Sequence record: NC_102605.1
Source of the DNA: a phage
Reading direction: 5' to 3' (one strand)
DNA length: 50,633 nt
Part shown: one piece after another, positions 1 to 50,633 of the stretch
How the letters are laid out: the number at the start of each line of letters is the position of its first letter
Position numbering within the stretch: the stretch's first letter is position 1
The notes under the pieces: generated by a model
The model's input: the letters and a program-made list of their open reading frames with translations, nothing else
Told to the model about the DNA's origin: nothing
Databases searched by the model: none
Program-made: the position numbers and the translations under genes

Positions 1-77
1 ACGATTTCGGTTTTCTCACCACTGGCGAGCGCCTTTGCTGCCTCGCGTAGTTTTTCGGTAAAGCTCATGTTTTCCAT
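1..77 (-). CDS. Duplicate 5' end of the 50122..50595 gene (first ~26 codons) inside the assembly overlap
   Basis: Same AGGAG RBS and ATG as at 50595, carried in the duplicated 115 bp. Confidence 0.6.
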   Translation of the reverse strand, partial: MENMSFTEKLREAAKALASGEKTEI

Positions 78-115
78 ATGGTTTCTCCTGATTGGTTTTG
101 ATGTGTGCATTATGC
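1..115. repeat. Terminal direct repeat, identical to 50519-50633 (circular assembly overlap or terminal redundancy)
   Basis: First 115 nt of the window recur exactly at its 3' end. Confidence 0.9.
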
Positions 116-140
116 TTATGTGCTGGCGCATAGTCAAAGT
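105..140 (-). promoter_or_regulatory. Sigma70-type promoter TTGACT-17-CATAAT reading leftwards into the gene whose 5' end is at 77 / 50595
   Basis: Plus strand shows agtcaa (about 132-137) and attatg (about 109-114) with a 17-bp spacer; RBS and ATG follow about 30 nt downstream on the minus strand. Confidence 0.6.
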
Positions 141-574
141 TTTTTCTGTTGTTCTTATGTATACAATCAGAATATTGTTCTGTTTAGACGCCTTTTTGTG
201 TTTATTGCCTTTGATTTCAATGTTTTGCAGCGCGTTTTCAAAAACTACGCCGATTTCGGAACATACCCATATATATACATATACCCTGGAGCATACACAT
301 AACCATATAAAGTTAGAAAATATACGTGGGGTATCCCTATATATAGAGAACAAGCTAAACAAATAGAAACTTTTATAGATATATAAATAAAATTATCTTA
401 CTTTTTAGTATGTTATATGGTGATTCATTGTTGTTTTCTGTTTCGCTTTTTTACGGAAGGTAAACCCGTGAACATCGTGGAACGTTTTAGACAACGCGCA
501 AGACAGGGTGTGATGTTTTGCGGAAAAGTTTTCACGAGATCGGCAATGTGCAATCATTTCTACTCTCTCGCTAC

Positions 575-624
575 TCAAATCTAATCAAATCTAATCAAAT
601 CACATCACATCAACTCACACATCA
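575..624. repeat. Five tandem 10-bp units (TCAAATCTAA x2, TCAAATCACA, TCACATCAAC, TCACACATCA)
   Basis: Direct repeats with helical periodicity in a non-coding region. Confidence 0.7.
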
Positions 625-632
625 ATCATCAA

Positions 633-670
633 CGTGATCATATTGTGATCGCATAACGTGATCGTGAATC
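633..670. repeat. Clustered GTGATC / GTGAATC direct repeats (4 copies)
   Basis: cgtgatc, tgtgatc, cgtgatc, gtgaatc spaced 7-13 bp apart. Confidence 0.6.
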
Positions 671-699
671 CGTTCGATACAGGAAACGATGTGTTCATT

Positions 700-727
700 A
701 GACCAAACGGTCTAGACCAATCGGTCT
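700..727. promoter_or_regulatory. Two abutting 14-bp palindromes AGACC-N4-GGTCT; the junction forms a third palindrome GGTCTAGACC
   Basis: agaccaaacggtct followed by agaccaatcggtct, immediately upstream of the first dyad-motif cassette. Confidence 0.65.
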
Positions 728-734
728 ATCGCAT

Positions 735-756
735 GAATAGCACTTTTTGTTAAAAC
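735..756 (+). promoter_or_regulatory. Dyad-motif cassette (aatagcactttttgttaaaa), upstream of gene 812
   Basis: Motif, then tatgat about 22 bp after TTGTTA, then leader tcatcgaaacgaa, RBS and ATG. Confidence 0.6.
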
Positions 757-811
757 CAATCAGTCACGAATTGCTATGATTACTTCATCGAAACGAACTG
801 AGGAATTCACG

Positions 812-1246
812 ATGAAATACACAAACAAATACAACGGACAAACTTACTTCATCGAAAACGGCGTTGTGATGTTTGGTAGCGATGGGCTGTTTATGCAATC
901 ATATTCCAGCATTTCAGACTTCAACCGAATGATCGAGTTAGGCGAATTGGTTCCGGTCAAGCCAACGCGTGAAAACTTCCGAGATCTGGTTAACGAGGCA
1001 AAGAAAGACAATCCAGGCTTGCAAATCCGCTTTGTGGCATTCATCGCACACATTGGATTCAAAGAGGCTTACGCCGGAACGATACCACAACGTAACGCTC
1101 GCTTTATTCGTTGGATTACGGATCGAAAGGCTGATTATGTGCGTTTGCGTGGTCACATGGTTAAAAATGATTATTGCACTGGCTATCACAGCATTTTGGA
1201 TCATGACGATTTCACTGATTTCATTGTTTCCGGCGAATGGCTGTAA
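812..1246 (+). CDS. Hypothetical early protein (144 aa)
   Basis: ORF track 776..1246; internal ATG preceded by GAGGA RBS; no recognisable domain. Confidence 0.6.
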   Translation: MKYTNKYNGQTYFIENGVVMFGSDGLFMQSYSSISDFNRMIELGELVPVKPTRENFRDLVNEAKKDNPGLQIRFVAFIAHIGFKEAYAGTIPQRNARFIRWITDRKADYVRLRGHMVKNDYCTGYHSILDHDDFTDFIVSGEWL

Positions 1247-1265
1247 ATAGCATTTTTTGTTAAAA
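1245..1265 (+). promoter_or_regulatory. Dyad-motif cassette (variant atagcattttttgttaaaa)
   Basis: Overlaps the stop of the previous gene; followed by tatagt and leader cccatcgaaacgaa. Confidence 0.55.
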
Positions 1266-1321
1266 CCGGATCGGGGTAACTTGATATAGTTATCCCATCG
1301 AAACGAAATGAGGATTTAGCA

Positions 1322-1480
1322 ATGACTACTTTGATTACCTGGGAACACGAAAACAGCCAGCCAGTAACCCGCGTGTTTGAAACACTTAGTCAGGCGTATT
1401 TGTTGGCTAATCGTGGAGGATATTACAAGGCGCAAGTAATCGGAGAATTTGGAGAGGTAATTTATGAATTCCACGCTTAA
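1322..1480 (+). CDS. Hypothetical small protein (~52 aa), not in ORF track
   Basis: ATG 7 nt after TGAGGA RBS, directly downstream of a cassette. Confidence 0.4.
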   Translation: MTTLITWEHENSQPVTRVFETLSQAYLLANRGGYYKAQVIGEFGEVIYEFHA

Positions 1481-1748
1481 TTTCCGCAGTTACACGCAAA
1501 CGGTAGACTTTGAAGGGGTTAATATTCCACTTCCTAACATATACCGATATATCACGCGTGATAAATTTGGTTTCATTTGCGCGTGGCGGGAAAAGCCAAA
1601 AAAGGTTGGTGATGAATTCGGTGATGGATCTGAAATGCCGATCACGTTAGGTCATCAGCAAGGCGAAAACTTAACGGTTGTTATTCGCAAGTATCGCCGG
1701 AGTCGTACAAACTCAATAATTTCTATCTTTGGGATCGTGGGAGAATAA
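1464..1748 (+). CDS. Hypothetical protein (94 aa)
   Basis: ORF track; GGAGAGG RBS; overlaps the end of the preceding small ORF. Confidence 0.55.
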   Translation: MNSTLNFRSYTQTVDFEGVNIPLPNIYRYITRDKFGFICAWREKPKKVGDEFGDGSEMPITLGHQQGENLTVVIRKYRRSRTNSIISIFGIVGE

Positions 1749-1749
1749 A

Positions 1750-1899
1750 ATGATTTACGTGCTAATTATTGCGCTTCAAACAATGCAAGGCGAGGCGGTA
1801 ACAACGCAAGAATTTCACAGCAAAGCGCGTTGCCTGGAGGCGCGGCAAATAGTCAAAGATAATACTTTTAGCGCCAGGGCATTTTGTGTTTTGAAATAG
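1750..1899 (+). CDS. Hypothetical small hydrophobic protein (~49 aa), not in ORF track
   Basis: ATG after GGGAGAA; its TAG stop is the TAG of the next dyad motif. Confidence 0.35.
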   Translation: MIYVLIIALQTMQGEAVTTQEFHSKARCLEARQIVKDNTFSARAFCVLK

Positions 1900-1914
1900 C
1901 ACTTTTTGTTAAAC
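1894..1914 (+). promoter_or_regulatory. Dyad-motif cassette
   Basis: aaatagcactttttgttaaac, hairpin gccgga/tccggc, cataat, leader cacacatcaaccaatcaggagaa. Confidence 0.6.
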
Positions 1915-1969
1915 GTGCCGGATCTAATTCCGGCATAATACACACATCAACCAATCAGGAGAATCAACG

Positions 1970-2194
1970 ATGAACTTTGAACAACAAACGCAATTCGAAA
2001 CTGTAGTTACTGAACGTGACGCTACTCATGAGAAAGGTTTATTCAAGAAGGGCGCACAAATCACCGTCGATATTGATGATATGGTTGCATATCACGGCGG
2101 CATTACCTGGAATATCGCAGTGGTTGAGCCAGGCAAGAAATTTAAACTTCTGGCATTCAATACCGTATTTGAAACTGTTGAGGTGGCGCAATGA
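1970..2194 (+). CDS. Hypothetical protein (74 aa)
   Basis: ORF track; CAGGAGAA RBS. Confidence 0.55.
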   Translation: MNFEQQTQFETVVTERDATHEKGLFKKGAQITVDIDDMVAYHGGITWNIAVVEPGKKFKLLAFNTVFETVEVAQ

Positions 2195-2427
2195 GTCGTT
2201 TAAATTTCACCGGAAAGAAAGTAAAAGTTAAATCATCTGGAAAGTGCATGTTAAGCGTTTGGCGCTTTGATGAAGATCGCGAATATGAAATTTTGATGGA
2301 TAGACAAAATGACTTGCATATTTCAGACAATCGCTGCCTTGCCCTTTGTCTTTGCATAACTGAAGACGGAAAGCGGTTGTACGCGCTAGGTGTTGAAAGT
2401 ATTTATTCAATTGAGGTGATAAAATGA
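2191..2427 (+). CDS. Hypothetical protein (78 aa)
   Basis: ORF track; ATGA start/stop overlap with the previous gene. Confidence 0.5.
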   Translation: MSRLNFTGKKVKVKSSGKCMLSVWRFDEDREYEILMDRQNDLHISDNRCLALCLCITEDGKRLYALGVESIYSIEVIK

Positions 2428-2618
2428 TCAATAATACATATCGCGTAGTTGCAATCAGTCGCGCAAATGGTAAACGCGTTGTGTGCTATGAAGGTGATCG
2501 CGCTTGCCTGGCAACTGATACATATGAGGAATTAACAAAACGCCGCCCTACTTTTTACGCCGATTTCAAAGTGGTGCTTGAGCGCCTGGAGCCTGTAATT
2601 GTCATGGAGAGTGATTAA
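2424..2618 (+). CDS. Hypothetical protein (64 aa)
   Basis: ORF track; ATGA overlap. Confidence 0.5.
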   Translation: MINNTYRVVAISRANGKRVVCYEGDRACLATDTYEELTKRRPTFYADFKVVLERLEPVIVMESD

Positions 2619-2803
2619 TGAAACTGTTGCGCCGCTTTACTAATAAAGGCAAGTGCCGCCGACTCATTGAGAGAATAGAAAACGAAAAAGAGTATTTGCT
2701 ATATGCAATGCTTCATTGTAAAGATCAAAAACTGTCAAAAGATAGACAATGGTTTAAACGCTGGCAAAAAATGAGATATTGGCTTGATCAACTCACTAAA
2801 TAG
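2618..2803 (+). CDS. Hypothetical basic protein (61 aa)
   Basis: ORF track; stop TAG lies inside the next dyad motif. Confidence 0.5.
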   Translation: MKLLRRFTNKGKCRRLIERIENEKEYLLYAMLHCKDQKLSKDRQWFKRWQKMRYWLDQLTK

Positions 2804-2818
2804 CACTTTTTGTTAAAA
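2798..2818 (+). promoter_or_regulatory. Dyad-motif cassette
   Basis: aaatagcactttttgttaaaa, then cataat and leader cattcatcgaaacgaa. Confidence 0.6.
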
Positions 2819-2875
2819 GCGATCCGGTTTGTTTTGGCATAATGCATTCATCGAAACGAACCGGAGAATTTAAAA

Positions 2876-3157
2876 ATGATGGTATCAAAAACAACTACTA
2901 ATTTCGCTGGCAAACGTGGCATTGAGTTAAGCATTGAAACGGGTTACAACAAGTTTGAAGAATTTGAAACGCTGTGCATTTGGGAAGCGGATAATGATTG
3001 CGAATGGCTTTGTTCTTACCGCGTAAATGGTGATGGATCATTCACATGGAATGCAAACATTTATCTGAAAAAAGAAGTTATGGAAGAATTGCCAGCATTC
3101 ATTAAAGATGAAAAACATCTTCGCCAGGTTATCCAGTTTATCAGTGAGAACATTTAA
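2876..3157 (+). CDS. Hypothetical protein (93 aa)
   Basis: ORF track; CGGAGAA RBS. Confidence 0.55.
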   Translation: MMVSKTTTNFAGKRGIELSIETGYNKFEEFETLCIWEADNDCEWLCSYRVNGDGSFTWNANIYLKKEVMEELPAFIKDEKHLRQVIQFISENI

Positions 3158-3390
3158 TGAAACGTAAGCGGCATCAAGCAACGTGCCGCTGCCAGGCTTA
3201 CGATTTTCCTCATAGGTTTGGTGGCGGTTTGTGTACCGGAATTCAGATCGCTGAGGAAAACGTAGGCGGCAACCTTTGCCAGAACTGCTATCTGTTTAAT
3301 GGTGGCTGTGAAGTGTTAAAAGGCCAGGAGTCTCCGCGAGAATGCGCATATGTGCAAGAATTTATAGAATATCATGAGGTTAAATTATGA
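3157..3390 (+). CDS. Cys-rich small protein (77 aa), possible zinc-binding
   Basis: ORF track; 8 Cys in C-x2-C-like spacing. Confidence 0.5.
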   Translation: MKRKRHQATCRCQAYDFPHRFGGGLCTGIQIAEENVGGNLCQNCYLFNGGCEVLKGQESPRECAYVQEFIEYHEVKL

Positions 3391-3584
3391 TCCGTTATGC
3401 GTGTTATTTGGTTAGCAGAATTGACGCGAATGATAAAACACTTATTGCAACTGCTAATAATTTAGCAAATGCGTTGCAAGCGTTTGAAGATTACAACAGC
3501 GATCATATTAATAAAAAATATGGCAAAACAATTGAGCGCCAGCGTTGCGAGTGGGTAACAGAAGATAGGATCACGTATCTATGA
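3387..3584 (+). CDS. Hypothetical protein (65 aa)
   Basis: ORF track; ATGA overlap. Confidence 0.5.
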   Translation: MIRYACYLVSRIDANDKTLIATANNLANALQAFEDYNSDHINKKYGKTIERQRCEWVTEDRITYL

Positions 3585-3748
3585 CATATTTCAAAAACAT
3601 AAAAACCGGAAGAATTTACCGCGTAAACCTGCGTCATAAAAACGCTTTAATTATGAGCAAAGGCGGCTGTTGGGTTAGGTCTGCGCGTTATAGAAATGCA
3701 GATTTAACAGGCTATCCGTTTATCGCCGTAAACAGCACGAATTGCTAA
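3581..3748 (+). CDS. Hypothetical small basic protein (~55 aa), not in ORF track
   Basis: ATGA overlap with the upstream gene; open frame ending inside the next motif. Confidence 0.35.
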   Translation: MTYFKNIKTGRIYRVNLRHKNALIMSKGGCWVRSARYRNADLTGYPFIAVNSTNC

Positions 3749-3750
3749 AA
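3732..3750 (+). promoter_or_regulatory. Dyad-motif cassette (palindromic variant agcacgaattgctaaaa)
   Basis: TAGCA-N5-TGCTA-type dyad, followed by tatcat. Confidence 0.5.
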
Positions 3751-3807
3751 ACGATATCGCTCTGATTGGTATCATACTTTCACACAAACAAAATGGAGAA
3801 TCAAAAA

Positions 3808-4029
3808 ATGAAACTGAAAACTGAATCCATCATGAACATTGTCAAAGCTCACGGGAAAGTAGTTTTGAAAATGGATCGCGCTTCTGGATTCCATCAGTTA
3901 ACGATTACCCGCGTAAAAACTGGTTACGCTGTTGGCGAACATCCAGGCGGTAGAATCCGCCGAATAACTGAAAGTGATGCTTACGCGATGATTGACGAAA
4001 TGAGCATGTTTATTGAGAAGTGGGGTTGA
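3808..4029 (+). CDS. Hypothetical protein (73 aa)
   Basis: ORF track 3766..4029; ATG after GGAGAA RBS. Confidence 0.5.
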   Translation: MKLKTESIMNIVKAHGKVVLKMDRASGFHQLTITRVKTGYAVGEHPGGRIRRITESDAYAMIDEMSMFIEKWG

Positions 4030-4030
4030 T

Positions 4031-4255
4031 ATGGTTCAAGATGCTTTCTTTGCTCGCCTACATGAAGCGGAGGCGGCTGGACTTAACAAAGAATGGGCGC
4101 TTAAAGTTGCCTATCTTGAAATAACGCTTGATGACGCATTAGGCGCTATGGATATGGATCAAGAAAGTAGCGTGATGCTTGCTGATCCTAACGCAATAAT
4201 CAATGATTGCGGTTGTAACTTCGATCCATCTTGCAAGCGTTGTTTCCCATTCTAA
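4031..4255 (+). CDS. Hypothetical protein with Cys-rich C-terminus (74 aa)
   Basis: ORF track 4013..4255; internal ATG after GTGGGG. Confidence 0.45.
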   Translation: MVQDAFFARLHEAEAAGLNKEWALKVAYLEITLDDALGAMDMDQESSVMLADPNAIINDCGCNFDPSCKRCFPF

Positions 4256-4267
4256 GGAGTATTTAAA

Positions 4268-4345
4268 ATGACACCTATCGAAAAAATTTGCTGCCCAAAA
4301 CACGGCGGAAGCGGGGATAAAACAACATGCCCATTCTGTAAGTAA
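4268..4345 (+). CDS. Cys-rich micropeptide (25 aa, CC-x7-C-x2-C), not in ORF track
   Basis: Perfect TAAGGAG RBS 8 nt upstream of ATG. Confidence 0.3.
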   Translation: MTPIEKICCPKHGGSGDKTTCPFCK

Positions 4346-4454
4346 AAAAATAGCGGCCTGTTTAGCGTCGTGTCGCGATTTCAGGCCGTAGCCAATACAG
4401 TTGCGACACCTACAAACAAAACGCCTTACAAGGTCATACAGAAAGGATTTAAAC

Positions 4455-5150
4455 ATGCTTATTTTCTCACTATTTGATGGTTCTGGTTATGCTGCGTTGC
4501 CGTGGGCTGAACGTGGTCACAAAGTGCTGTGCTTTAATTTCGACGGTGCTGATCATGGTGATTACCAATCAGTGCGCGTGACTCATCCCAACATCGTTTA
4601 TTTGAATGAGTGGATCGGATTATCATTCCAGCATAACGCAATGATGCGCGTCTTTGGCACTCCAGATTTTATTATTGCATTCCCTCCATGCACTGATTTA
4701 GCTGTTAGCGGATCGCGTCACTTTGCCGCAAAGCGTGAACGTGATCCAGACTTCCAGAAAAAGGCGGTTGAAACGGCAAAGATTGCTGCCAATATTGCGG
4801 ATCGGTTTAACGTTCCATACATGATTGAGAATCCTGTTAGTGTTCTGTCGTCAATGTGGCGGCAACCTGATTTTATCTTTCATCCTTGCGCGTTTGGAGG
4901 TCTGTTGCCGGAAGATGATAAACATCCTCACTTTCCTGAAATCATTCCCGCTCGCGATGCGTACACCAAAAAAACTTGTCTTTGGACGGGTAACGGCTTT
5001 GTAATGCCGGATACAAACGCAGTATTGCCAACAGGGAACAACAATCCAGGCTGGCAAAAGCTCGGCGGCAAGTCTAAGCGAACAAAGCTGATCCGCTCAC
5101 TCACTCCGCGCGGCTTTGCGCTTGCTGTATGCATGGCAAATCAGAAATAG
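4455..5150 (+). CDS. DNA cytosine-5 methyltransferase-like protein, short, no obvious target-recognition domain (231 aa)
   Basis: Motif I-like FDGSG, PC motif FPPCTDLAVSG and ENV-like IENPV in canonical order; ATG after AAAGGA. Confidence 0.4.
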   Translation: MLIFSLFDGSGYAALPWAERGHKVLCFNFDGADHGDYQSVRVTHPNIVYLNEWIGLSFQHNAMMRVFGTPDFIIAFPPCTDLAVSGSRHFAAKRERDPDFQKKAVETAKIAANIADRFNVPYMIENPVSVLSSMWRQPDFIFHPCAFGGLLPEDDKHPHFPEIIPARDAYTKKTCLWTGNGFVMPDTNAVLPTGNNNPGWQKLGGKSKRTKLIRSLTPRGFALAVCMANQK

Positions 5151-5165
5151 CACTTTTTGTTAAAA
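5145..5165 (+). promoter_or_regulatory. Dyad-motif cassette
   Basis: Motif contains the methyltransferase stop; hairpin gccggat/atccggc; cataat. Confidence 0.6.
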
Positions 5166-5222
5166 CGCCGGATCACGTATCCGGCATAATGATTTCAACG
5201 AAAACAAAAGGAGATAAATCAA

Positions 5223-5585
5223 ATGGCTAAATTCAAATCAATCAAACTTATCGGATCTGATAACCGCCTATACAAAGCGCGGGTAGACGAAAATGATGAT
5301 ACTTTCGTTAAGTTAGATGGGAAATGGATTCACGCCAACTTAACCGGATTAACATTCCGAAATGTTAAGACCAAAACCATTAAATGCACATGGGTAAACC
5401 ACTCCATGCAGATCAAGAAAACTTTCAAAGCCGATAAGCGTTATCAGATAGAACAAGGCCGCGTGTTAGGTGCTGTTGCTGGATACGTGTTCGACGAAAA
5501 CGGCGACCGTTTCACGCTGTATCGGGAAGAAGTTGGATTCTCTGCCGCTGGCGGTGCTTATCTGTTTGAGGCCAAATACTCATGA
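5223..5585 (+). CDS. Hypothetical protein (120 aa)
   Basis: ORF track; AAGGAGA RBS. Confidence 0.6.
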   Translation: MAKFKSIKLIGSDNRLYKARVDENDDTFVKLDGKWIHANLTGLTFRNVKTKTIKCTWVNHSMQIKKTFKADKRYQIEQGRVLGAVAGYVFDENGDRFTLYREEVGFSAAGGAYLFEAKYS

Positions 5586-5830
5586 GTTTACCGGAAAAAG
5601 ATTACATTCCTCACCGTTCTGAGGCCATGCAAAAATACCGTTACAAGGTTGTTTTCAGTGCGATATCCTCATTAAAGGAAGGTGAAACGGTCTATCGCAT
5701 CAGGGATAAGCATTCATATTTGCTGATTGGTCACACGTTCCATCGTTCGCTTGAATTCGATACTAAAACTCTTGAATGTCATAGCATTATAGACGGAAAG
5801 TTATTAGCCAGGGTTGAGCCGATCAAATAG
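5582..5830 (+). CDS. Hypothetical protein (82 aa)
   Basis: ORF track; ATGA overlap; stop TAG inside the next motif. Confidence 0.5.
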   Translation: MSLPEKDYIPHRSEAMQKYRYKVVFSAISSLKEGETVYRIRDKHSYLLIGHTFHRSLEFDTKTLECHSIIDGKLLARVEPIK

Positions 5831-5845
5831 CACGAATTGCTAAAA
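5825..5845 (+). promoter_or_regulatory. Dyad-motif cassette (palindromic variant)
   Basis: aaatagcacgaattgctaaaa; hairpin gttgccg/cggcaac with tataat in the loop. Confidence 0.6.
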
Positions 5846-5897
5846 GGCTGTAGAATGTTGCCGTTATAATTAGCGGCAACAAGAAGGAGATTTTTAG

Positions 5898-7478
5898 ATG
5901 TTTGACTTTGACACCAACAAATTGACACCTCAACAAGTTATAGCCATTGCAGAATCGCAGGGAACATCGCCGCTTCGCGTTGCTATTCAGTCGAACGGCT
6001 ACCGCCAATCGTCCAGCTTTTGGGAGCCTGTGAAGGATATCAACGGCGCTAATGACCGTTATCCTGTGATCTCTTTGGGTAATGATGTTGATGTTGTGGG
6101 TAAACTGTCACGTAGCATTGCTCAATCTGTTCAATTTCCTGAATCATCGGCCTATATGCATTTCATTGGTTGCGTTTCCGCCGCTATGGTTGGACGCTTC
6201 CAGGTTGAGTACCACGGCACTGAACAACCAACGGCGCTTTATGTTGTAACCAGTCAGCCGCCATCAACTGGTAAATCAGCAATCAACAGCCTGGCTATTG
6301 CGCCAATGGTCTGTGAAGTTGAGCGCATCAACGAACAACGCAAGAAAGAGCGAAAGAAGATCGCAGCGAAATTAAAAGGCGTTGAAAAGGAATTGAAAGC
6401 TGAACGTTCCGGCACTGAGTTAGCGGCGTTGTTTGAGGAAAAGGAGGAATTAGAGGAAAAGTTAGAAAAAATGTGCGATATCGTTTTTCCGGTATCAGAC
6501 ACCACGCCGGAAGGGTTAGCAAAGATCAACAATCGCCAGGGTAACTTTGCTGTTATTTCCGATGAAGCAACAAGCATCAACAGCTTACTCGGATTGACTT
6601 ACGCTAATAGTGATCGCAAGACTAACAGCGAATTGGTTCTAAAAGCATGGGACGCAGGACACGTTTCAATAGCTCGCGCCAATTCTGAAAACAATATGAG
6701 TTTTGTTGCGTTGGGCTGCATGAGCGTAATTGCCCAGGATGAAACGATAAAAGGGATCATGGATGCAGGGGCGCGGGGTATCGGTGTTAGTGAACGTTTC
6801 TTGCTTGTGCGTGAAAAAACAATGTTAGGCGAGCGTGTATTTATTGATGAAAATGGTGATCTTGATTACACGCCAGTTGATAAAGAATTAAAGGCGCAAT
6901 ATTTCCAGTTGATTCATAACATCATGACTGAACAAAATGTTGTATTGAAGCCGTCACGTTCTGCAATGCGTGTTCTTAATATTGCTCGCCAGCAATTAGA
7001 GCCAGATTTAGCAGACGGCGGAAAATATTCACATACAATGTTGCGTGGTGCTTTGGGTAAAATGGATAAACAAGTGATTCGTATTGCGTCAGTATTGCAC
7101 ACGATCCGCAATTGGTTTAATCCAAACGGTACGCCGCAAAAGTCGCGAGAAATTGAAGTTGAGACAATGCAAGAGGCTTTGGTGATGTTCAGCGAATTAA
7201 GCAAAACATATATTAACGCCGCGAATGCTTCCGGTCACGCTGGCGATGATGCCGAAATGAGCAAGTTAATTGAAATCATCATTAAGATCTCACGTCAAAA
7301 TAAAGGCGTTACCAATGCAAGAGCGATATATGAAAGTGCGCGTAAGGTTAAGCCGTTTACAGGTCAATCAGGCGTTATGAAACGAATTGAGGAACAATTA
7401 TTGCCAATGCTTGAAGAAAAGAATTATGTTTGCAGCGTTGGTAAATTTGTTTATGTCAATCCTGCGTTAATGGGGTAA
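5898..7478 (+). CDS. P-loop NTPase-like protein of unknown function, possibly DUF3987/replication-associated (526 aa)
   Basis: Walker A-like PPSTGKS, Walker B-like VISDE, charged coiled-coil KKERKK...EELEEKLEK; AAGGAGA RBS. Confidence 0.45.
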   Translation: MFDFDTNKLTPQQVIAIAESQGTSPLRVAIQSNGYRQSSSFWEPVKDINGANDRYPVISLGNDVDVVGKLSRSIAQSVQFPESSAYMHFIGCVSAAMVGRFQVEYHGTEQPTALYVVTSQPPSTGKSAINSLAIAPMVCEVERINEQRKKERKKIAAKLKGVEKELKAERSGTELAALFEEKEELEEKLEKMCDIVFPVSDTTPEGLAKINNRQGNFAVISDEATSINSLLGLTYANSDRKTNSELVLKAWDAGHVSIARANSENNMSFVALGCMSVIAQDETIKGIMDAGARGIGVSERFLLVREKTMLGERVFIDENGDLDYTPVDKELKAQYFQLIHNIMTEQNVVLKPSRSAMRVLNIARQQLEPDLADGGKYSHTMLRGALGKMDKQVIRIASVLHTIRNWFNPNGTPQKSREIEVETMQEALVMFSELSKTYINAANASGHAGDDAEMSKLIEIIIKISRQNKGVTNARAIYESARKVKPFTGQSGVMKRIEEQLLPMLEEKNYVCSVGKFVYVNPALMG

Positions 7479-7480
7479 TC

Positions 7481-7873
7481 ATGTTCTTATTAGATCTGTA
7501 TCGCTTTTGTGAGTCTCGCGAGAAATTCAACCGCCAGGAATTAGCAAGATTTATATTCCGCAACCGTGAATGTGAAAGGCTTGCAAAAAATGCGGGGGTA
7601 ACTCCCCGCTATTTCGCATCAAGTGTGAGTAAAGAGTTTATTTCTCGCCTTATGGGTTTTGGATATTTGGACGGCGTACACTGCGAATATTGGTGTAAAA
7701 ACAAGATGAAAAGACCGTTTAATTTCGAACTATATAGCCTGGAAGGTGATAAAAATCGTTATGTTTTGGAAATTATGAATATAGAGAAAATGAGCGATGA
7801 AGAATTATTCAGCAAGCCAGCATTTGATAGATCTTATTTTGAAAGAAAGTTCAGCAATGCAAATTCCGCATGA
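7481..7873 (+). CDS. Hypothetical protein (130 aa)
   Basis: ORF track. Confidence 0.5.
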   Translation: MFLLDLYRFCESREKFNRQELARFIFRNRECERLAKNAGVTPRYFASSVSKEFISRLMGFGYLDGVHCEYWCKNKMKRPFNFELYSLEGDKNRYVLEIMNIEKMSDEELFSKPAFDRSYFERKFSNANSA

Positions 7874-7994
7874 TGATTTTGTCTATGCGTTAATGCTGTT
7901 GCTTTATAGCGATATGCGAGCGTTTGTGGATCAAGAGCATCAACTGACAAATCATGATGGTGAATTGCTAATTCATGTTAGAAAATTTGAGTAA
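7857..7994 (+). CDS. Hypothetical small protein (~45 aa)
   Basis: Internal ATG of ORF 7797..7994; overlaps the end of the previous gene. Confidence 0.3.
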   Translation: MQIPHDDFVYALMLLLYSDMRAFVDQEHQLTNHDGELLIHVRKFE

Positions 7995-8025
7995 AAGAAA
8001 AGGCGGCTTATGCCGCCTTATTACG
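7995..8025. terminator. Bidirectional rho-independent terminator between converging plus and minus blocks
   Basis: aaggcggc-tta-tgccgcctt hairpin with A/T tracts on both sides. Confidence 0.7.
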
Positions 8026-8397
8026 TTTTAGTGTCCAACCTGCCAGCATACCAGCAATAAACATTAATATACCCATTGCGATTGCCTGAACGTTAAGACC
8101 GTCATTGTTGCGAATTTCTATTCTTTCCGCCGTGATGTTATCGGCCTTAATGCTTGAGGTGCTCACCTGCTTTTTATTTGACGTGTCAACTTGACCAACT
8201 GCCGATTCTTTGAATGTTGTTTCCTGCTTGCTTGATGTATCCTGCTTTGCGGTCACACCAACAGTCTGTTTCACATTCTCCGCTCCAGCCTGTGCCGTTA
8301 TATCAGGCTTGCTACCAATCAGACCAGGTAACACGCTTGAAGCTGAACAACCAGAAAGAGCAATGCACATCATAATAGCCAGTAATTTTCTTTTCAT
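8008..8397 (-). CDS. Unimolecular spanin (lipoprotein signal plus C-terminal TMD)
   Basis: Lipobox LSGC at the N-terminus, C-terminal hydrophobic helix, last gene of the lysis cassette. Confidence 0.65.
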   Translation of the reverse strand: MKRKLLAIMMCIALSGCSASSVLPGLIGSKPDITAQAGAENVKQTVGVTAKQDTSSKQETTFKESAVGQVDTSNKKQVSTSSIKADNITAERIEIRNNDGLNVQAIAMGILMFIAGMLAGWTLKRNKAA

Positions 8398-8897
8398 TTA
8401 TTCAGATCCATTACACAATATTTATATTCAACAGAGCGGCGATTCTTCAATCCCTTTGATTTTTCCTTTTTTCCCGTTTTCGGGTTCCGGTAATATGTCC
8501 AGTTCCAAAGCTCGCCACAACCACCATACAGATCACCATTGTTGATCTTCTTCAACATGGTTGATTTCCTGAATGCACCTGTTCCGGCGTTGAATGTGAA
8601 TGAGTACAAAGCCGCTCGCATAGAAATAGGAATATCAACCTTAACCGCTTTATCAACAGCGTCAGCCGCAACTTTCATATGCTTTGCAAGTAGCGCGTCA
8701 CATTCTCGCCTGGTATATTCCTTTCCTAATATCACATCCTTTCCTGTGATTCCGTGGCATACCGTCCAGATTCCTGCAATATCCTTGTAAGGTTTATACC
8801 TCACGCCCTCAATTTCTTCAATCAAGGGCGATGCCATCATTAAAGCCGCGCCCGTTATGGTAGCGGCTATTGTCTTTTTAATAGCCATTAAATTCAC
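8394..8897 (-). CDS. Endolysin, GH24 lysozyme-like with N-terminal SAR domain
   Basis: N-terminal weakly hydrophobic Gly/Ala-rich segment, then EG...Y.D...G..T lysozyme core. Confidence 0.7.
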   Translation of the reverse strand: MNLMAIKKTIAATITGAALMMASPLIEEIEGVRYKPYKDIAGIWTVCHGITGKDVILGKEYTRRECDALLAKHMKVAADAVDKAVKVDIPISMRAALYSFTFNAGTGAFRKSTMLKKINNGDLYGGCGELWNWTYYRNPKTGKKEKSKGLKNRRSVEYKYCVMDLNK

Positions 8898-8900
8898 TCC

Positions 8901-9116
8901 CTATTTTTGGTTAATTTTAAGAGCGGTTTTAAGATCTCCACACTCTAACGCCTCTCGGATCGCCTTGCTGTCACGCCACCTTAGCCACAAGCCAACAGCG
9001 CCGAAAATAACAAAGAATATGAATGTTAGAACCGCCAACATTAATTGACCAGTTGCAGCGCCAGAGAATGAAGCACCACCACTTGAATAAGTTGCAAAGT
9101 TAATAAATTCACGCAT
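8901..9116 (-). CDS. Holin (probable pinholin, 71 aa)
   Basis: Small protein with hydrophobic TMDs and charged C-terminus, directly upstream of the SAR endolysin. Confidence 0.6.
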   Translation of the reverse strand: MREFINFATYSSGGASFSGAATGQLMLAVLTFIFFVIFGAVGLWLRWRDSKAIREALECGDLKTALKINQK

Positions 9117-9228
9117 AACTAGATCCCTTAAAAATTAAAAAGTCAATATCAAAAAACAGTCTGATTATGTTAACGACAAAAACAAAAAAAGGCCAGCATT
9201 TAGCCAGCCTTTTTATGTGATAATTTAA

Positions 9229-10344
9229 TTATGCAATCATTTCAGGGTAGAACATGAAGCGCCCTATCTCGCCATATTCCTTATCATAGATAATTACCGC
9301 CGCTCTACGGCGTGAACGCCAACCGCCACGCGCCGCATAAGCATCTTTAGCCGCCATAGTGCTATGAACCTCAACAATGCCCAGGCTCGTTTCTGTGACT
9401 GTCTGATGATGCCAATGCCCCACATGCGCATACATTGAATTGGAGTTTCCGAAATCTTCCCGCCAATCCGCTGCACACATCATTAAAAGCGTTTCTGGCT
9501 TGCGTACAGTGTGACCATGATGATAAGCAAGGAACGTTTTTCCATATTGCGTGTGATGCACTACACGCGGAGAAACATCAACATTAACGCGTGGTTCATC
9601 TTCATACGCCGCCGCCATTGCAGCACGTAGCCAGATCATTCCTGATTGGTCGTGATTACCCTCAATGATCTGGATCTCAACTTCTTTATGCTTTTCAAGC
9701 ATACGGCTTACTGCTCTACGCGTGGCACGAATGGCAACATAAACCAGTTTTGCATAACGTGAATCCTGATCCAATACGTGACCGCTTGCAGGTGTGACGG
9801 CTTCTAATCCGTCGCTGTGAATCATATCACCACCAATCAGCAATACGGCCTTTTCGCTATTCGGCGCTTTATCAACTGCATAATCGAAAAACTCATTCAT
9901 TACGTTTTCCGCTGTTGCCGTGTCGTAATTCTCACCGCTTTCATGCTTATGAGCCATTGCGCCAATATGGATATCAAAGATCGGATATAACGCCAGCGTT
10001 TGCGAGTAATCAGTAATTTTTTCCGGTTGCGGCTTGATGCGCGGCACTTCTTCCGAAAATGCAGCCATAGCCGCTTGCATGATTGCCTCTAATTGCTCTT
10101 TGTCTTTGTGCGTCTTAATCCAGGTTAGTTTAGTGTTACCATTCTTATCAACTAACTTTGACTCGCCAATTACAGCAAAGCCAGGCGATCCGATTGTTGA
10201 TATTTCCCCACGTTTAGCCAATTTGCTGTGACGGTGCTCAACCTGTCGCAAGCTCATTCCGTACTTTTCCGCAATCTCACGCAGTTTTAAACCTGCTGCC
10301 CTTTCTGCAATAAGTTGTTCGTCCGTAATTTTTGCCGCACTCAT
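9229..10344 (-). CDS. HTH-domain protein fused to calcineurin-like metallophosphoesterase (371 aa)
   Basis: N-terminal HTH-like region; phosphoesterase motifs DIHIG, GGDMIHSD, GNHD, HHGH, GHWHH. Confidence 0.7.
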   Translation of the reverse strand: MSAAKITDEQLIAERAAGLKLREIAEKYGMSLRQVEHRHSKLAKRGEISTIGSPGFAVIGESKLVDKNGNTKLTWIKTHKDKEQLEAIMQAAMAAFSEEVPRIKPQPEKITDYSQTLALYPIFDIHIGAMAHKHESGENYDTATAENVMNEFFDYAVDKAPNSEKAVLLIGGDMIHSDGLEAVTPASGHVLDQDSRYAKLVYVAIRATRRAVSRMLEKHKEVEIQIIEGNHDQSGMIWLRAAMAAAYEDEPRVNVDVSPRVVHHTQYGKTFLAYHHGHTVRKPETLLMMCAADWREDFGNSNSMYAHVGHWHHQTVTETSLGIVEVHSTMAAKDAYAARGGWRSRRRAAVIIYDKEYGEIGRFMFYPEMIA

Positions 10345-10437
10345 TTCACAAATCCTCTTATTTCATAACAATGGCGTACATCATAAACCATGCCAGCATT
10401 GGCGGCAAGACAACAGCAAACATGAATTTAATTGTTT

Positions 10438-10680
10438 TCACTTGTAATATTTCCTTTGCTCTTTGGTTTTGTTGATCACTTCTTTATAGTCGATTGTTGT
10501 CGGAATTGCCGGAACACGATGAACCTTGCGCGGCTTTTCATCCACATATGCCATTTCATCACCGACAATAACGCACACGTCTTTAATATCGAAATATTGC
10601 GCTATTTTGGCGATCCCTTCATCAAGACCGCCTTTTTTCGCTAACTCCCAGGTTTCCTTTTTACCCTTCGTTACTTTCAT
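10438..10680 (-). CDS. Hypothetical protein (~80 aa)
   Basis: ORF track 10438..10758; internal ATG overlapping the stop of the upstream small ORF. Confidence 0.4.
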   Translation of the reverse strand: MKVTKGKKETWELAKKGGLDEGIAKIAQYFDIKDVCVIVGDEMAYVDEKPRKVHRVPAIPTTIDYKEVINKTKEQRKYYK

Positions 10681-10825
10681 GACCGTAAGCCTTTTTAAGT
10701 AATTCCATAGCATCATTCCAAAGAATTTGCGCAATAACTTTTGTGTTTTTACGCTCAAGCATAAACAAAGATTCTCTTGCTAACCATTGAGCATCTTTGA
10801 AATATTCAACATTAACAATTTTCAT
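10661..10825 (-). CDS. Hypothetical small protein (~54 aa), not in ORF track
   Basis: ATG after GAGGA RBS and conserved leader tcaacgaaacgaaacgagga, downstream of a cassette. Confidence 0.4.
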   Translation of the reverse strand: MKIVNVEYFKDAQWLARESLFMLERKNTKVIAQILWNDAMELLKKAYGHESNEG

Positions 10826-10883
10826 TTTACAAATCCTCGTTTCGTTTCGTTGAAATGATTATGCCCCACATAAGCGGGGCCTT

Positions 10884-10904
10884 TTTAACAAAAAGTGCTA
10901 TTTA
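10884..10904 (-). promoter_or_regulatory. Dyad-motif cassette (minus orientation)
   Basis: Reverse complement aaatagcactttttgttaaaa; hairpin gcccc/ggggc; cataat; motif TAG is the stop of the upstream gene. Confidence 0.6.
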
Positions 10905-11164
10905 TTAGGATCTGCTAAAAATTCTTTTAGATCTTGATTTATCTTTTCTTCCCACTTGCTCAATACAAGCTCTTTTGTTTCATCAAAACTCATATCAAGC
11001 GCATCTGTGAACATCCACAAATCAGATCCTACTGTTTCAGTTTCATTCGCCTTTTCTATCGCATCGCACACCATAGCGCGATAAAGCAACCATAAACAAC
11101 GTTCAGTTAATTCAACGCGTCGATATTCAACGCCATTTTCAACAATAGTTTCAATCTTTTCCAT
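10898..11164 (-). CDS. Hypothetical acidic protein (88 aa)
   Basis: ORF track; tightly follows the Dam gene. Confidence 0.55.
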   Translation of the reverse strand: MEKIETIVENGVEYRRVELTERCLWLLYRAMVCDAIEKANETETVGSDLWMFTDALDMSFDETKELVLSKWEEKINQDLKEFLADPNK

Positions 11165-11166
11165 CT

Positions 11167-11904
11167 TTAAATACTCCGCGCTTTTGTGCGTTTGTTCTTA
11201 ACAGAAGGGCAAATTTCACTAATTGGCACATAATGAGTTTGTTGTTGCTCACCTTCTTTCAGTTGGCGCATGATAAAAATCACGCTTCCTTTATTGTTTC
11301 CACTAACTTGCTCACCTGTCATGCCAGAAATAAACGACACTCGACCAGTGCGGGAATATTGTTTTCCTTCTTCTTCCCATGTTTCGCCAGTGATCCAGAT
11401 AATTTCCGCCGCGTGTTTTTGTGCATCGCTAAACCATGCGGTTGAGTTGTCAGCCGGAAGTAAAATATCAATCTGGTTTCCGTGTTCCATCTGCTCAATT
11501 GCTTTTAACACAAACGGATCTGGATTGCTGTATGGCGGATTAAGCCAAACATGCTTATTGCTACCCCACCAACGCTTTAAACAGTTTGTTTCTTTGCTGT
11601 AAAACTTATCGCATTTTTTATTATCTTCCGTTGCGGCTGCATCAAGATCATATTTGCCGTAACGTTCGGCAAGATAATCAACAATTTCATCTGGCGTTTC
11701 CCACAAATCGCGCACAACGTCCGGCGTTTTACTTCCTGCATAACGGTTGCCGCTAACCTTCAAAAACGTGTTTTCTCTAACTGGCTGATAATGACCACCT
11801 GAACGCAGCGCAATATCTGAATATCTTCCGTATTGCAGTTCATGAAAATCCATTTCCGGCTCAAAAGTATCAATGGTTGCTTTGTCCTGAAAATCCTTAG
11901 CCAT
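11167..11904 (-). CDS. dam: DNA N6-adenine methyltransferase (phage Dam family)
   Basis: Catalytic NPPY motif (WLNPPYS); size and context typical of phage Dam. Confidence 0.8.
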   Translation of the reverse strand: MAKDFQDKATIDTFEPEMDFHELQYGRYSDIALRSGGHYQPVRENTFLKVSGNRYAGSKTPDVVRDLWETPDEIVDYLAERYGKYDLDAAATEDNKKCDKFYSKETNCLKRWWGSNKHVWLNPPYSNPDPFVLKAIEQMEHGNQIDILLPADNSTAWFSDAQKHAAEIIWITGETWEEEGKQYSRTGRVSFISGMTGEQVSGNNKGSVIFIMRQLKEGEQQQTHYVPISEICPSVKNKRTKARSI

Positions 11905-11905
11905 T

Positions 11906-12184
11906 TTATTTTACCTCGCAAGTTAGAGTGTGCTGATAAACGCCAACTTTAATATCAATGGTGTTATCGTTAACAGTGTAATAAGCCGTCCCAATTGGCG
12001 TAAACAGCTTATATTGATTTTTGCTGATATTATCCATTACAACGCCTGTGCTCGGACCGCTTACAACTTTCATATAGTCGCTTGCAACCTCAAACGCTTC
12101 ATTTCCGCAAATATATGTTTTTGGTTTATCCATGCAACCGACAAGGGCAAGTGATAAAGCAACTACTGATAACATCTTTTTCAT
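11906..12184 (-). CDS. Small outer-membrane lipoprotein, Cor-like superinfection-exclusion candidate (92 aa)
   Basis: Signal peptide with lipobox LVGC after an RBS-supported internal ATG (track 11906..12328); own cassette upstream. Confidence 0.45.
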   Translation of the reverse strand: MKKMLSVVALSLALVGCMDKPKTYICGNEAFEVASDYMKVVSGPSTGVVMDNISKNQYKLFTPIGTAYYTVNDNTIDIKVGVYQHTLTCEVK

Positions 12185-12240
12185 GGTTAATTCTCCGTTT
12201 CGTTCTGATGGGTGCATTATGGCGCATTCCGTTGCGCCTG

Positions 12241-12261
12241 TTTTAACAAAAAGTGCTATTT
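12241..12261 (-). promoter_or_regulatory. Dyad-motif cassette (minus orientation)
   Basis: Reverse complement of the motif; hairpin ggcgca/tgcgcc; cataat; leader catcagaacgaaacggaga. Confidence 0.6.
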
Positions 12262-12663
12262 TGTAGCGTCTGCGATAGCCAATTTTACTTGCTCTACGCC
12301 ATAGCATACGGCGGCAAATCCTCCGCATTCCCTAACGCGGCGTAAGAATTCCTTTTGCTCCTGGCTTACTTTCGTGCCTTTCTTGTTGGCTCGTTTAAGC
12401 TCAATGGAAATGAATGCATATTTGCAGCCAATAAAACCAGTCAGGATTAGAATGTCGCTTACTCCCTTTTTCACACCTGCTTGCTGATCCTTTACTGCTG
12501 TGCCTATTGTTTTCTTCCCTTCGTTTTTAGTGTGCCAAACAAGCCACATTGGAAACTCATATGTTAACCATGAGTAAGAATCAACCTGGTGCGCTTCCTC
12601 TTTTCTGTCATCTGGATCTGATTTGTCGTAATACTCCAGATAATCGCCTTTATCAGTAACCAT
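12256..12663 (-). CDS. VRR-NUC domain nuclease
   Basis: PD-(D/E)XK-type D...ELK core (GVSDILIL...ISIELKR), about 135 aa. Confidence 0.65.
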   Translation of the reverse strand: MVTDKGDYLEYYDKSDPDDRKEEAHQVDSYSWLTYEFPMWLVWHTKNEGKKTIGTAVKDQQAGVKKGVSDILILTGFIGCKYAFISIELKRANKKGTKVSQEQKEFLRRVRECGGFAAVCYGVEQVKLAIADATK

Positions 12664-12665
12664 CT

Positions 12666-14639
12666 TTAAAACTCCTTCTGCGCAATCAAATCTTCTTTCT
12701 TTGTGTTTTTGCGATGGGTAACACGTTTCGGCGGCAATATTTGCCCCGCATAACTCATGATCTTAATTGCATTGCGGCAAGTGATCATGAAGTTTGCAGC
12801 CTGGCGATCTATAACGTGTGTTCTAACCGCCTTTGTCCAAAGCGTTTTGCATATCTTGTGTTCTGATTCAGGGAAATATTTTTCGTATGCCCTGAATTCT
12901 ACGCCGCCACTATCACGCAACGTGTAGCAGAATATTACGCCAGCCTGGTTTTTTGTCAGTGTTACATTAAAATCTAACACGTCACACCAATCATTTTTAC
13001 GGTACATCTTGCCGGATAAGTTATCATTTGGATCTCGCAACTGAACATTACAGCAACGGCATACACGCGCCGCAACGTCATTTTTTGCGCCGCAACCTTT
13101 TACAATAACTTTCTTTGTGCGGTCATCAATCTGATCCTCACATTCCTGGAACGTCCAGAAATGTTCACAACGATTTCCGTTTTCATCCTCATTAATGCAA
13201 CGGCGAGCATAGAATGAATTTTCTGTGCCGCAAATCGGGCAATATTTCGGATCTTTATCCTGTGATTTACGCAACTGGAATTGCGCTTGCTCTAACATCG
13301 GATCGAAATACAAATTACCCATTTCAAACATCGTGCCGGAAAAATCCAAAACAAGGTGATCCGTTTTGTGCATTCCCAATACTTCTTTATGGTAAGTTTT
13401 TAATTGACGCATACCGCGCCCCAAAAGCTGAGTTAATAGCGTCAGGCTTCCGATCTTACGCAAAATAACAGAAGTATCCCACGGCGGAACGTTCACTCCA
13501 GTTGTTAGCGCTTGAACCTGGAATATGTATTTCACGCGCCCTTCATAGGCATCCTCAAGCCATAAGCGCCGCTGTTTCTCTCCAGTTTTTCCGGTGATAA
13601 TGTGATATTTCGTGCCAGGAGGAAGCGCCGCCGCCGCCTCTTTACAATGCCTTTCGTCAGCGCAAGTAACAAGAGCGCACAAGCGGTTTTTCATCACCTC
13701 ATGAACCATCTGCATTATTTTCTGCGTCATGGTTCCTGATTGGTGAATCTTGTCACTCATGGCCTTTAATTGCTTCTGGTCATAATCAGCAACGCCAAAT
13801 TCATGCACTGGCGTAAATTCTGATAAGTCGTAACCCAAATCACCAACATTGCCAAAATAAGTTGGAACAACTGAGCCAAATTTTACCAGGTAATCAGTAT
13901 CAATGTTTGTGATCTGCTCACGCCAAAATCCAGGAATTCTTTTATCTTCGACAAGTATCGGCTCAATCCCGCGATATTCCGATCCGGTCATTCCAAATAT
14001 GCGCAACTGATGCCCGTAAGTCTCAAGGCAACGGCGGCGCATTTCTGCAATGATAATGGTGTATTGTGCGCGGCCTGAACCAATCAGCAACGGATGCCCT
14101 TCAACTGGTTCACCTTTCGGTGTCATCATTTGCTCTATGCTTTCGCCGTTTTCCTCGGCTTCAACAATATCATTCCAGTTGACTTGATGACATTCGTCTA
14201 TACCTAAAACTTGTGGGACGTAATCACCCAACGCTTTATTCAATCCACCAATTACAGTGCCTTCCGATCCGACAACAATCGGGAAATAAGCGCTTTTGGT
14301 ATTCAGGCCAGCGCAATAAACGGAATTCGGAACACCAAAGGCGCTAATCTCTTTTGAATCCTGATCCACAATTTCAGATTGACGCGCCAGAAATAACGCT
14401 TTCAACCCCATTTTACGGCACTGAGCCGCAACCATAGCAAAGATGATTGTTTTACCTGCCGATACCGCCGCTTTAACGAAAAACGGATCAACATACTTGC
14501 TCAAGCGCTTTGCAATTTCAGCGTAAGCAACGCATTGGTATTCATACGGGACAATCTCACCAACCGTGAAACGCTTCTGTATTGCTCTGATCTTTTCCTC
14601 TCCAAGATCTGCAATCTGCTTTTCAATGTTAGGAATCAT
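12666..14639 (-). CDS. DExH-box superfamily-2 DNA helicase with C-terminal Cys-rich zinc-finger region
   Basis: Walker A VSAGKT, DECH box (GIDECHQV), helicase C motifs, C-terminal CxxC clusters. Confidence 0.75.
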   Translation of the reverse strand: MIPNIEKQIADLGEEKIRAIQKRFTVGEIVPYEYQCVAYAEIAKRLSKYVDPFFVKAAVSAGKTIIFAMVAAQCRKMGLKALFLARQSEIVDQDSKEISAFGVPNSVYCAGLNTKSAYFPIVVGSEGTVIGGLNKALGDYVPQVLGIDECHQVNWNDIVEAEENGESIEQMMTPKGEPVEGHPLLIGSGRAQYTIIIAEMRRRCLETYGHQLRIFGMTGSEYRGIEPILVEDKRIPGFWREQITNIDTDYLVKFGSVVPTYFGNVGDLGYDLSEFTPVHEFGVADYDQKQLKAMSDKIHQSGTMTQKIMQMVHEVMKNRLCALVTCADERHCKEAAAALPPGTKYHIITGKTGEKQRRLWLEDAYEGRVKYIFQVQALTTGVNVPPWDTSVILRKIGSLTLLTQLLGRGMRQLKTYHKEVLGMHKTDHLVLDFSGTMFEMGNLYFDPMLEQAQFQLRKSQDKDPKYCPICGTENSFYARRCINEDENGNRCEHFWTFQECEDQIDDRTKKVIVKGCGAKNDVAARVCRCCNVQLRDPNDNLSGKMYRKNDWCDVLDFNVTLTKNQAGVIFCYTLRDSGGVEFRAYEKYFPESEHKICKTLWTKAVRTHVIDRQAANFMITCRNAIKIMSYAGQILPPKRVTHRKNTKKEDLIAQKEF

Positions 14640-14650
14640 TTTTTATCCTT

Positions 14651-14679
14651 TTGACTAAATGCCATTTGCGGCATATCAT
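14651..14679 (+). promoter_or_regulatory. Sigma70-type promoter TTGACT-17-TATCAT for the plus-strand HTH gene
   Basis: Canonical hexamers with 17-bp spacer; overlaps the divergent helicase cassette and its hairpin. Confidence 0.5.
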
Positions 14680-14700
14680 ACACAAACTTAATCAAGTTTT

Positions 14701-14720
14701 TTAGCAAAAAGTGCTATAGG
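14701..14720 (-). promoter_or_regulatory. Dyad-motif cassette (minus orientation) for the helicase gene
   Basis: Reverse complement tatagcactttttgctaaaa; tatgat about 21 bp downstream. Confidence 0.55.
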
Positions 14721-14727
14721 TGAAAAT

Positions 14728-15336
14728 ATGAGCGAAATCAAAATTGCCGCCTCAACTGGCGAAATAGACAAACGCACAATCAATGGTAACAACGGCGTAA
14801 GACGTGGTAAAGATCGCAAACGTCGCGCACCTGTTAGCGGTTATCTTGTATTAAAGGAAGAAGTAAGAGCCGGATTAAAAGCGCGGCTTGATGAAGTTGT
14901 CAACGCTTACGGCGGTTGCGCTGCCCTGGCGCGTGAAATTGGAGTTAACCTTAAAACAGTATGGGGATGGAAAGAGCGCGGCATGATTTCAACTAAAGGC
15001 GCTGAACTGATCCAGAAAGATTACCGCCGCAAAGGTTTTAACGGTTTCCGCGCTTCATATTGCCGTCCAGATATCAAGTTTGATAATAACGGCAAGCCAT
15101 TAGAGAATCGTTGCAGCAACAGAAAGCTGATGCGATTTGTAACCAAAGAGGAAGCGGAAGCAAGAGGATTTGTGCGGCCTTACGATCCGTTACGGTCTAT
15201 GAGTCCAGAAGAACGCGAGAAAGAGAAAGCGCGGCGCAAGGCTGAACGCGACAAGGCGAAAGAAGAACAGCGCAAAGCAAAGGAGGCCAATCAGAAGAAA
15301 CGCGTTGTGATTTCCGTCGATAGCACTGATTGCTAA
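14728..15336 (+). CDS. Cro/YdaS-like HTH DNA-binding protein with Lys/Arg/Glu-rich C-terminal tail (202 aa)
   Basis: HTH signature GGCAALAREIGVNLKTVWGWKERGMIS; AGGTGA RBS. Confidence 0.55.
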   Translation: MSEIKIAASTGEIDKRTINGNNGVRRGKDRKRRAPVSGYLVLKEEVRAGLKARLDEVVNAYGGCAALAREIGVNLKTVWGWKERGMISTKGAELIQKDYRRKGFNGFRASYCRPDIKFDNNGKPLENRCSNRKLMRFVTKEEAEARGFVRPYDPLRSMSPEEREKEKARRKAERDKAKEEQRKAKEANQKKRVVISVDSTDC

Positions 15337-15394
15337 AAATTCCGGCCTGGCATGGTTTATCATCGTGCCAGGTTTTTTATTTGGAGGTTGAGAA

Positions 15395-16321
15395 ATGCAT
15401 TATCAAAAAGAAGAAGTTATCCCAAAGATGCGCGGCATGTGGCAAGCGGCATTGATGAAACTTTGCGATATTCCTCAATTAACATTTAACGGAAAGCATC
15501 AGCCTTGCCCTTATTGCGGCGGTAAAGATCGCTTTCGTTGGACTGACAAAATCAACGAGAAAGGCGACGGCGGAAACATTTGCAACCAATGTGGTAATGA
15601 TTCAGGGATCGGATTGTTCATGCGCATACGTGGTGAAAATTACAGTGAAGCAATCGACACGCTAGGCGAATGGTTAAACCTGGTTCCGGTTGAGGTTGTC
15701 AACAAGGCTAACAAAGCGGCAAAACGTGATTCCGGTTACAACTTCGGATCGCAAGCGCCTCATGAGAAATGTGTTGAGGTTATGGATAAAACTGAACGCA
15801 TGGAAATAACAAACCTAAGCGTTTTTGAGGCGTTTTATCCATTAGACGGCGAATCGTATCAAGTTGGCGTAAAAACTCATGACAATGGATATTGCGAGCA
15901 TATACACGCTATTCCTTGCCACCTGGTGCATAGTGATGAATTGGATGATGACATGTGCAATATTCTTTTCGTCAATGAGGAAGGTAAAAGCAGTTTTTAC
16001 GCGAAAGATTACACGCGCGGAAGCGTTGCGGTAACTGGCAAGACTGACAAAACAATTTACCTTTGCGTTGATTGGATTGATGCGCAACATATACACCTGG
16101 CGACGGGGCAAGAAGTATGGGCGTGTTTTTCACCTTCAAATCTTGAAATTGTTGCATACAGATACAAAGGAGATCGCAAAATGCGCGTTGTGTGCCATGC
16201 TAATGAACGCGATACTTTGATTGCTGCTGATGATCGAGAATTAGACGTAATGTTACCAGTTAACGGTAAATTCAAAAATGGAATAGAGCGGAGGCTTTAC
16301 AAGGCAAGTGACTTATTATAA
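15395..16321 (+). CDS. DNA primase-like protein (zinc-ribbon plus TOPRIM-like region)
   Basis: CPYCGGKDRFRW...CNQCG zinc ribbon as in primase-helicase Zn-binding domains; GGAGG RBS. Confidence 0.55.
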   Translation: MHYQKEEVIPKMRGMWQAALMKLCDIPQLTFNGKHQPCPYCGGKDRFRWTDKINEKGDGGNICNQCGNDSGIGLFMRIRGENYSEAIDTLGEWLNLVPVEVVNKANKAAKRDSGYNFGSQAPHEKCVEVMDKTERMEITNLSVFEAFYPLDGESYQVGVKTHDNGYCEHIHAIPCHLVHSDELDDDMCNILFVNEEGKSSFYAKDYTRGSVAVTGKTDKTIYLCVDWIDAQHIHLATGQEVWACFSPSNLEIVAYRYKGDRKMRVVCHANERDTLIAADDRELDVMLPVNGKFKNGIERRLYKASDLL

Positions 16322-16384
16322 TATTCATCCTGCTACTAACACTTTTCGATGAATCTGTTTCATTGACTTCTCGTTGTCATTGAC

Positions 16385-16412
16385 GAACCCCGCTAAGGCG
16401 GGGTTTTTTATT
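16385..16412 (+). terminator. Rho-independent terminator after the primase gene
   Basis: aaccccgc-taag-gcggggtt followed by ttttttatt. Confidence 0.75.
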
Positions 16413-16439
16413 GCATGTAACATAGCAATATCGCATAAT
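16411..16439 (+). promoter_or_regulatory. Sigma70-type promoter TTGCAT-17-CATAAT for the tail fibre gene
   Basis: Canonical hexamers with 17-bp spacer, about 40 nt upstream of the fibre ATG. Confidence 0.5.
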
Positions 16440-16476
16440 CACTACACTGTTTCAATGAATAAAATGAGGTGTAATT

Positions 16477-18606
16477 ATGGCTTTATATCGCACTGGTACG
16501 GCTGCAATGGACGCGCAAGGCGTTATCACTGGTACTGGCACAAAATGGCGTGAGCCTCTTTCTCTTATCCGCACTGGCGCAACAATCGTATTTCTCACAT
16601 CGCCTCTTAAATTGGCTGTGATTAGCGATATTGTAAGCGACACGGAAATGAAAGCGATCCAGACTGACGGCGAGCCAGTAGAAAACGGAAATTATGTGAT
16701 CCTGTTGAATGACTCTTTAACGGTAGATGGAATGGCGCAAGATGTTGCGGAAACTCTGCGCTATTACCAAAGTAAAGAAACTGTTATTGAGGAAGCGATT
16801 GAATTTTTCAAAAACTTTGATTTAAAAACATTACAGGATCTTGTTGCTCGCGCTGAGGCTTCCGCTCAAAAAACTGATGCAGACCGAGCCGCGACAGAAC
16901 AATTAAAAAGCGACACGCAAACAATTAAGGATTCCGCCGTTTCTGAAACTCAACAGATTAAAAATGCCGCTGTTTCTGAAACCAATCAGATTAAGGCCGA
17001 CACGGACGCAATAAAAAACCAAACGCAACAGATTAAAGATTCTGCCGTTACTGAGATAACCGGAATTAAAAATGAAGCGTTAGACGCGCGTGATGAAGCG
17101 GAAAAAGCACAATTTGCCGCTGAACAATCAAAAGTTGGTGCTGATAATGCAAAGGCTGGCGCTGAGACTGCGCGTGATGAAGCTCGCCAATGGGCGCAAC
17201 AGGTACAGCCTGAAAATCTGCTGCATAAGGATCAAAACCTTAATGATCTCGCAAACAAAGACCTTGCAAGGGAGGCGCTAAAAGTTGAGGCTGTTAATTC
17301 TGTAAAAGATCAATATGCTGGCGCTTATAATTCTTTTCGTAATCCTGCATGGACTTATGAACTAAGGATCGCGAATAACGGCGAGTGGCGAGTTGCAAGA
17401 AATAGCGATGGATCAACGTCTGTTCTTTCTGTTGGTGCTGGCGGCACTGGTGCGGAAAACGTTACGCAAGCAAAATTAAACTTGCAGATTGATAGATTTG
17501 TGCAAGGTTCAACTTCAACAACGATGAAGATTGGCGACTACACGTTTAGTCTTGGTGATAATGGCGAGTGGGGCGTTGTAAAGAGTGGCGTTAGTGGTTG
17601 GATCGCGCTTGGTGTTGCGCAAGGTGGTACAGGTGCAACAAGCACAGGTCAAGCAAGGCGTAATCTCGGTATTAGTGAATCTGATATACCAATTTTTGGC
17701 GGAGTTGCTCTTGATGCCTTTAATAGCTACACATCTGGAATATTTTACCTAAGAAACAAGAACACTAGCGGCGCTCAAGTTTCGTACTCTCGCGTTTATA
17801 ACGAGATTAAAGGAGGTTTTGCAAAAACAACAATTCATACAACCAGAGAGGGTGGAGGTGCTAACTATTTTCAGATTGATGAAACTGGGCTTGTTAATAA
17901 TGTTAGGGCGATAATATGTTCTCCGTCAAATGTTGGTGGCGATGGATTTACCGTTGGCGTTGTTCCTGGTGGAGGATTTGCAGACTGGAGAGATCGACCT
18001 GCTGGAATGATTGTTGAGCACCCAAGCGATGATGTTGCGGTTAACGTCTTGAAATCTGTCCGTTGGGGCGGAGATTGGGTTATGGGGATTGACGCTGCAA
18101 GGTATGGCGGTGGAGTTTGCGAGGTTCATCTAAATGTAAGGGGAACTACATACACATTTAATGATAATGGTTATGCTTCTGCTGGTCAGTGGGTTAACAC
18201 TTCGGATATTCGACTGAAAGCAAATCTAAAAGAGATTAAAAGCGCTAAAGAAAAAGTGAAATCAATAAAAGGTTACACTTATTTCAAGAGAAATAATCTT
18301 GATGAAGATGAACACTCTTTCTACTCTGAGGAAGCTGGTGTAATAGCTCAAGACGTGCAAAGTGTTTTGCCGGAAGCGGTTTACAATATTTCAGATTCTG
18401 AATATTTAGGTGTTAGCTATGGTGGTGTTACTGCTCTTTTGGTTAACGCAGTAAATGAAATGATCGATGATTCTGATAAGCAAAATGAACTAATTGCAAA
18501 GCAACAGGAGGAAATTAACACATTACGCAACGAGTTAGACGAACTGAAAAACCTTGTAAAATCAATGCTTAGCGGAAATGCTTCAACAATTCCAGAACTA
18601 ACATAA
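16477..18606 (+). CDS. Tail fibre with C-terminal intramolecular chaperone (peptidase S74-like) domain
   Basis: Repeated beta-rich Gly/Thr segments; C-terminal SDIRLK auto-cleavage-type motif followed by coiled coil; GAGGTG RBS. Confidence 0.7.
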   Translation: MALYRTGTAAMDAQGVITGTGTKWREPLSLIRTGATIVFLTSPLKLAVISDIVSDTEMKAIQTDGEPVENGNYVILLNDSLTVDGMAQDVAETLRYYQSKETVIEEAIEFFKNFDLKTLQDLVARAEASAQKTDADRAATEQLKSDTQTIKDSAVSETQQIKNAAVSETNQIKADTDAIKNQTQQIKDSAVTEITGIKNEALDARDEAEKAQFAAEQSKVGADNAKAGAETARDEARQWAQQVQPENLLHKDQNLNDLANKDLAREALKVEAVNSVKDQYAGAYNSFRNPAWTYELRIANNGEWRVARNSDGSTSVLSVGAGGTGAENVTQAKLNLQIDRFVQGSTSTTMKIGDYTFSLGDNGEWGVVKSGVSGWIALGVAQGGTGATSTGQARRNLGISESDIPIFGGVALDAFNSYTSGIFYLRNKNTSGAQVSYSRVYNEIKGGFAKTTIHTTREGGGANYFQIDETGLVNNVRAIICSPSNVGGDGFTVGVVPGGGFADWRDRPAGMIVEHPSDDVAVNVLKSVRWGGDWVMGIDAARYGGGVCEVHLNVRGTTYTFNDNGYASAGQWVNTSDIRLKANLKEIKSAKEKVKSIKGYTYFKRNNLDEDEHSFYSEEAGVIAQDVQSVLPEAVYNISDSEYLGVSYGGVTALLVNAVNEMIDDSDKQNELIAKQQEEINTLRNELDELKNLVKSMLSGNASTIPELT

Positions 18607-18611
18607 TACAA

Positions 18612-18640
18612 CGGGAGGCGCAACGCCTCCCGTTTTTATT
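18612..18640 (+). terminator. Rho-independent terminator after the tail fibre gene
   Basis: gggaggcg-caa-cgcctccc followed by gtttttatt. Confidence 0.8.
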
Positions 18641-18697
18641 TACATATTATTTACAGTTGGCAAATATCTATTACAAAAATAAATCGCACAAGCGATT

Positions 18698-18892
18698 GTG
18701 AATGATGGTCATCAACAAATGGATATTATGAAATCGGCCTTTACTGATTTTAAAGCTCCTGGCTCTATGTCTGGACTGTTGTCTATAATGAATACCGGAA
18801 CGCTTAACGCACAACAGCTTGAACTTGCAAGCCGGATCGCAGTTAAGGTAATTGCTGTTTTGGGTATCAAAGAAAGTGAAAAAGGGGCGTAA
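18698..18892 (+). CDS. Hypothetical small protein (64 aa) bracketed by two terminators
   Basis: ORF track; weak RBS; terminator immediately downstream. Confidence 0.3.
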   Translation: MNDGHQQMDIMKSAFTDFKAPGSMSGLLSIMNTGTLNAQQLELASRIAVKVIAVLGIKESEKGA

Positions 18893-18908
18893 GCCCCTTT
18901 ATTTTTAG
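18878..18908. terminator. Bidirectional rho-independent terminator
   Basis: aaaggggc-gtaa-gcccctttatttt, symmetric A/T flanks. Confidence 0.75.
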
Positions 18909-19351
18909 AATGGAATATCGTCGTCAAAATCCATAGGCGGCTCGTTATTTTGAGGCGCTTGTTGTCGTTGCTGCTGCTGTTGTGTCTGTTGAGGTTGACC
19001 CCATCCGCCTTGCGATTGTTGAGGCGCTTGTTGCTGCCCTCCGCGCTGGCTAAATTGCAGGTTAGAAAATCCAGCACTTGTTAGGGTGTTATAAATCTGC
19101 CCGTTATATTCGCTGCTATCAATGCGCAACTGGTCGCAAGATACAGAAATAATTTTACCCTGCTGGAATGCTTCACGATACCAATTATTCATTCCCTCGC
19201 TTTTTGCATTAAAGAAGAATTTGTAATTGGTGTATTGTCTGTTACCTTCTCGATCCTTATATGATTCTGAAAGCTCAACAATATACAGTGTGCCGTTTTG
19301 CCCTTGCTTAACAAAAGGCTCTTTGCGAATTTCTCCGGTGATAACGTGCAT
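18905..19351 (-). CDS. ssb: Single-stranded DNA-binding protein
   Basis: OB-fold-like N-terminus, Gln/Gly-rich linker and acidic C-terminal tail DFDDDIPF. Confidence 0.85.
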   Translation of the reverse strand: MHVITGEIRKEPFVKQGQNGTLYIVELSESYKDREGNRQYTNYKFFFNAKSEGMNNWYREAFQQGKIISVSCDQLRIDSSEYNGQIYNTLTSAGFSNLQFSQRGGQQQAPQQSQGGWGQPQQTQQQQQRQQAPQNNEPPMDFDDDIPF

Positions 19352-19389
19352 TTTATTTCCTTATCGGGGCGTTATCGCCCCGCGATAAA

Positions 19390-20052
19390 TTATTCAAAGT
19401 CAGTGATAGACTGTGATTTTACTTCCTGTTGCGGTTGGTTTTCAACTTTTTCATTCTTCGCAACATTTGCCGCTGGTTCAGCCGGATTAAAACCGCGAGC
19501 CTTTCCGATCTCCATTTTAGCTTTTAGCTTGTCGTAATGCTCTTTAATGATTCTCCGGTTAGCCGCATCAGATTGCTTGTAAGCCGTTTTAAACGTTTCT
19601 TGCAAGTCTGTAAGGTTATCGCAAGCATCAAGATCTTTTTTCCAATCCTGCGCGTTTTTGGTGGCAAGATTTGCGTCATCGTCAGCCGTTGCCAGGCCAA
19701 GAGCGGTGCAAAGCGCATAACGTCGCGCATAGCTATTTGTTGAGCCGCCGCCTTGTGGATCTAGTTTCTGCATTGGAAGCGTGAAACCATACTCAACCCA
19801 TTCATTTGATTCAACGTGAATGAAGCGAGTTAAAACCGTCATTGATTTCAAATCTTCGCCAACTTTCTGATCTTGCGTAAGGAATAAACCCTTATCAGTA
19901 AGGCCAGGCATAATAGCATCAAGAACACTGTCAAGAGTTGCATACTTGTTTTTCAGGTGCGTGTTTTGCTTATCCTTTTTTACTTTGGTGAATAACTGAC
20001 GCGCCTCAAACAATGCCTTAATTACGTTTGCGTTTTGTTCGGAAAACTTCAT
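19390..20052 (-). CDS. erf: ERF-family single-strand annealing protein
   Basis: ERF-like core (GGGSTNSYARRYAL); sits between the SSB and exonuclease genes. Confidence 0.7.
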   Translation of the reverse strand: MKFSEQNANVIKALFEARQLFTKVKKDKQNTHLKNKYATLDSVLDAIMPGLTDKGLFLTQDQKVGEDLKSMTVLTRFIHVESNEWVEYGFTLPMQKLDPQGGGSTNSYARRYALCTALGLATADDDANLATKNAQDWKKDLDACDNLTDLQETFKTAYKQSDAANRRIIKEHYDKLKAKMEIGKARGFNPAEPAANVAKNEKVENQPQQEVKSQSITDFE

Positions 20053-20098
20053 TTCATTGACTCCGGTTTAATAATGGCGGCTTGCGCCGACGTGTTAA

Positions 20099-20389
20099 TT
20101 AATGCTTTTCTTCGTTCTCGTTGTGATAATCAATCAAATTCTGGATCATGATTTCACTTGCCTGATTAATCATCTTGCGGTGTTCTTCGTTATTTTCCAT
20201 TTGAAGAACCGTTAATACAACGTTATCAATCGAATATGCAACCTTGCGAACATATTCAAGAGTTTCAGGTGATTCGCTTGGATCAATTACGCGCAAGAAC
20301 TGGCGTTGCATAATTCCTAATGCGTTTACAAATCCGCCTACGTGATCGCGCACATCTTGAATGTCTTGCTCATTGAATTGCTGTTCCAT
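20099..20389 (-). CDS. Hypothetical acidic protein (~96 aa)
   Basis: ORF track 20099..20431; internal ATG after GAGAGGA; own cassette upstream. Confidence 0.5.
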   Translation of the reverse strand: MEQQFNEQDIQDVRDHVGGFVNALGIMQRQFLRVIDPSESPETLEYVRKVAYSIDNVVLTVLQMENNEEHRKMINQASEIMIQNLIDYHNENEEKH

Positions 20390-20445
20390 TTTTATTTCCT
20401 CTCTCGTTGGTTGATGCGTGTAGTATAACACGCATCGAATGGCAG

Positions 20446-20466
20446 TTTTAGCAAAAAGTGCTATTT
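20446..20466 (-). promoter_or_regulatory. Dyad-motif cassette (minus orientation)
   Basis: Reverse complement aaatagcactttttgctaaaa; hairpin gatgcgtg/cacgcatc with tatact in the loop. Confidence 0.6.
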
Positions 20467-21520
20467 ATAAAAAACCTTTGTATTGACGACGAACCCAATC
20501 AGGTGTTTGCAGGTCAATTTCCGGCTCTCCGTTTGCGTATGAAGGCCAACTGTCATTTGCCTGGCATTCTGCAAACTGGTTTATCACACTCATGTATTGA
20601 AGTCGTCCGATCTTCAATTGTTCATCCGTCATGCGGTATGCAATCGGTAAATAAGGCTCTTTCTTTTCCTGCGCCAGCAATCTGACTACTACGGGGCGCG
20701 TTTCTTCTGGATACGCTTTCTTGAATAGGTCATGCTGCAATGCCATTTTCAAATAGTAGCCGTGATTGAATGCCAGCCTTGCAAACTCTGACGGGTTAGC
20801 GCTTGACGTTGTTTTATAATCCGTGATCACAATCGCTTCATCAAATCGCGTTGTTTCATATACCGGATTACCATCACCATCATAGCCGGAAATCACTGTT
20901 GCAAGCACATCCTTGCAAATATCAACATGGTCAATCCTTACTTTTACTTTCACGCCTTTGATAGTGCCGAAAATTGATAGCTCGCGTTGTGCTGTTGGGC
21001 TATTCATGCAAGCGTTGTGTTCCGGTATGTTTTCCAGTACACGGCGCATGGTAACGCAAGCGTCGTAATCTTTAGCCGGAACCAATTCAACCTTATCCGC
21101 TCGTGCCTGGCTCTCTGCGATCATTTCAATCAGCCACTGAACATTAAGATCCTCCCCACAATCAACCATCATTTTTATCAGGTCTGGATAAGTTTTCCCG
21201 CTTGTACCAGTCAGGCCAAAAGATTTTAACTTGCTTGCTAATGCCGTTTGGCTTGTGATCAAGTTTTCGTAATCTTCCGGCGCTGGCGCTCGGCGGTACT
21301 CTTTTGCGAACAACTCACTGCTTTGAAAGTTGGTATGTGACTGCGTACCAAAAACAAGCGCTTTGCTTTCCTCGCGTGGTCTGTATTTCCATGCTGCCGG
21401 ACAAGTTGCAAAGATTTCCGCCAGGCTTGAGCCGCTAACGTATTCAGCCGCCCAACCTTTAGGATCGTGATATTCATCATTGGTTAACTGGTCAAAGGTG
21501 TAAACTTTAAAATCGCTCAT
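20465..21520 (-). CDS. PD-(D/E)XK-family exonuclease, recombination partner of Erf
   Basis: D...E.K nuclease core (ITDYKTT region); ATG after GAGAGGA; directly upstream of erf. Confidence 0.6.
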   Translation of the reverse strand: MSDFKVYTFDQLTNDEYHDPKGWAAEYVSGSSLAEIFATCPAAWKYRPREESKALVFGTQSHTNFQSSELFAKEYRRAPAPEDYENLITSQTALASKLKSFGLTGTSGKTYPDLIKMMVDCGEDLNVQWLIEMIAESQARADKVELVPAKDYDACVTMRRVLENIPEHNACMNSPTAQRELSIFGTIKGVKVKVRIDHVDICKDVLATVISGYDGDGNPVYETTRFDEAIVITDYKTTSSANPSEFARLAFNHGYYLKMALQHDLFKKAYPEETRPVVVRLLAQEKKEPYLPIAYRMTDEQLKIGRLQYMSVINQFAECQANDSWPSYANGEPEIDLQTPDWVRRQYKGFL

Positions 21521-21544
21521 TTGGTCATCCTCTCGTTGGTATGT

Positions 21545-21580
21545 CTGCATTATAGGTCTTTGTTGCATGTAGTCAATACC
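21545..21580 (-). promoter_or_regulatory. Sigma70-type promoter TTGACT-16-TATAAT for the recombination operon
   Basis: Plus strand shows agtcaa and attata with a 16-bp spacer; homologous to the promoter at 105-140. Confidence 0.6.
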
Positions 21581-21920
21581 CTTTAAGTGTTCTTTTTGTT
21601 TTACATACGTTTATAGCTAGCACTGACAACAAAATAACATCGTAAGTTTATGATTTTACTGATTGTTGTTTTTGTGTTCCATTGTTAACGCATTTACGCC
21701 GCATACCATATATAAATACATACCATGTGATATATAACCATTAACCAATACAAAACACACAACCACCACAAACCATAGAGAACAACAGAAACAAGAAGAA
21801 TACAAATAGATATATATAATAATAATTAAACTCTAAGTGTATGTATTATATAGATATTTAATTTGTTCTTTTTGTTTTCAAGACGTTTTCAATTTTACGC
21901 CGGATTCAGTTGTGAACATC

Positions 21921-21966
21921 GTGGAACAAAAGAAAACAAAATGCCCCGACCGTTAAGCCAGGGCAT
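21921..21966 (-). terminator. Rho-independent terminator at the end of the late operon (after J)
   Basis: 7-bp stem aatgccc/gggcatt followed on the minus strand by ttgttttcttttgtt. Confidence 0.55.
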
Positions 21967-21981
21967 TGATTTACCTCCTTT

Positions 21982-24900
21982 TTATGCTTTGAATAGCAGA
22001 ACCGTTAAGATCGGCACTGCGTCTGCGTGGTTTAGATCTCCTGAATATGTAAGCGTTGTTGCTTGTCCTGCTGGCAACATAATGTAAGCACTACTACCGC
22101 CATGCATTGCAGTTGCTCTAACAGTTGCCAACCTTCCGCCATATGTTGAATCAACCCAAACAGTACCACCGCCCCATGCGCCGCCTGAGTAGGTGTAACC
22201 ATGCAAACCAACATACGGGATCACAAGGTGTCTGTTGTAGTTGACTGCCGGAATATTTACAGAACCCCAAATTGGCAATACAACAGCCTTTGCAACGTCT
22301 CCCTCAATTTTTTCAGCGTAAACAGTACCCCTAAACCATCCATCTTGCGCGTAAACGCTTCCGGTGAATGAACCATATGATGCGTAAACGCCACCCCTTA
22401 CAGTTACCTGGTTAAATTCAGCATAACCATTCTTATTAATCATCCAGCCAGCCGCGCCGCTACTCCAGTTGTTAGAGTTTATCTGATCTGCAATCTGTGC
22501 ATTACCGATAGAACCATTTTTAACAAGTAAGCTATTGATAAACACCTGATTATTTTCAACAACAAACGGCAATGTAAAGGCTCCGCTTTGAGCATTATTG
22601 ATGATCGCAAATCGTCCAGCATCAAACAGGAATTGTGATTTAACTCCGCTACCATCAGCGACAAGAGAAAGCGCCATACCTGCGCTATATTCCTGCCCGT
22701 TGTACCTGATCCCCAACTTAACGCCGTACATCGCACCAACGCTTGTACCGTTAACCCATGAATCAAGTTTCTGGTTAACCGCTGATTGGGTATCACCAAT
22801 TTGAGTTGATAACGCCCTATCCGCTGACGCTCGCGCTTCCGCTTCATTGGTGATTGCCTGGTTAACATCGGTTATCTGCGCTTTGATATCCTGCTTAACC
22901 CCATCAATTTCGCTCTCAAACGTAGCTGTAAGCTGATCAATCCTCTGGCTAATTGTTTCAGTGCTGTTAGCAATTACCTCTCTCAATTCGCTATTTTGAG
23001 CCGTTAATTTCTCGTCAAATTGCGCACTCATTTGAGTGACCTGCGTTACCCTTGCTTCTGTTTCGTCTGCAATGAGTTTCAGCGATTGCAAGAACTCCGC
23101 TTTACGCTTGCCGTTTTCAACTCGCATACGTCGCACATCTTTATCATTCGCCAATGCGTTTTCAATCACTGATTCCGCTGTGCTGTGGATCTTATCATTG
23201 GCCTTTATTGCGTTTTCCTGTAACCACTTATAGCCATCAGAATTTTCAATATCGACCTTAATATGATCCGTGATAATGCTTGTATCGTCGGAAGCCATGC
23301 CGCGCACAAAATCAGTCCAATCAGAAACGTTACCGATTTTGTCAACTGCCCTTGCCTTGTACCAGACAACATGACCCGCTGGCAGTATTGAATGCCAATA
23401 CTCATATTGCGGGAACGGTATTAGCGTTAAGAGCGTTGCTTCATCAACAATAGGATGACCATCAGAACCGTTCGGCGCTTGATGCAACTCAATATATGCC
23501 GTGTCTCCGCTTCCTTCTGGCATACCCCATTTAACGCGAATTCCGAAAACTTCATTATCAGACGCAGTAAGGTTAATTGGCCTTTCCGGTTCGCCAACCT
23601 TGCCAGTTAATCCGGCGCTTACAATGGCTGACCATCCAGACGCTGAACCATTCGCTGCAACAGATCTAACCCTTACGTGATAGTTTCCGGCGTAAATTCC
23701 TTCAACTTCCGTTTCCTTGTTGGCTGTGCGCGGCGTGTTGTTCCAGTTGCCATTGTCTTTTCTCCACTGCATTTCATAAAGGCTTGCATATTCAACCTTA
23801 TCCCATGAAACGTGCATTGTTTCCACGCTCGAGCCCTGGACAACTCGCGAATAAGATTCGATCTTGACGTTTTGCGGCGCTGGCAAAATGTCAGGCTGCA
23901 CGATTGAAGTCGGACGGTCATCAATGTTTACGCCATAATCAATTTCATCGTATTTGTTAGGATCGTATTCAACAGCCGTTATGTTGTAGGTAAATTCTTC
24001 ATCACCGTCACCCTTAGTGATTCCGGTTACAACATATCGTTGCTGTGCAATATCGGTTCGCTCAATTGCAAAAATGGTATCTGGCTGAACGTCAAAGCCA
24101 AATGTCGTGTTTAGCGTTAGCGTTTTACCGTCATCACTTACACGCGCAATGGTTCGACCAACTGGCTTACCATCCGGCTTATTTACCAGAATGCGATCAC
24201 CTGCTCTTGCGTCAACCTTAAACGGCGTGAACACCTGCAACCCGCTAACCTCCATCACGCGACCTGATAGATTCAGCGTTAGAGCGCTTGACCAAAAGTT
24301 ATCCGATACAACAATCACATCGCCTACGGTTGGGATCATACCTTCCAGACCTGTAGCAAAGTTTACCGTTGTGCTCTTGACGTTGGTTTTTAAAATCCAG
24401 CGTCCACGGCGGTTGGCTTCGCTGCGTCGTGTGCATCCAATCGCAGTAATTGACGTGCTGTTATAGCCAAAACGTAACGCCGCCTCCGTTTCGAAAACTC
24501 CCTCAACATCCTGTTGATACATGTTTTGTTCGTCGTCGAAAGTCACGTTGCATTGCGTGTACATGCTTTTTTCGCTGGCAAACGTGTAAGTGAATTCACC
24601 GTTAACCACGTTGTCATTAGTAAAGATGTATGACGCATCGCGAGGCTTATCGATCACGATTGAAAGGCTCTCACCATTCCAAAAGCTCATGCCACGGAAG
24701 ATTGAACAAATATCACGCACAAGCTGATACGCTTCTACCTGGCTCTGGATCACAACGTCGCAAAGATAGCGCGGCTCTGTTCCGCCTTTACTGTCTGGAA
24801 CCATCTGATCGCAATACTGCGCACATTCGTAAATGCTCCATTTATCAAGCGCGATGCCTAACTCTCTTTGATCGAGTCCGTAACGCTGATTGGTAATCAA

Positions 24901-25758
24901 ATCATACAGAACAAAAGCAGGGTTATTACTCCATGCCTTTTTCCAGGTTCCATCCCATGACCCTGAGTAAGTGCGGGAAATAGGATCATAATTTGACGGA
25001 ACATTAATGATTTTCCATTTTTTCTTAATGCTGATATTCGGCAACGCATTAGGGAATAATTCGCTGTCAAACTCAACATATACTAAACCAGTCAGGGGGT
25101 AACGAAATTTAGCGTCTACAACTTCCGCATAGCTTTGCATTTTAATCAGATCCGTTACCCTTGCTGACGTGCTATCTGTCAGGCGACGGACGCGCAATAA
25201 AACACGATCATTGAAAACAGGTAAATCAATTCGGCGGCTTCTGTCGTAACCGCTCATTGTTTTACCTTCAATTACATCATGCAAAACCTCTTTATATTCA
25301 GCACCATCAACAGCCATATCAACAGCATATTCAACGCGAACACCTGTTAGATCTCCGTTATCTTCCTGAGTAACCCCGCGAGGCATTAAAATTTTAATAC
25401 GGATCGCAGAAAGGTTTTTATTGGTAACAGAAATAATATAAGGCGTTGCGGCTGTCAGATCGCGAGCAACTGTAATTTCGCTGGCTGTATCAGTAAACCC
25501 CTGAATATAATCCTGCGTTTGCGTCCCCGGCCTGAATTCTGCCTTAACATTCTGAAAGTTTAGTGAACCATCCTGATTCATAACCGGAACGTCATCAAAA
25601 TATAAATCTTTCAATGAAAAGTCTGGATCAACTTCACCATCAGAAACGGCTAAAAGAATTCTGATCCTGTTAATTGAAATTAGGTTATCTTCCATTTCAA
25701 CAGGTGTATGAGGCTTTGAAGAACCGCCCTTACTTCCAGTTATCATATTTTTGATCAT
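21982..25758 (-). CDS. Central tail fibre / host-specificity protein (lambda J-like, 1258 aa)
   Basis: Size, position after the I-like gene, conserved J-like N-terminal region and FN3-like repeats. Confidence 0.85.
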   Translation of the reverse strand: MIKNMITGSKGGSSKPHTPVEMEDNLISINRIRILLAVSDGEVDPDFSLKDLYFDDVPVMNQDGSLNFQNVKAEFRPGTQTQDYIQGFTDTASEITVARDLTAATPYIISVTNKNLSAIRIKILMPRGVTQEDNGDLTGVRVEYAVDMAVDGAEYKEVLHDVIEGKTMSGYDRSRRIDLPVFNDRVLLRVRRLTDSTSARVTDLIKMQSYAEVVDAKFRYPLTGLVYVEFDSELFPNALPNISIKKKWKIINVPSNYDPISRTYSGSWDGTWKKAWSNNPAFVLYDLITNQRYGLDQRELGIALDKWSIYECAQYCDQMVPDSKGGTEPRYLCDVVIQSQVEAYQLVRDICSIFRGMSFWNGESLSIVIDKPRDASYIFTNDNVVNGEFTYTFASEKSMYTQCNVTFDDEQNMYQQDVEGVFETEAALRFGYNSTSITAIGCTRRSEANRRGRWILKTNVKSTTVNFATGLEGMIPTVGDVIVVSDNFWSSALTLNLSGRVMEVSGLQVFTPFKVDARAGDRILVNKPDGKPVGRTIARVSDDGKTLTLNTTFGFDVQPDTIFAIERTDIAQQRYVVTGITKGDGDEEFTYNITAVEYDPNKYDEIDYGVNIDDRPTSIVQPDILPAPQNVKIESYSRVVQGSSVETMHVSWDKVEYASLYEMQWRKDNGNWNNTPRTANKETEVEGIYAGNYHVRVRSVAANGSASGWSAIVSAGLTGKVGEPERPINLTASDNEVFGIRVKWGMPEGSGDTAYIELHQAPNGSDGHPIVDEATLLTLIPFPQYEYWHSILPAGHVVWYKARAVDKIGNVSDWTDFVRGMASDDTSIITDHIKVDIENSDGYKWLQENAIKANDKIHSTAESVIENALANDKDVRRMRVENGKRKAEFLQSLKLIADETEARVTQVTQMSAQFDEKLTAQNSELREVIANSTETISQRIDQLTATFESEIDGVKQDIKAQITDVNQAITNEAEARASADRALSTQIGDTQSAVNQKLDSWVNGTSVGAMYGVKLGIRYNGQEYSAGMALSLVADGSGVKSQFLFDAGRFAIINNAQSGAFTLPFVVENNQVFINSLLVKNGSIGNAQIADQINSNNWSSGAAGWMINKNGYAEFNQVTVRGGVYASYGSFTGSVYAQDGWFRGTVYAEKIEGDVAKAVVLPIWGSVNIPAVNYNRHLVIPYVGLHGYTYSGGAWGGGTVWVDSTYGGRLATVRATAMHGGSSAYIMLPAGQATTLTYSGDLNHADAVPILTVLLFKA

Positions 25759-25769
25759 AGCTTTTAACC

Positions 25770-25790
25770 TTTTGTGCTATTTAAACGTGC
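25770..25790 (-). promoter_or_regulatory. Dyad-motif variant (aaatagcac-aaaag-gttaaaa) abutting the J start codon
   Basis: Motif halves present, but no room for a -10 before the ATG. Confidence 0.35.
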
Positions 25791-25805
25791 TGCCATTGTA
25801 CATGT

Positions 25806-25835
25806 AACAAAAAACCCGCGCAACGGCGGGTTTAT
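25806..25835 (-). terminator. Intrinsic terminator/attenuator between the I-like and J-like genes
   Basis: aaacccgc-cgttgc-gcgggttt followed by tttgtta on the minus strand. Confidence 0.55.
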
Positions 25836-25839
25836 ATAA

Positions 25840-26439
25840 TTAAAGTTTATCTTCTGCGTATGAGCCAGCACTGAATACAGCGCCGCCAACCGTTCTATAA
25901 CCATACGGCAAACATACCGGATAACCTGCCGCCGTAGTATTAACAGCACCACCAAACGCATATGATGGTTTATTTGCTGCGCTTTGGCTCTCCATTCTCA
26001 TTCCTCCTTGTTGTGGGCTAATCATTTGCATTACGCCGCCAAGAGCCATTGCTCCACCCATCATAAATGCAGCCGATGAAAAAGCACCCATAGCCGCCAG
26101 CGATGCACCACCAGTGAAAAACGCAGTGACCATAATAACAGCACCCAAAACAACTTGGAATAAACCGCCACTTTTTGAACCTGTTGGAACCGGAACAATT
26201 CGAACCTCGCGAGCGCAACGCCATGCGCTATCATTATTCAGGCCAACATTTTTACCATCAACGAAAATTGCAAATTTCATCTTTGATCCGATTTCACTTT
26301 GCATAAATTCTTTGAATCCTTCAACCTGGCTTGATAATGCCCTTACGCATTCAGGCCAACTATCAACAGCATATTTATGGAAAACACCAAAACGGCGACC
26401 TAATGAGCCTGATAATTTTACGTTGATAACCTTATTCAT
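25840..26439 (-). CDS. Tail assembly protein (lambda I-like)
   Basis: Size, position between K-like and J-like genes, Gly/Ala-rich hydrophobic C-terminus. Confidence 0.7.
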   Translation of the reverse strand: MNKVINVKLSGSLGRRFGVFHKYAVDSWPECVRALSSQVEGFKEFMQSEIGSKMKFAIFVDGKNVGLNNDSAWRCAREVRIVPVPTGSKSGGLFQVVLGAVIMVTAFFTGGASLAAMGAFSSAAFMMGGAMALGGVMQMISPQQGGMRMESQSAANKPSYAFGGAVNTTAAGYPVCLPYGYRTVGGAVFSAGSYAEDKL

Positions 26440-27154
26440 TTTTCAGATCCTTATGTCTGCAAATCATTGTTGTGTGTTCCTGATACCATCCAGAATATAA
26501 ATCAACCCGCGACAACTTGCCGAATGCATGATGCAATAGTTGATTGTTGCCTAAATAAATTCCGGCGTGGTTCCATACTGGCGATTGCAACTGCATTATG
26601 ATCATGTCACCTGGCTTTGGCGGTTCGCCTGTTTCTATAAAACCTTCTTTCAAGTAATTATCTTGATAAAGGTTTTCACCATGTTCCGGCTTCCACCATT
26701 CATACGGCTTGCGGAAATCATTCAGGATCACGCCTTGCTCTTTATGCCAGGCCATAATAAGCCCCCAACAATCATAAGCGCCAAGCGACCAGGGGCGACC
26801 AATCAAAGGCCGTGATTGTGGCTCTATGATTCTCATGTCTCCCTCTGGTATAGAAACGATAACCCAAGAAACACCAGTTTCATCACACATGCACAAATCG
26901 TGTGCGCTAGGAATTGTGGTTGCCCCTTCCCCTGTGTGGCTGTGAACTATCGCTATGATATCCGCGCCGCCGTCCTCAACTTCTGCATATTGTTCCGCGT
27001 CCATTTCAAAATGTTTTTCCGGCTCCTTGCTTACGTTGTCGATCCGGTGATATTTCTGTACGCGTGATTTTTGAGTTACCAGGCCGCAACATTCATTAGG
27101 ATAAACGTCATTGGCATGGCGCATAATTTCAAGTTTAATTTTTGCGTTAATCAT
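26432..27154 (-). CDS. Tail tip protein (lambda K-like) with JAB/MPN and NlpC/P60 domains
   Basis: MPN signature HSHTGEGA...S.HD plus C-terminal NlpC/P60-like region; ATGA overlap with the L-like gene. Confidence 0.8.
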   Translation of the reverse strand: MINAKIKLEIMRHANDVYPNECCGLVTQKSRVQKYHRIDNVSKEPEKHFEMDAEQYAEVEDGGADIIAIVHSHTGEGATTIPSAHDLCMCDETGVSWVIVSIPEGDMRIIEPQSRPLIGRPWSLGAYDCWGLIMAWHKEQGVILNDFRKPYEWWKPEHGENLYQDNYLKEGFIETGEPPKPGDMIIMQLQSPVWNHAGIYLGNNQLLHHAFGKLSRVDLYSGWYQEHTTMICRHKDLKNE

Positions 27155-27909
27155 TGGTTTTTCCTCAATAGTGATGCAACCGCGCAACCGCCGAAATCTA
27201 ATTCATTTTGAGCGCCAAAGCGCAATTTACAGGCTGTAACCGTTCCGGCGCAATAATCCTTGCTCGGATCTGTTACCGGATTATTGTCTTTATCGAACAT
27301 TGCCGATCCGTTATATCCGCAACCTTTCCCGCTTCTATACCATCCCCTTTGCGCCCAATAACAAACGCTTTGCGTGAGTCGTGGCGGGATCATAATTCCA
27401 TCCATATCATAAGGTGATGTTAATTCAAAACGTGCAACTGTCTGATTAACAAAATTCGGACGCTCAATATAATAAACCAGCTTTCTATATGCGCCGTCCT
27501 CCACGTTTCCTTCTTCATCAATTAAATCAGCCGATGTAACCCAAATTGTTACTTTGGCTTGCATCATGCCATTATATGATCTGATTAATGCAGATACGCG
27601 GCTATCTAAATTTGAAAGCGCTAATTGTGGTTTCTCTGCCTTTCCGTTACTTGTAAAGCCAATGCCAGTAATCCCAAAAGGCCGCGCCCCGTAAACCTCG
27701 CCACGGAATTTAATATCTTTCGGCGGCAATATTCCAGTTTCACGCGCTTGCATTAATTCCTCTGGCGTGTACGCGATATTTTCAGCATGAAAGCGGTAAA
27801 CCTGCGCACCAAATTTTGTGCCGTCAACCTCAACAAGCGTAATTATTTCACCAGGGAAAAGCGATTGCAGACAATTTTCAAAAGTCTTTTTGATCTGTTT
27901 TTCAGCCAT
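27151..27909 (-). CDS. Minor tail protein (lambda L-like)
   Basis: Size, order and C-terminal Cys cluster typical of L. Confidence 0.7.
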   Translation of the reverse strand: MAEKQIKKTFENCLQSLFPGEIITLVEVDGTKFGAQVYRFHAENIAYTPEELMQARETGILPPKDIKFRGEVYGARPFGITGIGFTSNGKAEKPQLALSNLDSRVSALIRSYNGMMQAKVTIWVTSADLIDEEGNVEDGAYRKLVYYIERPNFVNQTVARFELTSPYDMDGIMIPPRLTQSVCYWAQRGWYRSGKGCGYNGSAMFDKDNNPVTDPSKDYCAGTVTACKLRFGAQNELDFGGCAVASLLRKNQ

Positions 27910-27976
27910 ATTCTATGCCCTCCAATAAAGCACCATTATAGACACAATAAAAAAGCCGCACAATGGCGGCTTTGAT

Positions 27977-28324
27977 TTATCGCATGGATGTAAATTCTTC
28001 CGTGAAAGTTGCTTTGACTTCCTGAGCGGTTGGGCTTATTGGCGTTAGCCCTACCGTTCCGGCTTTAACCGTAAACAACCCTAAATCACCATCCGGCATC
28101 CTCCACAAGAAAGGCTTTAATCTGTGATCCGTCATGAACGCTTTCACTTTTTTATAATCAGTGCCAGCGTAAACAATAGAAAACTCCCTCCGCTCCGTGT
28201 TAAATCCAGAAGACGCCTTTTGGCGATAACCGTTACCAAAAACAACTTCCCTGTCGTTATTGGTAGTTGTCATTACACCGCCGCCGCTCTGAATCTGCGT
28301 ACACCAGGTAAATTCATCTAACAT
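27977..28324 (-). CDS. Minor tail protein (lambda M-like)
   Basis: 115 aa, immediately downstream of the tape measure gene. Confidence 0.7.
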   Translation of the reverse strand: MLDEFTWCTQIQSGGGVMTTTNNDREVVFGNGYRQKASSGFNTERREFSIVYAGTDYKKVKAFMTDHRLKPFLWRMPDGDLGLFTVKAGTVGLTPISPTAQEVKATFTEEFTSMR

Positions 28325-31233
28325 TAAGCCCTCCCATGAACAAAATTATAAACCTCGCCACCTTGCGAGCATGAACGTTGAATCATTTCGGTGAAAATCA
28401 TCTTAATACCAGTTTCCATACCTTTTGGATCTTGACCGTTGTCAATGTTAACGTTGATATCACCAAATGCAAATTGCGATGCACCGCGATTGATGCCAGC
28501 GCCGCCAGTTGTCACGCTCCCTACTTGACCGCCGTTTGCATAACCTCGCATCATGCGATACAGGTTTTTGGCTCCGATCCTTTGCGTTGCCTCTTTGGTG
28601 AAAACAAACTCACCCTTATGAACCACTCCAGCCGGATCATATTTTCCACCGTCGCCAGTATAACCGCCGCCAGCAAAACCAGCACCGCTTAAAAGGCTCC
28701 CAAGCGTCCAGGTTGAGCCGCCCATCATGCCGGAAATGCTATTGAAGATAACCATCTTTGTGATCATCTGAACAATCAGGCTAATGATCGATTTTGCAAA
28801 GTCTTTGAAGTTTGCTTGTCCAGTAGTCAAAAAATCAGCCATTTGTTGCGATAGGCCGTTTAGCGCCTGGCTCGCAATGTTGCCGATATTATCATACATG
28901 TTCATTGCTTCCTCGCCGTACTCCGCAAAGGCATTTTTAGCGCCAGCTAACCAATCAGCGCGTTTAGCATCTTCCTCTTTATAGCGATTGTCTAATGCAT
29001 CCATCATTGCGGTGAGTTGCGGATCTCCTTCCTTGCCTCCTTTAGCAAGATAATCAGCCTCAACCTTTGCACGTTCCGCCGCTCTTGCTGCTTCACGCTC
29101 GCTTAATCCTCTTGTTTTGGCTAGTGCTTCTGTTGCTGCTTTCTGCTGCTGGATAAACTTGATTGAGCTATCTTGCAACTGATTCAGGCGAGTTTGTGCA
29201 ACAATCTGATCGCCTAAAATAGCTTTTTGTTCAGCCATCGCCAGGATCTTATCTTTGTTGGCTAAAATGCTTTTTTCTTCATCAGTAAGTTGCCGTTTTG
29301 TTGAGGCTTCTTGCAAAATCTGAATTTTAGCTTGTTCAGCCCATAAAGATTTACGTTGCTGGCTTATGGTATCCGTGATCGTCTTGTGCTCTTTCAAAAC
29401 TCTTAATTGAGTTTCTAACGCCAGGATATCACGCTGATATTGTTCTTCCAGCTTATCGCCAGCCGATACATTAACTTTTTCAGCCTTTTGCTTTTTATCG
29501 CGCTTGGCTAATTCCTCGGCTTCCTTCCTGATATTCTCTTTTGTTTTTGTTGCATATTGCTGTTCAACCGCCGCACGATTTTTCATCATGTCAATGTAAC
29601 CCTGCTCGCCTTTTTTGACTCGCTCGTTACGTTCAGCAATTGATTTTAATAGCTCCTTGTTGTTCTCCTTAGCGTTATTGATAATCTTCTGTTGCTGCGA
29701 AATAACAGAATCGCCAACATTATCAAGCCCTGGTATTTTTTGCATCGTTTTTGTTGCCGACACAATAAATTCACCAATGAGAATATCACCCTGATTAAGC
29801 AAATATCGAACTTGCTCAACGGTTCCGGCTACAACGTCAATAATCAGGTTAAGCGCCGCCAGCGTGTGATCCCCAACCCAACCCCATGCATCTGACGCCC
29901 ATTTTTTAATGTTCGTCCACATCTTTTCTAATGGCGTTGCGGAGTCTGCCAGTTTAGCTAATCTCTGATCCATAACATCAGCAAATAATTTTGTCGCCGC
30001 CGTTACTGCTTCCGTTTTGCCTTTCGTTTTCTCCAGGTCTGCAATATAAGTTAACTGCCCTTCACTTAAAAAGTTGAATTGCTCGTTTAGCTCTGCAAGA
30101 CCTTTAACCGGATCGCCAGCAATCTTATTAAAGTAATCGGTTATCTTGTCGCTTGATTCACCCGTTACCGTTGACCACTGAGCGGTAGTCTTTGTGATCG
30201 ATTTAATCTGATCAATCGTGAATTTGCCGGATTTTGCAAGCTCTGTTGCGATGGATCGGATGTTTCCCATCGTCGCATCAGTGCTGTTATTAATGTCCTG
30301 CGCCAGCTTATCGAACTGTGCGCCGCTTGTGCCAGCATATCCACCAGTCAGCACCAACGCCTCTTGCAAGTCACGTTGCGACTTATACGCATCATAACCA
30401 GCCTTAACAAGAGCACCCATTGAAACGGCTAAGGCGGCAAGGCCAACGTTTACCGGATTCAGAAACGACAACAGCGCTTTAAACGTATTACCAACGCCGC
30501 CGAAAGAATCCTTAATCTGTCCACCCTGCTGGATTGCAACCAACCAAACAGGCATACCGGAAGCCAGCGACGTTACAACGTCAGTGATCTGAGCCGGAAG
30601 TTGCGCCATAGCTTGCTTGTATTGCCCCGCGCTAATTCCGGTTAACTTCATCTGTTTTTCTTGCGCTTTAAGCTGTGCAATGAATGGCGCGGCCTGAGCA
30701 CTTACGCCAAGTTGCGCCGCTTTCATTTCCAGCAATTCGGCTTTTGTTTTTCCAAGCGCGGCGGCTTGCGATTCCAGATCCGCAAGGAAAGTTTTTCCGG
30801 CTAACGCTGCTTTCTCTTTGGCTTTTGATTCCTCAAGTGCTGCGCGGCCTTCTTCCGTTAACGCCTTTTTATTACGCTCCAGCTTACTGATCTGAGTTTC
30901 CAGCATACTCCCCAACTGGAAAAACGTTTCATCGGGAACAATGCCCTTTTGCCATAGCTTATCAAGATCACTTGCGGCCTGAGATAGCTTGCGCATTTTC
31001 GCCGCTGTCGGATCAACAGTGTCCTGAATGCGTTTAAATTCACGGCTCTGTTTCGCCAATTCATCAGCTAATTGTTTTGCTCTTTGCTTTGCAATTTCTT
31101 CCTCATTAACAAAGCTCTCAACGCCTTTCTTTGCTTCGTCGTTTGCTTTTTTAAAGTCCTGCAATGACTTTACAGCCCTGTTTAACTGCTCGACGTTAAC
31201 GCCAAGTGTTAAACCTGCAAATTGTTCAGCCAT
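28324..31233 (-). CDS. Tail tape measure protein
   Basis: About 970 aa, extensively alpha-helical/coiled-coil, Gly-rich hydrophobic C-terminal segment; GAGGG RBS. Confidence 0.85.
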   Translation of the reverse strand: MAEQFAGLTLGVNVEQLNRAVKSLQDFKKANDEAKKGVESFVNEEEIAKQRAKQLADELAKQSREFKRIQDTVDPTAAKMRKLSQAASDLDKLWQKGIVPDETFFQLGSMLETQISKLERNKKALTEEGRAALEESKAKEKAALAGKTFLADLESQAAALGKTKAELLEMKAAQLGVSAQAAPFIAQLKAQEKQMKLTGISAGQYKQAMAQLPAQITDVVTSLASGMPVWLVAIQQGGQIKDSFGGVGNTFKALLSFLNPVNVGLAALAVSMGALVKAGYDAYKSQRDLQEALVLTGGYAGTSGAQFDKLAQDINNSTDATMGNIRSIATELAKSGKFTIDQIKSITKTTAQWSTVTGESSDKITDYFNKIAGDPVKGLAELNEQFNFLSEGQLTYIADLEKTKGKTEAVTAATKLFADVMDQRLAKLADSATPLEKMWTNIKKWASDAWGWVGDHTLAALNLIIDVVAGTVEQVRYLLNQGDILIGEFIVSATKTMQKIPGLDNVGDSVISQQQKIINNAKENNKELLKSIAERNERVKKGEQGYIDMMKNRAAVEQQYATKTKENIRKEAEELAKRDKKQKAEKVNVSAGDKLEEQYQRDILALETQLRVLKEHKTITDTISQQRKSLWAEQAKIQILQEASTKRQLTDEEKSILANKDKILAMAEQKAILGDQIVAQTRLNQLQDSSIKFIQQQKAATEALAKTRGLSEREAARAAERAKVEADYLAKGGKEGDPQLTAMMDALDNRYKEEDAKRADWLAGAKNAFAEYGEEAMNMYDNIGNIASQALNGLSQQMADFLTTGQANFKDFAKSIISLIVQMITKMVIFNSISGMMGGSTWTLGSLLSGAGFAGGGYTGDGGKYDPAGVVHKGEFVFTKEATQRIGAKNLYRMMRGYANGGQVGSVTTGGAGINRGASQFAFGDINVNIDNGQDPKGMETGIKMIFTEMIQRSCSQGGEVYNFVHGRA

Positions 31234-31248
31234 ATATTTTACCCTCAT

Positions 31249-31275
31249 AAAAAAAGCGCCCGTAGGCGCTTTATT
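31249..31275 (-). terminator. Intrinsic terminator/attenuator between the GT chaperone and tape measure genes
   Basis: aagcgcc-tacg-ggcgctt followed by seven T on the minus strand. Confidence 0.6.
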
Positions 31276-31902
31276 TGTTATTTGCTTGCATCATTTCCAG
31301 TGCTTTTTGTTCCATGATGCGCAAGTCATTTAAGGCCATTTCTTCATCGTCTATTTTATAGATTCTGAATAACATAGGCAAAACATTATAATCAAAACCG
31401 TAAGCACCAGCGCCAGCACTACGCCACTGTGTACCCATCGCGCAAAATATATCCCATGATTGCATCATACTTTCATCAAATATGACCTCTGGCGGATCTT
31501 CTCCTTCATAGTCTGCGCGGGTTAATCCTACGGCTTGCAATTCTGCATCTGTCGGCGGTTTCTGATAATACAGATAAACCGCCAGTTTTAGTTTTTTACG
31601 CGTTGCCCTGCCAGCGCACTTAAATAAGATCCCATAAGAGCCAGCGCCGCGCCAGGATAATAATCAACTAACAGTTGCGCGTTTTCTTCGTTGAATTCTT
31701 CTTCCAGATCCCAACCAACGGCAACATTCATGATGAATTCAGGATCTTTAATACCTTCTTTCTGGTAAAGCTCTTGAATCTCGCTGGCCTTTTTATGCTT
31801 AACGGTAAACACAATTTTTTGCTCGTTACCATCCGGCAATACAAATTTAACTGGAAGTTTGAAATCTGGAAGCGGGGCAAGAGTCAATTTCATTTTAGCC
31901 AT
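31271..31902 (-). CDS. Tail assembly chaperone GT fusion made by programmed -1 ribosomal frameshift
   Basis: Slippery heptamer A-AAA-AAC at 31591-31597 just before the G stop; -1 frame is open into ORF 31271..31540. Confidence 0.6.
31588..31902 (-). CDS. Tail assembly chaperone (lambda G-like)
   Basis: About 104 aa, between the major tail and tape measure genes; AGGAGA RBS. Confidence 0.65.
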   Translation of the reverse strand: MAKMKLTLAPLPDFKLPVKFVLPDGNEQKIVFTVKHKKASEIQELYQKEGIKDPEFIMNVAVGWDLEEEFNEENAQLLVDYYPGAALALMGSYLSALAGQRVKN

Positions 31903-31947
31903 TGTCATTTCTCCTGAGTGGTTAAATATTGAGGTGATATTACATCA

Positions 31948-31980
31948 AATAAAAAAGGGACGCAATGCGCCCCTTTAAAT
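31948..31980 (-). terminator. Rho-independent terminator immediately after the major tail protein gene
   Basis: 10-bp stem (aaaggggcgc/gcgtcccttt with one G-U pair) followed by ttttttatttg on the minus strand. Confidence 0.7.
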
Positions 31981-32639
31981 TAAGCCTGAGTAGAAGGCAA
32001 GAAAGTAAATCGACCTTTCAGGGATACCGACAAAGAAACGGTTTCCATTTCGTTTACCGCCGTTTGTGGGATCTCGTTGAAAGAAAGCACACCAGCCCAA
32101 AGGCGCATTTCTTTTGCTTTTGGTACATACATGCGCAATGCTTTAACGTCGCCGGATTCGTCAGCCTTACGCAAGAGCGGATAAATCGGATTATCGTACT
32201 CATGCGCAAAGGTGTAAGTCAGTGACACCGCGCTTTTATAGGTTGGTAACTGCTGCTCCTGGTCATCGCTCAAGCACTGGTAATTGTAATACTGCTGCTC
32301 GCCGCCGTCCTGCCCCAAGTCCTGTACGCATGGGATCTCTGTCCATGATTCAATTTTCATAACGCTACCAGTAGCGCCGGACGGAAAAACGTTTTCATCA
32401 GTGGTGTCGATACCTTCAAGCGTGAAACTTGTGTTATCGCTAACCTCTTTAACTCGCAGTACACGATCAAGAAGTTTACCCCACGTTGATACAGTGACAA
32501 TCACATAATCACCTTTTTTCAATCCGCCAGTATCAGACGCGGTAAACACCGGATCTGTTGCGTTGCTGATTGCTGTTGCTTTGATTTCTGAGCCGCGAGT
32601 ATTCTCAATAAAAATCTGTGATCCGTTAGGTAAGTGCAT
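31980..32639 (-). CDS. Major tail (tube) protein
   Basis: Position upstream of the G/GT chaperones, followed by a strong terminator. Confidence 0.6.
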   Translation of the reverse strand: MHLPNGSQIFIENTRGSEIKATAISNATDPVFTASDTGGLKKGDYVIVTVSTWGKLLDRVLRVKEVSDNTSFTLEGIDTTDENVFPSGATGSVMKIESWTEIPCVQDLGQDGGEQQYYNYQCLSDDQEQQLPTYKSAVSLTYTFAHEYDNPIYPLLRKADESGDVKALRMYVPKAKEMRLWAGVLSFNEIPQTAVNEMETVSLSVSLKGRFTFLPSTQA

Positions 32640-32653
32640 AATAGCCCCCTTTA

Positions 32654-33046
32654 TTAACCATCATAACGAACATAAAAACGTACTGGATAAAACCAGCCTG
32701 ATTCTGATTTCTGAACTTGATGCACTTTTGCACCTTCTGAAATATAGCCATTCGAAAGCATTTTACCATCTTCAAAGAAATCAGCAATATTTTTTGCCAG
32801 CTTGCGAGCCTTATCAATTCCTGAGCCTGGCGGGAATTCAATTCCGATCTGAACCATTCCAATATAGCTAATGCATTTCCTTTTCAGATCATGAATTATT
32901 GTATCTGCTTCTTTGTAGTCATATTTCAGCCAAATTCCGCCGCCTTTTGGTGGCGTAAATTCAACGTTTTCATAAGCGATCATATATTCGCTTTCGTATT
33001 CTTGAGCCAGCGCCATTCTTGCAGCAACAGATAATTCATAGTGCAT
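32654..33046 (-). CDS. Tail terminator-like protein
   Basis: 130 aa, directly upstream of the major tail gene; synteny only. Confidence 0.45.
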   Translation of the reverse strand: MHYELSVAARMALAQEYESEYMIAYENVEFTPPKGGGIWLKYDYKEADTIIHDLKRKCISYIGMVQIGIEFPPGSGIDKARKLAKNIADFFEDGKMLSNGYISEGAKVHQVQKSESGWFYPVRFYVRYDG

Positions 33047-33485
33047 TTTTCTTTCTCGCCTCCCTTATCGCTTCCGCCATGTAAGAGCGCAACCGGATCG
33101 CAACGATACCAAATACCCCCGCTGGCGCTTGCTTTGAATGACCATATTCAAGAGCATTAGCGTAAATCAGCATATTGGAAAAGTATATTGATTTAATAGC
33201 GCCGCCTCCATGCAATAAAGCATAAAGCGCCCTGCGACCTTCCGCCTTTGTTTTCTCACCATCAGGATCATATTGATTGAGCGCGTAAAGAGGCGGCTTG
33301 TTTGCTGTGATCTGCATATTGGCTTTGAATCGTCCTGTATCCACTGGCGCAATATCAACTAATGCGCCGTGAACCTTTTCACCAAAAATCTGAATCACGT
33401 CATTCAATCCGCTTTCTACTTGCTCGATCCATTTGTCAACATTGCCATGAAATTCTCGGATCGAATAATCAGCCATGAACCGCAA
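33036..33485 (-). CDS. Tail completion / neck protein (HK97 gp10-like)
   Basis: Size and synteny in the head-tail joining module. Confidence 0.45.
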   Translation of the reverse strand: MRFMADYSIREFHGNVDKWIEQVESGLNDVIQIFGEKVHGALVDIAPVDTGRFKANMQITANKPPLYALNQYDPDGEKTKAEGRRALYALLHGGGAIKSIYFSNMLIYANALEYGHSKQAPAGVFGIVAIRLRSYMAEAIREARKKNAL

Positions 33486-33849
33486 TCCTCCGCATTATTG
33501 GACGGTAAGCAACGGTAATGCTTGTTGGTCTGATTGGTCTTGTTTCAACCATAACATAACGCTCGCCGTCGATATCAATCTGATATCCGTTTTTAAGCTC
33601 TACATCAGCATTAAAAACGCCTAACTTGTCGGTAACTCTAATTGTCTCTCCGTCAACTTCTCGCGTCCGTGGTGCTCTCACAAGACCTTTAATCTTCACC
33701 TTTATTTCAGGTTTTTCAACCTCAATACCGCCAACAATTTCAACGCTTCCAGGTTGAGTAATGCAATCAAATTCACCAGTTCCATCGCTAAAAAAATTAA
33801 TTCCAGCCGATGCCATAGATCTGATTTGTTCATAATTCATCGTGAGCAC
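33469..33849 (-). CDS. Head closure / head-tail adaptor protein
   Basis: Size and synteny. Confidence 0.45.
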
Positions 33850-34256
33850 CTCCGATGAAAGGCAGTTGTAAGGCCAAATCCGCCGCCTTTTTTCTTGTTG
33901 AGAACTTCATACATTTTACCCCACGGCGTTTGGCGCAACGTGTTACCGCTTGTGTCGTCGCTAACTTTGCTGAACGTCTGCGAAAACTCACCAGTCAGGG
34001 AAAATGACGCTATACGATGCGAGTAGCTTTCTACGCTCTCACTTTCCTGTTTCATAGCTCCGTCAAGAGTCATCAGGTGCAAAGTGTAAAGAGCAACAGC
34101 GCGGAAATATTTGTCTTTGAAATGCTTTTCGCAAACGAAATCTTTAGCCAGTTCAATCCATGCCTGAATCAATTCAGGATCAACTTTCTTGAATGCTGGC
34201 GCGATTTTATAAATTTGCTCTAGGATCTCAATATCGCCATAAATTTCATCAACCAT
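33837..34256 (-). CDS. Head-tail connector protein
   Basis: Track 33837..34268; ATG after GGGGGT RBS; synteny. Confidence 0.45.
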
Positions 34257-34262
34257 AATAAC

Positions 34263-34300
34263 CCCCATAATAAAAAAGGCGCTACATGAGCGCCCTTTCT
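34263..34300 (-). terminator. Intrinsic terminator module (hairpin, T-tract, TATTATGGGGGTTATT-ATG)
   Basis: ggcgct-catgta-gcgcc plus six T; near-identical to the module at 39758-39790. Confidence 0.6.
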
Positions 34301-34302
34301 AA

Positions 34303-34575
34303 TTAATACTCGCCGCCGTCCTCAAGCTGTGCTTTGCTTTTGCCTTCGGTTGGGTTTGGCTTGCGTTTTTCGTTGAACGCTTCAATGATCTTATCGTTTA
34401 GCTCGCTGTTATCTTTTACGGTTAGCTTGCCTTGTGCAACCAGTGATTTTGTACCCTGCCGCTCTAACACGCTTTCCGCAACGGTAATTTCCTTACCTGG
34501 CATAACGTCAACGCGATCAATAATAATCAGTGCAACGCCAGTGTTAACCAGTGTAATTTCTTTTTCTTTAGCCAT
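34303..34575 (-). CDS. Hypothetical structural protein (90 aa)
   Basis: ORF track; bracketed by two terminator hairpins inside the late operon. Confidence 0.5.
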   Translation of the reverse strand: MAKEKEITLVNTGVALIIIDRVDVMPGKEITVAESVLERQGTKSLVAQGKLTVKDNSELNDKIIEAFNEKRKPNPTEGKSKAQLEDGGEY

Positions 34576-34589
34576 TTGTTTTTCTCCAG

Positions 34590-34625
34590 ATATAAAAAAA
34601 GGGAACCTTTTAACGGTTCCCTATA
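34590..34625 (-). terminator. Rho-independent terminator immediately after the major capsid gene
   Basis: agggaacc-gttaaaa-ggttccct followed by seven T on the minus strand. Confidence 0.7.
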
Positions 34626-34637
34626 TTAATTGAATTA

Positions 34638-35612
34638 TCAGCCTACTACAAGACCTTTAATCAGAACCAGCGTTAACGGACGGTAAATCGTCAGGCCAGT
34701 ACATTTAGAGGTGCAAGGCACTTTGAAATGCAGGTCTTTAGGTTGCGCGGTCAGCATGTTAAACGCTTCTGGAATCTCAATGCTCATGTTCATTGGATCT
34801 TTTTCGTAAACCAGCGCCGCTTTAGTACCTGCGCCGTCGATATCTTCAAGCTCGGAAATGGATTCGATAGTGATACCGCCATTCTGCTGCTTGAAATAAT
34901 CAAGATAGCTCATGGTTGTTTCCGGCATGCGAACCATCAGAACTTTACGCATTGACGGCGGAATCAGGATCATATTAGCGCGGTGCTGCCCGTTGGTCAG
35001 CGTTTCGATTTTTTCAATCGCTTGCTCTAATTCATCCTGTGCGGTTTCCGGCTTTTTACCAGTACCTGCGGCGTTGTTCCAACCTGCGGAGTTGATAGTT
35101 GTCAGGTTTGGATGATCAAACACGCTGATAATTTTATGCGGTTTAGAGCCTTTGAAAACCAGGTGGTTTACAAGCTGATCATGCGCATTCTGTGCGGCGT
35201 TGGCCTTGCGAGTGGAAAGGCTCTTGCCAGTGCGTTGACCTGCTTTGATTTCGTCAATGGAAATCAGGAACGCATTACCCAGGCGGAACACTTTACCAAA
35301 TTCAGAAGTCATCAGCGCGTCAACAGTTGGCAGATCATCAGTATAATCAGCGATGATTTTTGCGTGCCCTACTTTGTCGAAAGTCTGATATTCAAAGGTT
35401 TTATCTGTATCGGAAAGCTCGGACGTTACAGGGAATACACGCAGTGCAGAACCTGCCGGATATTCTTTTTCATAGGCTTGAGCCTTAATTTTATGAAGCT
35501 CTTGAGCCGTCCAAATACCCATATCAGATGCGTCGTTTTTAGCGCCGCGTAACTGCATATGGTTGGCGATCACGTTTGCTTCAAATTCATCATATTTAAT
35601 TTCTTTAGACAT
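34638..35612 (-). CDS. Major capsid protein
   Basis: About 324 aa after an RBS-supported ATG (track 34638..35627); position after scaffold/decoration genes. Confidence 0.7.
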   Translation of the reverse strand: MSKEIKYDEFEANVIANHMQLRGAKNDASDMGIWTAQELHKIKAQAYEKEYPAGSALRVFPVTSELSDTDKTFEYQTFDKVGHAKIIADYTDDLPTVDALMTSEFGKVFRLGNAFLISIDEIKAGQRTGKSLSTRKANAAQNAHDQLVNHLVFKGSKPHKIISVFDHPNLTTINSAGWNNAAGTGKKPETAQDELEQAIEKIETLTNGQHRANMILIPPSMRKVLMVRMPETTMSYLDYFKQQNGGITIESISELEDIDGAGTKAALVYEKDPMNMSIEIPEAFNMLTAQPKDLHFKVPCTSKCTGLTIYRPLTLVLIKGLVVG

Positions 35613-35655
35613 AATATTTCCCCTCATAGAAAAGCCGTCATAATAACGGCTTTAA

Positions 35656-35675
35656 TATAGCATTTTTTGTTAAAC
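35656..35675 (+). promoter_or_regulatory. Orphan dyad motif in plus orientation inside the minus-strand late operon
   Basis: atagcattttttgttaaa with no plus-strand gene downstream; a hairpin with tattatg loop lies between it and the capsid RBS. Confidence 0.4.
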
Positions 35676-35701
35676 GTTCAAGTGTTTTTTGTGTTAGCAC
35701 G

Positions 35702-36142
35702 CTACAACTGAACTGATAGTAAAATATATCCGTGTGAATATCTTACGTATTCGCCAGTAAAAAACCAACTGGTAGGAAATCCACTTGTTGATATAGAGCC
35801 ATTGTCTTTAACAAAAACAGGATCTTTATACGATGGAATATCCTGTTCATCCTGAGTGATTACCCAAATTCGACCATGAGTTATTACGTTAACCGGATCT
35901 CCGGCGTCGTAATATTCTTTGCAAAAATCCATATAATCACGCGTAACGATTCCGTAATGCTTTGAGTTTTCATTAAAATTGTGGCTGATTATTTTGTAAC
36001 CGCAAGATATGTGATCAACACATACGGCCTTACCTATCACGGCTGAAACATCCATAACTGGCGAGCCATCTATATTATAAAGGCTTGAATCTACCAAGCA
36101 CCCATTTTCAACTATACCTATTATAGAACCGTAATCAGACAT
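35702..36142 (-). CDS. Capsid-associated protein, paralogue of 36186..36665 (decoration-like)
   Basis: Shares YNIDG...GR.WV...TSG...TG pattern with the upstream gene; ATG after GGTGG. Confidence 0.5.
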   Translation of the reverse strand: MSDYGSIIGIVENGCLVDSSLYNIDGSPVMDVSAVIGKAVCVDHISCGYKIISHNFNENSKHYGIVTRDYMDFCKEYYDAGDPVNVITHGRIWVITQDEQDIPSYKDPVFVKDNGSISTSGFPTSWFFTGEYVRYSHGYILLSVQL

Positions 36143-36149
36143 AAAACCA

Positions 36150-36182
36150 CCATATATAAAAGGCCGGAATAATCCGGCCTTA
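36150..36182 (-). terminator. Hairpin module between the two decoration-like paralogues
   Basis: aaggccgg-attatt-ccggcctt followed by ttttatatat. Confidence 0.5.
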
Positions 36183-36185
36183 TTA

Positions 36186-36665
36186 TTATACCAGTTGAAC
36201 CTCAACGAGTTTTAGACCTTGTAATTCCGTAAAGTCTCCAGTTGCGATCCAAGTGGTTTCAATTAATCCAGACGTTAAATCAACCTGTCCTGAATTATCA
36301 AGTTTGATAGGTGTTTTGAATGCTGGCGCTTCTGATTCTACAGATAGCATCCAAACGCGCCCTTTAGTCATTACGTTAATTCCGCTACCAGCCTCATAAA
36401 CCATGCGACCATCTTTTGAAGTAGTCTGGAAGTTGGATCGAATAGCAACACCATAAGCATTTCCAGACGCTGCCATAGCCTTAATTAATTTCTCACCGTT
36501 TGCGCTAACTCCTCCATGTTGAACACCAACGCCAACATAAATTGTTGATCCTGCATCACCATCAAGAACACAAGCGCCGTCGATGTTATACGCGGAAGTG
36601 TCAGAAACTTGACCAGGCAAGGCGCGAGCCATTGCAACATGATAACTTGCTGAAATCTGAGCCAT
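36186..36665 (-). CDS. Capsid decoration-like protein (159 aa)
   Basis: AAGGAGA RBS; paralogous to 35702..36142. Confidence 0.5.
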   Translation of the reverse strand: MAQISASYHVAMARALPGQVSDTSAYNIDGACVLDGDAGSTIYVGVGVQHGGVSANGEKLIKAMAASGNAYGVAIRSNFQTTSKDGRMVYEAGSGINVMTKGRVWMLSVESEAPAFKTPIKLDNSGQVDLTSGLIETTWIATGDFTELQGLKLVEVQLV

Positions 36666-36677
36666 AATATTTTCTCC

Positions 36678-37787
36678 TTACTTAGCTTTATTCAGACGTG
36701 CGGAAGGATCAAGAACTGTTTCCGCTGCATCCTGTTTGTTTTTTGCTGCATCGCCTTTTAATGCGATACGTTGAGCCGCCATTTTATCAGATTCTTTAGC
36801 GATATCAAAAGCGGTATCAATATATGCATCAGCCTTTGCGCTAATGTCATTACCCATGACCTCTTTTACATATGCGATCTTAATTTCTTTGGCGGTTAGG
36901 CCGTCGCATTTTACGCCAACTTCGGAAGCGGTAGCGACCAGCGCGGCATGTTCATCAGCGTCAGCTTTTGCTTTTTTTACGGCTTCTTCAATCTGCGCCG
37001 GAATGCCGTCAACTTTCGCCTGTAGAGCATCGCGCTCTGCTTCCAGGCTATCGGCTTTAGTTTTTGCCGCTGTAGCGTCTGCTTTCACGGTTTCGATAAA
37101 AGTAGCAACTTCTTTTGGTACGTCAAATTCAACAGCACCATCAAGTTTAATTTTAACGGTCATAACTTCGTCCTCTTTATTTAATTTAACGTCGATATCA
37201 TACGGGAATTCTTGCTCGCTATCAAGATTCAATTTTGCAATGCCAGCGCGACCCTTAAACACTAACGCAATATGGTTAACACTAATGCTTGTTTGCAGCG
37301 CATCAAATTTTACCCATCCTTCCGGCGGCTGTTCATCTTCTTTTAGATCTTCTTCAAAGATGTATTCACCAGTTTCATTAGATCCATAACCAGGCTTATC
37401 AATATCAATCGACGTATAACCAACGCTAATTTCAGCCGTTTGCTTTTTCTTTGCGCTTTCGATTGCTCGTTTTGCGTAAATATTTAACGGCGCTTCAACA
37501 CCCACACCATTTGGAATGCCAGCACCGGAACACGATCCAACAACAACCTTTTCGGCGTTTTCAGGCGTTACGGTGACGTGACCTACTGTGATTGGTTTCC
37601 CTGCGTAAGTCGCCAGGCTATCAGCTTTAAACACTTCACTTGCTGGCCTGAATTCTCTACGCTCGCCGTATGGCGTTTGATAAATCTGCAAACCAATTCG
37701 CGCCACAATAGGCCGATCCACTAAAAAACCGTGTTCATCAAAATGCGCCTTTACTCTGACACTATCAAAACGTTGCACCTTCTTCAT
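36678..37787 (-). CDS. Head scaffolding / prohead-processing-like protein (DUF2213-like N-terminus, Ala/Lys-rich coiled-coil C-terminus)
   Basis: Position between the head-morphogenesis and capsid genes; ATGA overlap with the upstream gene. Confidence 0.5.
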   Translation of the reverse strand: MKKVQRFDSVRVKAHFDEHGFLVDRPIVARIGLQIYQTPYGERREFRPASEVFKADSLATYAGKPITVGHVTVTPENAEKVVVGSCSGAGIPNGVGVEAPLNIYAKRAIESAKKKQTAEISVGYTSIDIDKPGYGSNETGEYIFEEDLKEDEQPPEGWVKFDALQTSISVNHIALVFKGRAGIAKLNLDSEQEFPYDIDVKLNKEDEVMTVKIKLDGAVEFDVPKEVATFIETVKADATAAKTKADSLEAERDALQAKVDGIPAQIEEAVKKAKADADEHAALVATASEVGVKCDGLTAKEIKIAYVKEVMGNDISAKADAYIDTAFDIAKESDKMAAQRIALKGDAAKNKQDAAETVLDPSARLNKAK

Positions 37788-38455
37788 AAATATACCTCTT
37801 GCTCTGTTTCCCAATCCGGTTGCGCCCAACAGCGACAATTATATTCCTGCCCTGGGAATATGTGCTTTATTGCCAATGAGATCCGCTTCATGTTCAATTT
37901 CGCGTGTTCAGGTCTAACCCGATTATCTTCCTGAGTGCGCCAAATATAATGGGTAACTCCTGCATCAACTACGCGTTGATACATTAACACGGAATACCAC
38001 GAACCAACAAAACCAGACGCCCTATTTTTAGCCCACGCCTTATATTTTCTTAGACGCTTTCGGATCTGTGCTCTTGTTTCTGCTTGCTCGCGTAACTCAT
38101 TTAAACGCTGTTGCACTTCCCAATCATCAAGCACATTATACGCAAATTTCCTTACGGATGCCTCAATAAGTGATCGCCAGGTTATGTATTTTGAATTGAA
38201 CCAACGTTCATTCATATTTCCGTAAACGCCACCAATCAGAAGGATAACGGATCGATTATTTGCTCCGCCTGTTTGCTTTGCCATTCTGATAAATTGGCGA
38301 GTGTGGTATTTGTATGCACTAACGGCGAACCCGTAAACCAGCAACATAAAGGCGGCAATTGCCGCCTCTACATCAGCATTGTTTTCAGTGATATCAACCG
38401 CCAGATCATTAAGCGCCTTTTCAACGTCGCTCTCTGTCATATCGGGAAACATCAT
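37784..38455 (-). CDS. Head morphogenesis protein (Mu F / SPP1 gp7 family)
   Basis: Conserved VRPEH...CRCW C-terminal signature; follows portal with ATGA overlap. Confidence 0.7.
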   Translation of the reverse strand: MMFPDMTESDVEKALNDLAVDITENNADVEAAIAAFMLLVYGFAVSAYKYHTRQFIRMAKQTGGANNRSVILLIGGVYGNMNERWFNSKYITWRSLIEASVRKFAYNVLDDWEVQQRLNELREQAETRAQIRKRLRKYKAWAKNRASGFVGSWYSVLMYQRVVDAGVTHYIWRTQEDNRVRPEHAKLNMKRISLAIKHIFPGQEYNCRCWAQPDWETEQEVYL

Positions 38456-39747
38456 TTATTTAATCCTCCCTCTTGCCCTGGCTCTGGTTCTAAATCTTCC
38501 GGCTCTGGCAATTCAATGTTGTCATTGTCCCTGATTTTAAGATCTGGACAAATGGATCGCAAAGTGTCTCTTGTTTCTTTGAGATCAATCGCCTGTTCAG
38601 CTTTCAATTTTACAACAGATTCAACGTTCTTAGCCATAATTTCAGCTTTGTCCTTATCGCTCGGAACGCTTAACGGTTCGAATTCAATAGACCATTCCGT
38701 TTCTGCGATCATGAACGGCAAAAGGAATTCAAGAATCGGCTTGTAATCCTCTCCGCGCTTGCGATCAATCAACTTATAGAAAGTCTCTAGCGCCGTGTTT
38801 TGACTCGCTGAAACGCCGCCAGTGTTCTTATTTTTGAGGATGATTTCATGAATTCCAGTAAGAGCAACAATTCGATCAATCTTTTCCTGTAAGAACTCTG
38901 GAACGCCGGAAACGTCAGAATTGAGAACCTCATATTCTTCATCGGTGGCATCAATACCAATTGCCTTACCAACTCCGCTTTCGTCATCAACCTGAGCCAA
39001 ACGCAAACGCGCCGCATAGCGCCCTTCTTCATCGTCGCACATCAAAGCCAGATCACGCGCTTTCCATACTGCTTGTTGTTTTCGGCGTAGCAATTGCGTT
39101 GCTAATTCCTGGCAATAGTTATAATCAACAATAGCCTCAATCAAGCGCTTATTTAAAATGCTTGCACCCCAACCATCATTTTGACGGCGTTTTTCATTCG
39201 ATACGCGCTCACCATCAATGATGCAAATACGCGAGTAATGAACAAAGAATTCCGGTATATCTCCGCCAGGTGAGATCTTATAAAGTTTTGGCTCACCGTA
39301 ACGAACACTCCGCGCATTAGTTTCACGTTCCTGAATGGTGATCTGATAGCGATCATATACGCGAATATCTTCAAGTTGTGCCCCAGGCTTTACAGGTGAT
39401 TTCAGCATTCTGTTATCAGCAACAACAGCAAGAATTGCAGAACCGCCAAATAAACGCGACCATGAAAGCGCATCAATAATTTTAGCGTTTAATCGCAATT
39501 CATCCCAACGCGATTTAAAAGACTTTTCATTTTTCACGCCGTCAACTTTAAAACCAGGCGTTACCATTTCTTCTGGAATAACATCGACAATGCGCCTCGC
39601 CATTCCATCTTCTTCATAAAATTGCGATAACGTTTTAAATGCAGCACTTTGCATGTAAAAAGCATTTGGCCTAAACGTTCCATCTTTAGATCCGAAAATT
39701 TCGTTGTAACCATCTTCTTTAGTAATGGCCTTTACCTTGTCGCTCAT
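38452..39747 (-). CDS. Portal protein
   Basis: About 431 aa directly downstream of the large terminase; ATG after GGGGGT. Confidence 0.7.
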   Translation of the reverse strand: MSDKVKAITKEDGYNEIFGSKDGTFRPNAFYMQSAAFKTLSQFYEEDGMARRIVDVIPEEMVTPGFKVDGVKNEKSFKSRWDELRLNAKIIDALSWSRLFGGSAILAVVADNRMLKSPVKPGAQLEDIRVYDRYQITIQERETNARSVRYGEPKLYKISPGGDIPEFFVHYSRICIIDGERVSNEKRRQNDGWGASILNKRLIEAIVDYNYCQELATQLLRRKQQAVWKARDLALMCDDEEGRYAARLRLAQVDDESGVGKAIGIDATDEEYEVLNSDVSGVPEFLQEKIDRIVALTGIHEIILKNKNTGGVSASQNTALETFYKLIDRKRGEDYKPILEFLLPFMIAETEWSIEFEPLSVPSDKDKAEIMAKNVESVVKLKAEQAIDLKETRDTLRSICPDLKIRDNDNIELPEPEDLEPEPGQEGGLNK

Positions 39748-39757
39748 AAATACCCCC

Positions 39758-39790
39758 ATAATAAAAAAGGCCGGAATATTCCAGCCTTTG
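39758..39790 (-). terminator. Intrinsic terminator module between terminase and portal (hairpin, T-tract, TATTATGGGGGTATTT-ATG)
   Basis: aaggctgg-aatatt-ccggcctt plus T-tract; paralogous to the modules at 34263 and 36150. Confidence 0.55.
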
Positions 39791-39800
39791 ATTTTACACA

Positions 39801-41381
39801 TTAACGCTTCGCTAATCCAGCTAAACGCTTCATTCTATCAACAGCATTATCAGCAAGGTTAAGCTCAATATTAACCGCATCAAAAAGGTTATCCATAATA
39901 TCATCATGAGGATGGCTATCATCATAAGTGAATGCAGCCGCCTCTGCCAGAAATTCAGCAAGCATGTGATGCGATTCAGGCAATACAACATAACCATTCT
40001 TGATCACTGGTTGTGCGTCCATGCATCGCGTTACTTTGTCTTTATCGCGTTGCACTGGCGTAATTTCTATCGGAAATGCTTTGCGGCAATTCTGGATCAA
40101 ACCTGTGCCGCTCGCTTTATCTTCCACGTAAATTTTACGCAAGTTTCCGCATTCTTTGTTACGTTTCCAGCACTGTTTAACAAACGCTTTAAACTGCGTT
40201 TCTAACATTGGCGCTTCCCATTTGCCGCGCACACCGTCAATAAAATAGATGCGGCCTTTGAACATGCCCCAATAACATAAAACGCTGTAGTCGTTTAGCT
40301 CACCTTCTTTCTGAGCGGTATCAGCCGTAATAAACGTATAATCAAAGCGATCCGGTTTTGGCATCGTTGATTTTTCTCCTGTTCCGTAATACTGGAACCA
40401 TCCAACGTTAATTGCGTTGCCGCCAAGAGCAATTGGCTCTTGCTGGTACTGAGAAAGGAACGTGTATAAATCCGCATCGCGTAGCGCTTTCAGGTCATGA
40501 ATGCTTTCCTTGCTAGGCCAAAAAGAATAATACTTAACGCCATCAATAACGATGTATTCAGACGAAAGAACATCCTTTTCAAAGTGCGGTTGCAACCAAT
40601 CAGGAAGCGATTTCCCGTATTCCTCCGTAACCATCGCCGGAATTGATATCTGATCAAATTCAATACCCATTCCGCCATTCATCAGAAACCAGGTCATATC
40701 CTGCGCGTGTAGACGCTGCTGAATAACGATAATCGGCGTTTCTGAATGTGCGCGACGTGATCGAATGGTGTTCTTTGCGATCATTTGACCGCGCTCACGC
40801 TTCACCTTCGAAAACATATCATCTGGCTTTTCTGGATCGTCAAGCGTTACGCAACCGGAATAAACACCAGGCGTGATGTAACCGCCACGGCTACCAGTAA
40901 TCTGACCGCCCATTGATTTACTAATCATTTCCAGGCGAACTTTGCCAGCGTCATTAAGGATCTGAAATTCATCATCCTTGCTTGTACCAGTTTTTGCGGG
41001 GTAAAGCTCTTGCCATTCTCGCGAGTTAACCAGATCGCGCACACGCTTGCTGTTACGTTTAACCAGCGTATCAGCAAACGAAATATTAAGATTTCGCACC
41101 TTGTTCAATTTCAAATATGAATAAGGCGGAAAGTGGATCGAAAGCAATTCTGTTTTACCTGAACCTGGCGTTACGTTAAAAATGGTATCTTTGCGCACAC
41201 CTTCAATAATTTCATCAATTGCCCTTGCAATATAAAGGTGATGCCAGTTAGGAATCCATTTTTCGCCCTGCTGGATCGGAAACCAGATTTTAACGAAAGT
41301 ATCAAAATCGTGTGTACTTAATTCCTTAATAGCCAGCTTTTCAAGTTTTGTTAAATCTTCCCAAATCAACATAGCATTCAC
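39801..41381 (-). CDS. terL: Terminase large subunit
   Basis: Walker A TPGSGKT, ATPase plus RNaseH-like nuclease architecture, 526 aa. Confidence 0.85.
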   Translation of the reverse strand: MNAMLIWEDLTKLEKLAIKELSTHDFDTFVKIWFPIQQGEKWIPNWHHLYIARAIDEIIEGVRKDTIFNVTPGSGKTELLSIHFPPYSYLKLNKVRNLNISFADTLVKRNSKRVRDLVNSREWQELYPAKTGTSKDDEFQILNDAGKVRLEMISKSMGGQITGSRGGYITPGVYSGCVTLDDPEKPDDMFSKVKRERGQMIAKNTIRSRRAHSETPIIVIQQRLHAQDMTWFLMNGGMGIEFDQISIPAMVTEEYGKSLPDWLQPHFEKDVLSSEYIVIDGVKYYSFWPSKESIHDLKALRDADLYTFLSQYQQEPIALGGNAINVGWFQYYGTGEKSTMPKPDRFDYTFITADTAQKEGELNDYSVLCYWGMFKGRIYFIDGVRGKWEAPMLETQFKAFVKQCWKRNKECGNLRKIYVEDKASGTGLIQNCRKAFPIEITPVQRDKDKVTRCMDAQPVIKNGYVVLPESHHMLAEFLAEAAAFTYDDSHPHDDIMDNLFDAVNIELNLADNAVDRMKRLAGLAKR

Positions 41382-41383
41382 CT

Positions 41384-41908
41384 TTAAATCTTGCTTAGGA
41401 CGCTTGCGACTGCGTTTTTCATCGCTTCTTCTGTATTGTCTTGCTCTTTGGCGTTAGCGCTAATATTGAACGTGTCGCCTTTATCAATACCAAGCTCTTT
41501 TGCGATCATGGTGCTGTTAATCATTCCGTTTGCCGCTAACTGGTATTTTTGTTCTTTGATCACCGATTCTGCAAACTCAATAACAACATCATAGCCTGGT
41601 TTAAGTTTCCACTTTGCTAGTGCTGTGCCGGAAAAACCGCAAAACAGCTTTAACCCTTCCCATGTAAAAATACGCGGCTTGTGAATTGTGTCCTGATACA
41701 CTCGCCCCTGAAATGATGCCGTTTCACCTGCTTTAATAGCGTTTAGCTCCGCCCATTCAAAATACTGAACAATCAGATTCATGACCTGTTCCGGCGTTAG
41801 CGTTGCGCGTTTATCAATCTCACTACCTACCAGATCGGAATATCGCTTATTCCATAACTTTTTAAAGTTTAGACTTTCCGCCGCTGGCGCTTCTGTTTTT
41901 TTAGCCAT
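41384..41908 (-). CDS. terS: Terminase small subunit (putative)
   Basis: About 174 aa immediately upstream of terL; AGGAGG RBS. Confidence 0.55.
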   Translation of the reverse strand: MAKKTEAPAAESLNFKKLWNKRYSDLVGSEIDKRATLTPEQVMNLIVQYFEWAELNAIKAGETASFQGRVYQDTIHKPRIFTWEGLKLFCGFSGTALAKWKLKPGYDVVIEFAESVIKEQKYQLAANGMINSTMIAKELGIDKGDTFNISANAKEQDNTEEAMKNAVASVLSKI

Positions 41909-41995
41909 AATAAAATCCTCCTGTTGATGCGTGATTATAGCTAAATTGTATGCACAAAAAAACCCGCGCAAGGCGGGTTATGTTTCGGCTTTGGA

Positions 41996-42226
41996 TTAGT
42001 CAATATACTTGATGCTTCCAGGCTTGCCAAACTTGCGGCGGTTTTCAATAATGCTTGCGATTTTCTCAAAGTTTCGTGAAACCTTCCAAACGTCATCTTT
42101 GTTTTTATAAATTGCAACAGCTAACTCATTATCTTTTGTGCATTCGCGAACACCCCACGAAATACAAAGATAAATCATAAACACCAGAAAAGCACAAAAA
42201 CCAAAACCTGCAATAAACATCAGCAT
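41996..42226 (-). CDS. Small membrane protein (76 aa)
   Basis: ORF track; N-terminal TMD. Confidence 0.5.
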   Translation of the reverse strand: MLMFIAGFGFCAFLVFMIYLCISWGVRECTKDNELAVAIYKNKDDVWKVSRNFEKIASIIENRRKFGKPGSIKYID

Positions 42227-42405
42227 GATATTTCCCTCACGTAATTAATTGAAAATTGGTGTGTATCAGGGTTAGCGCCCGAAAGCTCTTTAGCTCTTGC
42301 TGCCGCCTCAAGAGCTCCTCTTGCGTCAACCTCGCATTCAAAATCTTGCTTGCATGATCCGCAATTGCGACCCATGCGCCTGATAGTAAGTTTAACTTTC
42401 CACTT
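42220..42405 (-). CDS. Cys-containing small basic protein
   Basis: Track 42220..42447 (alternative start codon); internal ATG; CGSCKQDFEC cluster. Confidence 0.4.
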   Translation of the reverse strand, partial: KWKVKLTIRRMGRNCGSCKQDFECEVDARGALEAAARAKELSGANPDTHQFSINYVREISC

Positions 42406-42601
42406 CATCAGGCTTGTCCTCTTGTAACTTAACCATAAAATCACCAATGCGACCTAACACCGCCTCGCCTTTCTTGAATCGCTTTTTATATCGCGTTTTC
42501 TTTCCTTCGCGCTCAACGATGATTGTTACCTTTGCGATTTCTTTGTTTTGCATTGTGAATTCTCCTGAACGGTTGCGGGTTACGGCTCCCGCGATTGTCA
42601 T
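42392..42601 (-). CDS. Hypothetical basic protein (69 aa)
   Basis: ORF track. Confidence 0.45.
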   Translation of the reverse strand: MTIAGAVTRNRSGEFTMQNKEIAKVTIIVEREGKKTRYKKRFKKGEAVLGRIGDFMVKLQEDKPDEVES

Positions 42602-42684
42602 TCGCCTTGCGATCCAATCCGATTAAGTTTTACGGCTAACGCGCCGCGCTTTGCTCTATTGAGCCTCTTATGTTCACGGCGTTT

Positions 42685-42713
42685 AATCTACCAATCAGAC
42701 AACACTCCGTCAA
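42685..42713 (-). promoter_or_regulatory. Possible sigma70-type promoter TTGACG-17-TAGATT
   Basis: Hexamers read on the minus strand upstream of the 42601 gene; no dyad motif here. Confidence 0.35.
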
Positions 42714-42735
42714 CCTTCATTGATTCAAGTGCTTA

Positions 42736-43002
42736 TTATTCATACTCGCCAGGCTTACCCCATCGACCAGCAATATAGCCAGCAAGCCATACAAACTTTG
42801 TTCGAGTGATTAGGGTAGAAATTGGCGCGTGATGTTTGGTGATAATTCCAGCCGCAATATGATCGTATTTGTTGCCACTTGTCACTTCAACTTTCAGATC
42901 CTTCATGCACTCTTTTGCAGCACGTTTAACAATGTTATATTCAGCCTCATTAAGTCCAAACATTTTACAGTCCTCTTGATTTCCAAAGTTGAAACATTTC
43001 AA
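42736..43002 (-). CDS. Hypothetical protein (88 aa)
   Basis: ORF track. Confidence 0.45.
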   Translation of the reverse strand: MKCFNFGNQEDCKMFGLNEAEYNIVKRAAKECMKDLKVEVTSGNKYDHIAAGIITKHHAPISTLITRTKFVWLAGYIAGRWGKPGEYE

Positions 43003-43156
43003 AGTAGTGCAACGCCGTGTCAGTGTCGCCGCGCTCTAACGCTTCCTCTTGCTTCTGTGCGCACCACTGCGACGGTTTTATGTATTCAGGCATAGAATCA
43101 CCTTTCCAAAAAATGCGCCTCTTAGAATGCGATTGAGGCGCTTTAAAAGCTATCAA
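42965..43156 (-). CDS. Hypothetical protein (63 aa)
   Basis: ORF track. Confidence 0.45.
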   Translation of the reverse strand: MIAFKAPQSHSKRRIFWKGDSMPEYIKPSQWCAQKQEEALERGDTDTALHYFEMFQLWKSRGL

Positions 43157-43491
43157 TTTTCGTTAAATTTTCCGTCAAGAATATCACGGATATTGCCTAG
43201 CGTTTTGACCTTCCAGCAATCCCATTGCGTTGATCCTGGCTCATAGTTTCGCGGCGACCCTGGCGCGTCAGTTGTGAGATCGTCAATCAAGCATGACACC
43301 TCATCAACAATCAGATCCTTTATATGCTCGCGATCAATCCATTCGCTTTCTAAGTTTTCCACTGACTCAAACGCCTGAACCACTCCACCTAAAACGCGTT
43401 GCTGTGCTTGCGCTTCTTCTAACGTGTCGTGAATGTTTCTGATCTGCTTGCTGCCAAACTTGCCAACGCCGTAAGAGTGAATGTAAATCAT
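43153..43491 (-). CDS. Hypothetical protein (112 aa)
   Basis: ORF track; overlap with neighbours. Confidence 0.5.
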   Translation of the reverse strand: MIYIHSYGVGKFGSKQIRNIHDTLEEAQAQQRVLGGVVQAFESVENLESEWIDREHIKDLIVDEVSCLIDDLTTDAPGSPRNYEPGSTQWDCWKVKTLGNIRDILDGKFNEN

Positions 43492-43739
43492 GCTAACACC
43501 TCGTTTTTACGCTTCCACTTCTCAACATCCATTTCATTAAGGCCGTTTTCATGCCTCCACACAGCCAACTCCGCCGCGCTTGTTGAGGCTGGCATCAGTT
43601 TATGCTCAAGCTGTGCAAAAAGCTCTCTTGCTACTTCCTCTTTGATGTTTACAACCGCCTCGATACCGCTACCCATTCGCCAGCCAAGTCCGCGCAACAA
43701 TGATTTCGCTTGTTCTTCTGATAGGTTAATTGTGATCAT
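43488..43739 (-). CDS. Hypothetical protein (83 aa)
   Basis: ORF track. Confidence 0.5.
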   Translation of the reverse strand: MITINLSEEQAKSLLRGLGWRMGSGIEAVVNIKEEVARELFAQLEHKLMPASTSAAELAVWRHENGLNEMDVEKWKRKNEVLA

Positions 43740-43945
43740 TCTTCTTCCTCCACTGCATAAAACTTGATTCGGCTATTATCAACAAGAAACATAACGTCGT
43801 TATCCCATTTATCGGCTTCTACTTCGTAATATTCCTGGTTATCGTCATCAGCCAGAATTACGCGATCTTCATCAATGATTAGCTCATAAGTGCCGCAGTA
43901 AATCGGGTTTTCGCTTTCAAACATCTTGCCAGTGTATACAGCCAT
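43736..43945 (-). CDS. Hypothetical acidic protein (69 aa)
   Basis: ORF track; GGAGA RBS; cassette upstream. Confidence 0.5.
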   Translation of the reverse strand: MAVYTGKMFESENPIYCGTYELIIDEDRVILADDDNQEYYEVEADKWDNDVMFLVDNSRIKFYAVEEEE

Positions 43946-44004
43946 TTTCTAAATCTCCGTGTTTCGCTTCAATGAGGACACTTTAACAAATGCCCTCGCG
44001 GAAG

Positions 44005-44025
44005 TTTTAACAAAAAGTGCTATTT
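44005..44025 (-). promoter_or_regulatory. Dyad-motif cassette (minus orientation)
   Basis: Reverse complement aaatagcactttttgttaaaa; motif TAG is the stop of the upstream gene. Confidence 0.55.
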
Positions 44026-44517
44026 TTGCAGGCCAATCAGCGCATCAGCCAACGCTCTTACAACCTTTGCATGAGTCACTATATTTTCACCTTCCGGCAC
44101 TCGCAGCACTTCACGCAGTTGCTCTAACGCTTTGACGTATTCGTTAGGCTCTGAGTTAATCAACGCATTGAATCGCGCATTCTCAATTACAGAATCAACT
44201 GATTTTGCAATTACGCGATCTTGAATTCCAACCGTCATTTCACCGCGCATTGATTTGAAGATATCGCCACCAGGCGAACATGAATTTCTAACCTGCTCCG
44301 CTACTATATCGCGAATTCGTTCACGCTCTGCTAATGCGCTTGCTTCATCTGCGATCCGCTTTGCGTTGCTTAGGTGCTCGCTTTCGAAAAGAGTTTTATC
44401 AAGCCAAACTCTAACGCCATTATCAGCAACAACCAGGTAAAGAGTATCTATGCTATTCAAAACGGTATAGTCACGGCCTTTTGTCAGGTAGTTATAAAAA
44501 TCATTTTTAGCTTTCAT
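44020..44517 (-). CDS. Hypothetical protein (165 aa)
   Basis: ORF track. Confidence 0.55.
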   Translation of the reverse strand: MKAKNDFYNYLTKGRDYTVLNSIDTLYLVVADNGVRVWLDKTLFESEHLSNAKRIADEASALAERERIRDIVAEQVRNSCSPGGDIFKSMRGEMTVGIQDRVIAKSVDSVIENARFNALINSEPNEYVKALEQLREVLRVPEGENIVTHAKVVRALADALIGLQK

Positions 44518-44529
44518 ATTTTATTCTCC

Positions 44530-44775
44530 TTACCAACAAGAAATTTCTTCTTCTGCGAAATAGTCATAGTCAAATTGACACCAATCCTTCAAAGGCGTAT
44601 CAATCCACTTTGCGAAATCTTCCAGAATTTCGGAGTTGTAGTTATCCGCAATGCAGCGACCCCAGGCGCGAGCATTCTTGTAACCGTACATACTAAACGT
44701 GTAAGGCGTTTTAGCTGAATCACCCCATCTTTTAGCAATCTTTGCGAATGCGCGTACCAGCATTTTTCTATTCAT
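44530..44775 (-). CDS. Hypothetical protein (~81 aa)
   Basis: Track 44530..44847 starts at TTG; first in-frame ATG (MNRKMLV) taken. Confidence 0.4.
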   Translation of the reverse strand: MNRKMLVRAFAKIAKRWGDSAKTPYTFSMYGYKNARAWGRCIADNYNSEILEDFAKWIDTPLKDWCQFDYDYFAEEEISCW

Positions 44776-44902
44776 TTGATTTGTACCCCACGTAATAACC
44801 AGCCATACCCAAAACAGTGCCACCAAAAGGAACACAATCAGCGACAATCAAAATATTGCCAATTATGACAAGTAGGATAAATATTAACCACATCTTAATC
44901 AT
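44768..44902 (-). CDS. Membrane micropeptide (~44 aa), not in ORF track
   Basis: Hydrophobic ORF whose ATG overlaps the stop of the upstream ORF. Confidence 0.3.
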   Translation of the reverse strand: MIKMWLIFILLVIIGNILIVADCVPFGGTVLGMAGYYVGYKSNE

Positions 44903-45059
44903 CTTTTTCAACCTTAACGGGAGTGTTAAAAACATACGTTTTGAGCGTATGGCCTTTTGAATCCTTCGTTATGATGTTCACCGTGTCGCCGTCGCGCCGT
45001 TCTTCTAGTTCAACGCCAGGCACATAAAGCAACCCTTGCGGCGAATGAATCCAGAACAT
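44895..45059 (-). CDS. Hypothetical small protein (~54 aa), not in ORF track
   Basis: ATG after GGAGG RBS overlapping the stop of 45062..45259. Confidence 0.35.
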   Translation of the reverse strand: MFWIHSPQGLLYVPGVELEERRDGDTVNIITKDSKGHTLKTYVFNTPVKVEKDD

Positions 45060-45061
45060 TT

Positions 45062-45259
45062 TTATTCCTCCACGATCTCAAACTCTGCAAGTACGAAAGA
45101 GCCAACGTTTACAGATAATCCGCCTTTACCGTTTAAGAAGAATTGACCGCCGTACTCATGCGTTACAGTTGGGCTAAACCCGTTTACACCTTCTTCCATG
45201 TGGTAAATCGCGCCAACTGTCAGATTCAGGGTGTTTGATTTTGTGCATTTAATTTTCAT
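45062..45259 (-). CDS. Hypothetical protein (65 aa)
   Basis: ORF track; GAGGAA RBS; cassette upstream. Confidence 0.5.
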   Translation of the reverse strand: MKIKCTKSNTLNLTVGAIYHMEEGVNGFSPTVTHEYGGQFFLNGKGGLSVNVGSFVLAEFEIVEE

Positions 45260-45326
45260 CGATTATTCCTCTGATTGGCCTTGCTTCTCTTGAATAAGGC
45301 CACTATAACAAATGGCCTTGCGCAAG

Positions 45327-45347
45327 TTTTAGCAATTCGTGCTATTT
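45327..45347 (-). promoter_or_regulatory. Dyad-motif cassette (palindromic variant, minus orientation)
   Basis: Reverse complement aaatagcacgaattgctaaaa; hairpin ggcc/ggcc with tatagt-like loop. Confidence 0.55.
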
Positions 45348-45917
45348 AAGGTGATCGCTAATGATTTCGCTAACTGTAATCATCGGCTTTTCATTGGTTA
45401 GTAAGTAATCGTGCTCGCTATATCCGTTTTTCTGGTAATAGGGATTGATTCGAATGTAGTTGCGGCTATCACCTGCAAACGTGAACCCGTCGCGATGCAA
45501 GCGGCATAGCTTCACTTCATTACCAGCATTGATTAGAGCGATAATTTCATCTGGAAAACCACCATCAGTGCAAACAACAGGAGCATCACACTCTTTTACT
45601 TTCTGGTTAAACCTTACGCCGAAATAATCCTTGCCGAATTTAGGTTTGATTACATCCTCGCTAATCCATATCATGAACTCACGCGGTGACATACCCATCA
45701 GGAATGTTTGCGGCCTTTCTTTCTGCTCTCTGTCATCATAAGCCAACATGAAGCGCTGATAGTTCTCTTTACCCAGGATAGCCAATGCAATGTCAAACAT
45801 TGGCTCTTTAAAGCTAATAATGCGGCATTGCTCACCAGGCGAATAGAAAGAAATCATCTTGCCGATTGTGTCTTTACCAGCGCCAGGCGGCGCATTGAGG
45901 ATTATAATTTTAGCCAT
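45342..45917 (-). CDS. Deoxynucleoside monophosphate kinase-like P-loop kinase
   Basis: N-terminal P-loop NAPPGAGKDT, resembling phage dNMP kinases (GxxxSGKDT). Confidence 0.55.
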   Translation of the reverse strand: MAKIIILNAPPGAGKDTIGKMISFYSPGEQCRIISFKEPMFDIALAILGKENYQRFMLAYDDREQKERPQTFLMGMSPREFMIWISEDVIKPKFGKDYFGVRFNQKVKECDAPVVCTDGGFPDEIIALINAGNEVKLCRLHRDGFTFAGDSRNYIRINPYYQKNGYSEHDYLLTNEKPMITVSEIISDHLK

Positions 45918-46089
45918 CTTTATTCACCTTAAAATATTGAACGGTTAATGTTTCTTCGATCTGAGTCCATCCGTGATTTCTTGACTCAATACTAACATCA
46001 TTTAATGCTGCCTCGCCGGACTCAAGAGCATCAGCAAGCGCTCGCAGATAGTTGATCGTCTTTGTCGTTTCGATCTTGTTGTCAAGCAT
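45910..46089 (-). CDS. Hypothetical small protein (~59 aa)
   Basis: Internal ATG of track ORF 45910..46152, chosen to abut the upstream gene. Confidence 0.35.
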   Translation of the reverse strand: MLDNKIETTKTINYLRALADALESGEAALNDVSIESRNHGWTQIEETLTVQYFKVNKDG

Positions 46090-46370
46090 CATAAGAAAAT
46101 AAACCCCACTGCAAAAATTAACATGATTGTGATTAATGCCACATTTGCGCAAAAATCACCGCGTTTATAAAAAGGCTTTTCGTTCTTTTTTTCTACAAGA
46201 ATATACTTCCCATTTTCCATGCCATGATAAAAACATTCATTTGTTAATGATGTTGGTATTGCATCAGAAACAAAACTTGAATCATTGACAAGGATTCTGC
46301 CATCATCCATTACAAAATAATAAACCTGCTTACCATTAACAAACATATCAACAGCTCTATAAACTTTCAT
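46089..46370 (-). CDS. Hypothetical protein with C-terminal TMD (93 aa)
   Basis: ORF track; AAGGAG RBS; cassette upstream. Confidence 0.5.
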   Translation of the reverse strand: MKVYRAVDMFVNGKQVYYFVMDDGRILVNDSSFVSDAIPTSLTNECFYHGMENGKYILVEKKNEKPFYKRGDFCANVALITIMLIFAVGFIFL

Positions 46371-46427
46371 TCGTCATTCTCCTTGCTTGTCTCGACAAGG
46401 CACACTTTATCAAATGTGCCTTAGCAA

Positions 46428-46448
46428 GTTTTAGCAAAAAGTGCTATT
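46428..46448 (-). promoter_or_regulatory. Dyad-motif cassette (minus orientation)
   Basis: Reverse complement of the motif; hairpin aaggcaca/tgtgcctt. Confidence 0.55.
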
Positions 46449-46636
46449 TAATAAGGCAATTCATCAGCAAGCCGCTTTATATGATCCGCTAATTCTCTTG
46501 CGCTTTTCTTGTCTAATATGGCGCGAAACTGCAATTTGGTGTCGTCGTCATATTTACAATCAATCCAGACTGATTCACCGCGACTGTAAACAAGAATATT
46601 GTCACCATGCCGATCCTGAATATTCTTTGAATGCAT
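46448..46636 (-). CDS. Hypothetical protein (62 aa)
   Basis: ORF track; CAGGAGGGA RBS. Confidence 0.5.
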   Translation of the reverse strand: MHSKNIQDRHGDNILVYSRGESVWIDCKYDDDTKLQFRAILDKKSARELADHIKRLADELPY

Positions 46637-46728
46637 TATCTATCCCTCCTGTTGATATCCAATAGACAAATCACAACCGCCACGATAAAAGCACCAATTC
46701 CCCAGGCAAGCGCCATTGGATCATAGTT

Positions 46729-46905
46729 TTCAATCACAGATAGCGATCCTCTACAAAATCCTCTGTTTCGAAATCAATGCTACGTAAATCACCATCATCA
46801 TCAATGACAACATAGCATTCATAACCAAATGTGTGATCCATTCCGATTGTTGCATTGTACATGTTGCCAACCGTAAAACCTGGATATTCACCTATGCATT
46901 TTAGT
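46729..46905 (-). CDS. Hypothetical small acidic protein (~58 aa), not in ORF track
   Basis: ATG directly after the stop of the HAD phosphatase gene. Confidence 0.3.
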
Positions 46906-46906
46906 T

Positions 46907-47449
46907 TCATAACTTTTCAACTCCGTGAGACTTTAAGTGATCGTGTAACTGCTCTCCGTAGTCAATGACCTGGTAAACCGTCAAGCCCAGGCCGCGCAGG
47001 TGTGCAATAACGTTTGGTGAGTCATCCCAACATGCGACAATGCGATCAAGTCCTATAGTCCGTAAAACTTCCTCTTTGATTACGGTATCTTTCCGGTTAT
47101 CGCTGGCGCGGCGCATAATCAACCAATCGAAAGAAACGCCGTTTTCAGCTAACCATGCGCGTGTTTCCGCCTCTACTTCGTCGCTACGGCCTGTTAGGAT
47201 GATAACCAGGTATCCGGCATCAAACATGGCGTTGCACACGGCAATGTTATTGCTGAATGGTAAATCATCCTTAGCCGCGCGGTTAAACTCACTCCAGCTT
47301 TCAGTAAGGTGCAAGTCAACAGTTGGCAACAGGTGCAAGCGGTGCTCACCATTTGACAATGTGCCGTCTAGGTCGAAAATAACGAAACGCTGTTTTGTTG
47401 CAATGTAGTGATTAGCGTATTCCTTCCCCCACAATTCGATCTTAAACAT
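46907..47449 (-). CDS. HAD-superfamily phosphatase, possible 5'-deoxynucleotidase
   Basis: N-terminal DxDGT motif (FDLDGTL) and HAD-like downstream motifs. Confidence 0.6.
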   Translation of the reverse strand: MFKIELWGKEYANHYIATKQRFVIFDLDGTLSNGEHRLHLLPTVDLHLTESWSEFNRAAKDDLPFSNNIAVCNAMFDAGYLVIILTGRSDEVEAETRAWLAENGVSFDWLIMRRASDNRKDTVIKEEVLRTIGLDRIVACWDDSPNVIAHLRGLGLTVYQVIDYGEQLHDHLKSHGVEKL

Positions 47450-47450
47450 C

Positions 47451-47558
47451 CATTACCCCACAAATTCGATGACAATGTAAGCGATGCCAGCCAGCACAAC
47501 GGTAGCGAGCACAATCATAGAGCCGTATTTAAGAAACTGCTTAATTGATTCTTTTGAC
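47451..47558 (-). CDS. Membrane micropeptide (~35 aa), not in ORF track
   Basis: ATG after AGAGAGGA RBS; single predicted TMD. Confidence 0.3.
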
Positions 47559-47618
47559 ATTTTTCTATCCTCTCTTGTTGGTTGATGCGGTCATTGTACC
47601 AATCAGCACACATGACCG

Positions 47619-47638
47619 CTTAACATTTTGTGCTATTA
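47619..47638 (-). promoter_or_regulatory. Dyad-motif variant (aatagcac-aaaat-gttaa), minus orientation
   Basis: Same arms with an A-rich spacer; upstream of the micropeptide ORF. Confidence 0.4.
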
Positions 47639-47938
47639 CTTGCGCTTAACTTTCTGTGCAAACTTCATGCAGCGCTTGAAATCAACATCACTGGCTTTTG
47701 TAACGTGGCTTTGAATCATTGTAACCTTTGTTCCGCTTCCGATATCTCGCCAGTGCTCATGGCCTCCGGTATCACCAAATTCACTGCAAAGCTCACCATG
47801 CAAACTAAATCCATTTACACCACATTTGTAAATCCAAAACGGATTAATAAGATCATCTTTGTTGACGTGCAAGAATGCGTAAGTGTCACGAATTGATGTG
47901 TGAGTGAGTGCATAAACCGCGTTACGTGCTAATTTCAT
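47636..47938 (-). CDS. Hypothetical protein (~100 aa)
   Basis: Track 47636..47980; internal ATG after AGAGGA. Confidence 0.5.
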   Translation of the reverse strand: MKLARNAVYALTHTSIRDTYAFLHVNKDDLINPFWIYKCGVNGFSLHGELCSEFGDTGGHEHWRDIGSGTKVTMIQSHVTKASDVDFKRCMKFAQKVKRK

Positions 47939-47994
47939 TATCCGATCCTCTTTGTTTTGTGTGGGGTCACTATACCGCAACCCCGAAATTTTGT

Positions 47995-48014
47995 TTTAGC
48001 AAAAAGTGCTATTA
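47995..48014 (-). promoter_or_regulatory. Dyad-motif cassette (minus orientation)
   Basis: Reverse complement aatagcactttttgctaaaa; hairpin ggggt/acccc with tatagt in the loop. Confidence 0.55.
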
Positions 48015-48015
48015 C

Positions 48016-48192
48016 ATGAACCAGCCCATTAATGCGCCAGCAGGTGCAACGAATATCCCTATTGCGCGAATGATTAATTCGTTGGTTGTGATATCGCCAA
48101 ACATTTCAACGATATTCATGATCCAGCCAGCGATTGCAGCAATCCACAAAGAAAAGAAAGCGATTCCAGCGACACCATATAATTTCATGTTA
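48016..48192 (-). CDS. Small two-TMD membrane protein (~58 aa), not in ORF track
   Basis: ATG after CAGGAGAAG RBS; two hydrophobic segments. Confidence 0.35.
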
Positions 48193-48245
48193 ACTTCTCC
48201 TGTTTGTTTTGTATTGGCTTACTATACCGCAAGCCCAAAATTCTG

Positions 48246-48266
48246 TTTTAGCAATTCGTGCTGTTT
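48246..48266 (-). promoter_or_regulatory. Dyad-motif cassette (palindromic variant, minus orientation)
   Basis: Reverse complement aaacagcacgaattgctaaaa. Confidence 0.5.
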
Positions 48267-48814
48267 TTGATTTTTACGTTAGTGCCGCGCTTAATGTTGA
48301 TTTCAGCGCCGTAATTATTGCCGTTCTTGTAACCTCCAGAATAACCGGAAAGCAAGCAAATAACATCGTCGTGTACTTCAATGCGGCGCGGTTTAAATTT
48401 CAACTCGTCCCATTCGCCATTTTCACGCTGAACACCTAACAGCGTTGCGCCAACTGGCATATTTTCAACCTTGCAAATGTAATCGTAATCTTTAGCACCT
48501 ACTGACGCAGTAAACACAGCACCGTTTAAATTGACATGGCCAGGACTGATATTTAAATATTTCATCGCATCTAACAGATCGTTATCCTCGCGTTTTTCTT
48601 CTTTGCCACAAGTAGCCATTTCATAATACCCATCTTTGCCAGGGATATTATCTGGATTTTTATTGTTGTGCTTGTTAACGAAATACTCAAGTTTAAATCC
48701 GGTTATTCCACCACCTTCCCACTCTCCGCGCGTTTTACTGGTGAAAGTAACTTGCATGTCAGGCTGATAGAATTTAAAGGTGATCGGGAAGTTGATTTTT
48801 TCGATGATTAACAT
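48248..48814 (-). CDS. Hypothetical protein (~188 aa)
   Basis: Track 48248..48850; internal ATG after AAGGAG. Confidence 0.55.
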   Translation of the reverse strand: MLIIEKINFPITFKFYQPDMQVTFTSKTRGEWEGGGITGFKLEYFVNKHNNKNPDNIPGKDGYYEMATCGKEEKREDNDLLDAMKYLNISPGHVNLNGAVFTASVGAKDYDYICKVENMPVGATLLGVQRENGEWDELKFKPRRIEVHDDVICLLSGYSGGYKNGNNYGAEINIKRGTNVKIKNSTNC

Positions 48815-48864
48815 TGTTGATTCTCCTTTGCTTAACTCAACGAGGGACACTATAACAAATGCCC

Positions 48865-48885
48865 CTGATTTAGTTTTAGCAATTC
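48865..48885 (-). promoter_or_regulatory. Dyad-motif cassette (palindromic variant, minus orientation)
   Basis: Reverse complement aatagcacgaattgctaaaa. Confidence 0.5.
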
Positions 48886-48966
48886 GTGCTATTGATCATT
48901 TTCTTTATTCTGTGGCGGTAGAATTGCATTACGTGCTCATTGTGCCAACTGCTCATTTGTTGCTCC

Positions 48967-49227
48967 TTACTTAACAATGCGGCATTCACCATAGCTGAAC
49001 GGTAAAAACGTGTCACTATCCATGCAATCAGGAATTGCACACATGCGGCCTTTTACCTTGTCATATCCAGCCGCAACCAGGGCATCAAGAGGAACGTCAA
49101 CCATTCCGACTTCCACGCCATAATCAAGGCAATTATCAATTCGGATTGGGAATGTTAAATGTTTCATTCCGTCATAGGTTCCGTCATTCAGAATTTCAAC
49201 AGTTACGCGGGTTAGTTCGAATTGCAT
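48967..49227 (-). CDS. Hypothetical Cys-containing protein (86 aa)
   Basis: ORF track; cassette upstream. Confidence 0.5.
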   Translation of the reverse strand: MQFELTRVTVEILNDGTYDGMKHLTFPIRIDNCLDYGVEVGMVDVPLDALVAAGYDKVKGRMCAIPDCMDSDTFLPFSYGECRIVK

Positions 49228-49283
49228 TTTATTTTCTCCGTTGTGTTTCGATGGGGTAATTATGCCAAACTACCCAGATTCAG

Positions 49284-49304
49284 TTTTAACAAAAAGTGCT
49301 ATTT
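49284..49304 (-). promoter_or_regulatory. Dyad-motif cassette (minus orientation)
   Basis: Reverse complement aaatagcactttttgttaaaa. Confidence 0.55.
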
Positions 49305-49471
49305 ACTACACCAAATCACCATTGCCACGGTGAAAGCACCCATCAGGACAATCAGCCACTCAATCATCAAACGCCCCCAACAATATCAAGCCAAGAACAA
49401 TAAGCGCCACGCCAGGATGACCGATTGCAACGCACCACATTGCAGCGATAAATGCGAATGTTTTCATTACA
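49300..49471 (-). CDS. Two overlapping hydrophobic micropeptide ORFs (~35 aa and ~22 aa), not in ORF track
   Basis: First ATG after AGAGGTGA RBS; both predicted single-TMD peptides. Confidence 0.25.
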
Positions 49472-49694
49472 TCACCTCTCTGAACCTGGCTACACTCTCA
49501 ATGTCAAAGAATCGCGAGCCATCACCAAAGCGAATGCCCTCAAATGCGATCCATGCATCATTTATGCTTAGTTCGCTAACCAATTCATCTTGCATAATTA
49601 ACACCTCGCCAGTATTACCGCGCTCGGCATCATAGCAAGATCCGACAATAAAGCATGACGTATCAAGTGAGAAAGTGCATTGTAGTTTCATCAC
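49467..49694 (-). CDS. Hypothetical protein (75 aa)
   Basis: ORF track. Confidence 0.5.
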   Translation of the reverse strand: MMKLQCTFSLDTSCFIVGSCYDAERGNTGEVLIMQDELVSELSINDAWIAFEGIRFGDGSRFFDIESVARFREVM

Positions 49695-49876
49695 ATCACC
49701 TTAAAATCTTTAGGCGTTGCAGGTTGAACGCGAATATGCCTTTTATCCGCATAGTCAGCGCCATATTTTTCAATTGCATACTCAACAGCCATTGATCGAG
49801 TAATGAATATTGCAACAGGGCAATAGCTCGGCAATATCACAACGTGCGGTTTGTATTCGTCTGGATGCTTGTTCAT
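49691..49876 (-). CDS. Hypothetical protein (61 aa)
   Basis: ORF track; ATGA overlap. Confidence 0.5.
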   Translation of the reverse strand: MNKHPDEYKPHVVILPSYCPVAIFITRSMAVEYAIEKYGADYADKRHIRVQPATPKDFKVM

Positions 49877-50121
49877 GCATTACCCTCATTCACAAAGGCG
49901 TAAAGGAATGTGTTTTCATCCTCACGCGGCTTCACGCAGATAACGGTGATTTCGTGATCTTCTTCTGATTCATAAATGCTCTTGGCCTGGCTTAACATTT
50001 CTTTGAACTGATCAAGCGTTATTTCTGCTGCATCCAGGTTGATAAGGCGCACAACGTTAAACTGCGTTGCGCTTGTCGTGTCGATTGTTGCCATTAATGC
50101 TTCTAAATCAAAGTTTTCCAT
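49873..50121 (-). CDS. Hypothetical acidic protein (82 aa)
   Basis: ORF track. Confidence 0.5.
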   Translation of the reverse strand: MENFDLEALMATIDTTSATQFNVVRLINLDAAEITLDQFKEMLSQAKSIYESEEDHEITVICVKPREDENTFLYAFVNEGNA

Positions 50122-50595
50122 TTATTCATCCTCATTGTTGACAAAGTTGATTTTCACAAGTGCATGAAGCTCTTGCATTACTTTTGCTACGGTTGCGTAT
50201 TCTTCCGGCGCATAGTTTGCCAGGTTTGGCGATAGCGTCATAAAGCGCTCTGCTGCCTTGTTCACTGCCTGGCGCTTGTGCCGTTCAACGTCAGCCTTGC
50301 TATAAACCGTTTTACGTTTCTCATGAGTGAGTGTGATCTTGAATACTTCCATGCCGAAAAGGTTACTTTCGTCATCGTCGCACATTGTCTTTTTGATCTT
50401 GATAGTGCCAACCATTTTTACTTCCGGCACTCGTGACATAGTGGTGCGCACGTATGAAGCCGGATTATCAGATGATTTCTTTCCGGCTAATTCAGTAGCC
50501 AGGTAGCCAGTCGGGATCACGATTTCGGTTTTCTCACCACTGGCGAGCGCCTTTGCTGCCTCGCGTAGTTTTTCGGTAAAGCTCATGTTTTCCAT
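50122..50595 (-). CDS. Hypothetical protein (~157 aa), first gene of the leftward array driven by the 105-140 promoter
   Basis: Track 50122..50628; ATG after AGGAGA RBS (MENMSF...); 5' end duplicated at 1-77. Confidence 0.55.
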   Translation of the reverse strand: MENMSFTEKLREAAKALASGEKTEIVIPTGYLATELAGKKSSDNPASYVRTTMSRVPEVKMVGTIKIKKTMCDDDESNLFGMEVFKITLTHEKRKTVYSKADVERHKRQAVNKAAERFMTLSPNLANYAPEEYATVAKVMQELHALVKINFVNNEDE

Positions 50596-50633
50596 ATGGT
50601 TTCTCCTGATTGGTTTTGATGTGTGCATTATGC
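50519..50633. repeat. Second copy of the terminal direct repeat (identical to 1-115)
   Basis: Exact identity with 1-115. Confidence 0.9.

Follow-up and report, generated by a model that had tools for sequence, protein, structure and literature searches.

Predicted intrinsic terminators and promoter-like sequences at the gene junctions of the structural block in a Tlsvirus genome

Terminators and conserved promoter-like elements probably cut the 20-kb structural block of this phage into about ten short segments, and the junction elements display three layouts. Since several of the hairpins adjoin conserved promoter-like sequences, the genes seem to be organized as successive small units and not as one fading operon. 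The window, that is, the whole stretch of 50,633 nucleotides in sequence record NC_102605.1, is the complete genome of a Tlsvirus (Drexlerviridae) with ~97% identity to phage TLS, and its structural block carries 11 intergenic elements composed of a hairpin and a T-tract, all on the coding (-) strand. The terminators themselves are already known. The same elements are listed in Table S1 of the 2024 TLS paper (PMC11447400), in which T28, T30, T34, T35, T36A, T36B, T42, T44, T46, T49, and T50 correspond to our 11 hairpins one-to-one and almost base for base, and the GenBank records of T1, KP36, and SA32RD have terminator features at the same junctions. The published TLS list, although its elements are identical to those described here, holds no comparative or covariation analysis, and the paper did not decide if promoters go with them (PMC11447400). 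As cited there, short segments of T1 had been named "transcriptons" by Roberts et al. 2004 (PMC11447400).

Census, anatomy, and conservation of the hairpins

All seven hairpin and T-tract sites claimed by an earlier, sequence-only reading of this genome exist where it placed them, on the coding (-) strand, and we found four more, located before terS (41979-41961), before MCP (35651-35633), between M and L (27973-27952), and after J (21967-21940). A strict finder run on the sense strand of the block (20.2 kb) returned 13 hairpins versus 2.4 ± 1.3 in dinucleotide shuffles, or 12 versus 0.9 ± 0.8 at ΔG ≤ -10. All 13 are on the coding strand and 11 are intergenic. By a count from the gene coordinates, intergenic DNA upstream of the J stop codon amounts to ~660 nt (3%), and each gap of at least 37 nt in the block holds one hairpin. 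With the same finder, we obtained 3-4 hairpins in lambda, 2 in N15 (4 annotated), 5 in HK97 (7 annotated), and 4 in Jersey. The density that the sequence-only reading called unusual is high against shuffled sequence, but unusual only relative to some phages.

By their anatomy, these elements are intrinsic (Rho-independent) terminators, for which termination and its efficiency are predicted. All 11 are single hairpins (-10.9 to -18.3 kcal/mol, z -2.6 to -5.8) with G+C-rich stems of 7-13 pairs (5-9 without terminal A-U pairs) and loops of 3-7 nt, followed by 4-7 T. At nine sites 6-7 T lie directly 3' of the core stem, and at decoA/decoB, pre-MCP, and post-J the T-run is interrupted after only TTTT. 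The hairpins are found just 3' of stop codons, oriented as the upstream gene. The Carafa-type d-score is 17-40 at every intergenic site except pre-MCP (-7), and the hairpins of highest strength are those after MCP and MTP, the two most abundant structural genes. The elements resemble the canonical E. coli intrinsic terminator in the dimensions of stem, loop, and T-run, in having an upstream A-tract that pairs with the T-run, and in their position just past stop codons. They differ from it in that ten are internal to a single run of essential genes that all point the same way, and in the short, interrupted T-runs at decoA/decoB and pre-MCP. A literature search on T1-like phages found neither mapped transcript ends (5' or 3') nor RNA-seq or in vitro transcription studies.

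The family comparison covered 94 loci from related genomes, which share ancestry, so that the counts are not independent events. Among head genes, terS is preceded by a hairpin in 59/59 loci, portal in 62/79, MCP in 55/86, gp37 in 56/58, and gp38 in 81/90, and among tail genes, G in 84/93, TMP in 79/82, L in 85/86, and J in 83/84. None was found upstream of terL (0/75), decoA (0/86), gp39 (0/93), T (0/94), or M (0/89). Each junction displays 16-30 different hairpin sequences across the 94 loci, with compensatory double changes at three of seven pairs in T/TMP and five of eight in MCP/gp37. The observed covariation score is reached by none of 500 shuffles and also exceeds all slid controls. The hairpins are under selection as structures, as evidenced by the compensatory changes and by positions kept in 94 genomes.

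Some of the modules are repeated within the genome. The sequence-only reading had seen three near-identical strings; alignment reveals no triple but two pairs that had been conflated, each of which holds on its own. The hairpin aaggc(t/c)gg..ccggcctt is common only to the sites at 39789 and 36181, where the whole module is identical at 40 of 44 positions. The string TTATTATGGGGGT is common only to 39764-39752 (terL/portal) and 34273-34261 (gp37/gp38), two junctions that agree at 25 of their 27 3'-most nt (T-tract, Shine-Dalgarno, and ATG tail) and have different stems. Consequently, the idea of a repeated unit of terminator, -10, and ribosome-binding site at three or more gene starts fails, TTATTATGGGGGT being present exactly twice and the common hairpin twice. 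When two mismatches are allowed, TTATTATGGGGGT has 4 matches versus 1.2 expected, and 5 of 100 shuffles do as well. The terL/portal and decoA/decoB hairpins match each other closely in 8 loci, Tlsvirus-type only, and near-identical hairpins within one genome also link M/L with I/J in 15 loci and pre-terS with I/J in 12. We rejected the TATTAT inside TTATTATGGGGGT as a -10: its end is only 10 nt from the ATG, so that it precedes or overlaps the Shine-Dalgarno, and it is accompanied by neither a -35 nor a TG, is replaced by TTTTATTGGAGG in other genera, and scores 0/36 and 1/44 junctions. Internal re-initiation, which had been proposed at this hexamer, finds its support in the conserved -10 hexamers elsewhere, which make it plausible at other junctions.

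Promoter-like elements at head and tail junctions

Sequences resembling sigma70 promoters are kept beside most hairpins, which suggests promoter activity and allows start sites to be predicted. A conserved -10 follows the T-tract at pre-terS, MTP/G, M/L, and I/J (47/47, 59/59, 40/54, and 51/51 distinct junctions, respectively) versus 0/36, 0/28, 1/44, and 3/39 elsewhere. At terL/portal, pre-MCP, and MCP/gp37, and in part of the family at decoA/decoB, a conserved -10 abuts the 5' side of the hairpin instead. These hexamers show the conserved T1, A2, and T6 of a sigma70-type promoter, and the -35 matches at the junctions are weak (3/6 positions, essentially TTG only). The pattern TTGnnn-N16-18-TAnnnT occurs at 26 sites in the window, five of which are at hairpin junctions versus 0.38 expected. 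Using stricter promoter criteria, the TLS authors accepted only three promoters genome-wide and did not endorse transcriptons (PMC11447400). The junctions are A+T-rich, a composition that favors chance -10-like hexamers.

In the head region, where as throughout the block all features are on the - strand, the first hairpin, AACCCGCCTTGCGCGGGTT followed by T7 (41961-41979, TLS T28), precedes terS. A TATAAT hexamer (41934-41939) is located 21 nt past its stem and 25 nt before the terS ATG. This -10 has an extended TG in 34 of the 47 distinct junction sequences and no -35. At terL/portal, the hairpin AAAGGCTGGAATATTCCGGCCTTT (39766-39789, TLS T30, d-score 30) is followed by TTTTTTATTATGGGGGTATTTATG, which comprises the T-tract, the Shine-Dalgarno, and the portal ATG (39747-39745), and is preceded, 1 nt upstream, by a -10-like TAAAAT (39791-39796). 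Across the family, TAnA(A/C)T ends 0-2 nt before the hairpin in 44/45 distinct junctions, with T1, A2, and T6 invariant in 44/44, position 3 free, and a weak -35 match. At decoA/decoB, AAGGCCGGATTATTCCGGCCTT then TTATATATGGTGGTTTTATG (36160-36181, TLS T34) precede the decoB ATG (36142-36140), and other genera have unrelated hairpins there. An extended -10-like element, TGgTATAAT (36185-36190), is separated from the hairpin by 3 nt and overlaps the stop codon of decoA, and its hexamer is less consistent, being present in 24/38 distinct junctions.

The major capsid gene is preceded by a promoter-like element, TTGAAC-N16-(TGc)TATATT (35654-35681, with the -10 at 35659-35654), in whose spacer the 21-nt direct repeat of TLS is present in inverted form. 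Its -35 matches at 4/6 positions (5/6 for the TTGACG of T1), in addition to the TG. This element is kept as TTGACg-N16-TGcTATtAT in T1, EcoS-95, aaroes, KMI8, and KP36, is annotated as a promoter in the GenBank records of KP36 and SA32RD, and is represented by a different promoter in Rtp-like phages. The hairpin, AGCCGTTATTATGACGGCT then TTTTCTATGAGGGG (35633-35651, TLS T35), begins 2 nt past the -10, and its T-tract is weak, with the d-score of -7 given above. At MCP/gp37, the hairpin AGGGAACCGTTAAAAGGTTCCCT followed by T7 (34600-34622, TLS T36A) is abutted by a promoter-like TTGTAG-N17-TAATAT (34623-34651) whose -35 lies in the last MCP codons. The -10-like hexamer ends 0-2 nt before the hairpin in 45/45 distinct junctions, and a TTG is found 16-17 nt upstream of it in nearly all junctions listed, despite the differing length of the C-terminal peptide. 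After gp37, a 90-aa gene, comes the gp37/gp38 hairpin, AAAGGGCGCTCATGTAGCGCCTTTT then TTATTATGGGGGTTATTATG (34274-34298, TLS T36B), where the promoter tests were negative and no promoter-like element was found.

In the tail region, the MTP/G hairpin AAAGGGGCGCATTGCGTCCCTTT followed by a T-tract (31954-31976, TLS T42) contains, in its loop and 3' arm, TTGCGT (31965-31960), 17 nt upstream of TAATAT (31942-31937). The -10 is located at +7 to +13 in all 59 distinct junctions of the family, with A2, A5, and T6 invariant (59/59), T1 in 48/59, and position 3 free, and a loop TTG lies 16-17 nt upstream of it in 53/59. TTG touches the loop in 93% of MTP/G hairpins versus 9-28% at portal, MCP, gp37, gp38, and TMP. 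At T/TMP, the hairpin AAAGCGCCTACGGGCGCTTT then TTTTTTTATGAGGGT (31253-31272, TLS T44) has a d-score of 40, its T-tract leads directly into the Shine-Dalgarno, and a downstream -10 was found in none of 28 junctions. The two following junctions are arranged like MTP/G. At M/L, AAAGCCGCCATTGTGCGGCTTT then a T-tract (27952-27973, TLS T46) provides TTGTGC (27963-27958), 17 nt upstream of TATAAT (27940-27935), a -10 present in the 40 of 54 distinct junctions given above. At I/J, AAACCCGCCGTTGCGCGGGTTT then a T-tract (25812-25833, TLS T49) provides TTGCGC (25823-25818), 17 nt upstream of TACAAT (25800-25795), and beyond this are a degenerate DR (25780-25762) and, at 25758, the ATG of J. The I/J -10 reads TA(T/C/G)AAT in 50/51 distinct junctions and TAAAAT in one. 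The structural block ends at the post-J hairpin, AATGCCCTGGCTTAACGGTCGGGGCATT then TTGTTTTC (21940-21967, TLS T50).

Three layouts and competing explanations

In the first layout, terminator then promoter (pre-terS, MTP/G, M/L, and I/J), the putative -10, TAnAAT, lies ~10-21 nt past the stem, and at MTP/G, M/L, and I/J the hairpin loop or 3' arm would give the -35 TTG, exactly 17 bp upstream. With this geometry, one compact cassette would end the upstream transcript and start the next. In the second layout, promoter then hairpin (pre-MCP, terL/portal, MCP/gp37, and, less consistently, decoA/decoB), no more than 0-3 nt separate the end of the putative -10 from the hairpin. Locally initiated RNA would begin inside the 5' arm, so that the full hairpin could not form, and read-through from upstream would form the hairpin and stop. 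A start a few nt into the stem might still permit a hairpin and self-termination. In the third layout (gp37/gp38 and T/TMP), the terminator would run straight into the ribosome-binding site with no promoter, and the connector genes and the tape measure would therefore be reachable by read-through only, which is attenuator behavior. In addition, a stable hairpin at the end of the terminated RNA should shield the capsid and tail-tube messages from 3' exonucleases. Constitutive sigma70 promoters before late genes leave the early/late timing of T1 unexplained.

It is unlikely that the block is instead a late operon with a single promoter, in which leaky terminators produce a stepwise fall in mRNA that sets protein stoichiometry. 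Other phages are documented to read through weak terminators one after another (PMC9163698), a declining gradient would agree with the order MTP > G/T > TMP > tip proteins > J, and gp37/gp38 and T/TMP have no promoter-like sequence. However, single-promoter attenuation cannot account for the gene order, in which the virion protein of highest abundance, MCP, is encoded behind three or four terminators, with terminase upstream of all. Moreover, ten hairpins in series with d-scores of 17-40 would leave J almost without transcript, and promoter-like elements are kept at 7-8 junctions. Graded attenuation, as proposed in the sequence-only reading, is thus plausible at gp37/gp38 and T/TMP but not for head stoichiometry. 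In T7 (T-phi after gene 10) and LUZ7 (sequential read-through, seen by ONT-cappable-seq), leaky terminators keep expression in balance (PMC9163698), and the present block shares with these phages a terminator directly after the major capsid gene and partial termination as a putative means to tune downstream levels. The effects in T7 and LUZ7 were measured, whereas those here are predicted from sequence. Furthermore, T7 and LUZ7 have phage RNA polymerases, and T1-like phages presumably depend on that of the host (PMC11447400).

A post-transcriptional role is also unlikely as the main explanation. The hairpins would then be 3' exonuclease barriers or processing boundaries conferring segment-specific mRNA half-lives, with little termination. 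This agrees with the strongest hairpins being after the two most abundant structural genes, and covariation indicates selection on structure but is silent on which function. However, a T-run immediately follows every hairpin 3' on the coding strand, which a simple stabilizer does not need. The two roles are not exclusive, the hairpin being also the 3' end of any terminated RNA.

It is very unlikely that the terminators are efficient and read through by processive antitermination. In HK97, N15, and lambda, late-operon terminators are traversed by Q antitermination. These phages have putative terminators at analogous junctions (around and after MCP, after MTP, before TMP, and I/J), and notes in the T1 record state homology between the tail genes of N15 and those of T1-like phages. 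Nevertheless, judging from annotation names, neither the T1 record with its 77 genes nor the examined late region of TLS has a product named antiterminator or a Q-like one, and the window has no match to an Rfam RNA family. The lambdoid phages also differ in having 2-7 terminators versus 10-11 here, no conserved -10 after the hairpin, and a next start codon 0-21 nt away, as for J in lambda and N15.

Finally, it is highly improbable that the elements are recombination joints or small mobile cassettes at module boundaries with a secondary likeness to terminators: near-identical hairpins occur at different junctions of one genome (8, 15, and 12 loci), one junction may have unrelated hairpins in different genera, and C119, Rtp, and JulesPiccard have additional genes, HNH among them, inserted at these junctions, but all elements follow the coding strand strictly, the T-run always being 3' of the stem, stems within one junction evolve by compensatory substitution, flanking repeats and transposition signatures are lacking, and the G+C stem, TTG loop, T-run, and Shine-Dalgarno limit sequence space, which favors convergence.

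Possible compact transcription units in a virulent phage

A division of the block into short units, the explanation that we favor, brings to mind morons, the promoter-gene-terminator insertions of lambdoid late operons, since gp37, with its 90-aa product, is flanked by hairpins on both sides and preceded by a promoter-like element. Unlike morons, the bounded units here are core structural genes present family-wide, not accessory insertions. More tentatively, and with somewhat less than even confidence, we propose that inter-gene hairpins of the Drexlerviridae may be bifunctional terminator-promoter cassettes, in which either the loop TTG would act as the -35 with the T-tract as spacer, or the terminator would lie in the first 25 nt transcribed, where both of its arms would be present in read-through RNA, which is stopped, but not in RNA initiated locally. 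If true, this would provide very compact insulation and individual tuning of about ten structural-gene units in a virulent phage with host RNA polymerase only.

Terminator-like hairpins and their precedents

At 50,633 bp, the window covers the whole genome of a T1-like siphovirus that belongs to the genus Tlsvirus (Drexlerviridae). Between positions 31000 and 40000 it is 96.7% identical to TLS and 99% identical to both Escherichia phage Henu4_2 and Salmonella phage GJL01. Positions 1-115 recur exactly at 50519-50633; this is an assembly overlap, the genome being circularly permuted, and leaves 50,518 bp of unique sequence. A similarity search also returned 19 "Campylobacter" phage records and one for a "Streptococcus phage MBBL140" (host S. 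agalactiae), which matches our enterobacterial phage at 97% identity across 9 kb; these are probably contaminants or cases of hosts mis-assigned in public records. The minus strand carries the structural genes, which begin with terS (41908) and finish with the J-like tip gene (end 21982); their order is terS, terL, portal, head morphogenesis, protease, decoA and decoB (decoration proteins), MCP, gp37 (90 aa), gp38-gp41 (four connector genes), MTP, the G/T chaperones, TMP, M, L, K, I and J.

The seven hairpin and T-tract elements listed by the sequence-only reading are all present where it placed them. A strict finder (single hairpin of at least 5 pairs, 3- to 8-nt loop, ΔG ≤ -8 kcal/mol, at least five T in the next 8 nt) recovers these seven sites and four extra ones on the minus strand: pre-terS (41979-41961), pre-MCP (35651-35633), M/L (27973-27952; X/Y denotes the junction between two genes) and post-J (21967-21940). 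Folded as single hairpins, the elements have energies of -10.9 to -18.3 kcal/mol, with z-scores of -2.6 to -5.8 against shuffled sequences. The coding strand of the 20.2-kb block holds 13 matches, versus 2.4 ± 1.3 in dinucleotide shuffles, and 12 versus 0.9 ± 0.8 when ΔG is set at ≤ -10. Eleven of the 13 are intergenic, although gaps between genes make up only about 660 nt, or roughly 3%, of the sequence as far as the J stop codon, and every gap of at least 37 nt within the block contains exactly one hairpin. The shuffles, together with this clustering, rule out a chance origin. An approximate d-score of the Carafa type (d'Aubenton Carafa et al. 1990), which serves only for rough ranking, is 17-40 at all intergenic sites except pre-MCP (-7). 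No Rfam family matched anywhere in the window at gathering thresholds. Within the head-morphogenesis gene, a perfect 7-bp hairpin, AGGCGGCAATTGCCGCCT (38367-38350, minus strand; -13.3 kcal/mol), is followed by a weak T-run; TLS has it too, and none was seen at the same place in other genera.

The sequences of eleven terminators in Supplementary Table S1 of the TLS paper (T28, T30, T34, T35, T36A, T36B, T42, T44, T46, T49 and T50; PMC11447400) match our eleven hairpins. Terminators are also annotated at these junctions in the GenBank entries for T1, KP36 and SA32RD, and other T1-like genome papers list 8-21 such terminators. As first stated, the finding adds nothing beyond the T1 (2004) and TLS (2024) publications, and its value is therefore low. 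The density that had been called unusual does exceed that of comparator phages but is not unique. The HK97 late operon has seven putative terminators annotated, of which the strict finder detects five; N15 has four annotated and two detected; three or four are detected in lambda and four in Jersey. The hairpins of these phages tend to sit in positions comparable to ours: around MCP, behind MTP, ahead of TMP and at I/J. Lambda (locus L014, 4484-4505) and N15 (locus L015, 4331-4352) also have in common a hairpin, GAACCCGCCTA(T/C)GCGCGGGTTT, just within gene C (gene 5 in N15) and adjoining the end of the portal gene, whose core CCCGCC..GCGCGGG is nearly the same as that of the T1-like pre-terS and I/J hairpins.

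Conserved positions and changing sequences in Drexlerviridae

We ran the same finder on the late regions of 14 GenBank Drexlerviridae from at least eight genera and on 80 IMG/VR contigs retrieved with an MTP profile, locating orthologues by tblastn. In the 130 nt preceding the gene, a hairpin with a T-tract is present for terS in 59/59 loci, portal in 62/79, decoB in 47/85, MCP in 55/86, gp37 in 56/58, gp38 in 81/90, G in 84/93, TMP in 79/82, L in 85/86 and J in 83/84. After J, where the gene ends projected in the junction matrix are unreliable, hairpins were taken from per-locus lists. In the related loci, the finder detected no hairpin ahead of terL (0/75), the morphogenesis gene (0/53), decoA (0/86), gp39 (0/93), T (0/94) or M (0/89). 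Each positive junction displays 16-30 different hairpin sequences. Among alignable hairpins, compensatory double changes occur in three of seven pairs at T/TMP and five of eight at MCP/gp37, with about 90% of cells paired in the aligned stems versus 30-70% when the partners are slid, and none of 500 shuffles reached the observed covariation score. At I/J, MAFFT and RNAalifold gave no consensus structure, since the hairpins cannot be aligned from one genus to another, and the genomes were folded individually instead. Across the family, terminator positions are kept while their sequences turn over, and most are physically coupled to conserved promoter-like hexamers.

In relatives, hairpin junctions (terL/portal, MCP/gp37, after MTP, M/L) often hold inserted HNH endonuclease genes and small extra genes, with some insertions at terS/terL and L/K. 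Examples are C119 (locus L007, 3801-4331), Rtp (L016, 6388-6864, 8500-8856, 16380-16766 and 21464-21979) and JulesPiccard (L012, 2248-2625, 14371-14745 and 15629-16111). Terminator-bounded gaps may be preferred landing sites for inserted genes.

As for the three near-identical modules proposed from the sequence, what we found is two overlapping pairs, with no triplet and no three-copy repeat family. The terL/portal and decoA/decoB modules are alike over their whole length, from hairpin to ATG (40/44 identical). Between terL/portal and gp37/gp38 only the 3' 27 nt are common (25/27), consisting of the stem end, T-tract, ATTATGGGGGT and ATG, and the stems differ. The string TTATTATGGGGGT occurs exactly twice. 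A second similarity group, to which the sequence-only reading did not point, comprises the pre-terS, M/L and I/J hairpins (37/43 and 35/46 identical). While the terL/portal hairpin (AAGGCTGG..CCAGCCTT) is orthologous across Tempevirinae, that of decoA/decoB varies by genus (GGGACyATCC.. in T1 and EcoS-95, GGCGCTCAGTGAGCGCC in aaroes) and resembles terL/portal only in eight Tlsvirus-type loci, which suggests that a copy from within the genome took its place in that lineage. Two further pairings are nearly identical, M/L with I/J in 15 loci and pre-terS with I/J in 12; since both the T-run and a G+C stem with a TTGCG loop are required, convergence is as likely as copying for these pairs.

Promoter-like sequences at the junctions

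Aligning the junctions across genera revealed three layouts: a terminator followed by a promoter-like element, such an element followed by a hairpin, and a terminator with no such element. The first is clearest at MTP/G (TTGCGT-17-TAATAT, 31965-31937; like all junction elements here, on the minus strand), where a hexamer lies +7 to +13 from the stem in 59/59 distinct junction sequences. Its A2, A5 and T6 are invariant, T1 is kept in 48/59 and position 3 is free, which is a σ70 -10 signature. A TTG lies 16-17 bp upstream of it, in the hairpin loop or 3' arm, in 53/59; a TTG touches the loop in 93% of MTP/G hairpins, versus 9-28% at portal, MCP, gp37, gp38 and TMP. A downstream -10 is likewise found at I/J in 51/51 junctions, as TA[T/C/G]AAT (TTGCGC-17-TACAAT, 25823-25795, in our phage), at M/L in 40/54, being absent from Rogunavirus and Braunvirinae (TTGTGC-17-TATAAT, 27963-27935), and at pre-terS in 47/47, mostly at +19 to +22 and with an extended TG in 34 (TATAAT, 41939-41934).

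In the second layout, the pre-MCP element TTGAAC-N16-(TGc)TATATT (35681-35654) ends 2 nt before its hairpin begins. It is kept as TTGACg-N16-TGcTATtAT in T1, EcoS-95, aaroes, KMI8 and KP36, and is annotated as a promoter in the KP36 and SA32RD records. At terL/portal (TAAAAT, 39796-39791), a TAnA(A/C)T ends 0-2 nt before the hairpin in 44/45 distinct junctions. A hexamer abuts the MCP/gp37 hairpin in 45/45 (TAATAT, 34628-34623, in our phage). In nearly all junctions listed, the final codons of MCP include a TTG 16-17 nt ahead of it, at a spacing kept despite genus-to-genus differences in the length of the C-terminal peptide. The hexamer is less consistent (24/38) at decoA/decoB (TGgTATAAT, 36190-36185). 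The third layout comprises gp37/gp38 and T/TMP, where across the family a hexamer is not consistently found either before or after the hairpin. In the window alone, the block's coding strand has only 26 TTGnnn-N16-18-TAnnnT sites, and five of these fall at five of the 11 junctions versus 0.38 expected (maximum three in 2000 random placements).

The proposal that TATTAT in TTATTATGGGGGT is a -10 element did not hold. Since it ends only 10 nt short of the ATG, RNA started from it would be missing the Shine-Dalgarno sequence; it has neither a -35 nor a TG element; it is not conserved in other genera, TTTTATTGGAGG taking its place in T1, aaroes and the Rtp group; and downstream-promoter tests at the TTATTATGGGGGT junctions were negative (0/36 and 1/44). 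The shared tail makes most sense as a T-tract, Shine-Dalgarno, spacer and ATG, its GGGGGU pairing with the anti-Shine-Dalgarno through one G-U.

The 21-nt direct repeat of TLS (aaATAGCACnnnTTGnTAAAA) has 23 matches in the window versus 3.2 expected, for example at 737-755 and 5147-5165 (plus strand) and at 10901-10883 and 49302-49284 (minus strand). A -10-like hexamer (CATAAT, TATAGT, TATGAT and others) follows 20 of the 23, at +19 from the repeat end in 18 cases and +18 in two, and many are then followed by a conserved leader, CATCGAAACGAAAC..GGAG. With their center at about -42, a typical class-II activator position, the repeats look like upstream elements of some 20 early-region promoters. 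In at least six of these, at 44023-43960, 45345-45280, 46447-46380, 48012-47950, 48892-48830 and 49302-49240 (minus strand), the -10 lies in the loop between the arms of a short inverted repeat rich in G+C, such as GGGGCAtttgtTATAGTGTCCC or GGGTAgtttggCATAATTACCC; others have a small hairpin between repeat and -10. The spacer and extended -10 of the pre-MCP element are an inverted copy of the repeat (35657-35675, plus strand), and T1-, EcoS-95- and aaroes-type genomes (L002, L003, L005 and L010) have an inverted copy directly before the ribosome-binding site of G. If a protein binds the repeat, we speculate that it could act in opposite ways at early and late units.

Possible organization of late transcription

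The analysis shows the structures, their excess over shuffles, their conservation and covariation, and a promoter-like geometry; what we infer is termination and how efficient it is, where transcription starts, that the promoters are active and that transcripts begun locally escape the hairpin. We consider it reasonably probable that intrinsic terminators partition the structural block, into about 10 units, and that most are coupled to σ70-like promoters. The promoter would lie either directly after the T-tract, the loop occupying the -35 position at three junctions, or directly before the hairpin, in which case transcripts started locally would lack the 5' arm and so escape it. The gp37/gp38 and T/TMP hairpins would be promoter-less attenuators, and terminated MCP and MTP messages would end in protective hairpins. 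Counting against the promoters are weak -35 matches in an A+T-rich context and the fact that constitutive promoters leave the "late" timing unexplained; the TLS authors were sceptical of promoters (PMC11447400).

The sequence-only reading had proposed graded attenuation, an idea that survives at the two promoter-less junctions but is unworkable as a gradient from a single promoter. To judge from the anatomy, transcription of all these genes from one upstream promoter would leave each message no more abundant than the one before it. Terminase, of which few copies are needed, nevertheless comes first, and three or four hairpins stand ahead of MCP, the most abundant protein. Moreover, ten hairpins of such quality in series would leave essentially nothing for J. 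Pure attenuation is therefore unlikely. That the hairpins are stabilizers only has a similarly small chance of being right, although protective 3' ends for MCP and MTP have a place in the partitioning scheme as well. Full terminators working with a hypothetical antiterminator are very improbable. That the elements are recombination joints is scarcely credible.

We found no transcriptomics of T1-like phages and no overlap of a terminator loop with a -35 in the literature searched; the comparative coupling of promoters and terminators may be the one new aspect. If start-site and 3'-end mapping confirmed partitioning with coupled promoters, it would settle a question left by the TLS paper, namely whether the late regions of T1-like phages are organized as the "transcriptons" described for T1 (Roberts et al. 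2004, as cited there). Synthetic biology would also gain a set of naturally occurring terminator-promoter insulators of very small size, and it would become clear how a phage with neither its own polymerase nor a known antiterminator makes its capsid, tail-tube, tape-measure and tip proteins in very different amounts.

Follow-up and report, generated by a model that had tools for sequence, protein, structure and literature searches.

A Tls-like, T1-family siphophage very probably expresses its tail assembly chaperone gene by programmed -1 ribosomal frameshifting

The window analysed here, a 50,633-nucleotide stretch of phage DNA (NC_102605.1), carries a tail chaperone gene pair, referred to below as G and T, that lies together with both of its flanking genes on the minus strand, in the order major tail protein, G, T and tape measure protein (Table 1). 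Across the 1001 nt compared (31100-32100), nucleotide identity reaches 98-99.3% to phages Brooksby, FSL SP-126, Stevie and Tls, with CF1 and LL5 also among the near-identical Tlsvirus matches to this region; by this measure of sequence identity, the phage would be assigned to the genus Tlsvirus (Drexlerviridae, Tempevirinae). G and T are two overlapping open reading frames (ORFs), flanked by the genes for the major tail protein and the tape measure protein; this arrangement is the first characteristic of the G/GT-type chaperone pairs of long-tailed phages (Xu, Hendrix and Duda 2004).

The G ORF encodes 104-106 aa and closes at TAA 31590-31588. Its true start is likely ATG 31902 (MAKMKL), which gives 104 aa and makes G shorter than the mechanically called ORF; the homologues of G in our alignment of relatives begin at MAK..., matching this position, and the Stevie record places a ribosome binding site where AGGAG (31915-31911) is found in the window. 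The T part, read in the -1 frame, begins with CTA (31591-31589), ends at TAA (31273-31271) and includes a mechanically called TTG ORF (31271-31540). For the tape measure gene, the start is likely ATG 31233 (MAEQF) and not 31248, which falls within the T-run of a terminator; in Stevie, the tape measure protein starts 38 nt past the last base of T. The G/T pair is bracketed by two terminator-like hairpins, which may reduce transcript levels step by step through the tail module.

Table 1 Features of the tail chaperone locus and its neighbours
Feature	Coordinates	Strand	Basis
Major tail tube protein gene, upstream neighbour	31980..32639	minus	Pfam Phage_tail_3, E 3.8e-65
Intrinsic terminator-like hairpin + T-run, between major tail gene and G	31954..31976	minus	Annotated as terminator in Stevie
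Shine-Dalgarno AGGAG for G	31911..31915	minus	Sequence; 8 nt before ATG 31902
G-like tail assembly (tape measure) chaperone ORF, zero frame	31588..31908	minus	Pfam Phage_TAC_4, phrog_17368/569
Slippery heptamer A AAA AAC, X XXY YYZ phase, G stop directly after	31591..31597	minus	Sequence, conservation
Hairpin, possible frameshift stimulator	31553..31584	minus	RNA fold, 6 nt 3' of heptamer
T part, -1 frame extension, 106 codons	31271..31591	minus	Translation, Pfam DUF1799, phrog_17368
Intrinsic terminator-like hairpin + T-run, after T stop, before tape measure gene	31253..31272	minus	Annotated as terminator in Stevie
Tape measure protein gene, downstream neighbour	28324..31248	minus	Pfam TMP_2 + Tape_meas_lam_C

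Both halves of the pair match Pfam families of tail assembly chaperones. G matches Pfam Phage_TAC_4 (PF08748) with an E value of 2.3e-37 and a score of 128.4 bits, above the curated gathering threshold of 21.1, and T matches DUF1799 (PF08809) with an E value of 1.2e-12 and 48.3 bits, above the threshold of 26. A single PHROG profile, phrog_17368, spans both parts: positions 1-107 of its 213 cover G and positions 109-213 cover T, so the fused protein is already a family in the PHROG library, while G alone also matches phrog 569. We found no NCBIfam family for either G or T, no match at E values up to 1 in a PDB sequence search with the predicted fusion, and no Rfam family at gathering thresholds in a scan of the whole window.

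A reading of the letters alone had proposed that the G-like ORF ends in GTA-AAA-AAC-TAA, with a slippery heptamer just before the stop and a -1 frame open from there into the ORF at 31271..31540, and had pointed out that the T part was listed merely as a separate ORF with a non-ATG start. Inspection of the strand bears out each of these points. The end of G reads ...CAA CGC GTA AAA AAC TAA, the heptamer sits in phase at 31597-31591 and directly abuts the stop codon, and no stop interrupts the -1 frame between 31663 and 31274, which is also the frame of the TTG ORF that the ORF list gives at 31271-31540. This frame opens at 31663, 24 codons upstream of the G stop, and closes at 31273-31271. The slip site and the TTG are separated by 57 nt (31597-31540), or 19 codons; a search of this interval for a -1 stop codon found none, and the observation that the sequence-only reading had itself named as grounds for abandoning the proposal is therefore absent. 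A +1 shift was also considered and is excluded because the +1 frame across the stop is closed in the window within a few codons upstream (-5 nt).

The heptamer is not special as a string, since the window contains 19 copies of AAAAAAC where about 29 would be expected, and the chance that a 24-codon overlap holds some in-phase X XXY YYZ heptamer is about 9% for this genome. Its context sets it apart. The window's ORFs of 100 aa or more contain 60 in-phase heptamers, of which only one is followed by a -1 frame that runs at least 30 codons past the stop of its own ORF; that one is the A AAA AAC of G, whose -1 frame runs 106 codons past the stop.

To place this locus among its relatives, we collected loci from IMG/VR via the G protein and the G alignment, 39 in a first set and 79 in a wider one that comprised 71 unique sequences with 38-100% amino acid identity. 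In the first set, A AAA AAC followed by TAA, together with a -1 ORF of 101-106 codons, is present in all 38 intact loci. In the wider set, 59 of the 71 unique relatives carry A AAA AAC followed by a stop (TAA or TGA), and the remaining 12 have another motif at the same position, namely G GGA AAC TAG (6), A AAG GTC TAA (5) or A AAA GCC TAA (1). The motifs in these 12 (G GGA AAC, A AAG and A AAA) are all shift-prone, so that a conserved slippery sequence lies within the overlap, the second characteristic of the G/GT type. The replacements fall at loci L114-L121 (G GGA AAC TAG), L075, L082, L084, L086 and L087 (A AAG GTC TAA) and L111 (A AAA GCC TAA); these alternative slip sites at one position make up a natural series, in which the A AAG lineage is without the downstream hairpin.

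Conservation of the site contrasts with synonymous variation around it. The codons that precede it vary freely (GCA/GCG/GCT/GCC, GGG/GGC/GGT/GGA, CAA/CAG/CAC and CGC/CGA/CGG/CGT), and the residue before Lys-Asn may be V, A, E or T among the relatives, though the third base of its codon is always A. The last three G codons show no differences between clades, whereas about half of the other codons for identical residues differ. In two relatives (L028 and L042), the -1 frame opens just 28 nt before the stop, which confines any shift to the last 9 codons.

That G and T might simply be two unrelated ORFs in chance overlap, or one gene split by a sequencing indel, is the least credible account of the locus. 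The chance of about 9%, given above, of an in-phase heptamer in such an overlap would allow for the first, and single records do carry nearby indel errors (Salmonella phage 36 and Tls), which would allow for the second; the same two-frame arrangement and stop position nevertheless recur across many phage genera and metagenomes, in over 70 independent sequences, and we regard both as excluded because this conservation is so broad.

The T side of the junction was compared in the same alignment. Upstream of the site, the -1 translation of the relatives is not conserved as a protein; downstream, it is conserved as a protein from codon 1 onwards, beginning LKRAVYLYYQKPPTD... This bears on whether T might be made separately, with no fusion, by independent initiation at TTG 31540 or at an ATG further on, or by ribosomes that reinitiate once they have terminated at the G stop. 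Such a reading would agree with the mechanical TTG ORF at 31271-31540 and with several records that annotate an ORF of its own, for example Brooksby gp16 and Tls GJGTLS_44. Against it, inspection of the sequence found no Shine-Dalgarno motif before TTG 31540 or the internal ATGs, and a search for a conserved start codon in the T part of the 71 unique sequences found none: the TTG is not conserved, and the first possible start falls anywhere from codon 5 to codon 51, and 24 of the 71 have none before codon 42. The 17-41 residues that precede the candidate starts are conserved as protein from the slip site, and the heptamer is itself conserved at synonymous positions. T is thus a second ORF that lacks a start of its own and whose protein is conserved from the shift site, the third characteristic of the G/GT type. 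The wandering start codon, the missing Shine-Dalgarno motif and the conservation from codon 1 mean that independent initiation fails to explain T, and we consider a separately made T very improbable.

A frame change in the transcript, and not on the ribosome, would yield a fusion as well. RNA polymerase might add one A in the A6 run in some of the transcripts, giving the junction ...VKK-LK..., and the site is indeed a homopolymeric A run, which one distant relative (L042) carries as A7. The deposited fusions AAR09274.1 (Tls), AIX12284.1 and AWY04347.1 (Stevie/LL5) and AAP50000.2 (T1), which by exact look-ups are joined inside the A-run, are written ...VKK-LKRA..., with Lys at the junction where tandem slippage predicts Asn (VKN-LK); this too would suit polymerase slippage, though it reflects an annotation convention only. 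Useful slippage by bacterial RNA polymerase usually needs runs of about 8-9 or more, and A6 is shorter than that. Moreover, the relatives with G GGA AAC, A AAG GTC or A AAA GCC have only 3-4 A's and still fit the rules of ribosomal slippage, and polymerase slippage would require neither the conserved C at position 7 nor the conserved phase. The short run, together with the ribosomal-type motifs retained in relatives with 3-4 A's, makes polymerase slippage unlikely, at a probability that we put low but above that of a separate T.

The sequence-only reading had also suggested looking for a stimulatory structure downstream, and the search for one yielded a hairpin that begins 6 nt after the heptamer and may affect frameshifting. 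This hairpin (31584-31553) consists of 8 bp (UGGCGGUU/AACCGCCG), a bulge, a further 4 bp and a 6-nt loop. The RNA fold of 31520-31600 (81 nt), which contains the hairpin and a small second stem, has an energy of -19.2 kcal/mol and a z score of -2.3 against dinucleotide shuffles. When compared with synonymous-codon resamples that keep the T amino acids, the hairpin reaches z scores of -1.7 to -3.9 in the Tls-like, T1-like and several Klebsiella-phage lineages, and the fold is more stable than the resamples in 27 of 56 unique sequences. It is absent in the Rtp-like, JK06-like and other lineages, where synonymous changes or changes in the QKPP motif disrupt its arms.

In the alignment of the hairpin, 72% of the cells are paired, and the covariation score is no better than that of a slid control; the wobble positions pair with fixed bases, and compensatory change is hardly possible because most of them pair with fixed first or second codon positions. 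The codons within the hairpin are about 70% identical, compared with about 55% in the rest of T, a difference that is not significant in 27 of the 28 clade pairs; the pairwise synonymous-conservation test gave p = 0.03 in the one other pair, uncorrected for multiple tests. Since the hairpin is kept in several lineages and lost in others, we grade it as a possible stimulator, plausibly a lineage-specific one. An upstream stimulator of the dnaX Shine-Dalgarno type was considered separately: AGGG occurs in GCA GGG CAA and ends 8 nt before the heptamer, and was rejected because other clades have GGC, GGT or GGA in place of the GGG codon.

The window carries a private substitution at the base of the hairpin. 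At 31584 (minus strand) it reads T; Brooksby, Stevie, T1 and the remaining relatives that we examined carry G or some other base, and T is found at this position in none of the 49 other unique sequences of alignment A4. The change converts CGG to CTG, so that residue 3 of T is L and not the nearly invariant R, and turns the G/G mismatch of Brooksby, Stevie, Tls and T1 into a U-G pair; other lineages have G-C.

Taken together, the sequence comparisons lead us to conclude with high confidence that the tail assembly (tape measure) chaperone gene of this Tls-like T1-family siphophage is subject to programmed -1 ribosomal frameshifting, although we infer the ribosomal nature of the shift, its efficiency, the parts played by hairpin and stop, and the functions of the proteins. 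Most ribosomes would translate G (104-106 aa) and terminate at UAA 31590-31588, and a small fraction would slip back by one nucleotide on A AAA AAC. The slip could be in tandem, with tRNA-Lys moving from AAA to AAA in the P site and tRNA-Asn from AAC to AAA in the A site; alternatively, tRNA-Asn could slip in the P site while the adjacent stop UAA stays unread in the A site. In either case, the -1 frame would then be read as CUA AAA CUG..., and the product would be a GT fusion of about 210 aa (counting G from ATG 31902) with the junction ...GQRVKN-LKLAVYLYYQKPPTD... (...GQRVKN-LKLAVY...). The hairpin 6 nt downstream may raise the rate of slippage. In our survey of the literature on this phage family, we found no report of experimental detection of the fusion protein.

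By analogy with lambda, many copies of G would coat the tape measure protein, and the T domain brought in by the rare GT would recruit the major tail protein, so that the G:GT ratio would be fixed by translation. Ribosomes of E. coli slip far less readily on A AAA AAC than on A AAA AAG, and the efficiency may accordingly be low here as well. This fits a chaperone that is needed at just a few percent: in lambda, a shift of about 3% suffices (a 30:1 ratio). A haloarchaeal virus, too, employs A AAA AAC for its g-t frameshift.

A more specific version of the mechanism is possible, and we offer it as a tentative suggestion that we consider rather doubtful. In the T1 family, the stop codon that invariably follows the slip site may contribute to the signal as a 'shifty stop', with P-site tRNA-Asn slipping as long as UAA occupies the A site, and individual lineages may tune the G:GT ratio, the Tls- and T1-like phages by a lineage-specific downstream hairpin and some Rogue1/JK06-like phages by a stronger site (A AAG) without a hairpin. 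If true, this would be a mechanistic variant of the lambda paradigm.

The frameshift as such is already known in this phage group. We do not claim it as new, because it has been annotated in near-identical T1/Tls-like phages: Tls, Stevie and LL5 have the same heptamer, stop and -1 ORF as the window, and their long product is annotated as a two-piece joined CDS (tfmS/tfmA in Tls). Joined frameshift CDSs at the A-run are carried by the records of Tls, T1, Stevie, LL5 and U136B; the frameshift is mentioned as a conserved feature in the genome papers on Stevie and U136B, and the U136B announcement states that the slippery-sequence product was annotated manually.

The locus is annotated inconsistently. 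In the records of Brooksby and others, T appears as a hypothetical protein of its own, and RefSeq gives G, GT and T one and the same name, 'tail length tape measure protein'. In Salmonella phage 36 (L024/L073), the locus is shorter by 1 nt and its G ORF is truncated to 59 aa, and in Tls (L011/L050), G reads IVLPFKHKK against IVFTVKHKK in all relatives; these oddities look like indel errors in the deposited sequences. GenBank MG065675 and about 19 other 'Campylobacter phage' records, labelled as phages of Campylobacter jejuni, match the enterobacterial T1-like G/T region at about 87% nucleotide identity. At least one of them, MG065675, is unannotated, and the host label looks doubtful.

The main value of the analysis lies in correct annotation: the TTG ORF at 31271-31540 is best regarded not as a separate gene but as the C-terminal part of a predicted frameshifted chaperone of about 210 aa, and several public records of close relatives split or mislabel these products. 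Beyond annotation, the family offers a natural series for studying how the G:GT ratio is set, with four alternative slip motifs at one position, an adjacent stop and a hairpin in some lineages. The comparative picture adds no new principle.

In lambda, the genes for the major tail and tape measure proteins flank two overlapping ORFs that encode gpG and gpGT; a small share of ribosomes shifts by -1 close to where the first ORF ends and so makes the fusion protein (Levin, Hendrix and Casjens 1993; Xu, Hendrix and Duda 2004, 2013, 2014; summarised in PMC5009743). The window resembles lambda in its overlapping ORF pair, in the gene position and in a -1 site near the end of the first ORF, and its tape measure protein is lambda-like as well (TMP_2 + Tape_meas_lam_C). 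The sites differ: that of lambda is G GGA AAG, five codons before the stop, whereas that of the window is A AAA AAC and abuts the stop. The protein families differ too, with PF08748/PF08809 in the window and PF06894 (gpG)/PF06223 (gpT) in lambda. Comparison of G and T with their lambda counterparts gave no detectable similarity by BLASTP (E 12 and 0.19) or by hhalign (probability 0.1-0.3%), and neither window protein matches PF06894 or PF06223 in Pfam, which lambda's own proteins do match. The suggestion that the locus reproduces lambda G/GT hence holds for organisation and mechanism, judged by gene position and the recoding characteristics described above, but does not extend to sequence similarity, of which none is detectable. 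For this reason, G and T are termed analogues of lambda G and T by position and predicted mechanism, outside lambda's protein families.

Two E. coli frameshift signals are also comparable. In insA-insB' of IS1, the identical heptamer A AAA AAC is a proven low-level -1 site within the same group of hosts, with reduced synonymous variability at the site and no established stimulator; the gene encodes a transposase, whereas the window gene encodes a predicted chaperone and has a hairpin 6 nt downstream and an adjacent stop. E. coli dnaX (A AAA AAG) resembles the predicted signal of the window in that the -1 slip takes place on an A-rich heptamer with a stem-loop downstream. It differs in its A-site codon, the much more efficient AAG, where the window has AAC, and in possessing an upstream Shine-Dalgarno-like stimulator, at whose place the GGN codon of the window's relatives varies (GGG, GGC, GGT or GGA). 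Finally, the dnaX shift shortens its protein, whereas the shift predicted in the window would extend G into T.

Follow-up and report, generated by a model that had tools for sequence, protein, structure and literature searches.

The one copy of a repeat family that runs backward upstream of the major capsid gene of a T1-like phage lies inside a predicted sigma70-type promoter of that gene, and the architecture of this promoter is conserved in nearly all the distinct sequences in which it was located, down to a capsid protein identity of 54%. We propose that the repeat is a marbox serving here as an operator, through which the capsid promoter is repressed or modulated by the host factor that would activate the early promoters of the phage; RNA begun at the capsid promoter could bypass the terminator beside it. 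We put the probability of this reading at roughly 45%. It builds on the observed marbox matches, promoter geometry, conservation and hairpin covariation, from which we infer the binder, the sign of its effect, the start site and the timing of capsid promoter control.

Phage and locus

The whole stretch of DNA that was analysed (50,633 nt, NC_102605.1) is called the window below. As the 2.1-kb region around the motif shares 99% identity with Salmonella phages GJL01 and YSP2, and 98% with Escherichia phage TLS, the window belongs to Tlsvirus (Drexlerviridae, T1-like). The structural genes at this locus are on the minus strand, and the motif falls in an intergenic gap of 89 bp, which extends from the TAG of a decoration-like gene (35702-35704, minus strand) to the ATG of the capsid gene (35612-35610). 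On the capsid strand the gap reads taacacAAAAAAcac TTGAAC g TTTAACAAAAAATGC TATATT AAAGCCGTTAttaTGACGGCTTT tctatGAGGGGaaatattATG, and the following features were placed in and beside it.

35702-35704, minus strand: TAG stop of the decoration-like gene, homologue of TLS hdeC/gp35
35685-35690, minus strand: A6 tract at about -38 to -43, within the conserved TAACAYAAAAA; putatively UP-element-like
35676-35681, minus strand: -35 hexamer TTGAAC (in relatives TTGCAC, TTGACG, TTGACC)
35657-35674, plus strand: 18-nt family repeat, corresponding to TLS DR7; its first three bases, ATA, complement the TAT of the capsid -10
35660-35674, plus strand: 15-bp marbox core GCATTTTTTGTTAAA, backward on the capsid strand, -27 to -13
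35661-35662, minus strand: TG of the extended -10 (-15/-14), coinciding with marbox recognition element 1 (GCA)
35654-35659, minus strand: -10 hexamer TATATT (in relatives TATCAT, TATTAT, TATTCT)
35647, minus strand: predicted transcription start, a G 7 nt after the -10
35631-35653, minus strand: terminator-type hairpin AAAGCCGTTA/TGACGGCTTT, corresponding to TLS T35; 10-bp stem, UUA loop
35620-35625, minus strand: capsid Shine-Dalgarno sequence GAGGGG
34638-35612, minus strand: major capsid protein gene, starting MSKEIKY

Mechanical ORF calls lengthen the capsid gene to an in-frame upstream ATG (35625-35627), which lies within the U-tract/RBS region, and the decoration-like gene to a TTG (36203-36205). 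In the relatives, the capsid protein starts at MSKEIKY (35612) and the decoration-like protein at an internal ATG.

The sequence-only reading had described a plus-orientation copy of the repeat at 35656-35675, between the decoration-like and capsid genes of the minus-strand operon. The copy is real and does lie in their gap, but both ends were off by one base, the actual site being ATAGCATTTTTTGTTAAA at 35657-35674. It is one of 14 family copies found in the window at up to 3 mismatches (0.22 expected; a looser pattern raises the number to 25), and the copy at 1247 has exactly its sequence. That no plus-strand gene follows it was borne out by the absence of any ORF of at least 20 aa starting within 200 nt downstream, as was the lack of a -10 at the usual spacing, where the +20 hexamer is TAGCAC (3/6 match, final T missing). 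On the minus strand the copy is indeed followed by the hairpin at 35631-35653, then by UUUUC, the GAGGGG Shine-Dalgarno sequence and the ATG of the capsid gene.

Likeness of the repeat family to marboxes

Marboxes are asymmetric sites for monomers of the host AraC-family proteins MarA, SoxS, Rob and RamA (the last in Salmonella and Klebsiella). The 15-bp core of the inverted copy matches exactly the marbox pattern gcannwwntgnnaaa quoted in PMC12052159 and, at 15/15 positions, the consensus GCAHWWWWTGYYAAA from PMC6900184, which the T-type copies of the family also match at 15/15; with a third consensus, AYnGCACnnWnnRYYAAAY (PMC3709825), the inverted and T-type copies miss one or two specified positions. 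The window contains 21 exact matches to gcannwwntgnnaaa versus 1.86 expected, and 19 of these are family copies, the inverted one included. A site bound in vivo, GCATTTTTTGCTAAA at ypeC, which is among the Salmonella ChIP-seq sites of PMC10268841, differs from the inverted copy by a single base.

All family copies were aligned, and 19 of them, termed canonical, are each co-oriented with the downstream gene and sit at early and middle promoters. A -10 hexamer begins 20 nt after the AAA of the repeat in 17 of these copies and 19 nt after it in the other two, the probability that at least 17 of 19 would stand at +20 by chance being 2.5e-26. All 19 hexamers (among them CATAAT, TATAGT, TATGAT, TATCAT, TAAAGT and TATAAT) match the -10 at four or more of six positions, with A2 and T6 present, the centre of the site is at about -42, and a -35 hexamer is absent. 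Phage T1 and a Webervirus have 15-17 promoters with the same marbox/-10 arrangement. This is the layout of micF, which in the E. coli genome reads GCACTGAATGTCAAA, 20 nt, TAGAAT, 6 nt, +1: like it, the canonical copies run forward, lie 20 nt ahead of the -10 as counted from their AAA, lack a -35 and are centred at about -41/-42. The RamA site at micF is placed at about -41; a forward site overlapping the -35 defines the class II marbox (PMC12052159, PMC6900184), and promoters of class II are without a -35 (PMC10268841). The phage sites differ from the host ones in being near-identical perfect consensus sequences, while host sites are degenerate, and the capsid-promoter copy differs from class II sites in being inverted and 22 bp nearer to the start site. 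The centre of the repeat (CTTTTT or CGAATT) is more uniform than a marbox needs, an excess that could come from copying between sites or from an additional constraint.

Several other identities for the repeat were considered and rejected. A sigma54 promoter (TGGCAC-N5-TTGC) would have a spacing two bases longer, and half of the copies have GTTA. TTGYTA lies 21-22 nt from the -10 instead of 16-18 and therefore cannot be a -35 hexamer; as a UP element the repeat would be out of register by about 7 nt; and for a T4 MotA box the distance is wrong and the fold match weak. The Lrp consensus, YAGHAWATTWTDCTR, is matched at 13/15 positions and leaves the orientation and flanks unexplained.

The repeat had been called a dyad, and a pseudo-dyad, TAGCA-N5-TGYTA, is indeed present, but its flanks are conserved and the other copies keep strictly to one orientation, which marks the site as asymmetric. 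A phage-encoded dimer bound to TAGCA-N5-TGYTA, activating at -42 and repressing the capsid gene, with the likeness to a marbox a coincidence, would be a natural alternative. Its half-sites are 10 bp apart, as fits an HTH dimer; a candidate exists in the Cro/YdaS-like HTH protein encoded at 14728-15336 (plus strand), the homologue of TLS gp57, a 'transcriptional regulator' that is conserved and has a sigma70 promoter of its own; and a factor made by the phage would provide a natural early-to-late cascade. We nevertheless consider this explanation unlikely, since conservation is not two-fold symmetric: the two sides read aaATAGCAC and TTGYTAAAA, the left half has an invariant G whose right-hand partner is C or T, and all 19 canonical copies point the same way, something for which a symmetric dimer would have no need. 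Moreover, every asymmetric position fits the independently derived marbox consensus, the spacing is that of micF, and the promoter of the regulator gene has a different palindrome of its own. This palindrome, ATGCCATTTGCGGCAT at 14659-14674, occurs once in the window. It lies within the spacer of the regulator gene's sigma70 promoter, extends into the leader of the divergently oriented helicase gene, and is replaced by a different palindrome at the same place in T1; it is likely the operator for the Cro/YdaS-like regulator.

We thus read the family as marboxes rather than dyads. The asymmetric match together with the promoter geometry makes a monomeric host protein of the MarA/SoxS/Rob type, and not a dyad-binding phage dimer, the likely binder, also at the inverted copy. 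The hosts of the relatives are Enterobacteriaceae, which encode such regulators themselves, and the phage would need none of its own. A phage homologue of MarA or SoxS was not detected by phmmer over the six frames of the window (best E 0.33), and a phage-encoded MarA-like protein was rejected as the binder. The phage has two HTH proteins, the Cro/YdaS-like regulator and a 130-aa protein (7481-7873, plus strand; 'HTH domain-containing' in TLS), which is confidently predicted to fold as a winged helix with a helical tail (pLDDT 89); it resembles neither MarA nor Rob and matched nothing in the PDB at E < 0.1. Cells that are not under stress contain little MarA or SoxS and keep most of their Rob sequestered (PMC10268841), and for a virulent phage to depend on them is not obviously safe.

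Genomes labelled in GenBank with the hosts Streptococcus, Campylobacter, Pseudomonas and Vibrio (MBBL140, A16a/C4/A14a/A13a, Motto and Vc1) lie near enterobacterial Drexlerviridae. In the motif stretch MBBL140 is 98.5% identical and A16a/C4/A14a/A13a, Motto and Vc1 are about 73-75% identical; these host labels are probably wrong.

The same family has been catalogued in TLS, where a 2024 paper from the Kropinski laboratory reported 21 occurrences of a 21-nt 'direct repeat', aaATAGCACnnnTTGnTAAAA, suggested that it might represent stoperators, enhancer sites or UP elements, assigned no function to it, and gave only three sigma70 promoters in its re-annotation (PMC11447400). The inverted copy, atATAGCATTTTTTGTTAAAc, agrees with this repeat consensus and opposes its flanking genes, unlike the placement described for the TLS repeats (in the transcription direction, about 76 nt before the start codon). 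According to the text of that paper all repeats follow the direction of transcription; however, its Table S1 has DR7 opposite in strand to its neighbours, and also lists a terminator T35 (-8.7 kcal/mol), neither being discussed (PMC11447400). DR7 and T35 are at the homologous place and are the same two elements as in the window. As for stoperators, those of mycobacteriophage L5 resemble the repeat in that many copies of an asymmetric site are spread across a phage genome; they differ in being bound by the own repressor of a temperate phage and in blocking elongation, whereas the window phage is virulent and without such a repressor, and its copies stand at fixed promoter positions. Our literature searches found no paper linking marboxes with phage promoters and, for T1-like phages, no reports of binding, footprints, start sites or expression.

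Three further observations concern the repeat copies and their surroundings. At 16 of the 19 canonical promoters, a strong GC-rich hairpin with a site-specific stem is found in the 42 nt after the repeat (mean z -3.35; for example at 1914-1955, 5845-5886, 15338-15379 and 20405-20446), either between marbox and -10 or with the -10 hexamer within its loop, and could be folded only by RNA reading through from upstream; possible roles are those of terminators, processing signals or 3'-end stabilisers. At many copies the stretch from the -10 to the RBS also contains a conserved leader that resembles CATCGAAACGAA (e.g., 780-795, 1290-1305 and 2843-2858) and is found in T1 and Webervirus PG14 as well. 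Finally, a repeat-like copy, ATAGCACAAAAGGTTAAA at 25763-25780 (minus strand), ends 3-4 nt before the start codon of a tail-fibre gene, overlapping the RBS; it has no -10 at +20 and is conserved in T1 (25024, plus strand) and in TLS (DR8).

A predicted capsid promoter around the inverted copy

On the capsid strand, the marbox core fills 15 of the 16 positions of the spacer between TTGAAC and TATATT, with its element 1 on the TG of the extended -10 and its element 2, AAA, at 35672-35674. In a promoter scan, TTGAAC-16-TATATT with the TG was the sole sigma70-type match at the capsid gap (9/12). The corresponding sequences were the only promoter-like matches near the capsid start in T1 (TTGACG-16-TATTAT, 10/12) and in Webervirus PG14 (TTGACG-16-TATTCT, 9/12). 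The loop of the hairpin, TATTAT, was also considered as the capsid -10 and rejected, as the loop sequence varies among relatives.

Conservation among relatives

Conservation was followed in 78 IMG/VR loci found by their capsid protein (54-100% identity) and in six GenBank relatives; three of the 78 loci have no upstream region, which leaves 75 informative ones. The -35 begins with TTG in 51 of the 53 distinct sequences where the promoter was located, with a spacer of 16 nt, and the -10 is TATnnT in the located promoters except for three sequences with a 1-nt insertion, which have TTATCA in frame and TATCAT one base on. The inverted copy has a single orientation and register in every relative where it was located. 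In lineages with a capsid identity of at least 62%, the marbox has 0 mismatches wherever the automated search placed the promoter, and it varies at degenerate positions only, although the -35 and the -10 vary. One Webervirus subgroup has at its capsid promoter the G-type variant GCACGAATTGCTAAA, which is also in use at canonical promoters. In another Webervirus subgroup (loci L055-L084) the promoter is kept while the marbox has 2-3 mismatches, including one at the invariant G, and the site is therefore dispensable in that subgroup. In two distant phages (H89 and H90), a 66-nt stretch of the gap is the only part of a 651-base query that matches by blastn, and in many relatives the similarity spans the capsid gene and the gap and ends at the upstream gene, a mosaic replacement. 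The copy had been suspected of being an orphan or a relic; since its orientation and register upstream of the capsid gene are kept across the Drexlerviridae, it is not a relic but a part of the capsid promoter.

Such conservation could arise with no factor bound at the inverted copy, if an old inverted promoter cassette had been co-opted and kept as spacer, TG and half of the -10. TGC and TAT do account for part of the conservation, and the subgroup in which the marbox decays while the promoter is kept points the same way. Against this, sigma70 spacers are normally unconstrained, and here TTTAAC/TTTAGC and the whole 15-mer stand at 0 mismatches while the -35 and -10 vary; a distant subgroup has the other canonical variant (G-type) and not a drifted T-type; and T1 has a second backward copy before another late gene. 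We find this explanation rather improbable.

In T1 (L089), the second backward marbox is at 18833-18850 and is followed by TATCAA, just before the gene of the tape-measure chaperone, and a forward marbox (8362-8382) lies directly before the RBS of terS. Counterparts of these two sites were not found in the window at up to 3 mismatches.

Two other suggestions had been that the copy drives an antisense transcript, which would cross the decoration-like gene, and that a protein bound to it acts as a roadblock to late transcription. The forward orientation of the repeat is indeed that of the plus strand, the window phage has a TAAAAT at 35720-35725, about 65 nt from the centre of the site, and the hairpin folds on the plus strand too (-10.5 kcal/mol). 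Nevertheless, the hexamers at +19/+20 in the window and its relatives (TAGCAC, TACGGC, TATGCG, TAGAGC, TACCTC, TATGCA and TATACA) do not include one that ends in T, so that the antisense promoter fails for want of the final T in every relative read. The DNA downstream on the plus strand is, moreover, a mosaic gene that is replaced in relatives while the site stays, and a monomeric regulator makes a weak roadblock. Taken together, antisense transcription or a roadblock is very improbable. What survives is the idea of a bound protein hindering transcription of the late strand, for which an operator within the capsid promoter is a more apt description than a roadblock.

The terminator-type hairpin beside the promoter

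The hairpin at 35631-35653 folds at -11.6 kcal/mol on the capsid strand, and its stem varies in sequence among relatives with the pairing retained, with compensatory changes at 5 of 8 pairs. The U run after the stem is UUUUC in the window and has 5-6 U in most relatives; a terminator scan of the window, in which the U-tract is short, did not call this hairpin. An RNA family search returned only a chance match (16.9 bits versus a threshold of 127).

The 5' arm of the hairpin starts 0-2 nt after the -10, and the predicted start, G35647, is inside this arm. In folding calculations, RNA begun at 35647 was unable to form the hairpin, while read-through RNA was able to. RNA begun at this start would therefore be without the arm and should escape termination. 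A similar interleaving is found at 15320, where a -10 is in the loop of a full terminator, T57.

Comparison with known promoters and the sign of the effect

The closest parallel to the capsid promoter is that of E. coli rob (MG1655), whose promoter strand reads ...CAGCAAAAAATGCTATTATcc. A 13-nt core, CAAAAAATGCTAT, is identical in the phage capsid promoter and has the same register to the -10 and the TG: in both, a backward marbox lies between the -35 and the -10, ATAGCAT overlaps the TAT of the -10, and GCA forms the TG of the extended -10. They differ in that element 2 is degenerate in rob (GCTGTT), whereas the phage site matches the consensus perfectly, and in that the phage promoter has a clear TTG -35, a terminator hairpin right after the -10 and a viral structural gene behind it. 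The backward marbox between the hexamers of rob was reportedly described by Schneiders and Levy in 2006, with a ternary complex that is said to hinder open-complex formation. Repression of rob by MarA/SoxS is cited in bioRxiv 2024.08.26.609649.

At a second sigma70 promoter, that of pbpG, the marbox spans -27 to -13, and repression was obtained with SoxS in vitro and with MarA/SoxS in vivo, where it was mild (40 to 28.6 units). The capsid-promoter marbox covers the same 15 positions, whereas the pbpG marbox is forward, so that its GCA is distal to the -10 and that of the capsid promoter proximal.

The same host factor might, however, have the opposite effect or a neutral one. Bound in the spacer, MarA/SoxS/Rob could help to open the -10 by distorting the TAT (-12 to -10), so that the capsid gene would be co-activated with the early genes and receive a boost of its own. 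This has a model in the sigma28 promoter flgBP2, where MarA bound at -16 to -30 activates by perturbing the -11 base pair (PMC12781870). As in flgBP2, the phage marbox is within the core promoter, its GCA end abutting the -10, and an extra promoter would profit the structural gene that is needed in the highest amount. On the other hand, flgBP2 depends on sigma28, which melts DNA poorly, and its site is 3 bp further upstream; both sigma70 precedents with a marbox in the spacer, rob and pbpG, are cases of repression; and element 1 of the phage marbox shares its base pairs with the extended -10 TG, which would set the factor in competition with sigma region 3. We regard activation as unlikely. 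Where, as here, the TG of a sigma70 promoter falls on marbox element 1, repression is judged the more likely outcome.

Proposed mechanism and significance

Under the proposed operator function of the backward marbox, a MarA/SoxS/Rob-type factor would activate the early and middle promoters from the forward marboxes near -42, in the class II style of micF, while the same factor, on the backward marbox at -27 to -13, would hold the capsid promoter down, as at rob. The capsid promoter would fire once the free factor drops, which might result from titration by the approximately 20 consensus sites of each replicating genome or, alternatively, from the breakdown of MarA and SoxS, both of which are unstable. 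The hairpin would stop or attenuate read-through from the upstream head genes, and RNA from the capsid promoter would bypass it.

T1 is one of the seven classic T phages. To our knowledge, T1-family phages encode neither an RNA polymerase nor a sigma factor. A wider possibility, of which we are doubtful, is that the programme of the whole T1 family runs on the host mar/sox/rob system, with about 20 perfect class II marboxes driving early and replication genes, a backward operator at the capsid gene (and, in T1, a second one at a tail gene), and replication multiplying the sites until titration of the factor flips early to late expression. What appears to be new here is the assignment of the repeat to the mar/sox/rob system and to the capsid promoter, as the elements themselves had been catalogued before.

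The marbox reading names obtainable host proteins as candidate regulators, would assign promoters to about 19 transcription units, and lets the single inverted copy be understood as an operator within the capsid promoter. Simple phenotypes are predicted for rob, marA and soxS mutants and upon induction by salicylate, paraquat or dipyridyl. TolC, the receptor of TLS, belongs to the mar/sox/rob regulon. If the mar/sox/rob reading is true, infection would be tied to stress signals that the host meets in the gut (bile salts, salicylate and oxidants, for example), and these phages would represent an unusual instance of a virulent phage depending on a host stress regulon.

Follow-up and report, generated by a model that had tools for sequence, protein, structure and literature searches.

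The question raised by positions 44,530 to 49,471 of phage record NC_102605.1 is whether the short hydrophobic open reading frames (ORFs) scattered around two putative nucleotide enzymes are genes, and what their peptides would do in the infected cell. The DNA analysed (the window; 50,633 nucleotides) is nearly the whole genome of a Tlsvirus (Drexlerviridae), with identity of 90–93% to LL5, Sazh, TLS and Stevie, and the minus strand carries every gene in 43.4–50.6 kb. All features named in the original prediction were found on this strand, within a few bases of where it had placed them. This is the accessory gene region that TLS/T1-like coliphages usually have in the left arm, and its early timing is presumed from its position. 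It is a real feature, already known, and largely ordinary, because it is this usual accessory region and because genes for small membrane proteins are already annotated in related phage records.

Organization of the left-arm region

Gene order, strand and repeat-headed units are the same as in the early region of TLS (AY308796: gp03–gp19). The content is mosaic, and at the DNA level only 60–76% of the region can be aligned with any single relative.

Seven copies of a 21-nt repeat of this family divide the region into mini-operons, with a -10-like hexamer exactly 18 nt downstream of each copy. The seven promoter-like modules, all on the minus strand, are 49259..49301 (repeat TAGCACTTTTTGTTAAAAC, hexamer CATAAT), 48849..48891, 48221..48263 and 47969..48011 (TATAGT in each), 47593..47635 (variant repeat TAGCACAAAATGTTAAGCG, TACAAT), 46404..46446 (TAAAGT) and 45302..45344 (TATAGT), the repeat of the last overlapping the stop codon of the kinase gene dmk. 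In the window there are 22 repeat copies, while 1.66 are expected by chance. Among 400 distinct repeat copies, 363 have the 18-nt spacer to a -10-like hexamer, 198 of which also have TG at -15/-14. The hairpin potential of the repeat is -12.2 kcal/mol on average (-5.2 for shuffles), and no recognisable -35 hexamer was found in the modules. On the minus strand, transcription would proceed leftward through a series of short operons, in which the family-specific repeat, exactly 18 nt and the -10-like hexamer would be followed by a conserved leader with a Shine-Dalgarno (SD) sequence.

Most of the remaining minus-strand genes match PHROG families. They encode a soluble protein of 86 aa (48967..49227; phrog_13854 at 3.6e-57; 19 loci), a 188-aa protein (48248..48814; phrog_7116 at 1.5e-68) for whose C-terminus, ...NSTNC*, the next repeat supplies the codons, a 100-aa protein (47636..47938; phrog_8382 at 9e-24), an acidic soluble protein of 58 aa (46734..46910; phrog_25234 at 7.6e-12), soluble proteins of 62 aa (46448..46636; phrog_14011 at 5.8e-44) and 60 aa (45910..46092; phrog_16293 at 3.2e-41), a 65-aa protein (45062..45259; phrog_9122 at 8.4e-35) and a 54-aa protein (44895..45059; 13 loci, 93–100% identity). 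A 93-aa protein (46089..46370; phrog_35378 at 4.7e-65) has a predicted C-terminal transmembrane anchor, with a 17-residue Kyte-Doolittle maximum (KD17) of 2.98 at residues 77–93, and the homology it shares with TLS gp12 (‘putative membrane protein, 1 TMD’) lies in its C-terminal part. A soluble protein of 81 aa (44530..44775; phrog_8758 at 4.7e-38) starts at MNRKML. An upstream TTG start, giving this protein a hydrophobic N-terminus, was rejected: in 44 loci homologues begin at the corresponding position, and in TLS the extended reading frame is not open.

An Stp-like peptide of 26 aa, MSSWHNEHVMQFYRHRIKKMINSTNC (48876..48956, minus strand), passes the Pfam threshold for PF08133 (35.0 bits; cutoff 25), matches phrog_6763 at 9.1e-15 and has a pN/pS of 0.17. 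T4 Stp is also 26 aa long, and residues 1–18 are 72% identical to the stp genes of T-even phages, whereas the C-terminal third differs here (...INSTNC), where the promoter-associated repeat supplies the stop and the six codons before it. The Rtp-type homologue retains a different C-terminus (...NLKTKGVFGK), which presumably resembles that of T4 Stp. The peptide corresponds to TLS gp05, and an Stp-like gene has been described for Stevie and TLS (PMC4319613).

A stand-alone phosphatase and a dNMP kinase

The 180-aa protein at 46907..47449 (minus strand) had been called a HAD-type phosphatase, and its membership of this superfamily is borne out by the motif FDLDGT (D26-x-D28-x-T30, with W-D142-D143) and by its best Pfam match, PF25109 HAD_PNKP at 4.6e-19 (69.4 bits; cutoff 27.6). 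Its best matches among PDB sequences are Pnkp1 (4xrp; 1.8e-8) and T4 Pnkp (5uj0, 1ltq), the latter at residues 203–297 of 301 only, and in phrog_505 it covers only positions 155–290 of 295. As in T4 Pnkp (1LTQ) and Capnocytophaga Pnkp1 (4XRP), the HAD domain carries a DxDxT nucleophile motif and a DD motif; unlike them, it lacks the N-terminal P-loop 5'-kinase domain, and the C-terminal half alone aligns. It is thus predicted to be a stand-alone Pnkp-type 3'-phosphatase domain. The protein, 93% identical to TLS gp09 (pnkP), occurs in 74 of 74 loci and is usually annotated ‘polynucleotide kinase’, a label that overstates its content since no kinase domain is present. Unlike in the T4 Pnkp setting, the partner RNA ligase is absent from the genome.

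The 191-aa protein at 45342..45917 (minus strand; TLS gp14 dmk) contains the P-loop motif PPGAGKDT and is predicted to be a T4 gp1-type deoxynucleoside monophosphate kinase. It shares 14–16% sequence identity with T4 gp1 (PDB 1DEK), is 50 residues shorter, and has no sequence-level match in Pfam, NCBIfam or PDB.

The two enzyme genes are syntenic, HAD first and dmk after it, in 71 of 71 Drexlerviridae loci, and 3–1992 nt separate them. Calling the two a nucleotide-metabolism pair, as the original prediction did, is one possible reading, and the phosphatase is specifically of the Pnkp type. The pair had also been described as interleaved with membrane peptides. Small genes do lie between the enzymes here (five genes and one promoter-like module), but in a simple count hydrophobic small ORFs occur between them on the coding strand in 19 of 71 loci and on the antisense strand in 21 of 71. 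The intervening genes vary across the family, therefore the interleaving is lineage-specific and not a property of the pair.

Six short hydrophobic ORFs

All six hydrophobic micro-ORFs are present in the sequence; the support for them as genes is good for five and weak for the sixth, of 22 aa. Their KD17 values are 2.05–2.97; hydrophobic stretches of at least 17 residues were computed, and membrane spanning is predicted. On the coding strand of 44530–49471, seven ORFs of 20–70 aa are equally hydrophobic, namely these six gap-filling ones and a decoy nested within a larger gene. On the opposite strand there are three, all overlapping genes or promoter modules. The five well-supported ORFs occupy otherwise empty gaps. 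The micro-ORFs, described in the original prediction as absent from the ORF track, are not overlooked genes: several GenBank relatives have them annotated, three fall into PHROG families, and TLS already lists homologues of two as putative membrane proteins (DeepTMHMM).

Good ribosome-binding sites had been attributed to all of them. The SD-like sequence is strong for the ORFs at 48012 (AGGAG) and 47453 (GAGGA) and good for those at 46636 (GAGGA) and 49360 (GGTGA), but weak for those at 44768 (AAGG) and 49299 (GGGGG, with translational coupling). Some relatives carry a better start codon.

The first cistron of the HAD operon encodes a 35-aa single-pass membrane peptide, MSKESIKQFLKYGSMIVLATVVLAGIAYIVIEFVG (47453..47560, minus strand), which matches phrog_17726 at 9.5e-26 and is found in 43 Tlsvirus records at 80–97% identity. 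It precedes HAD in the Tlsvirus clade only, and its counterpart TLS gp08 (91% identity) is annotated ‘putative membrane protein, 1 TMD’. The pN/pS is 0.09 (62 synonymous and 18 non-synonymous differences).

Another 35-aa membrane peptide, MKTFAFIAAMWCVAIGHPGVALIVLGLILLGAFDD (49360..49467, minus strand; KD17 2.29), is encoded by the last well-supported gene of the leftmost operon. It matches phrog_22353 at 5.4e-24 and is intact in 22 of 74 loci, and 8 distinct close variants give a pS of ~0.40 and a pN of ~0.13. Its T1-type version occurs in 56 phage records, and hhalign relates the Tls-type and T1-type groups with a probability of 80.6% (E 1.3e-5).

The 58-aa protein at 48012..48188 (minus strand), with two predicted transmembrane segments, forms a single-gene unit flanked by two promoter modules. 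It matches phrog_6006 at 5.6e-20, has a pN/pS of 0.21, occurs in 43 phage records, counting distant homologues that sit among the DNA-metabolism genes of Vibrio, Aeromonas and Mesorhizobium podophages, and has no match in Pfam or PDB. TLS lacks this gene, while Sazh, Punny and phSE-2 have one. A profile search of the family gave, at E<=1e-3, 534 cluster representatives (50% identity), each about 50–105 aa long; the conserved residues are GW.MN...R.IG..AP.G..GW.

Two further peptides have no PHROG match. The 33-aa single-pass peptide MIENYDPMALAWGIGAFIVAVVICLLDINRRDR (46636..46737, minus strand; KD17 2.74) starts with GTG and occurs in 15 phage records at 82–94% identity; in YSP2 it has an ATG start directly after pnkP, with a 17-nt overlap, and is unannotated. 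TLS has a 2-TMD protein, gp11, where this phage has 58-aa, 33-aa transmembrane and 62-aa genes. The 44-aa peptide MIKMWLIFILLVIIGNILIVADCVPFGGTVLGMAGYYVGYKSNE (44768..44902, minus strand), with an ATG start and two predicted transmembrane segments, occurs in 6 phage records at 91–100% identity, and its counterpart TLS gp17 (95.5%) is annotated ‘putative membrane protein, 2 TMD, DeepTMHMM’. Their pN/pS values are 0.29 and 0.28, respectively, with few changes.

In total, pN/pS is 0.09–0.3 for the five ORFs, comparable to neighbouring genes, as uncorrected values from non-independent comparisons to the query, with few substitutions behind the 33-aa and 44-aa ORFs. All five are genuine genes on which purifying selection acts, and they have been shuffled among related phages.

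The sixth is a possible 22-aa hydrophobic ORF, MIEWLIVLMGAFTVAMVIWCSK (49299..49367, minus strand), whose ATG shares bases with the stop codon of the gene before it (GATGATTGA) and whose own stop codon falls inside the repeat. YSP2, UTK0007 and PHB07 keep it intact, with a C-terminal half that is different and still hydrophobic, and in U136B and KKP3830 this coupled ATG opens another hydrophobic ORF, of 37 aa. Its pN/pS of 0.68, from a single comparison, is indistinguishable from that of a neutral ORF. It has no PHROG match, and no significant RNA structure was found as an alternative explanation.

Possible functions

T4 Imm, T4 Sp and HK97 gp15 are small early phage membrane proteins with known roles, and Imm and gp15 block DNA entry by later phages. 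The peptides here are like them in small size, in one or two transmembrane segments and in presumed early expression. They might be superinfection-exclusion or injection-blocking factors, as the original prediction proposed alongside host-membrane targeting, made early and placed in the inner membrane to stop the DNA of later phages, and two observations agree with this: the peptides vary between relatives, as expected in an arms race, and the 58-aa protein at 48012..48188 has its own promoter module. We nevertheless regard this as unlikely. No sequence relationship to the three proteins is detectable, searches of Pfam, PHROGs and NCBIfam gave no resemblance to a known exclusion protein or to any characterised holin or toxin family, and no lipobox of Cor or Llp type was found. 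The distant podophage homologues of the 58-aa family, in DNA-metabolism modules of unrelated phages, also give no hint of exclusion.

T4 Stp inhibits a type IC restriction enzyme and activates PrrC, an anticodon nuclease that cleaves tRNA-Lys. The Stevie genome paper (PMC4319613) proposed a link between Stp, PrrC and the phosphatase, so that Stp would block the type IC enzyme, PrrC would be released and the phosphatase would help to repair tRNA-Lys. The Stp homologue above the Pfam threshold, the Pnkp-type HAD domain and the distance of at most 1.5 kb between their genes fit such a T4-style counter-defence. It is rather improbable, however, with a phosphatase that has no 5'-kinase domain and with no RNA ligase annotated in TLS. 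Moreover, HAD is found in all 74 loci and Stp in only 16, therefore the phosphatase is independent of Stp.

The micro-ORFs on both sides of HAD (35 aa upstream, 33 aa downstream) could instead control or tether the phosphatase, either through coupled translation or by anchoring a salvage complex at the membrane. The end of the upstream ORF is 3 nt from the HAD start codon, the SD of HAD itself is weak, this linkage is kept in all 43 Tlsvirus records, and in YSP2-type phages the end of pnkP overlaps with the downstream ORF. But in other Drexlerviridae (HAD 58–75% identical) the upstream genes are unrelated and non-hydrophobic, or are missing, and an in-frame fusion of either ORF to HAD was never found, which makes this role very doubtful.

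It is highly improbable that some or all micro-ORFs arose by chance as open frames in spacers that are not translated: short hydrophobic ORFs do arise (three antisense ones and the nested decoy here), the coding-strand and antisense counts between HAD and dmk are about equal, and the 22-aa ORF evolves as noted above, but five of the six are kept intact in relatives with an excess of synonymous changes, three match PHROG families, five have SD-like sequences and an exact gap fit, and distant homologues exist.

In summary, the HAD superfamily assignment and the reality of most micro-ORFs stand, whereas the enzyme's specificity, the overlooked status of the small genes and the interleaving had to be revised. 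The region is probably a Tlsvirus left-arm accessory array of short operons, with two core enzymes and with Stp-like and membrane-peptide genes. The two family-wide core genes would encode the T4 gp1-type dNMP kinase and the stand-alone Pnkp-type HAD 3'-phosphatase, whose likeliest joint role is nucleotide salvage from degraded host DNA: the phosphatase may take 3'-phosphates off DNA ends or 3'-dNMPs, and the kinase may convert 5'-dNMPs to dNDPs. T1 and TLS degrade host DNA and reuse its nucleotides (PMC11447400).

Around and between these enzymes, the lineage appears to have gained a T4 Stp-like anti-restriction peptide, the 93-aa tail-anchored protein, and genes for five or possibly six peptides of 22–58 aa with one or two transmembrane segments. 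These peptides would enter the host inner membrane soon after infection. Our best guess, a tentative one, is an action on host envelope proteins or on membrane energetics, and a role in nucleotide metabolism is less likely. Membrane permeability changes have been reported for T1 infection; the action of the peptides could take this form, or that of excluding secondary infection or of blocking membrane-bound defences.

Identity of the phage and layout of the region

Positions 44400-49600 matched 81 phage records in a megablast search, and the best matches were the Tlsvirus members LL5, Sazh, TLS, Stevie and Punny with 90–93% identity; the 50.6-kb window is therefore nearly the whole genome of a TLS/T1-like siphovirus (Drexlerviridae, Tempevirinae). 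Any single one of these relatives covers only 60–76% of the query, a mosaic pattern. The top GenBank match to the region, OR786094.1, is labelled 'Streptococcus phage MBBL140' with Streptococcus agalactiae as host, and its 92% identity over 76% of the query is similar to that of the enterobacterial Tlsviruses. Probably, either this host label is wrong or the record is a contaminant.

The window contains no tRNA genes. From about 43.4 to 50.6 kb all transcription is on the minus strand, according to GC skew and the ORF map. The leftmost operon begins with a gene (50122-50628, minus strand) for a DUF7174 protein (PF23796, 7.2e-38), which 28 loci share at low identity. With the hydrophobic micro-ORFs and the promoter-like modules (about 75 nt each) in place, hardly a base of the region is left unassigned. 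Its content is already known: everything in it has an annotated equivalent in phages such as TLS, LL5 and Stevie.

Hydrophobic micro-ORFs

Both enzymes and the six short hydrophobic ORFs of the original prediction were found within a few bases of their predicted positions. The micro-ORFs, all on the minus strand, encode 44 aa (44768-44902), 33 aa (46636-46737, with a GTG start), 35 aa (47453-47560), 58 aa (48012-48188), 35 aa (49360-49467) and 22 aa (49299-49367, whose ATG overlaps the stop codon of the gene before). The Kyte-Doolittle 17-residue maximum lies between 2.05 and 2.97 in each of them, against at most 1.54 in soluble neighbours. Seven equally hydrophobic coding-strand ORFs of 20–70 aa exist in the region, namely the six gap-filling micro-ORFs and one nested in a gene, and every one of the three on the opposite strand overlaps genes or promoter modules. 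Good ribosome-binding sites had also been claimed; Shine-Dalgarno (SD)-like sequences are indeed strong or good for four micro-ORFs, but weak for two.

Conservation was summarized across 72 IMG/VR loci retrieved with the HAD protein (180 aa, 46907-47449, minus strand) as query, plus TLS and Stevie. No correction was applied to the ratios of non-synonymous to synonymous differences (pN/pS) between query and relatives, and these pairs are not mutually independent, so the ratios are read here as a trend and not as a formal test. Full-length or nearly full-length PHROG matches were obtained for three micro-ORFs (phrog_17726, 9.5e-26; phrog_6006, 5.6e-20; phrog_22353, 5.4e-24), no PHROG profile matched the 44-, 33- or 22-aa ORFs, and searches of the micro-peptides against Pfam, NCBIfam and PDB sequences gave nothing above noise.

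The 35-aa ORF at 47453-47560, which matches phrog_17726, opens the HAD operon as its first gene. It is intact in 10 loci and present in 43 GenBank phages at 80–97% identity, with 62 synonymous and 18 non-synonymous differences (pN/pS 0.09), and its counterpart in TLS is gp08, annotated as 'putative membrane protein, 1 TMD'. The other 35-aa ORF (49360-49467) matches phrog_22353 and occurs in 22 loci, with pS of about 0.40 and pN of about 0.13 among close relatives. A T1-type ORF found in 56 records, T1 included, is probably its homologue according to profile alignment (hhalign probability 80.6%, E 1.3e-5). For the 33-aa ORF (15 records, 82–94% identity, pN/pS 0.29; the YSP2 version starts with ATG) and the 44-aa ORF (6 records, pN/pS 0.28; counterpart of TLS gp17, annotated '2 TMD' by DeepTMHMM), the support is thinner, since there are few substitutions to compare. 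Some of these genes are skipped by annotation pipelines; for example, the 35-aa and 33-aa ORFs carry no feature in FSL SP-126, PHB07, YSP2 and Henu4_2.

For the 22-aa ORF, the case for a gene is weak. YSP2, UTK0007 and PHB07 keep it intact, with a C-terminal half that is different yet hydrophobic, and a single comparison gave a pN/pS of 0.68. The coupled start GATGAnTnA (49360-49370, minus strand) after the 35-aa gene opens a 22-aa or a 37-aa ORF depending on the relative, the different 37-aa hydrophobic ORF being that of U136B and KKP3830 (loci L078 and L080). The U136B record instead places a CDS on the other strand of this stretch, apparently a mis-call. We also considered whether 49299-49370 could be an RNA hairpin or terminator and not a gene; a scan flagged a weak stem there, but the folding z-scores are 0.1–0.6, so this reading is unsupported.

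Two further gene models were rejected. As the 33-aa match falls under the annotation of pnkP, a common name of the HAD gene, in YSP2 and Henu4_2, we considered a HAD protein anchored in the membrane by in-frame fusion with the 33-aa peptide, but the two are in separate frames with a 17-nt overlap. A 105-aa form of the 81-aa gene (44530-44775, minus strand), with a hydrophobic N-terminus from a TTG at 44847, is contradicted by 44 homologues that begin with MNRKML and by a closed frame in TLS.

The 58-aa predicted membrane protein and its large family

The 58-aa ORF (48012-48188) is a single-gene unit with its own promoter module; it matches phrog_6006 and shows a pN/pS of 0.21. Its product, with two predicted transmembrane segments, is found in 43 phage records. 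Among these are podophages of Vibrio, Aeromonas and Mesorhizobium, whose homologues are about 40% identical and are encoded in DNA-metabolism and not in lysis modules. A word-indexed search returned close relatives only, and an exhaustive profile search was needed to recover the family. At E<=1e-3 it comprises 534 cluster representatives (clustering at 50% identity), which are all about 50–105 aa long; the best matches align end to end, sharing the motif GW.MN...R.IG..AP.G..GW with conserved residues G21, W22, N25, R41, G44, P49, G51 and G55. An alignment of 31 members had no match above noise in Pfam, NCBIfam or PDB. This large and uncharacterised family is a candidate for a new DUF.

The kinase and the HAD phosphatase

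The P-loop protein (191 aa, 45342-45917, minus strand) carries near its N-terminus a Walker A motif of the GxxxxGK[ST/D] type (N8-APPGAGKDT-17), in which G14, K15, D16 and T17 are invariant among 33 homologues. It has no Pfam, NCBIfam or PDB sequence match, while residues 1-177 match phrog_139, 'deoxynucleoside monophosphate kinase' (E 1.4e-48), and the closest NMP-kinase fold is the T4 gp1 structure. By profile and fold, it is a predicted T4 gp1-type dNMP kinase.

The HAD protein matches PF25109, the PNKP phosphatase domain (4.6e-19; 69.4 bits, cutoff 27.6), and its nucleophile motif DxDxT (D26-L-D28-G-T30) aligns with that of T4. Among PDB sequences, Pnkp1 and T4 Pnkp match best, in both cases over the phosphatase half only; the aligned part is 155-290 of the 295 positions of phrog_505 and, in 1LTQ, residues 203-297 of 301. 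T4 Pnkp has an N-terminal P-loop 5'-kinase domain, whereas the 180-aa HAD protein has no Walker A motif. Taken together, the phosphatase-only alignment and the missing Walker motif point to a stand-alone Pnkp-type 3'-phosphatase. Tlsvirus records label this protein 'polynucleotide kinase' or '3'-phosphatase, 5'-polynucleotide kinase', and the TLS paper states that gp09 is able to phosphorylate oligonucleotides (PMC11447400); neither this activity nor the 'polynucleotide kinase' label is supported by the sequence. The kinase half of this widespread name appears to be an error copied from record to record. A split Pnkp, in which the HAD protein and the neighbouring kinase would form a two-part end-healing enzyme, was also rejected, as by fold the kinase resembles gp1 and T4 Pnkp does not appear among its top matches.

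Conservation and possible role of the enzyme pair

The kinase gene follows the HAD gene on the same strand in 71 of 71 loci, with a gap of 3–1992 nt (median 826). This duo belongs to the conserved core of Drexlerviridae, and what is inserted between its two genes varies. Of the original prediction of a nucleotide-metabolism pair interleaved with membrane peptides, the pairing of the two genes is borne out, but the intervening genes vary by clade. A small transmembrane ORF always preceding HAD is a rule of the Tlsvirus clade alone; there the 35-aa ORF is directly before HAD, and other clades have unrelated soluble genes or none in its place. Nor are hydrophobic micro-ORFs enriched across the family in the interval from HAD to the kinase gene, as 19 of 71 loci have such ORFs on the coding strand and 21 of 71 on the antisense strand. 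Since the intervening genes are clade-specific and the strand counts equal, the interleaving is lineage-specific accessory content and not a feature of the pair.

The simplest reading of the two enzymes would be nucleotide salvage, because T1 and TLS degrade host DNA and reuse its nucleotides (PMC11447400). In an alternative from the literature (PMC4319613), the phosphatase is connected with PrrC and the Stp-like peptide; T4 Stp acts as an inhibitor of a type IC restriction enzyme and as an activator of PrrC. Such a peptide is indeed encoded here (26 aa, 48876-48956, minus strand), a predicted member of the anticodon nuclease activator family by its profile matches (PF08133 over residues 1-18, 35.0 bits, cutoff 25; phrog_6763 at 9.1e-15). 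However, this link is weakened: the HAD protein has no kinase domain, no RNA ligase is annotated in TLS, and HAD is found in 74 of 74 loci (72 of them retrieved with HAD as query) while Stp is found in 16.

A promoter-like repeat module

The Drexlerviridae 21-nt repeat, with the pattern aaATAGCAC-N3/4-TTGYTAAAAC, has 7 copies in the region and an eighth just outside (44004-44022). In the whole window the pattern matches 22 times, compared with 1.66 expected by chance, and those copies that have a -10-like hexamer downstream are oriented along transcription. The window scan located the repeat with an 18-nt spacer and the hexamer at 738, 1248, 1897, 2801, 3733, 5148, 5828 and 15321 on the plus strand, and at 10900, 12258, 14716, 20463, 44022, 45344, 46446, 47635, 48011, 48263, 48891 and 49301 on the minus strand. 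Within the region, a spacer of exactly 18 nt leads from each copy to TATAGT, CATAAT, TAAAGT or TACAAT, and a conserved leader (consensus CATCGAAACGAAAC, best preserved at 49301 and 44022) and a GGAG-type SD come next. The modules thereby divide the region into mini-operons.

We compared 400 distinct copies, taken from the window and the 74 loci. At spacer 18, 363 of them show a -10 hexamer with A2 and T6, and 198 have TG at -15/-14. The 38 nt 3' of the repeat fold at -12.2 kcal/mol on average versus -5.2 for shuffles, and the hexamer lies within or next to a short GC-rich hairpin. A TTGACA-like -35 hexamer 16–18 nt upstream of the -10 is absent, this position being occupied by TAAAAC with 2 of 6 bases matching, and a sigma-70 consensus scan detected none of the modules. 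This architecture suggests that the repeat could be the upstream half of a promoter without a normal -35.

In previous studies, 16 copies with unknown role were reported for Stevie (PMC4319613), and for TLS 18 copies in intergenic positions, some 76 nt before start codons, together with only 3 sigma-70 promoters (PMC11447400). We found no description of the fixed -10 spacing in the searchable literature, and nothing usable on Drexlerviridae TSS mapping beyond these two papers.

Several genes end within the repeat (48876-48956, 48248-48262 and 49299-49307, all minus strand), so the putative regulatory element doubles as coding sequence. For example, the Stp-like peptide (...INSTNC*) and the 188-aa protein (48248-48814, minus strand; ...KNSTNC*) have a common C-terminal tail encoded by the repeat, and the stop codon of the 22-aa ORF is the TAG of the repeat. 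Atypical matches are those at 35658 (35640-35680, plus strand), with no -10 at 18 nt, and at 25779 (25761-25779, minus strand), with a 13-nt spacer. A repeat-like site at 44747 (44729-44747, minus strand), inside the 81-aa gene and with 3 mismatches, is probably a chance match.

Possible functions of the membrane peptides

No resemblance to a characterised exclusion, holin or toxin family was seen for any micro-peptide. Our best guess is that they would be inner-membrane proteins, made early and acting on the host envelope or membrane energetics. Membrane permeability changes early in T1 infection, as classical work reported; on T1 membrane effects and small early membrane proteins, literature searches found nothing usable beyond the Stevie and TLS papers.

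A bolder reading, which we consider improbable, would make one or more of the peptides the factor by which T1/TLS shut off the host or permeabilise its membrane early, or else a new kind of exclusion or anti-defence protein; separately, the repeat with its 18-nt spacer, -10 and hairpin would be a phage-specific promoter class read with a phage-encoded factor. The 58-aa family would be the strongest candidate for such a factor, because it combines two transmembrane segments, hundreds of cluster representatives, no Pfam entry and its own promoter module with members in early or DNA-metabolism modules of unrelated phages. A specific exclusion role is at best unlikely: no micro-ORF matched Imm, Sp, Cor or Llp-type exclusion proteins in PHROGs, Pfam or NCBIfam, and sequence inspection found no lipobox ([LVI][ASTVI][GAS]C) in any of the peptides. 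Upstream of HAD in locus L072 (IMGVR_UViG_638275560), at a distance of 57 nt, there is an 87-aa ORF whose product carries a lipoprotein-type signal (…ALTGC…); it may possibly encode a Cor/Llp-like exclusion lipoprotein where Tlsvirus has the 35-aa peptide. The peptides do not look like holins or antiholins, as the TLS pinholin, SAR endolysin and u-spanin (gp67-69) are about 36 kb away from the micro-ORF genes and no micro-ORF matched a lysis-family PHROG.

If the region is a normal Tlsvirus accessory region, little changes, since its small genes are already publicly annotated. Among the questions listed by the TLS authors are how the host is shut off, how its DNA is degraded and what the 21-nt repeat does (PMC11447400). 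To the last of these, the fixed 18-nt spacing between repeat and -10 offers a directly testable answer, and the small membrane proteins make a short candidate list for host-membrane effects. The large, uncharacterised family of the 58-aa protein could be curated and tested.
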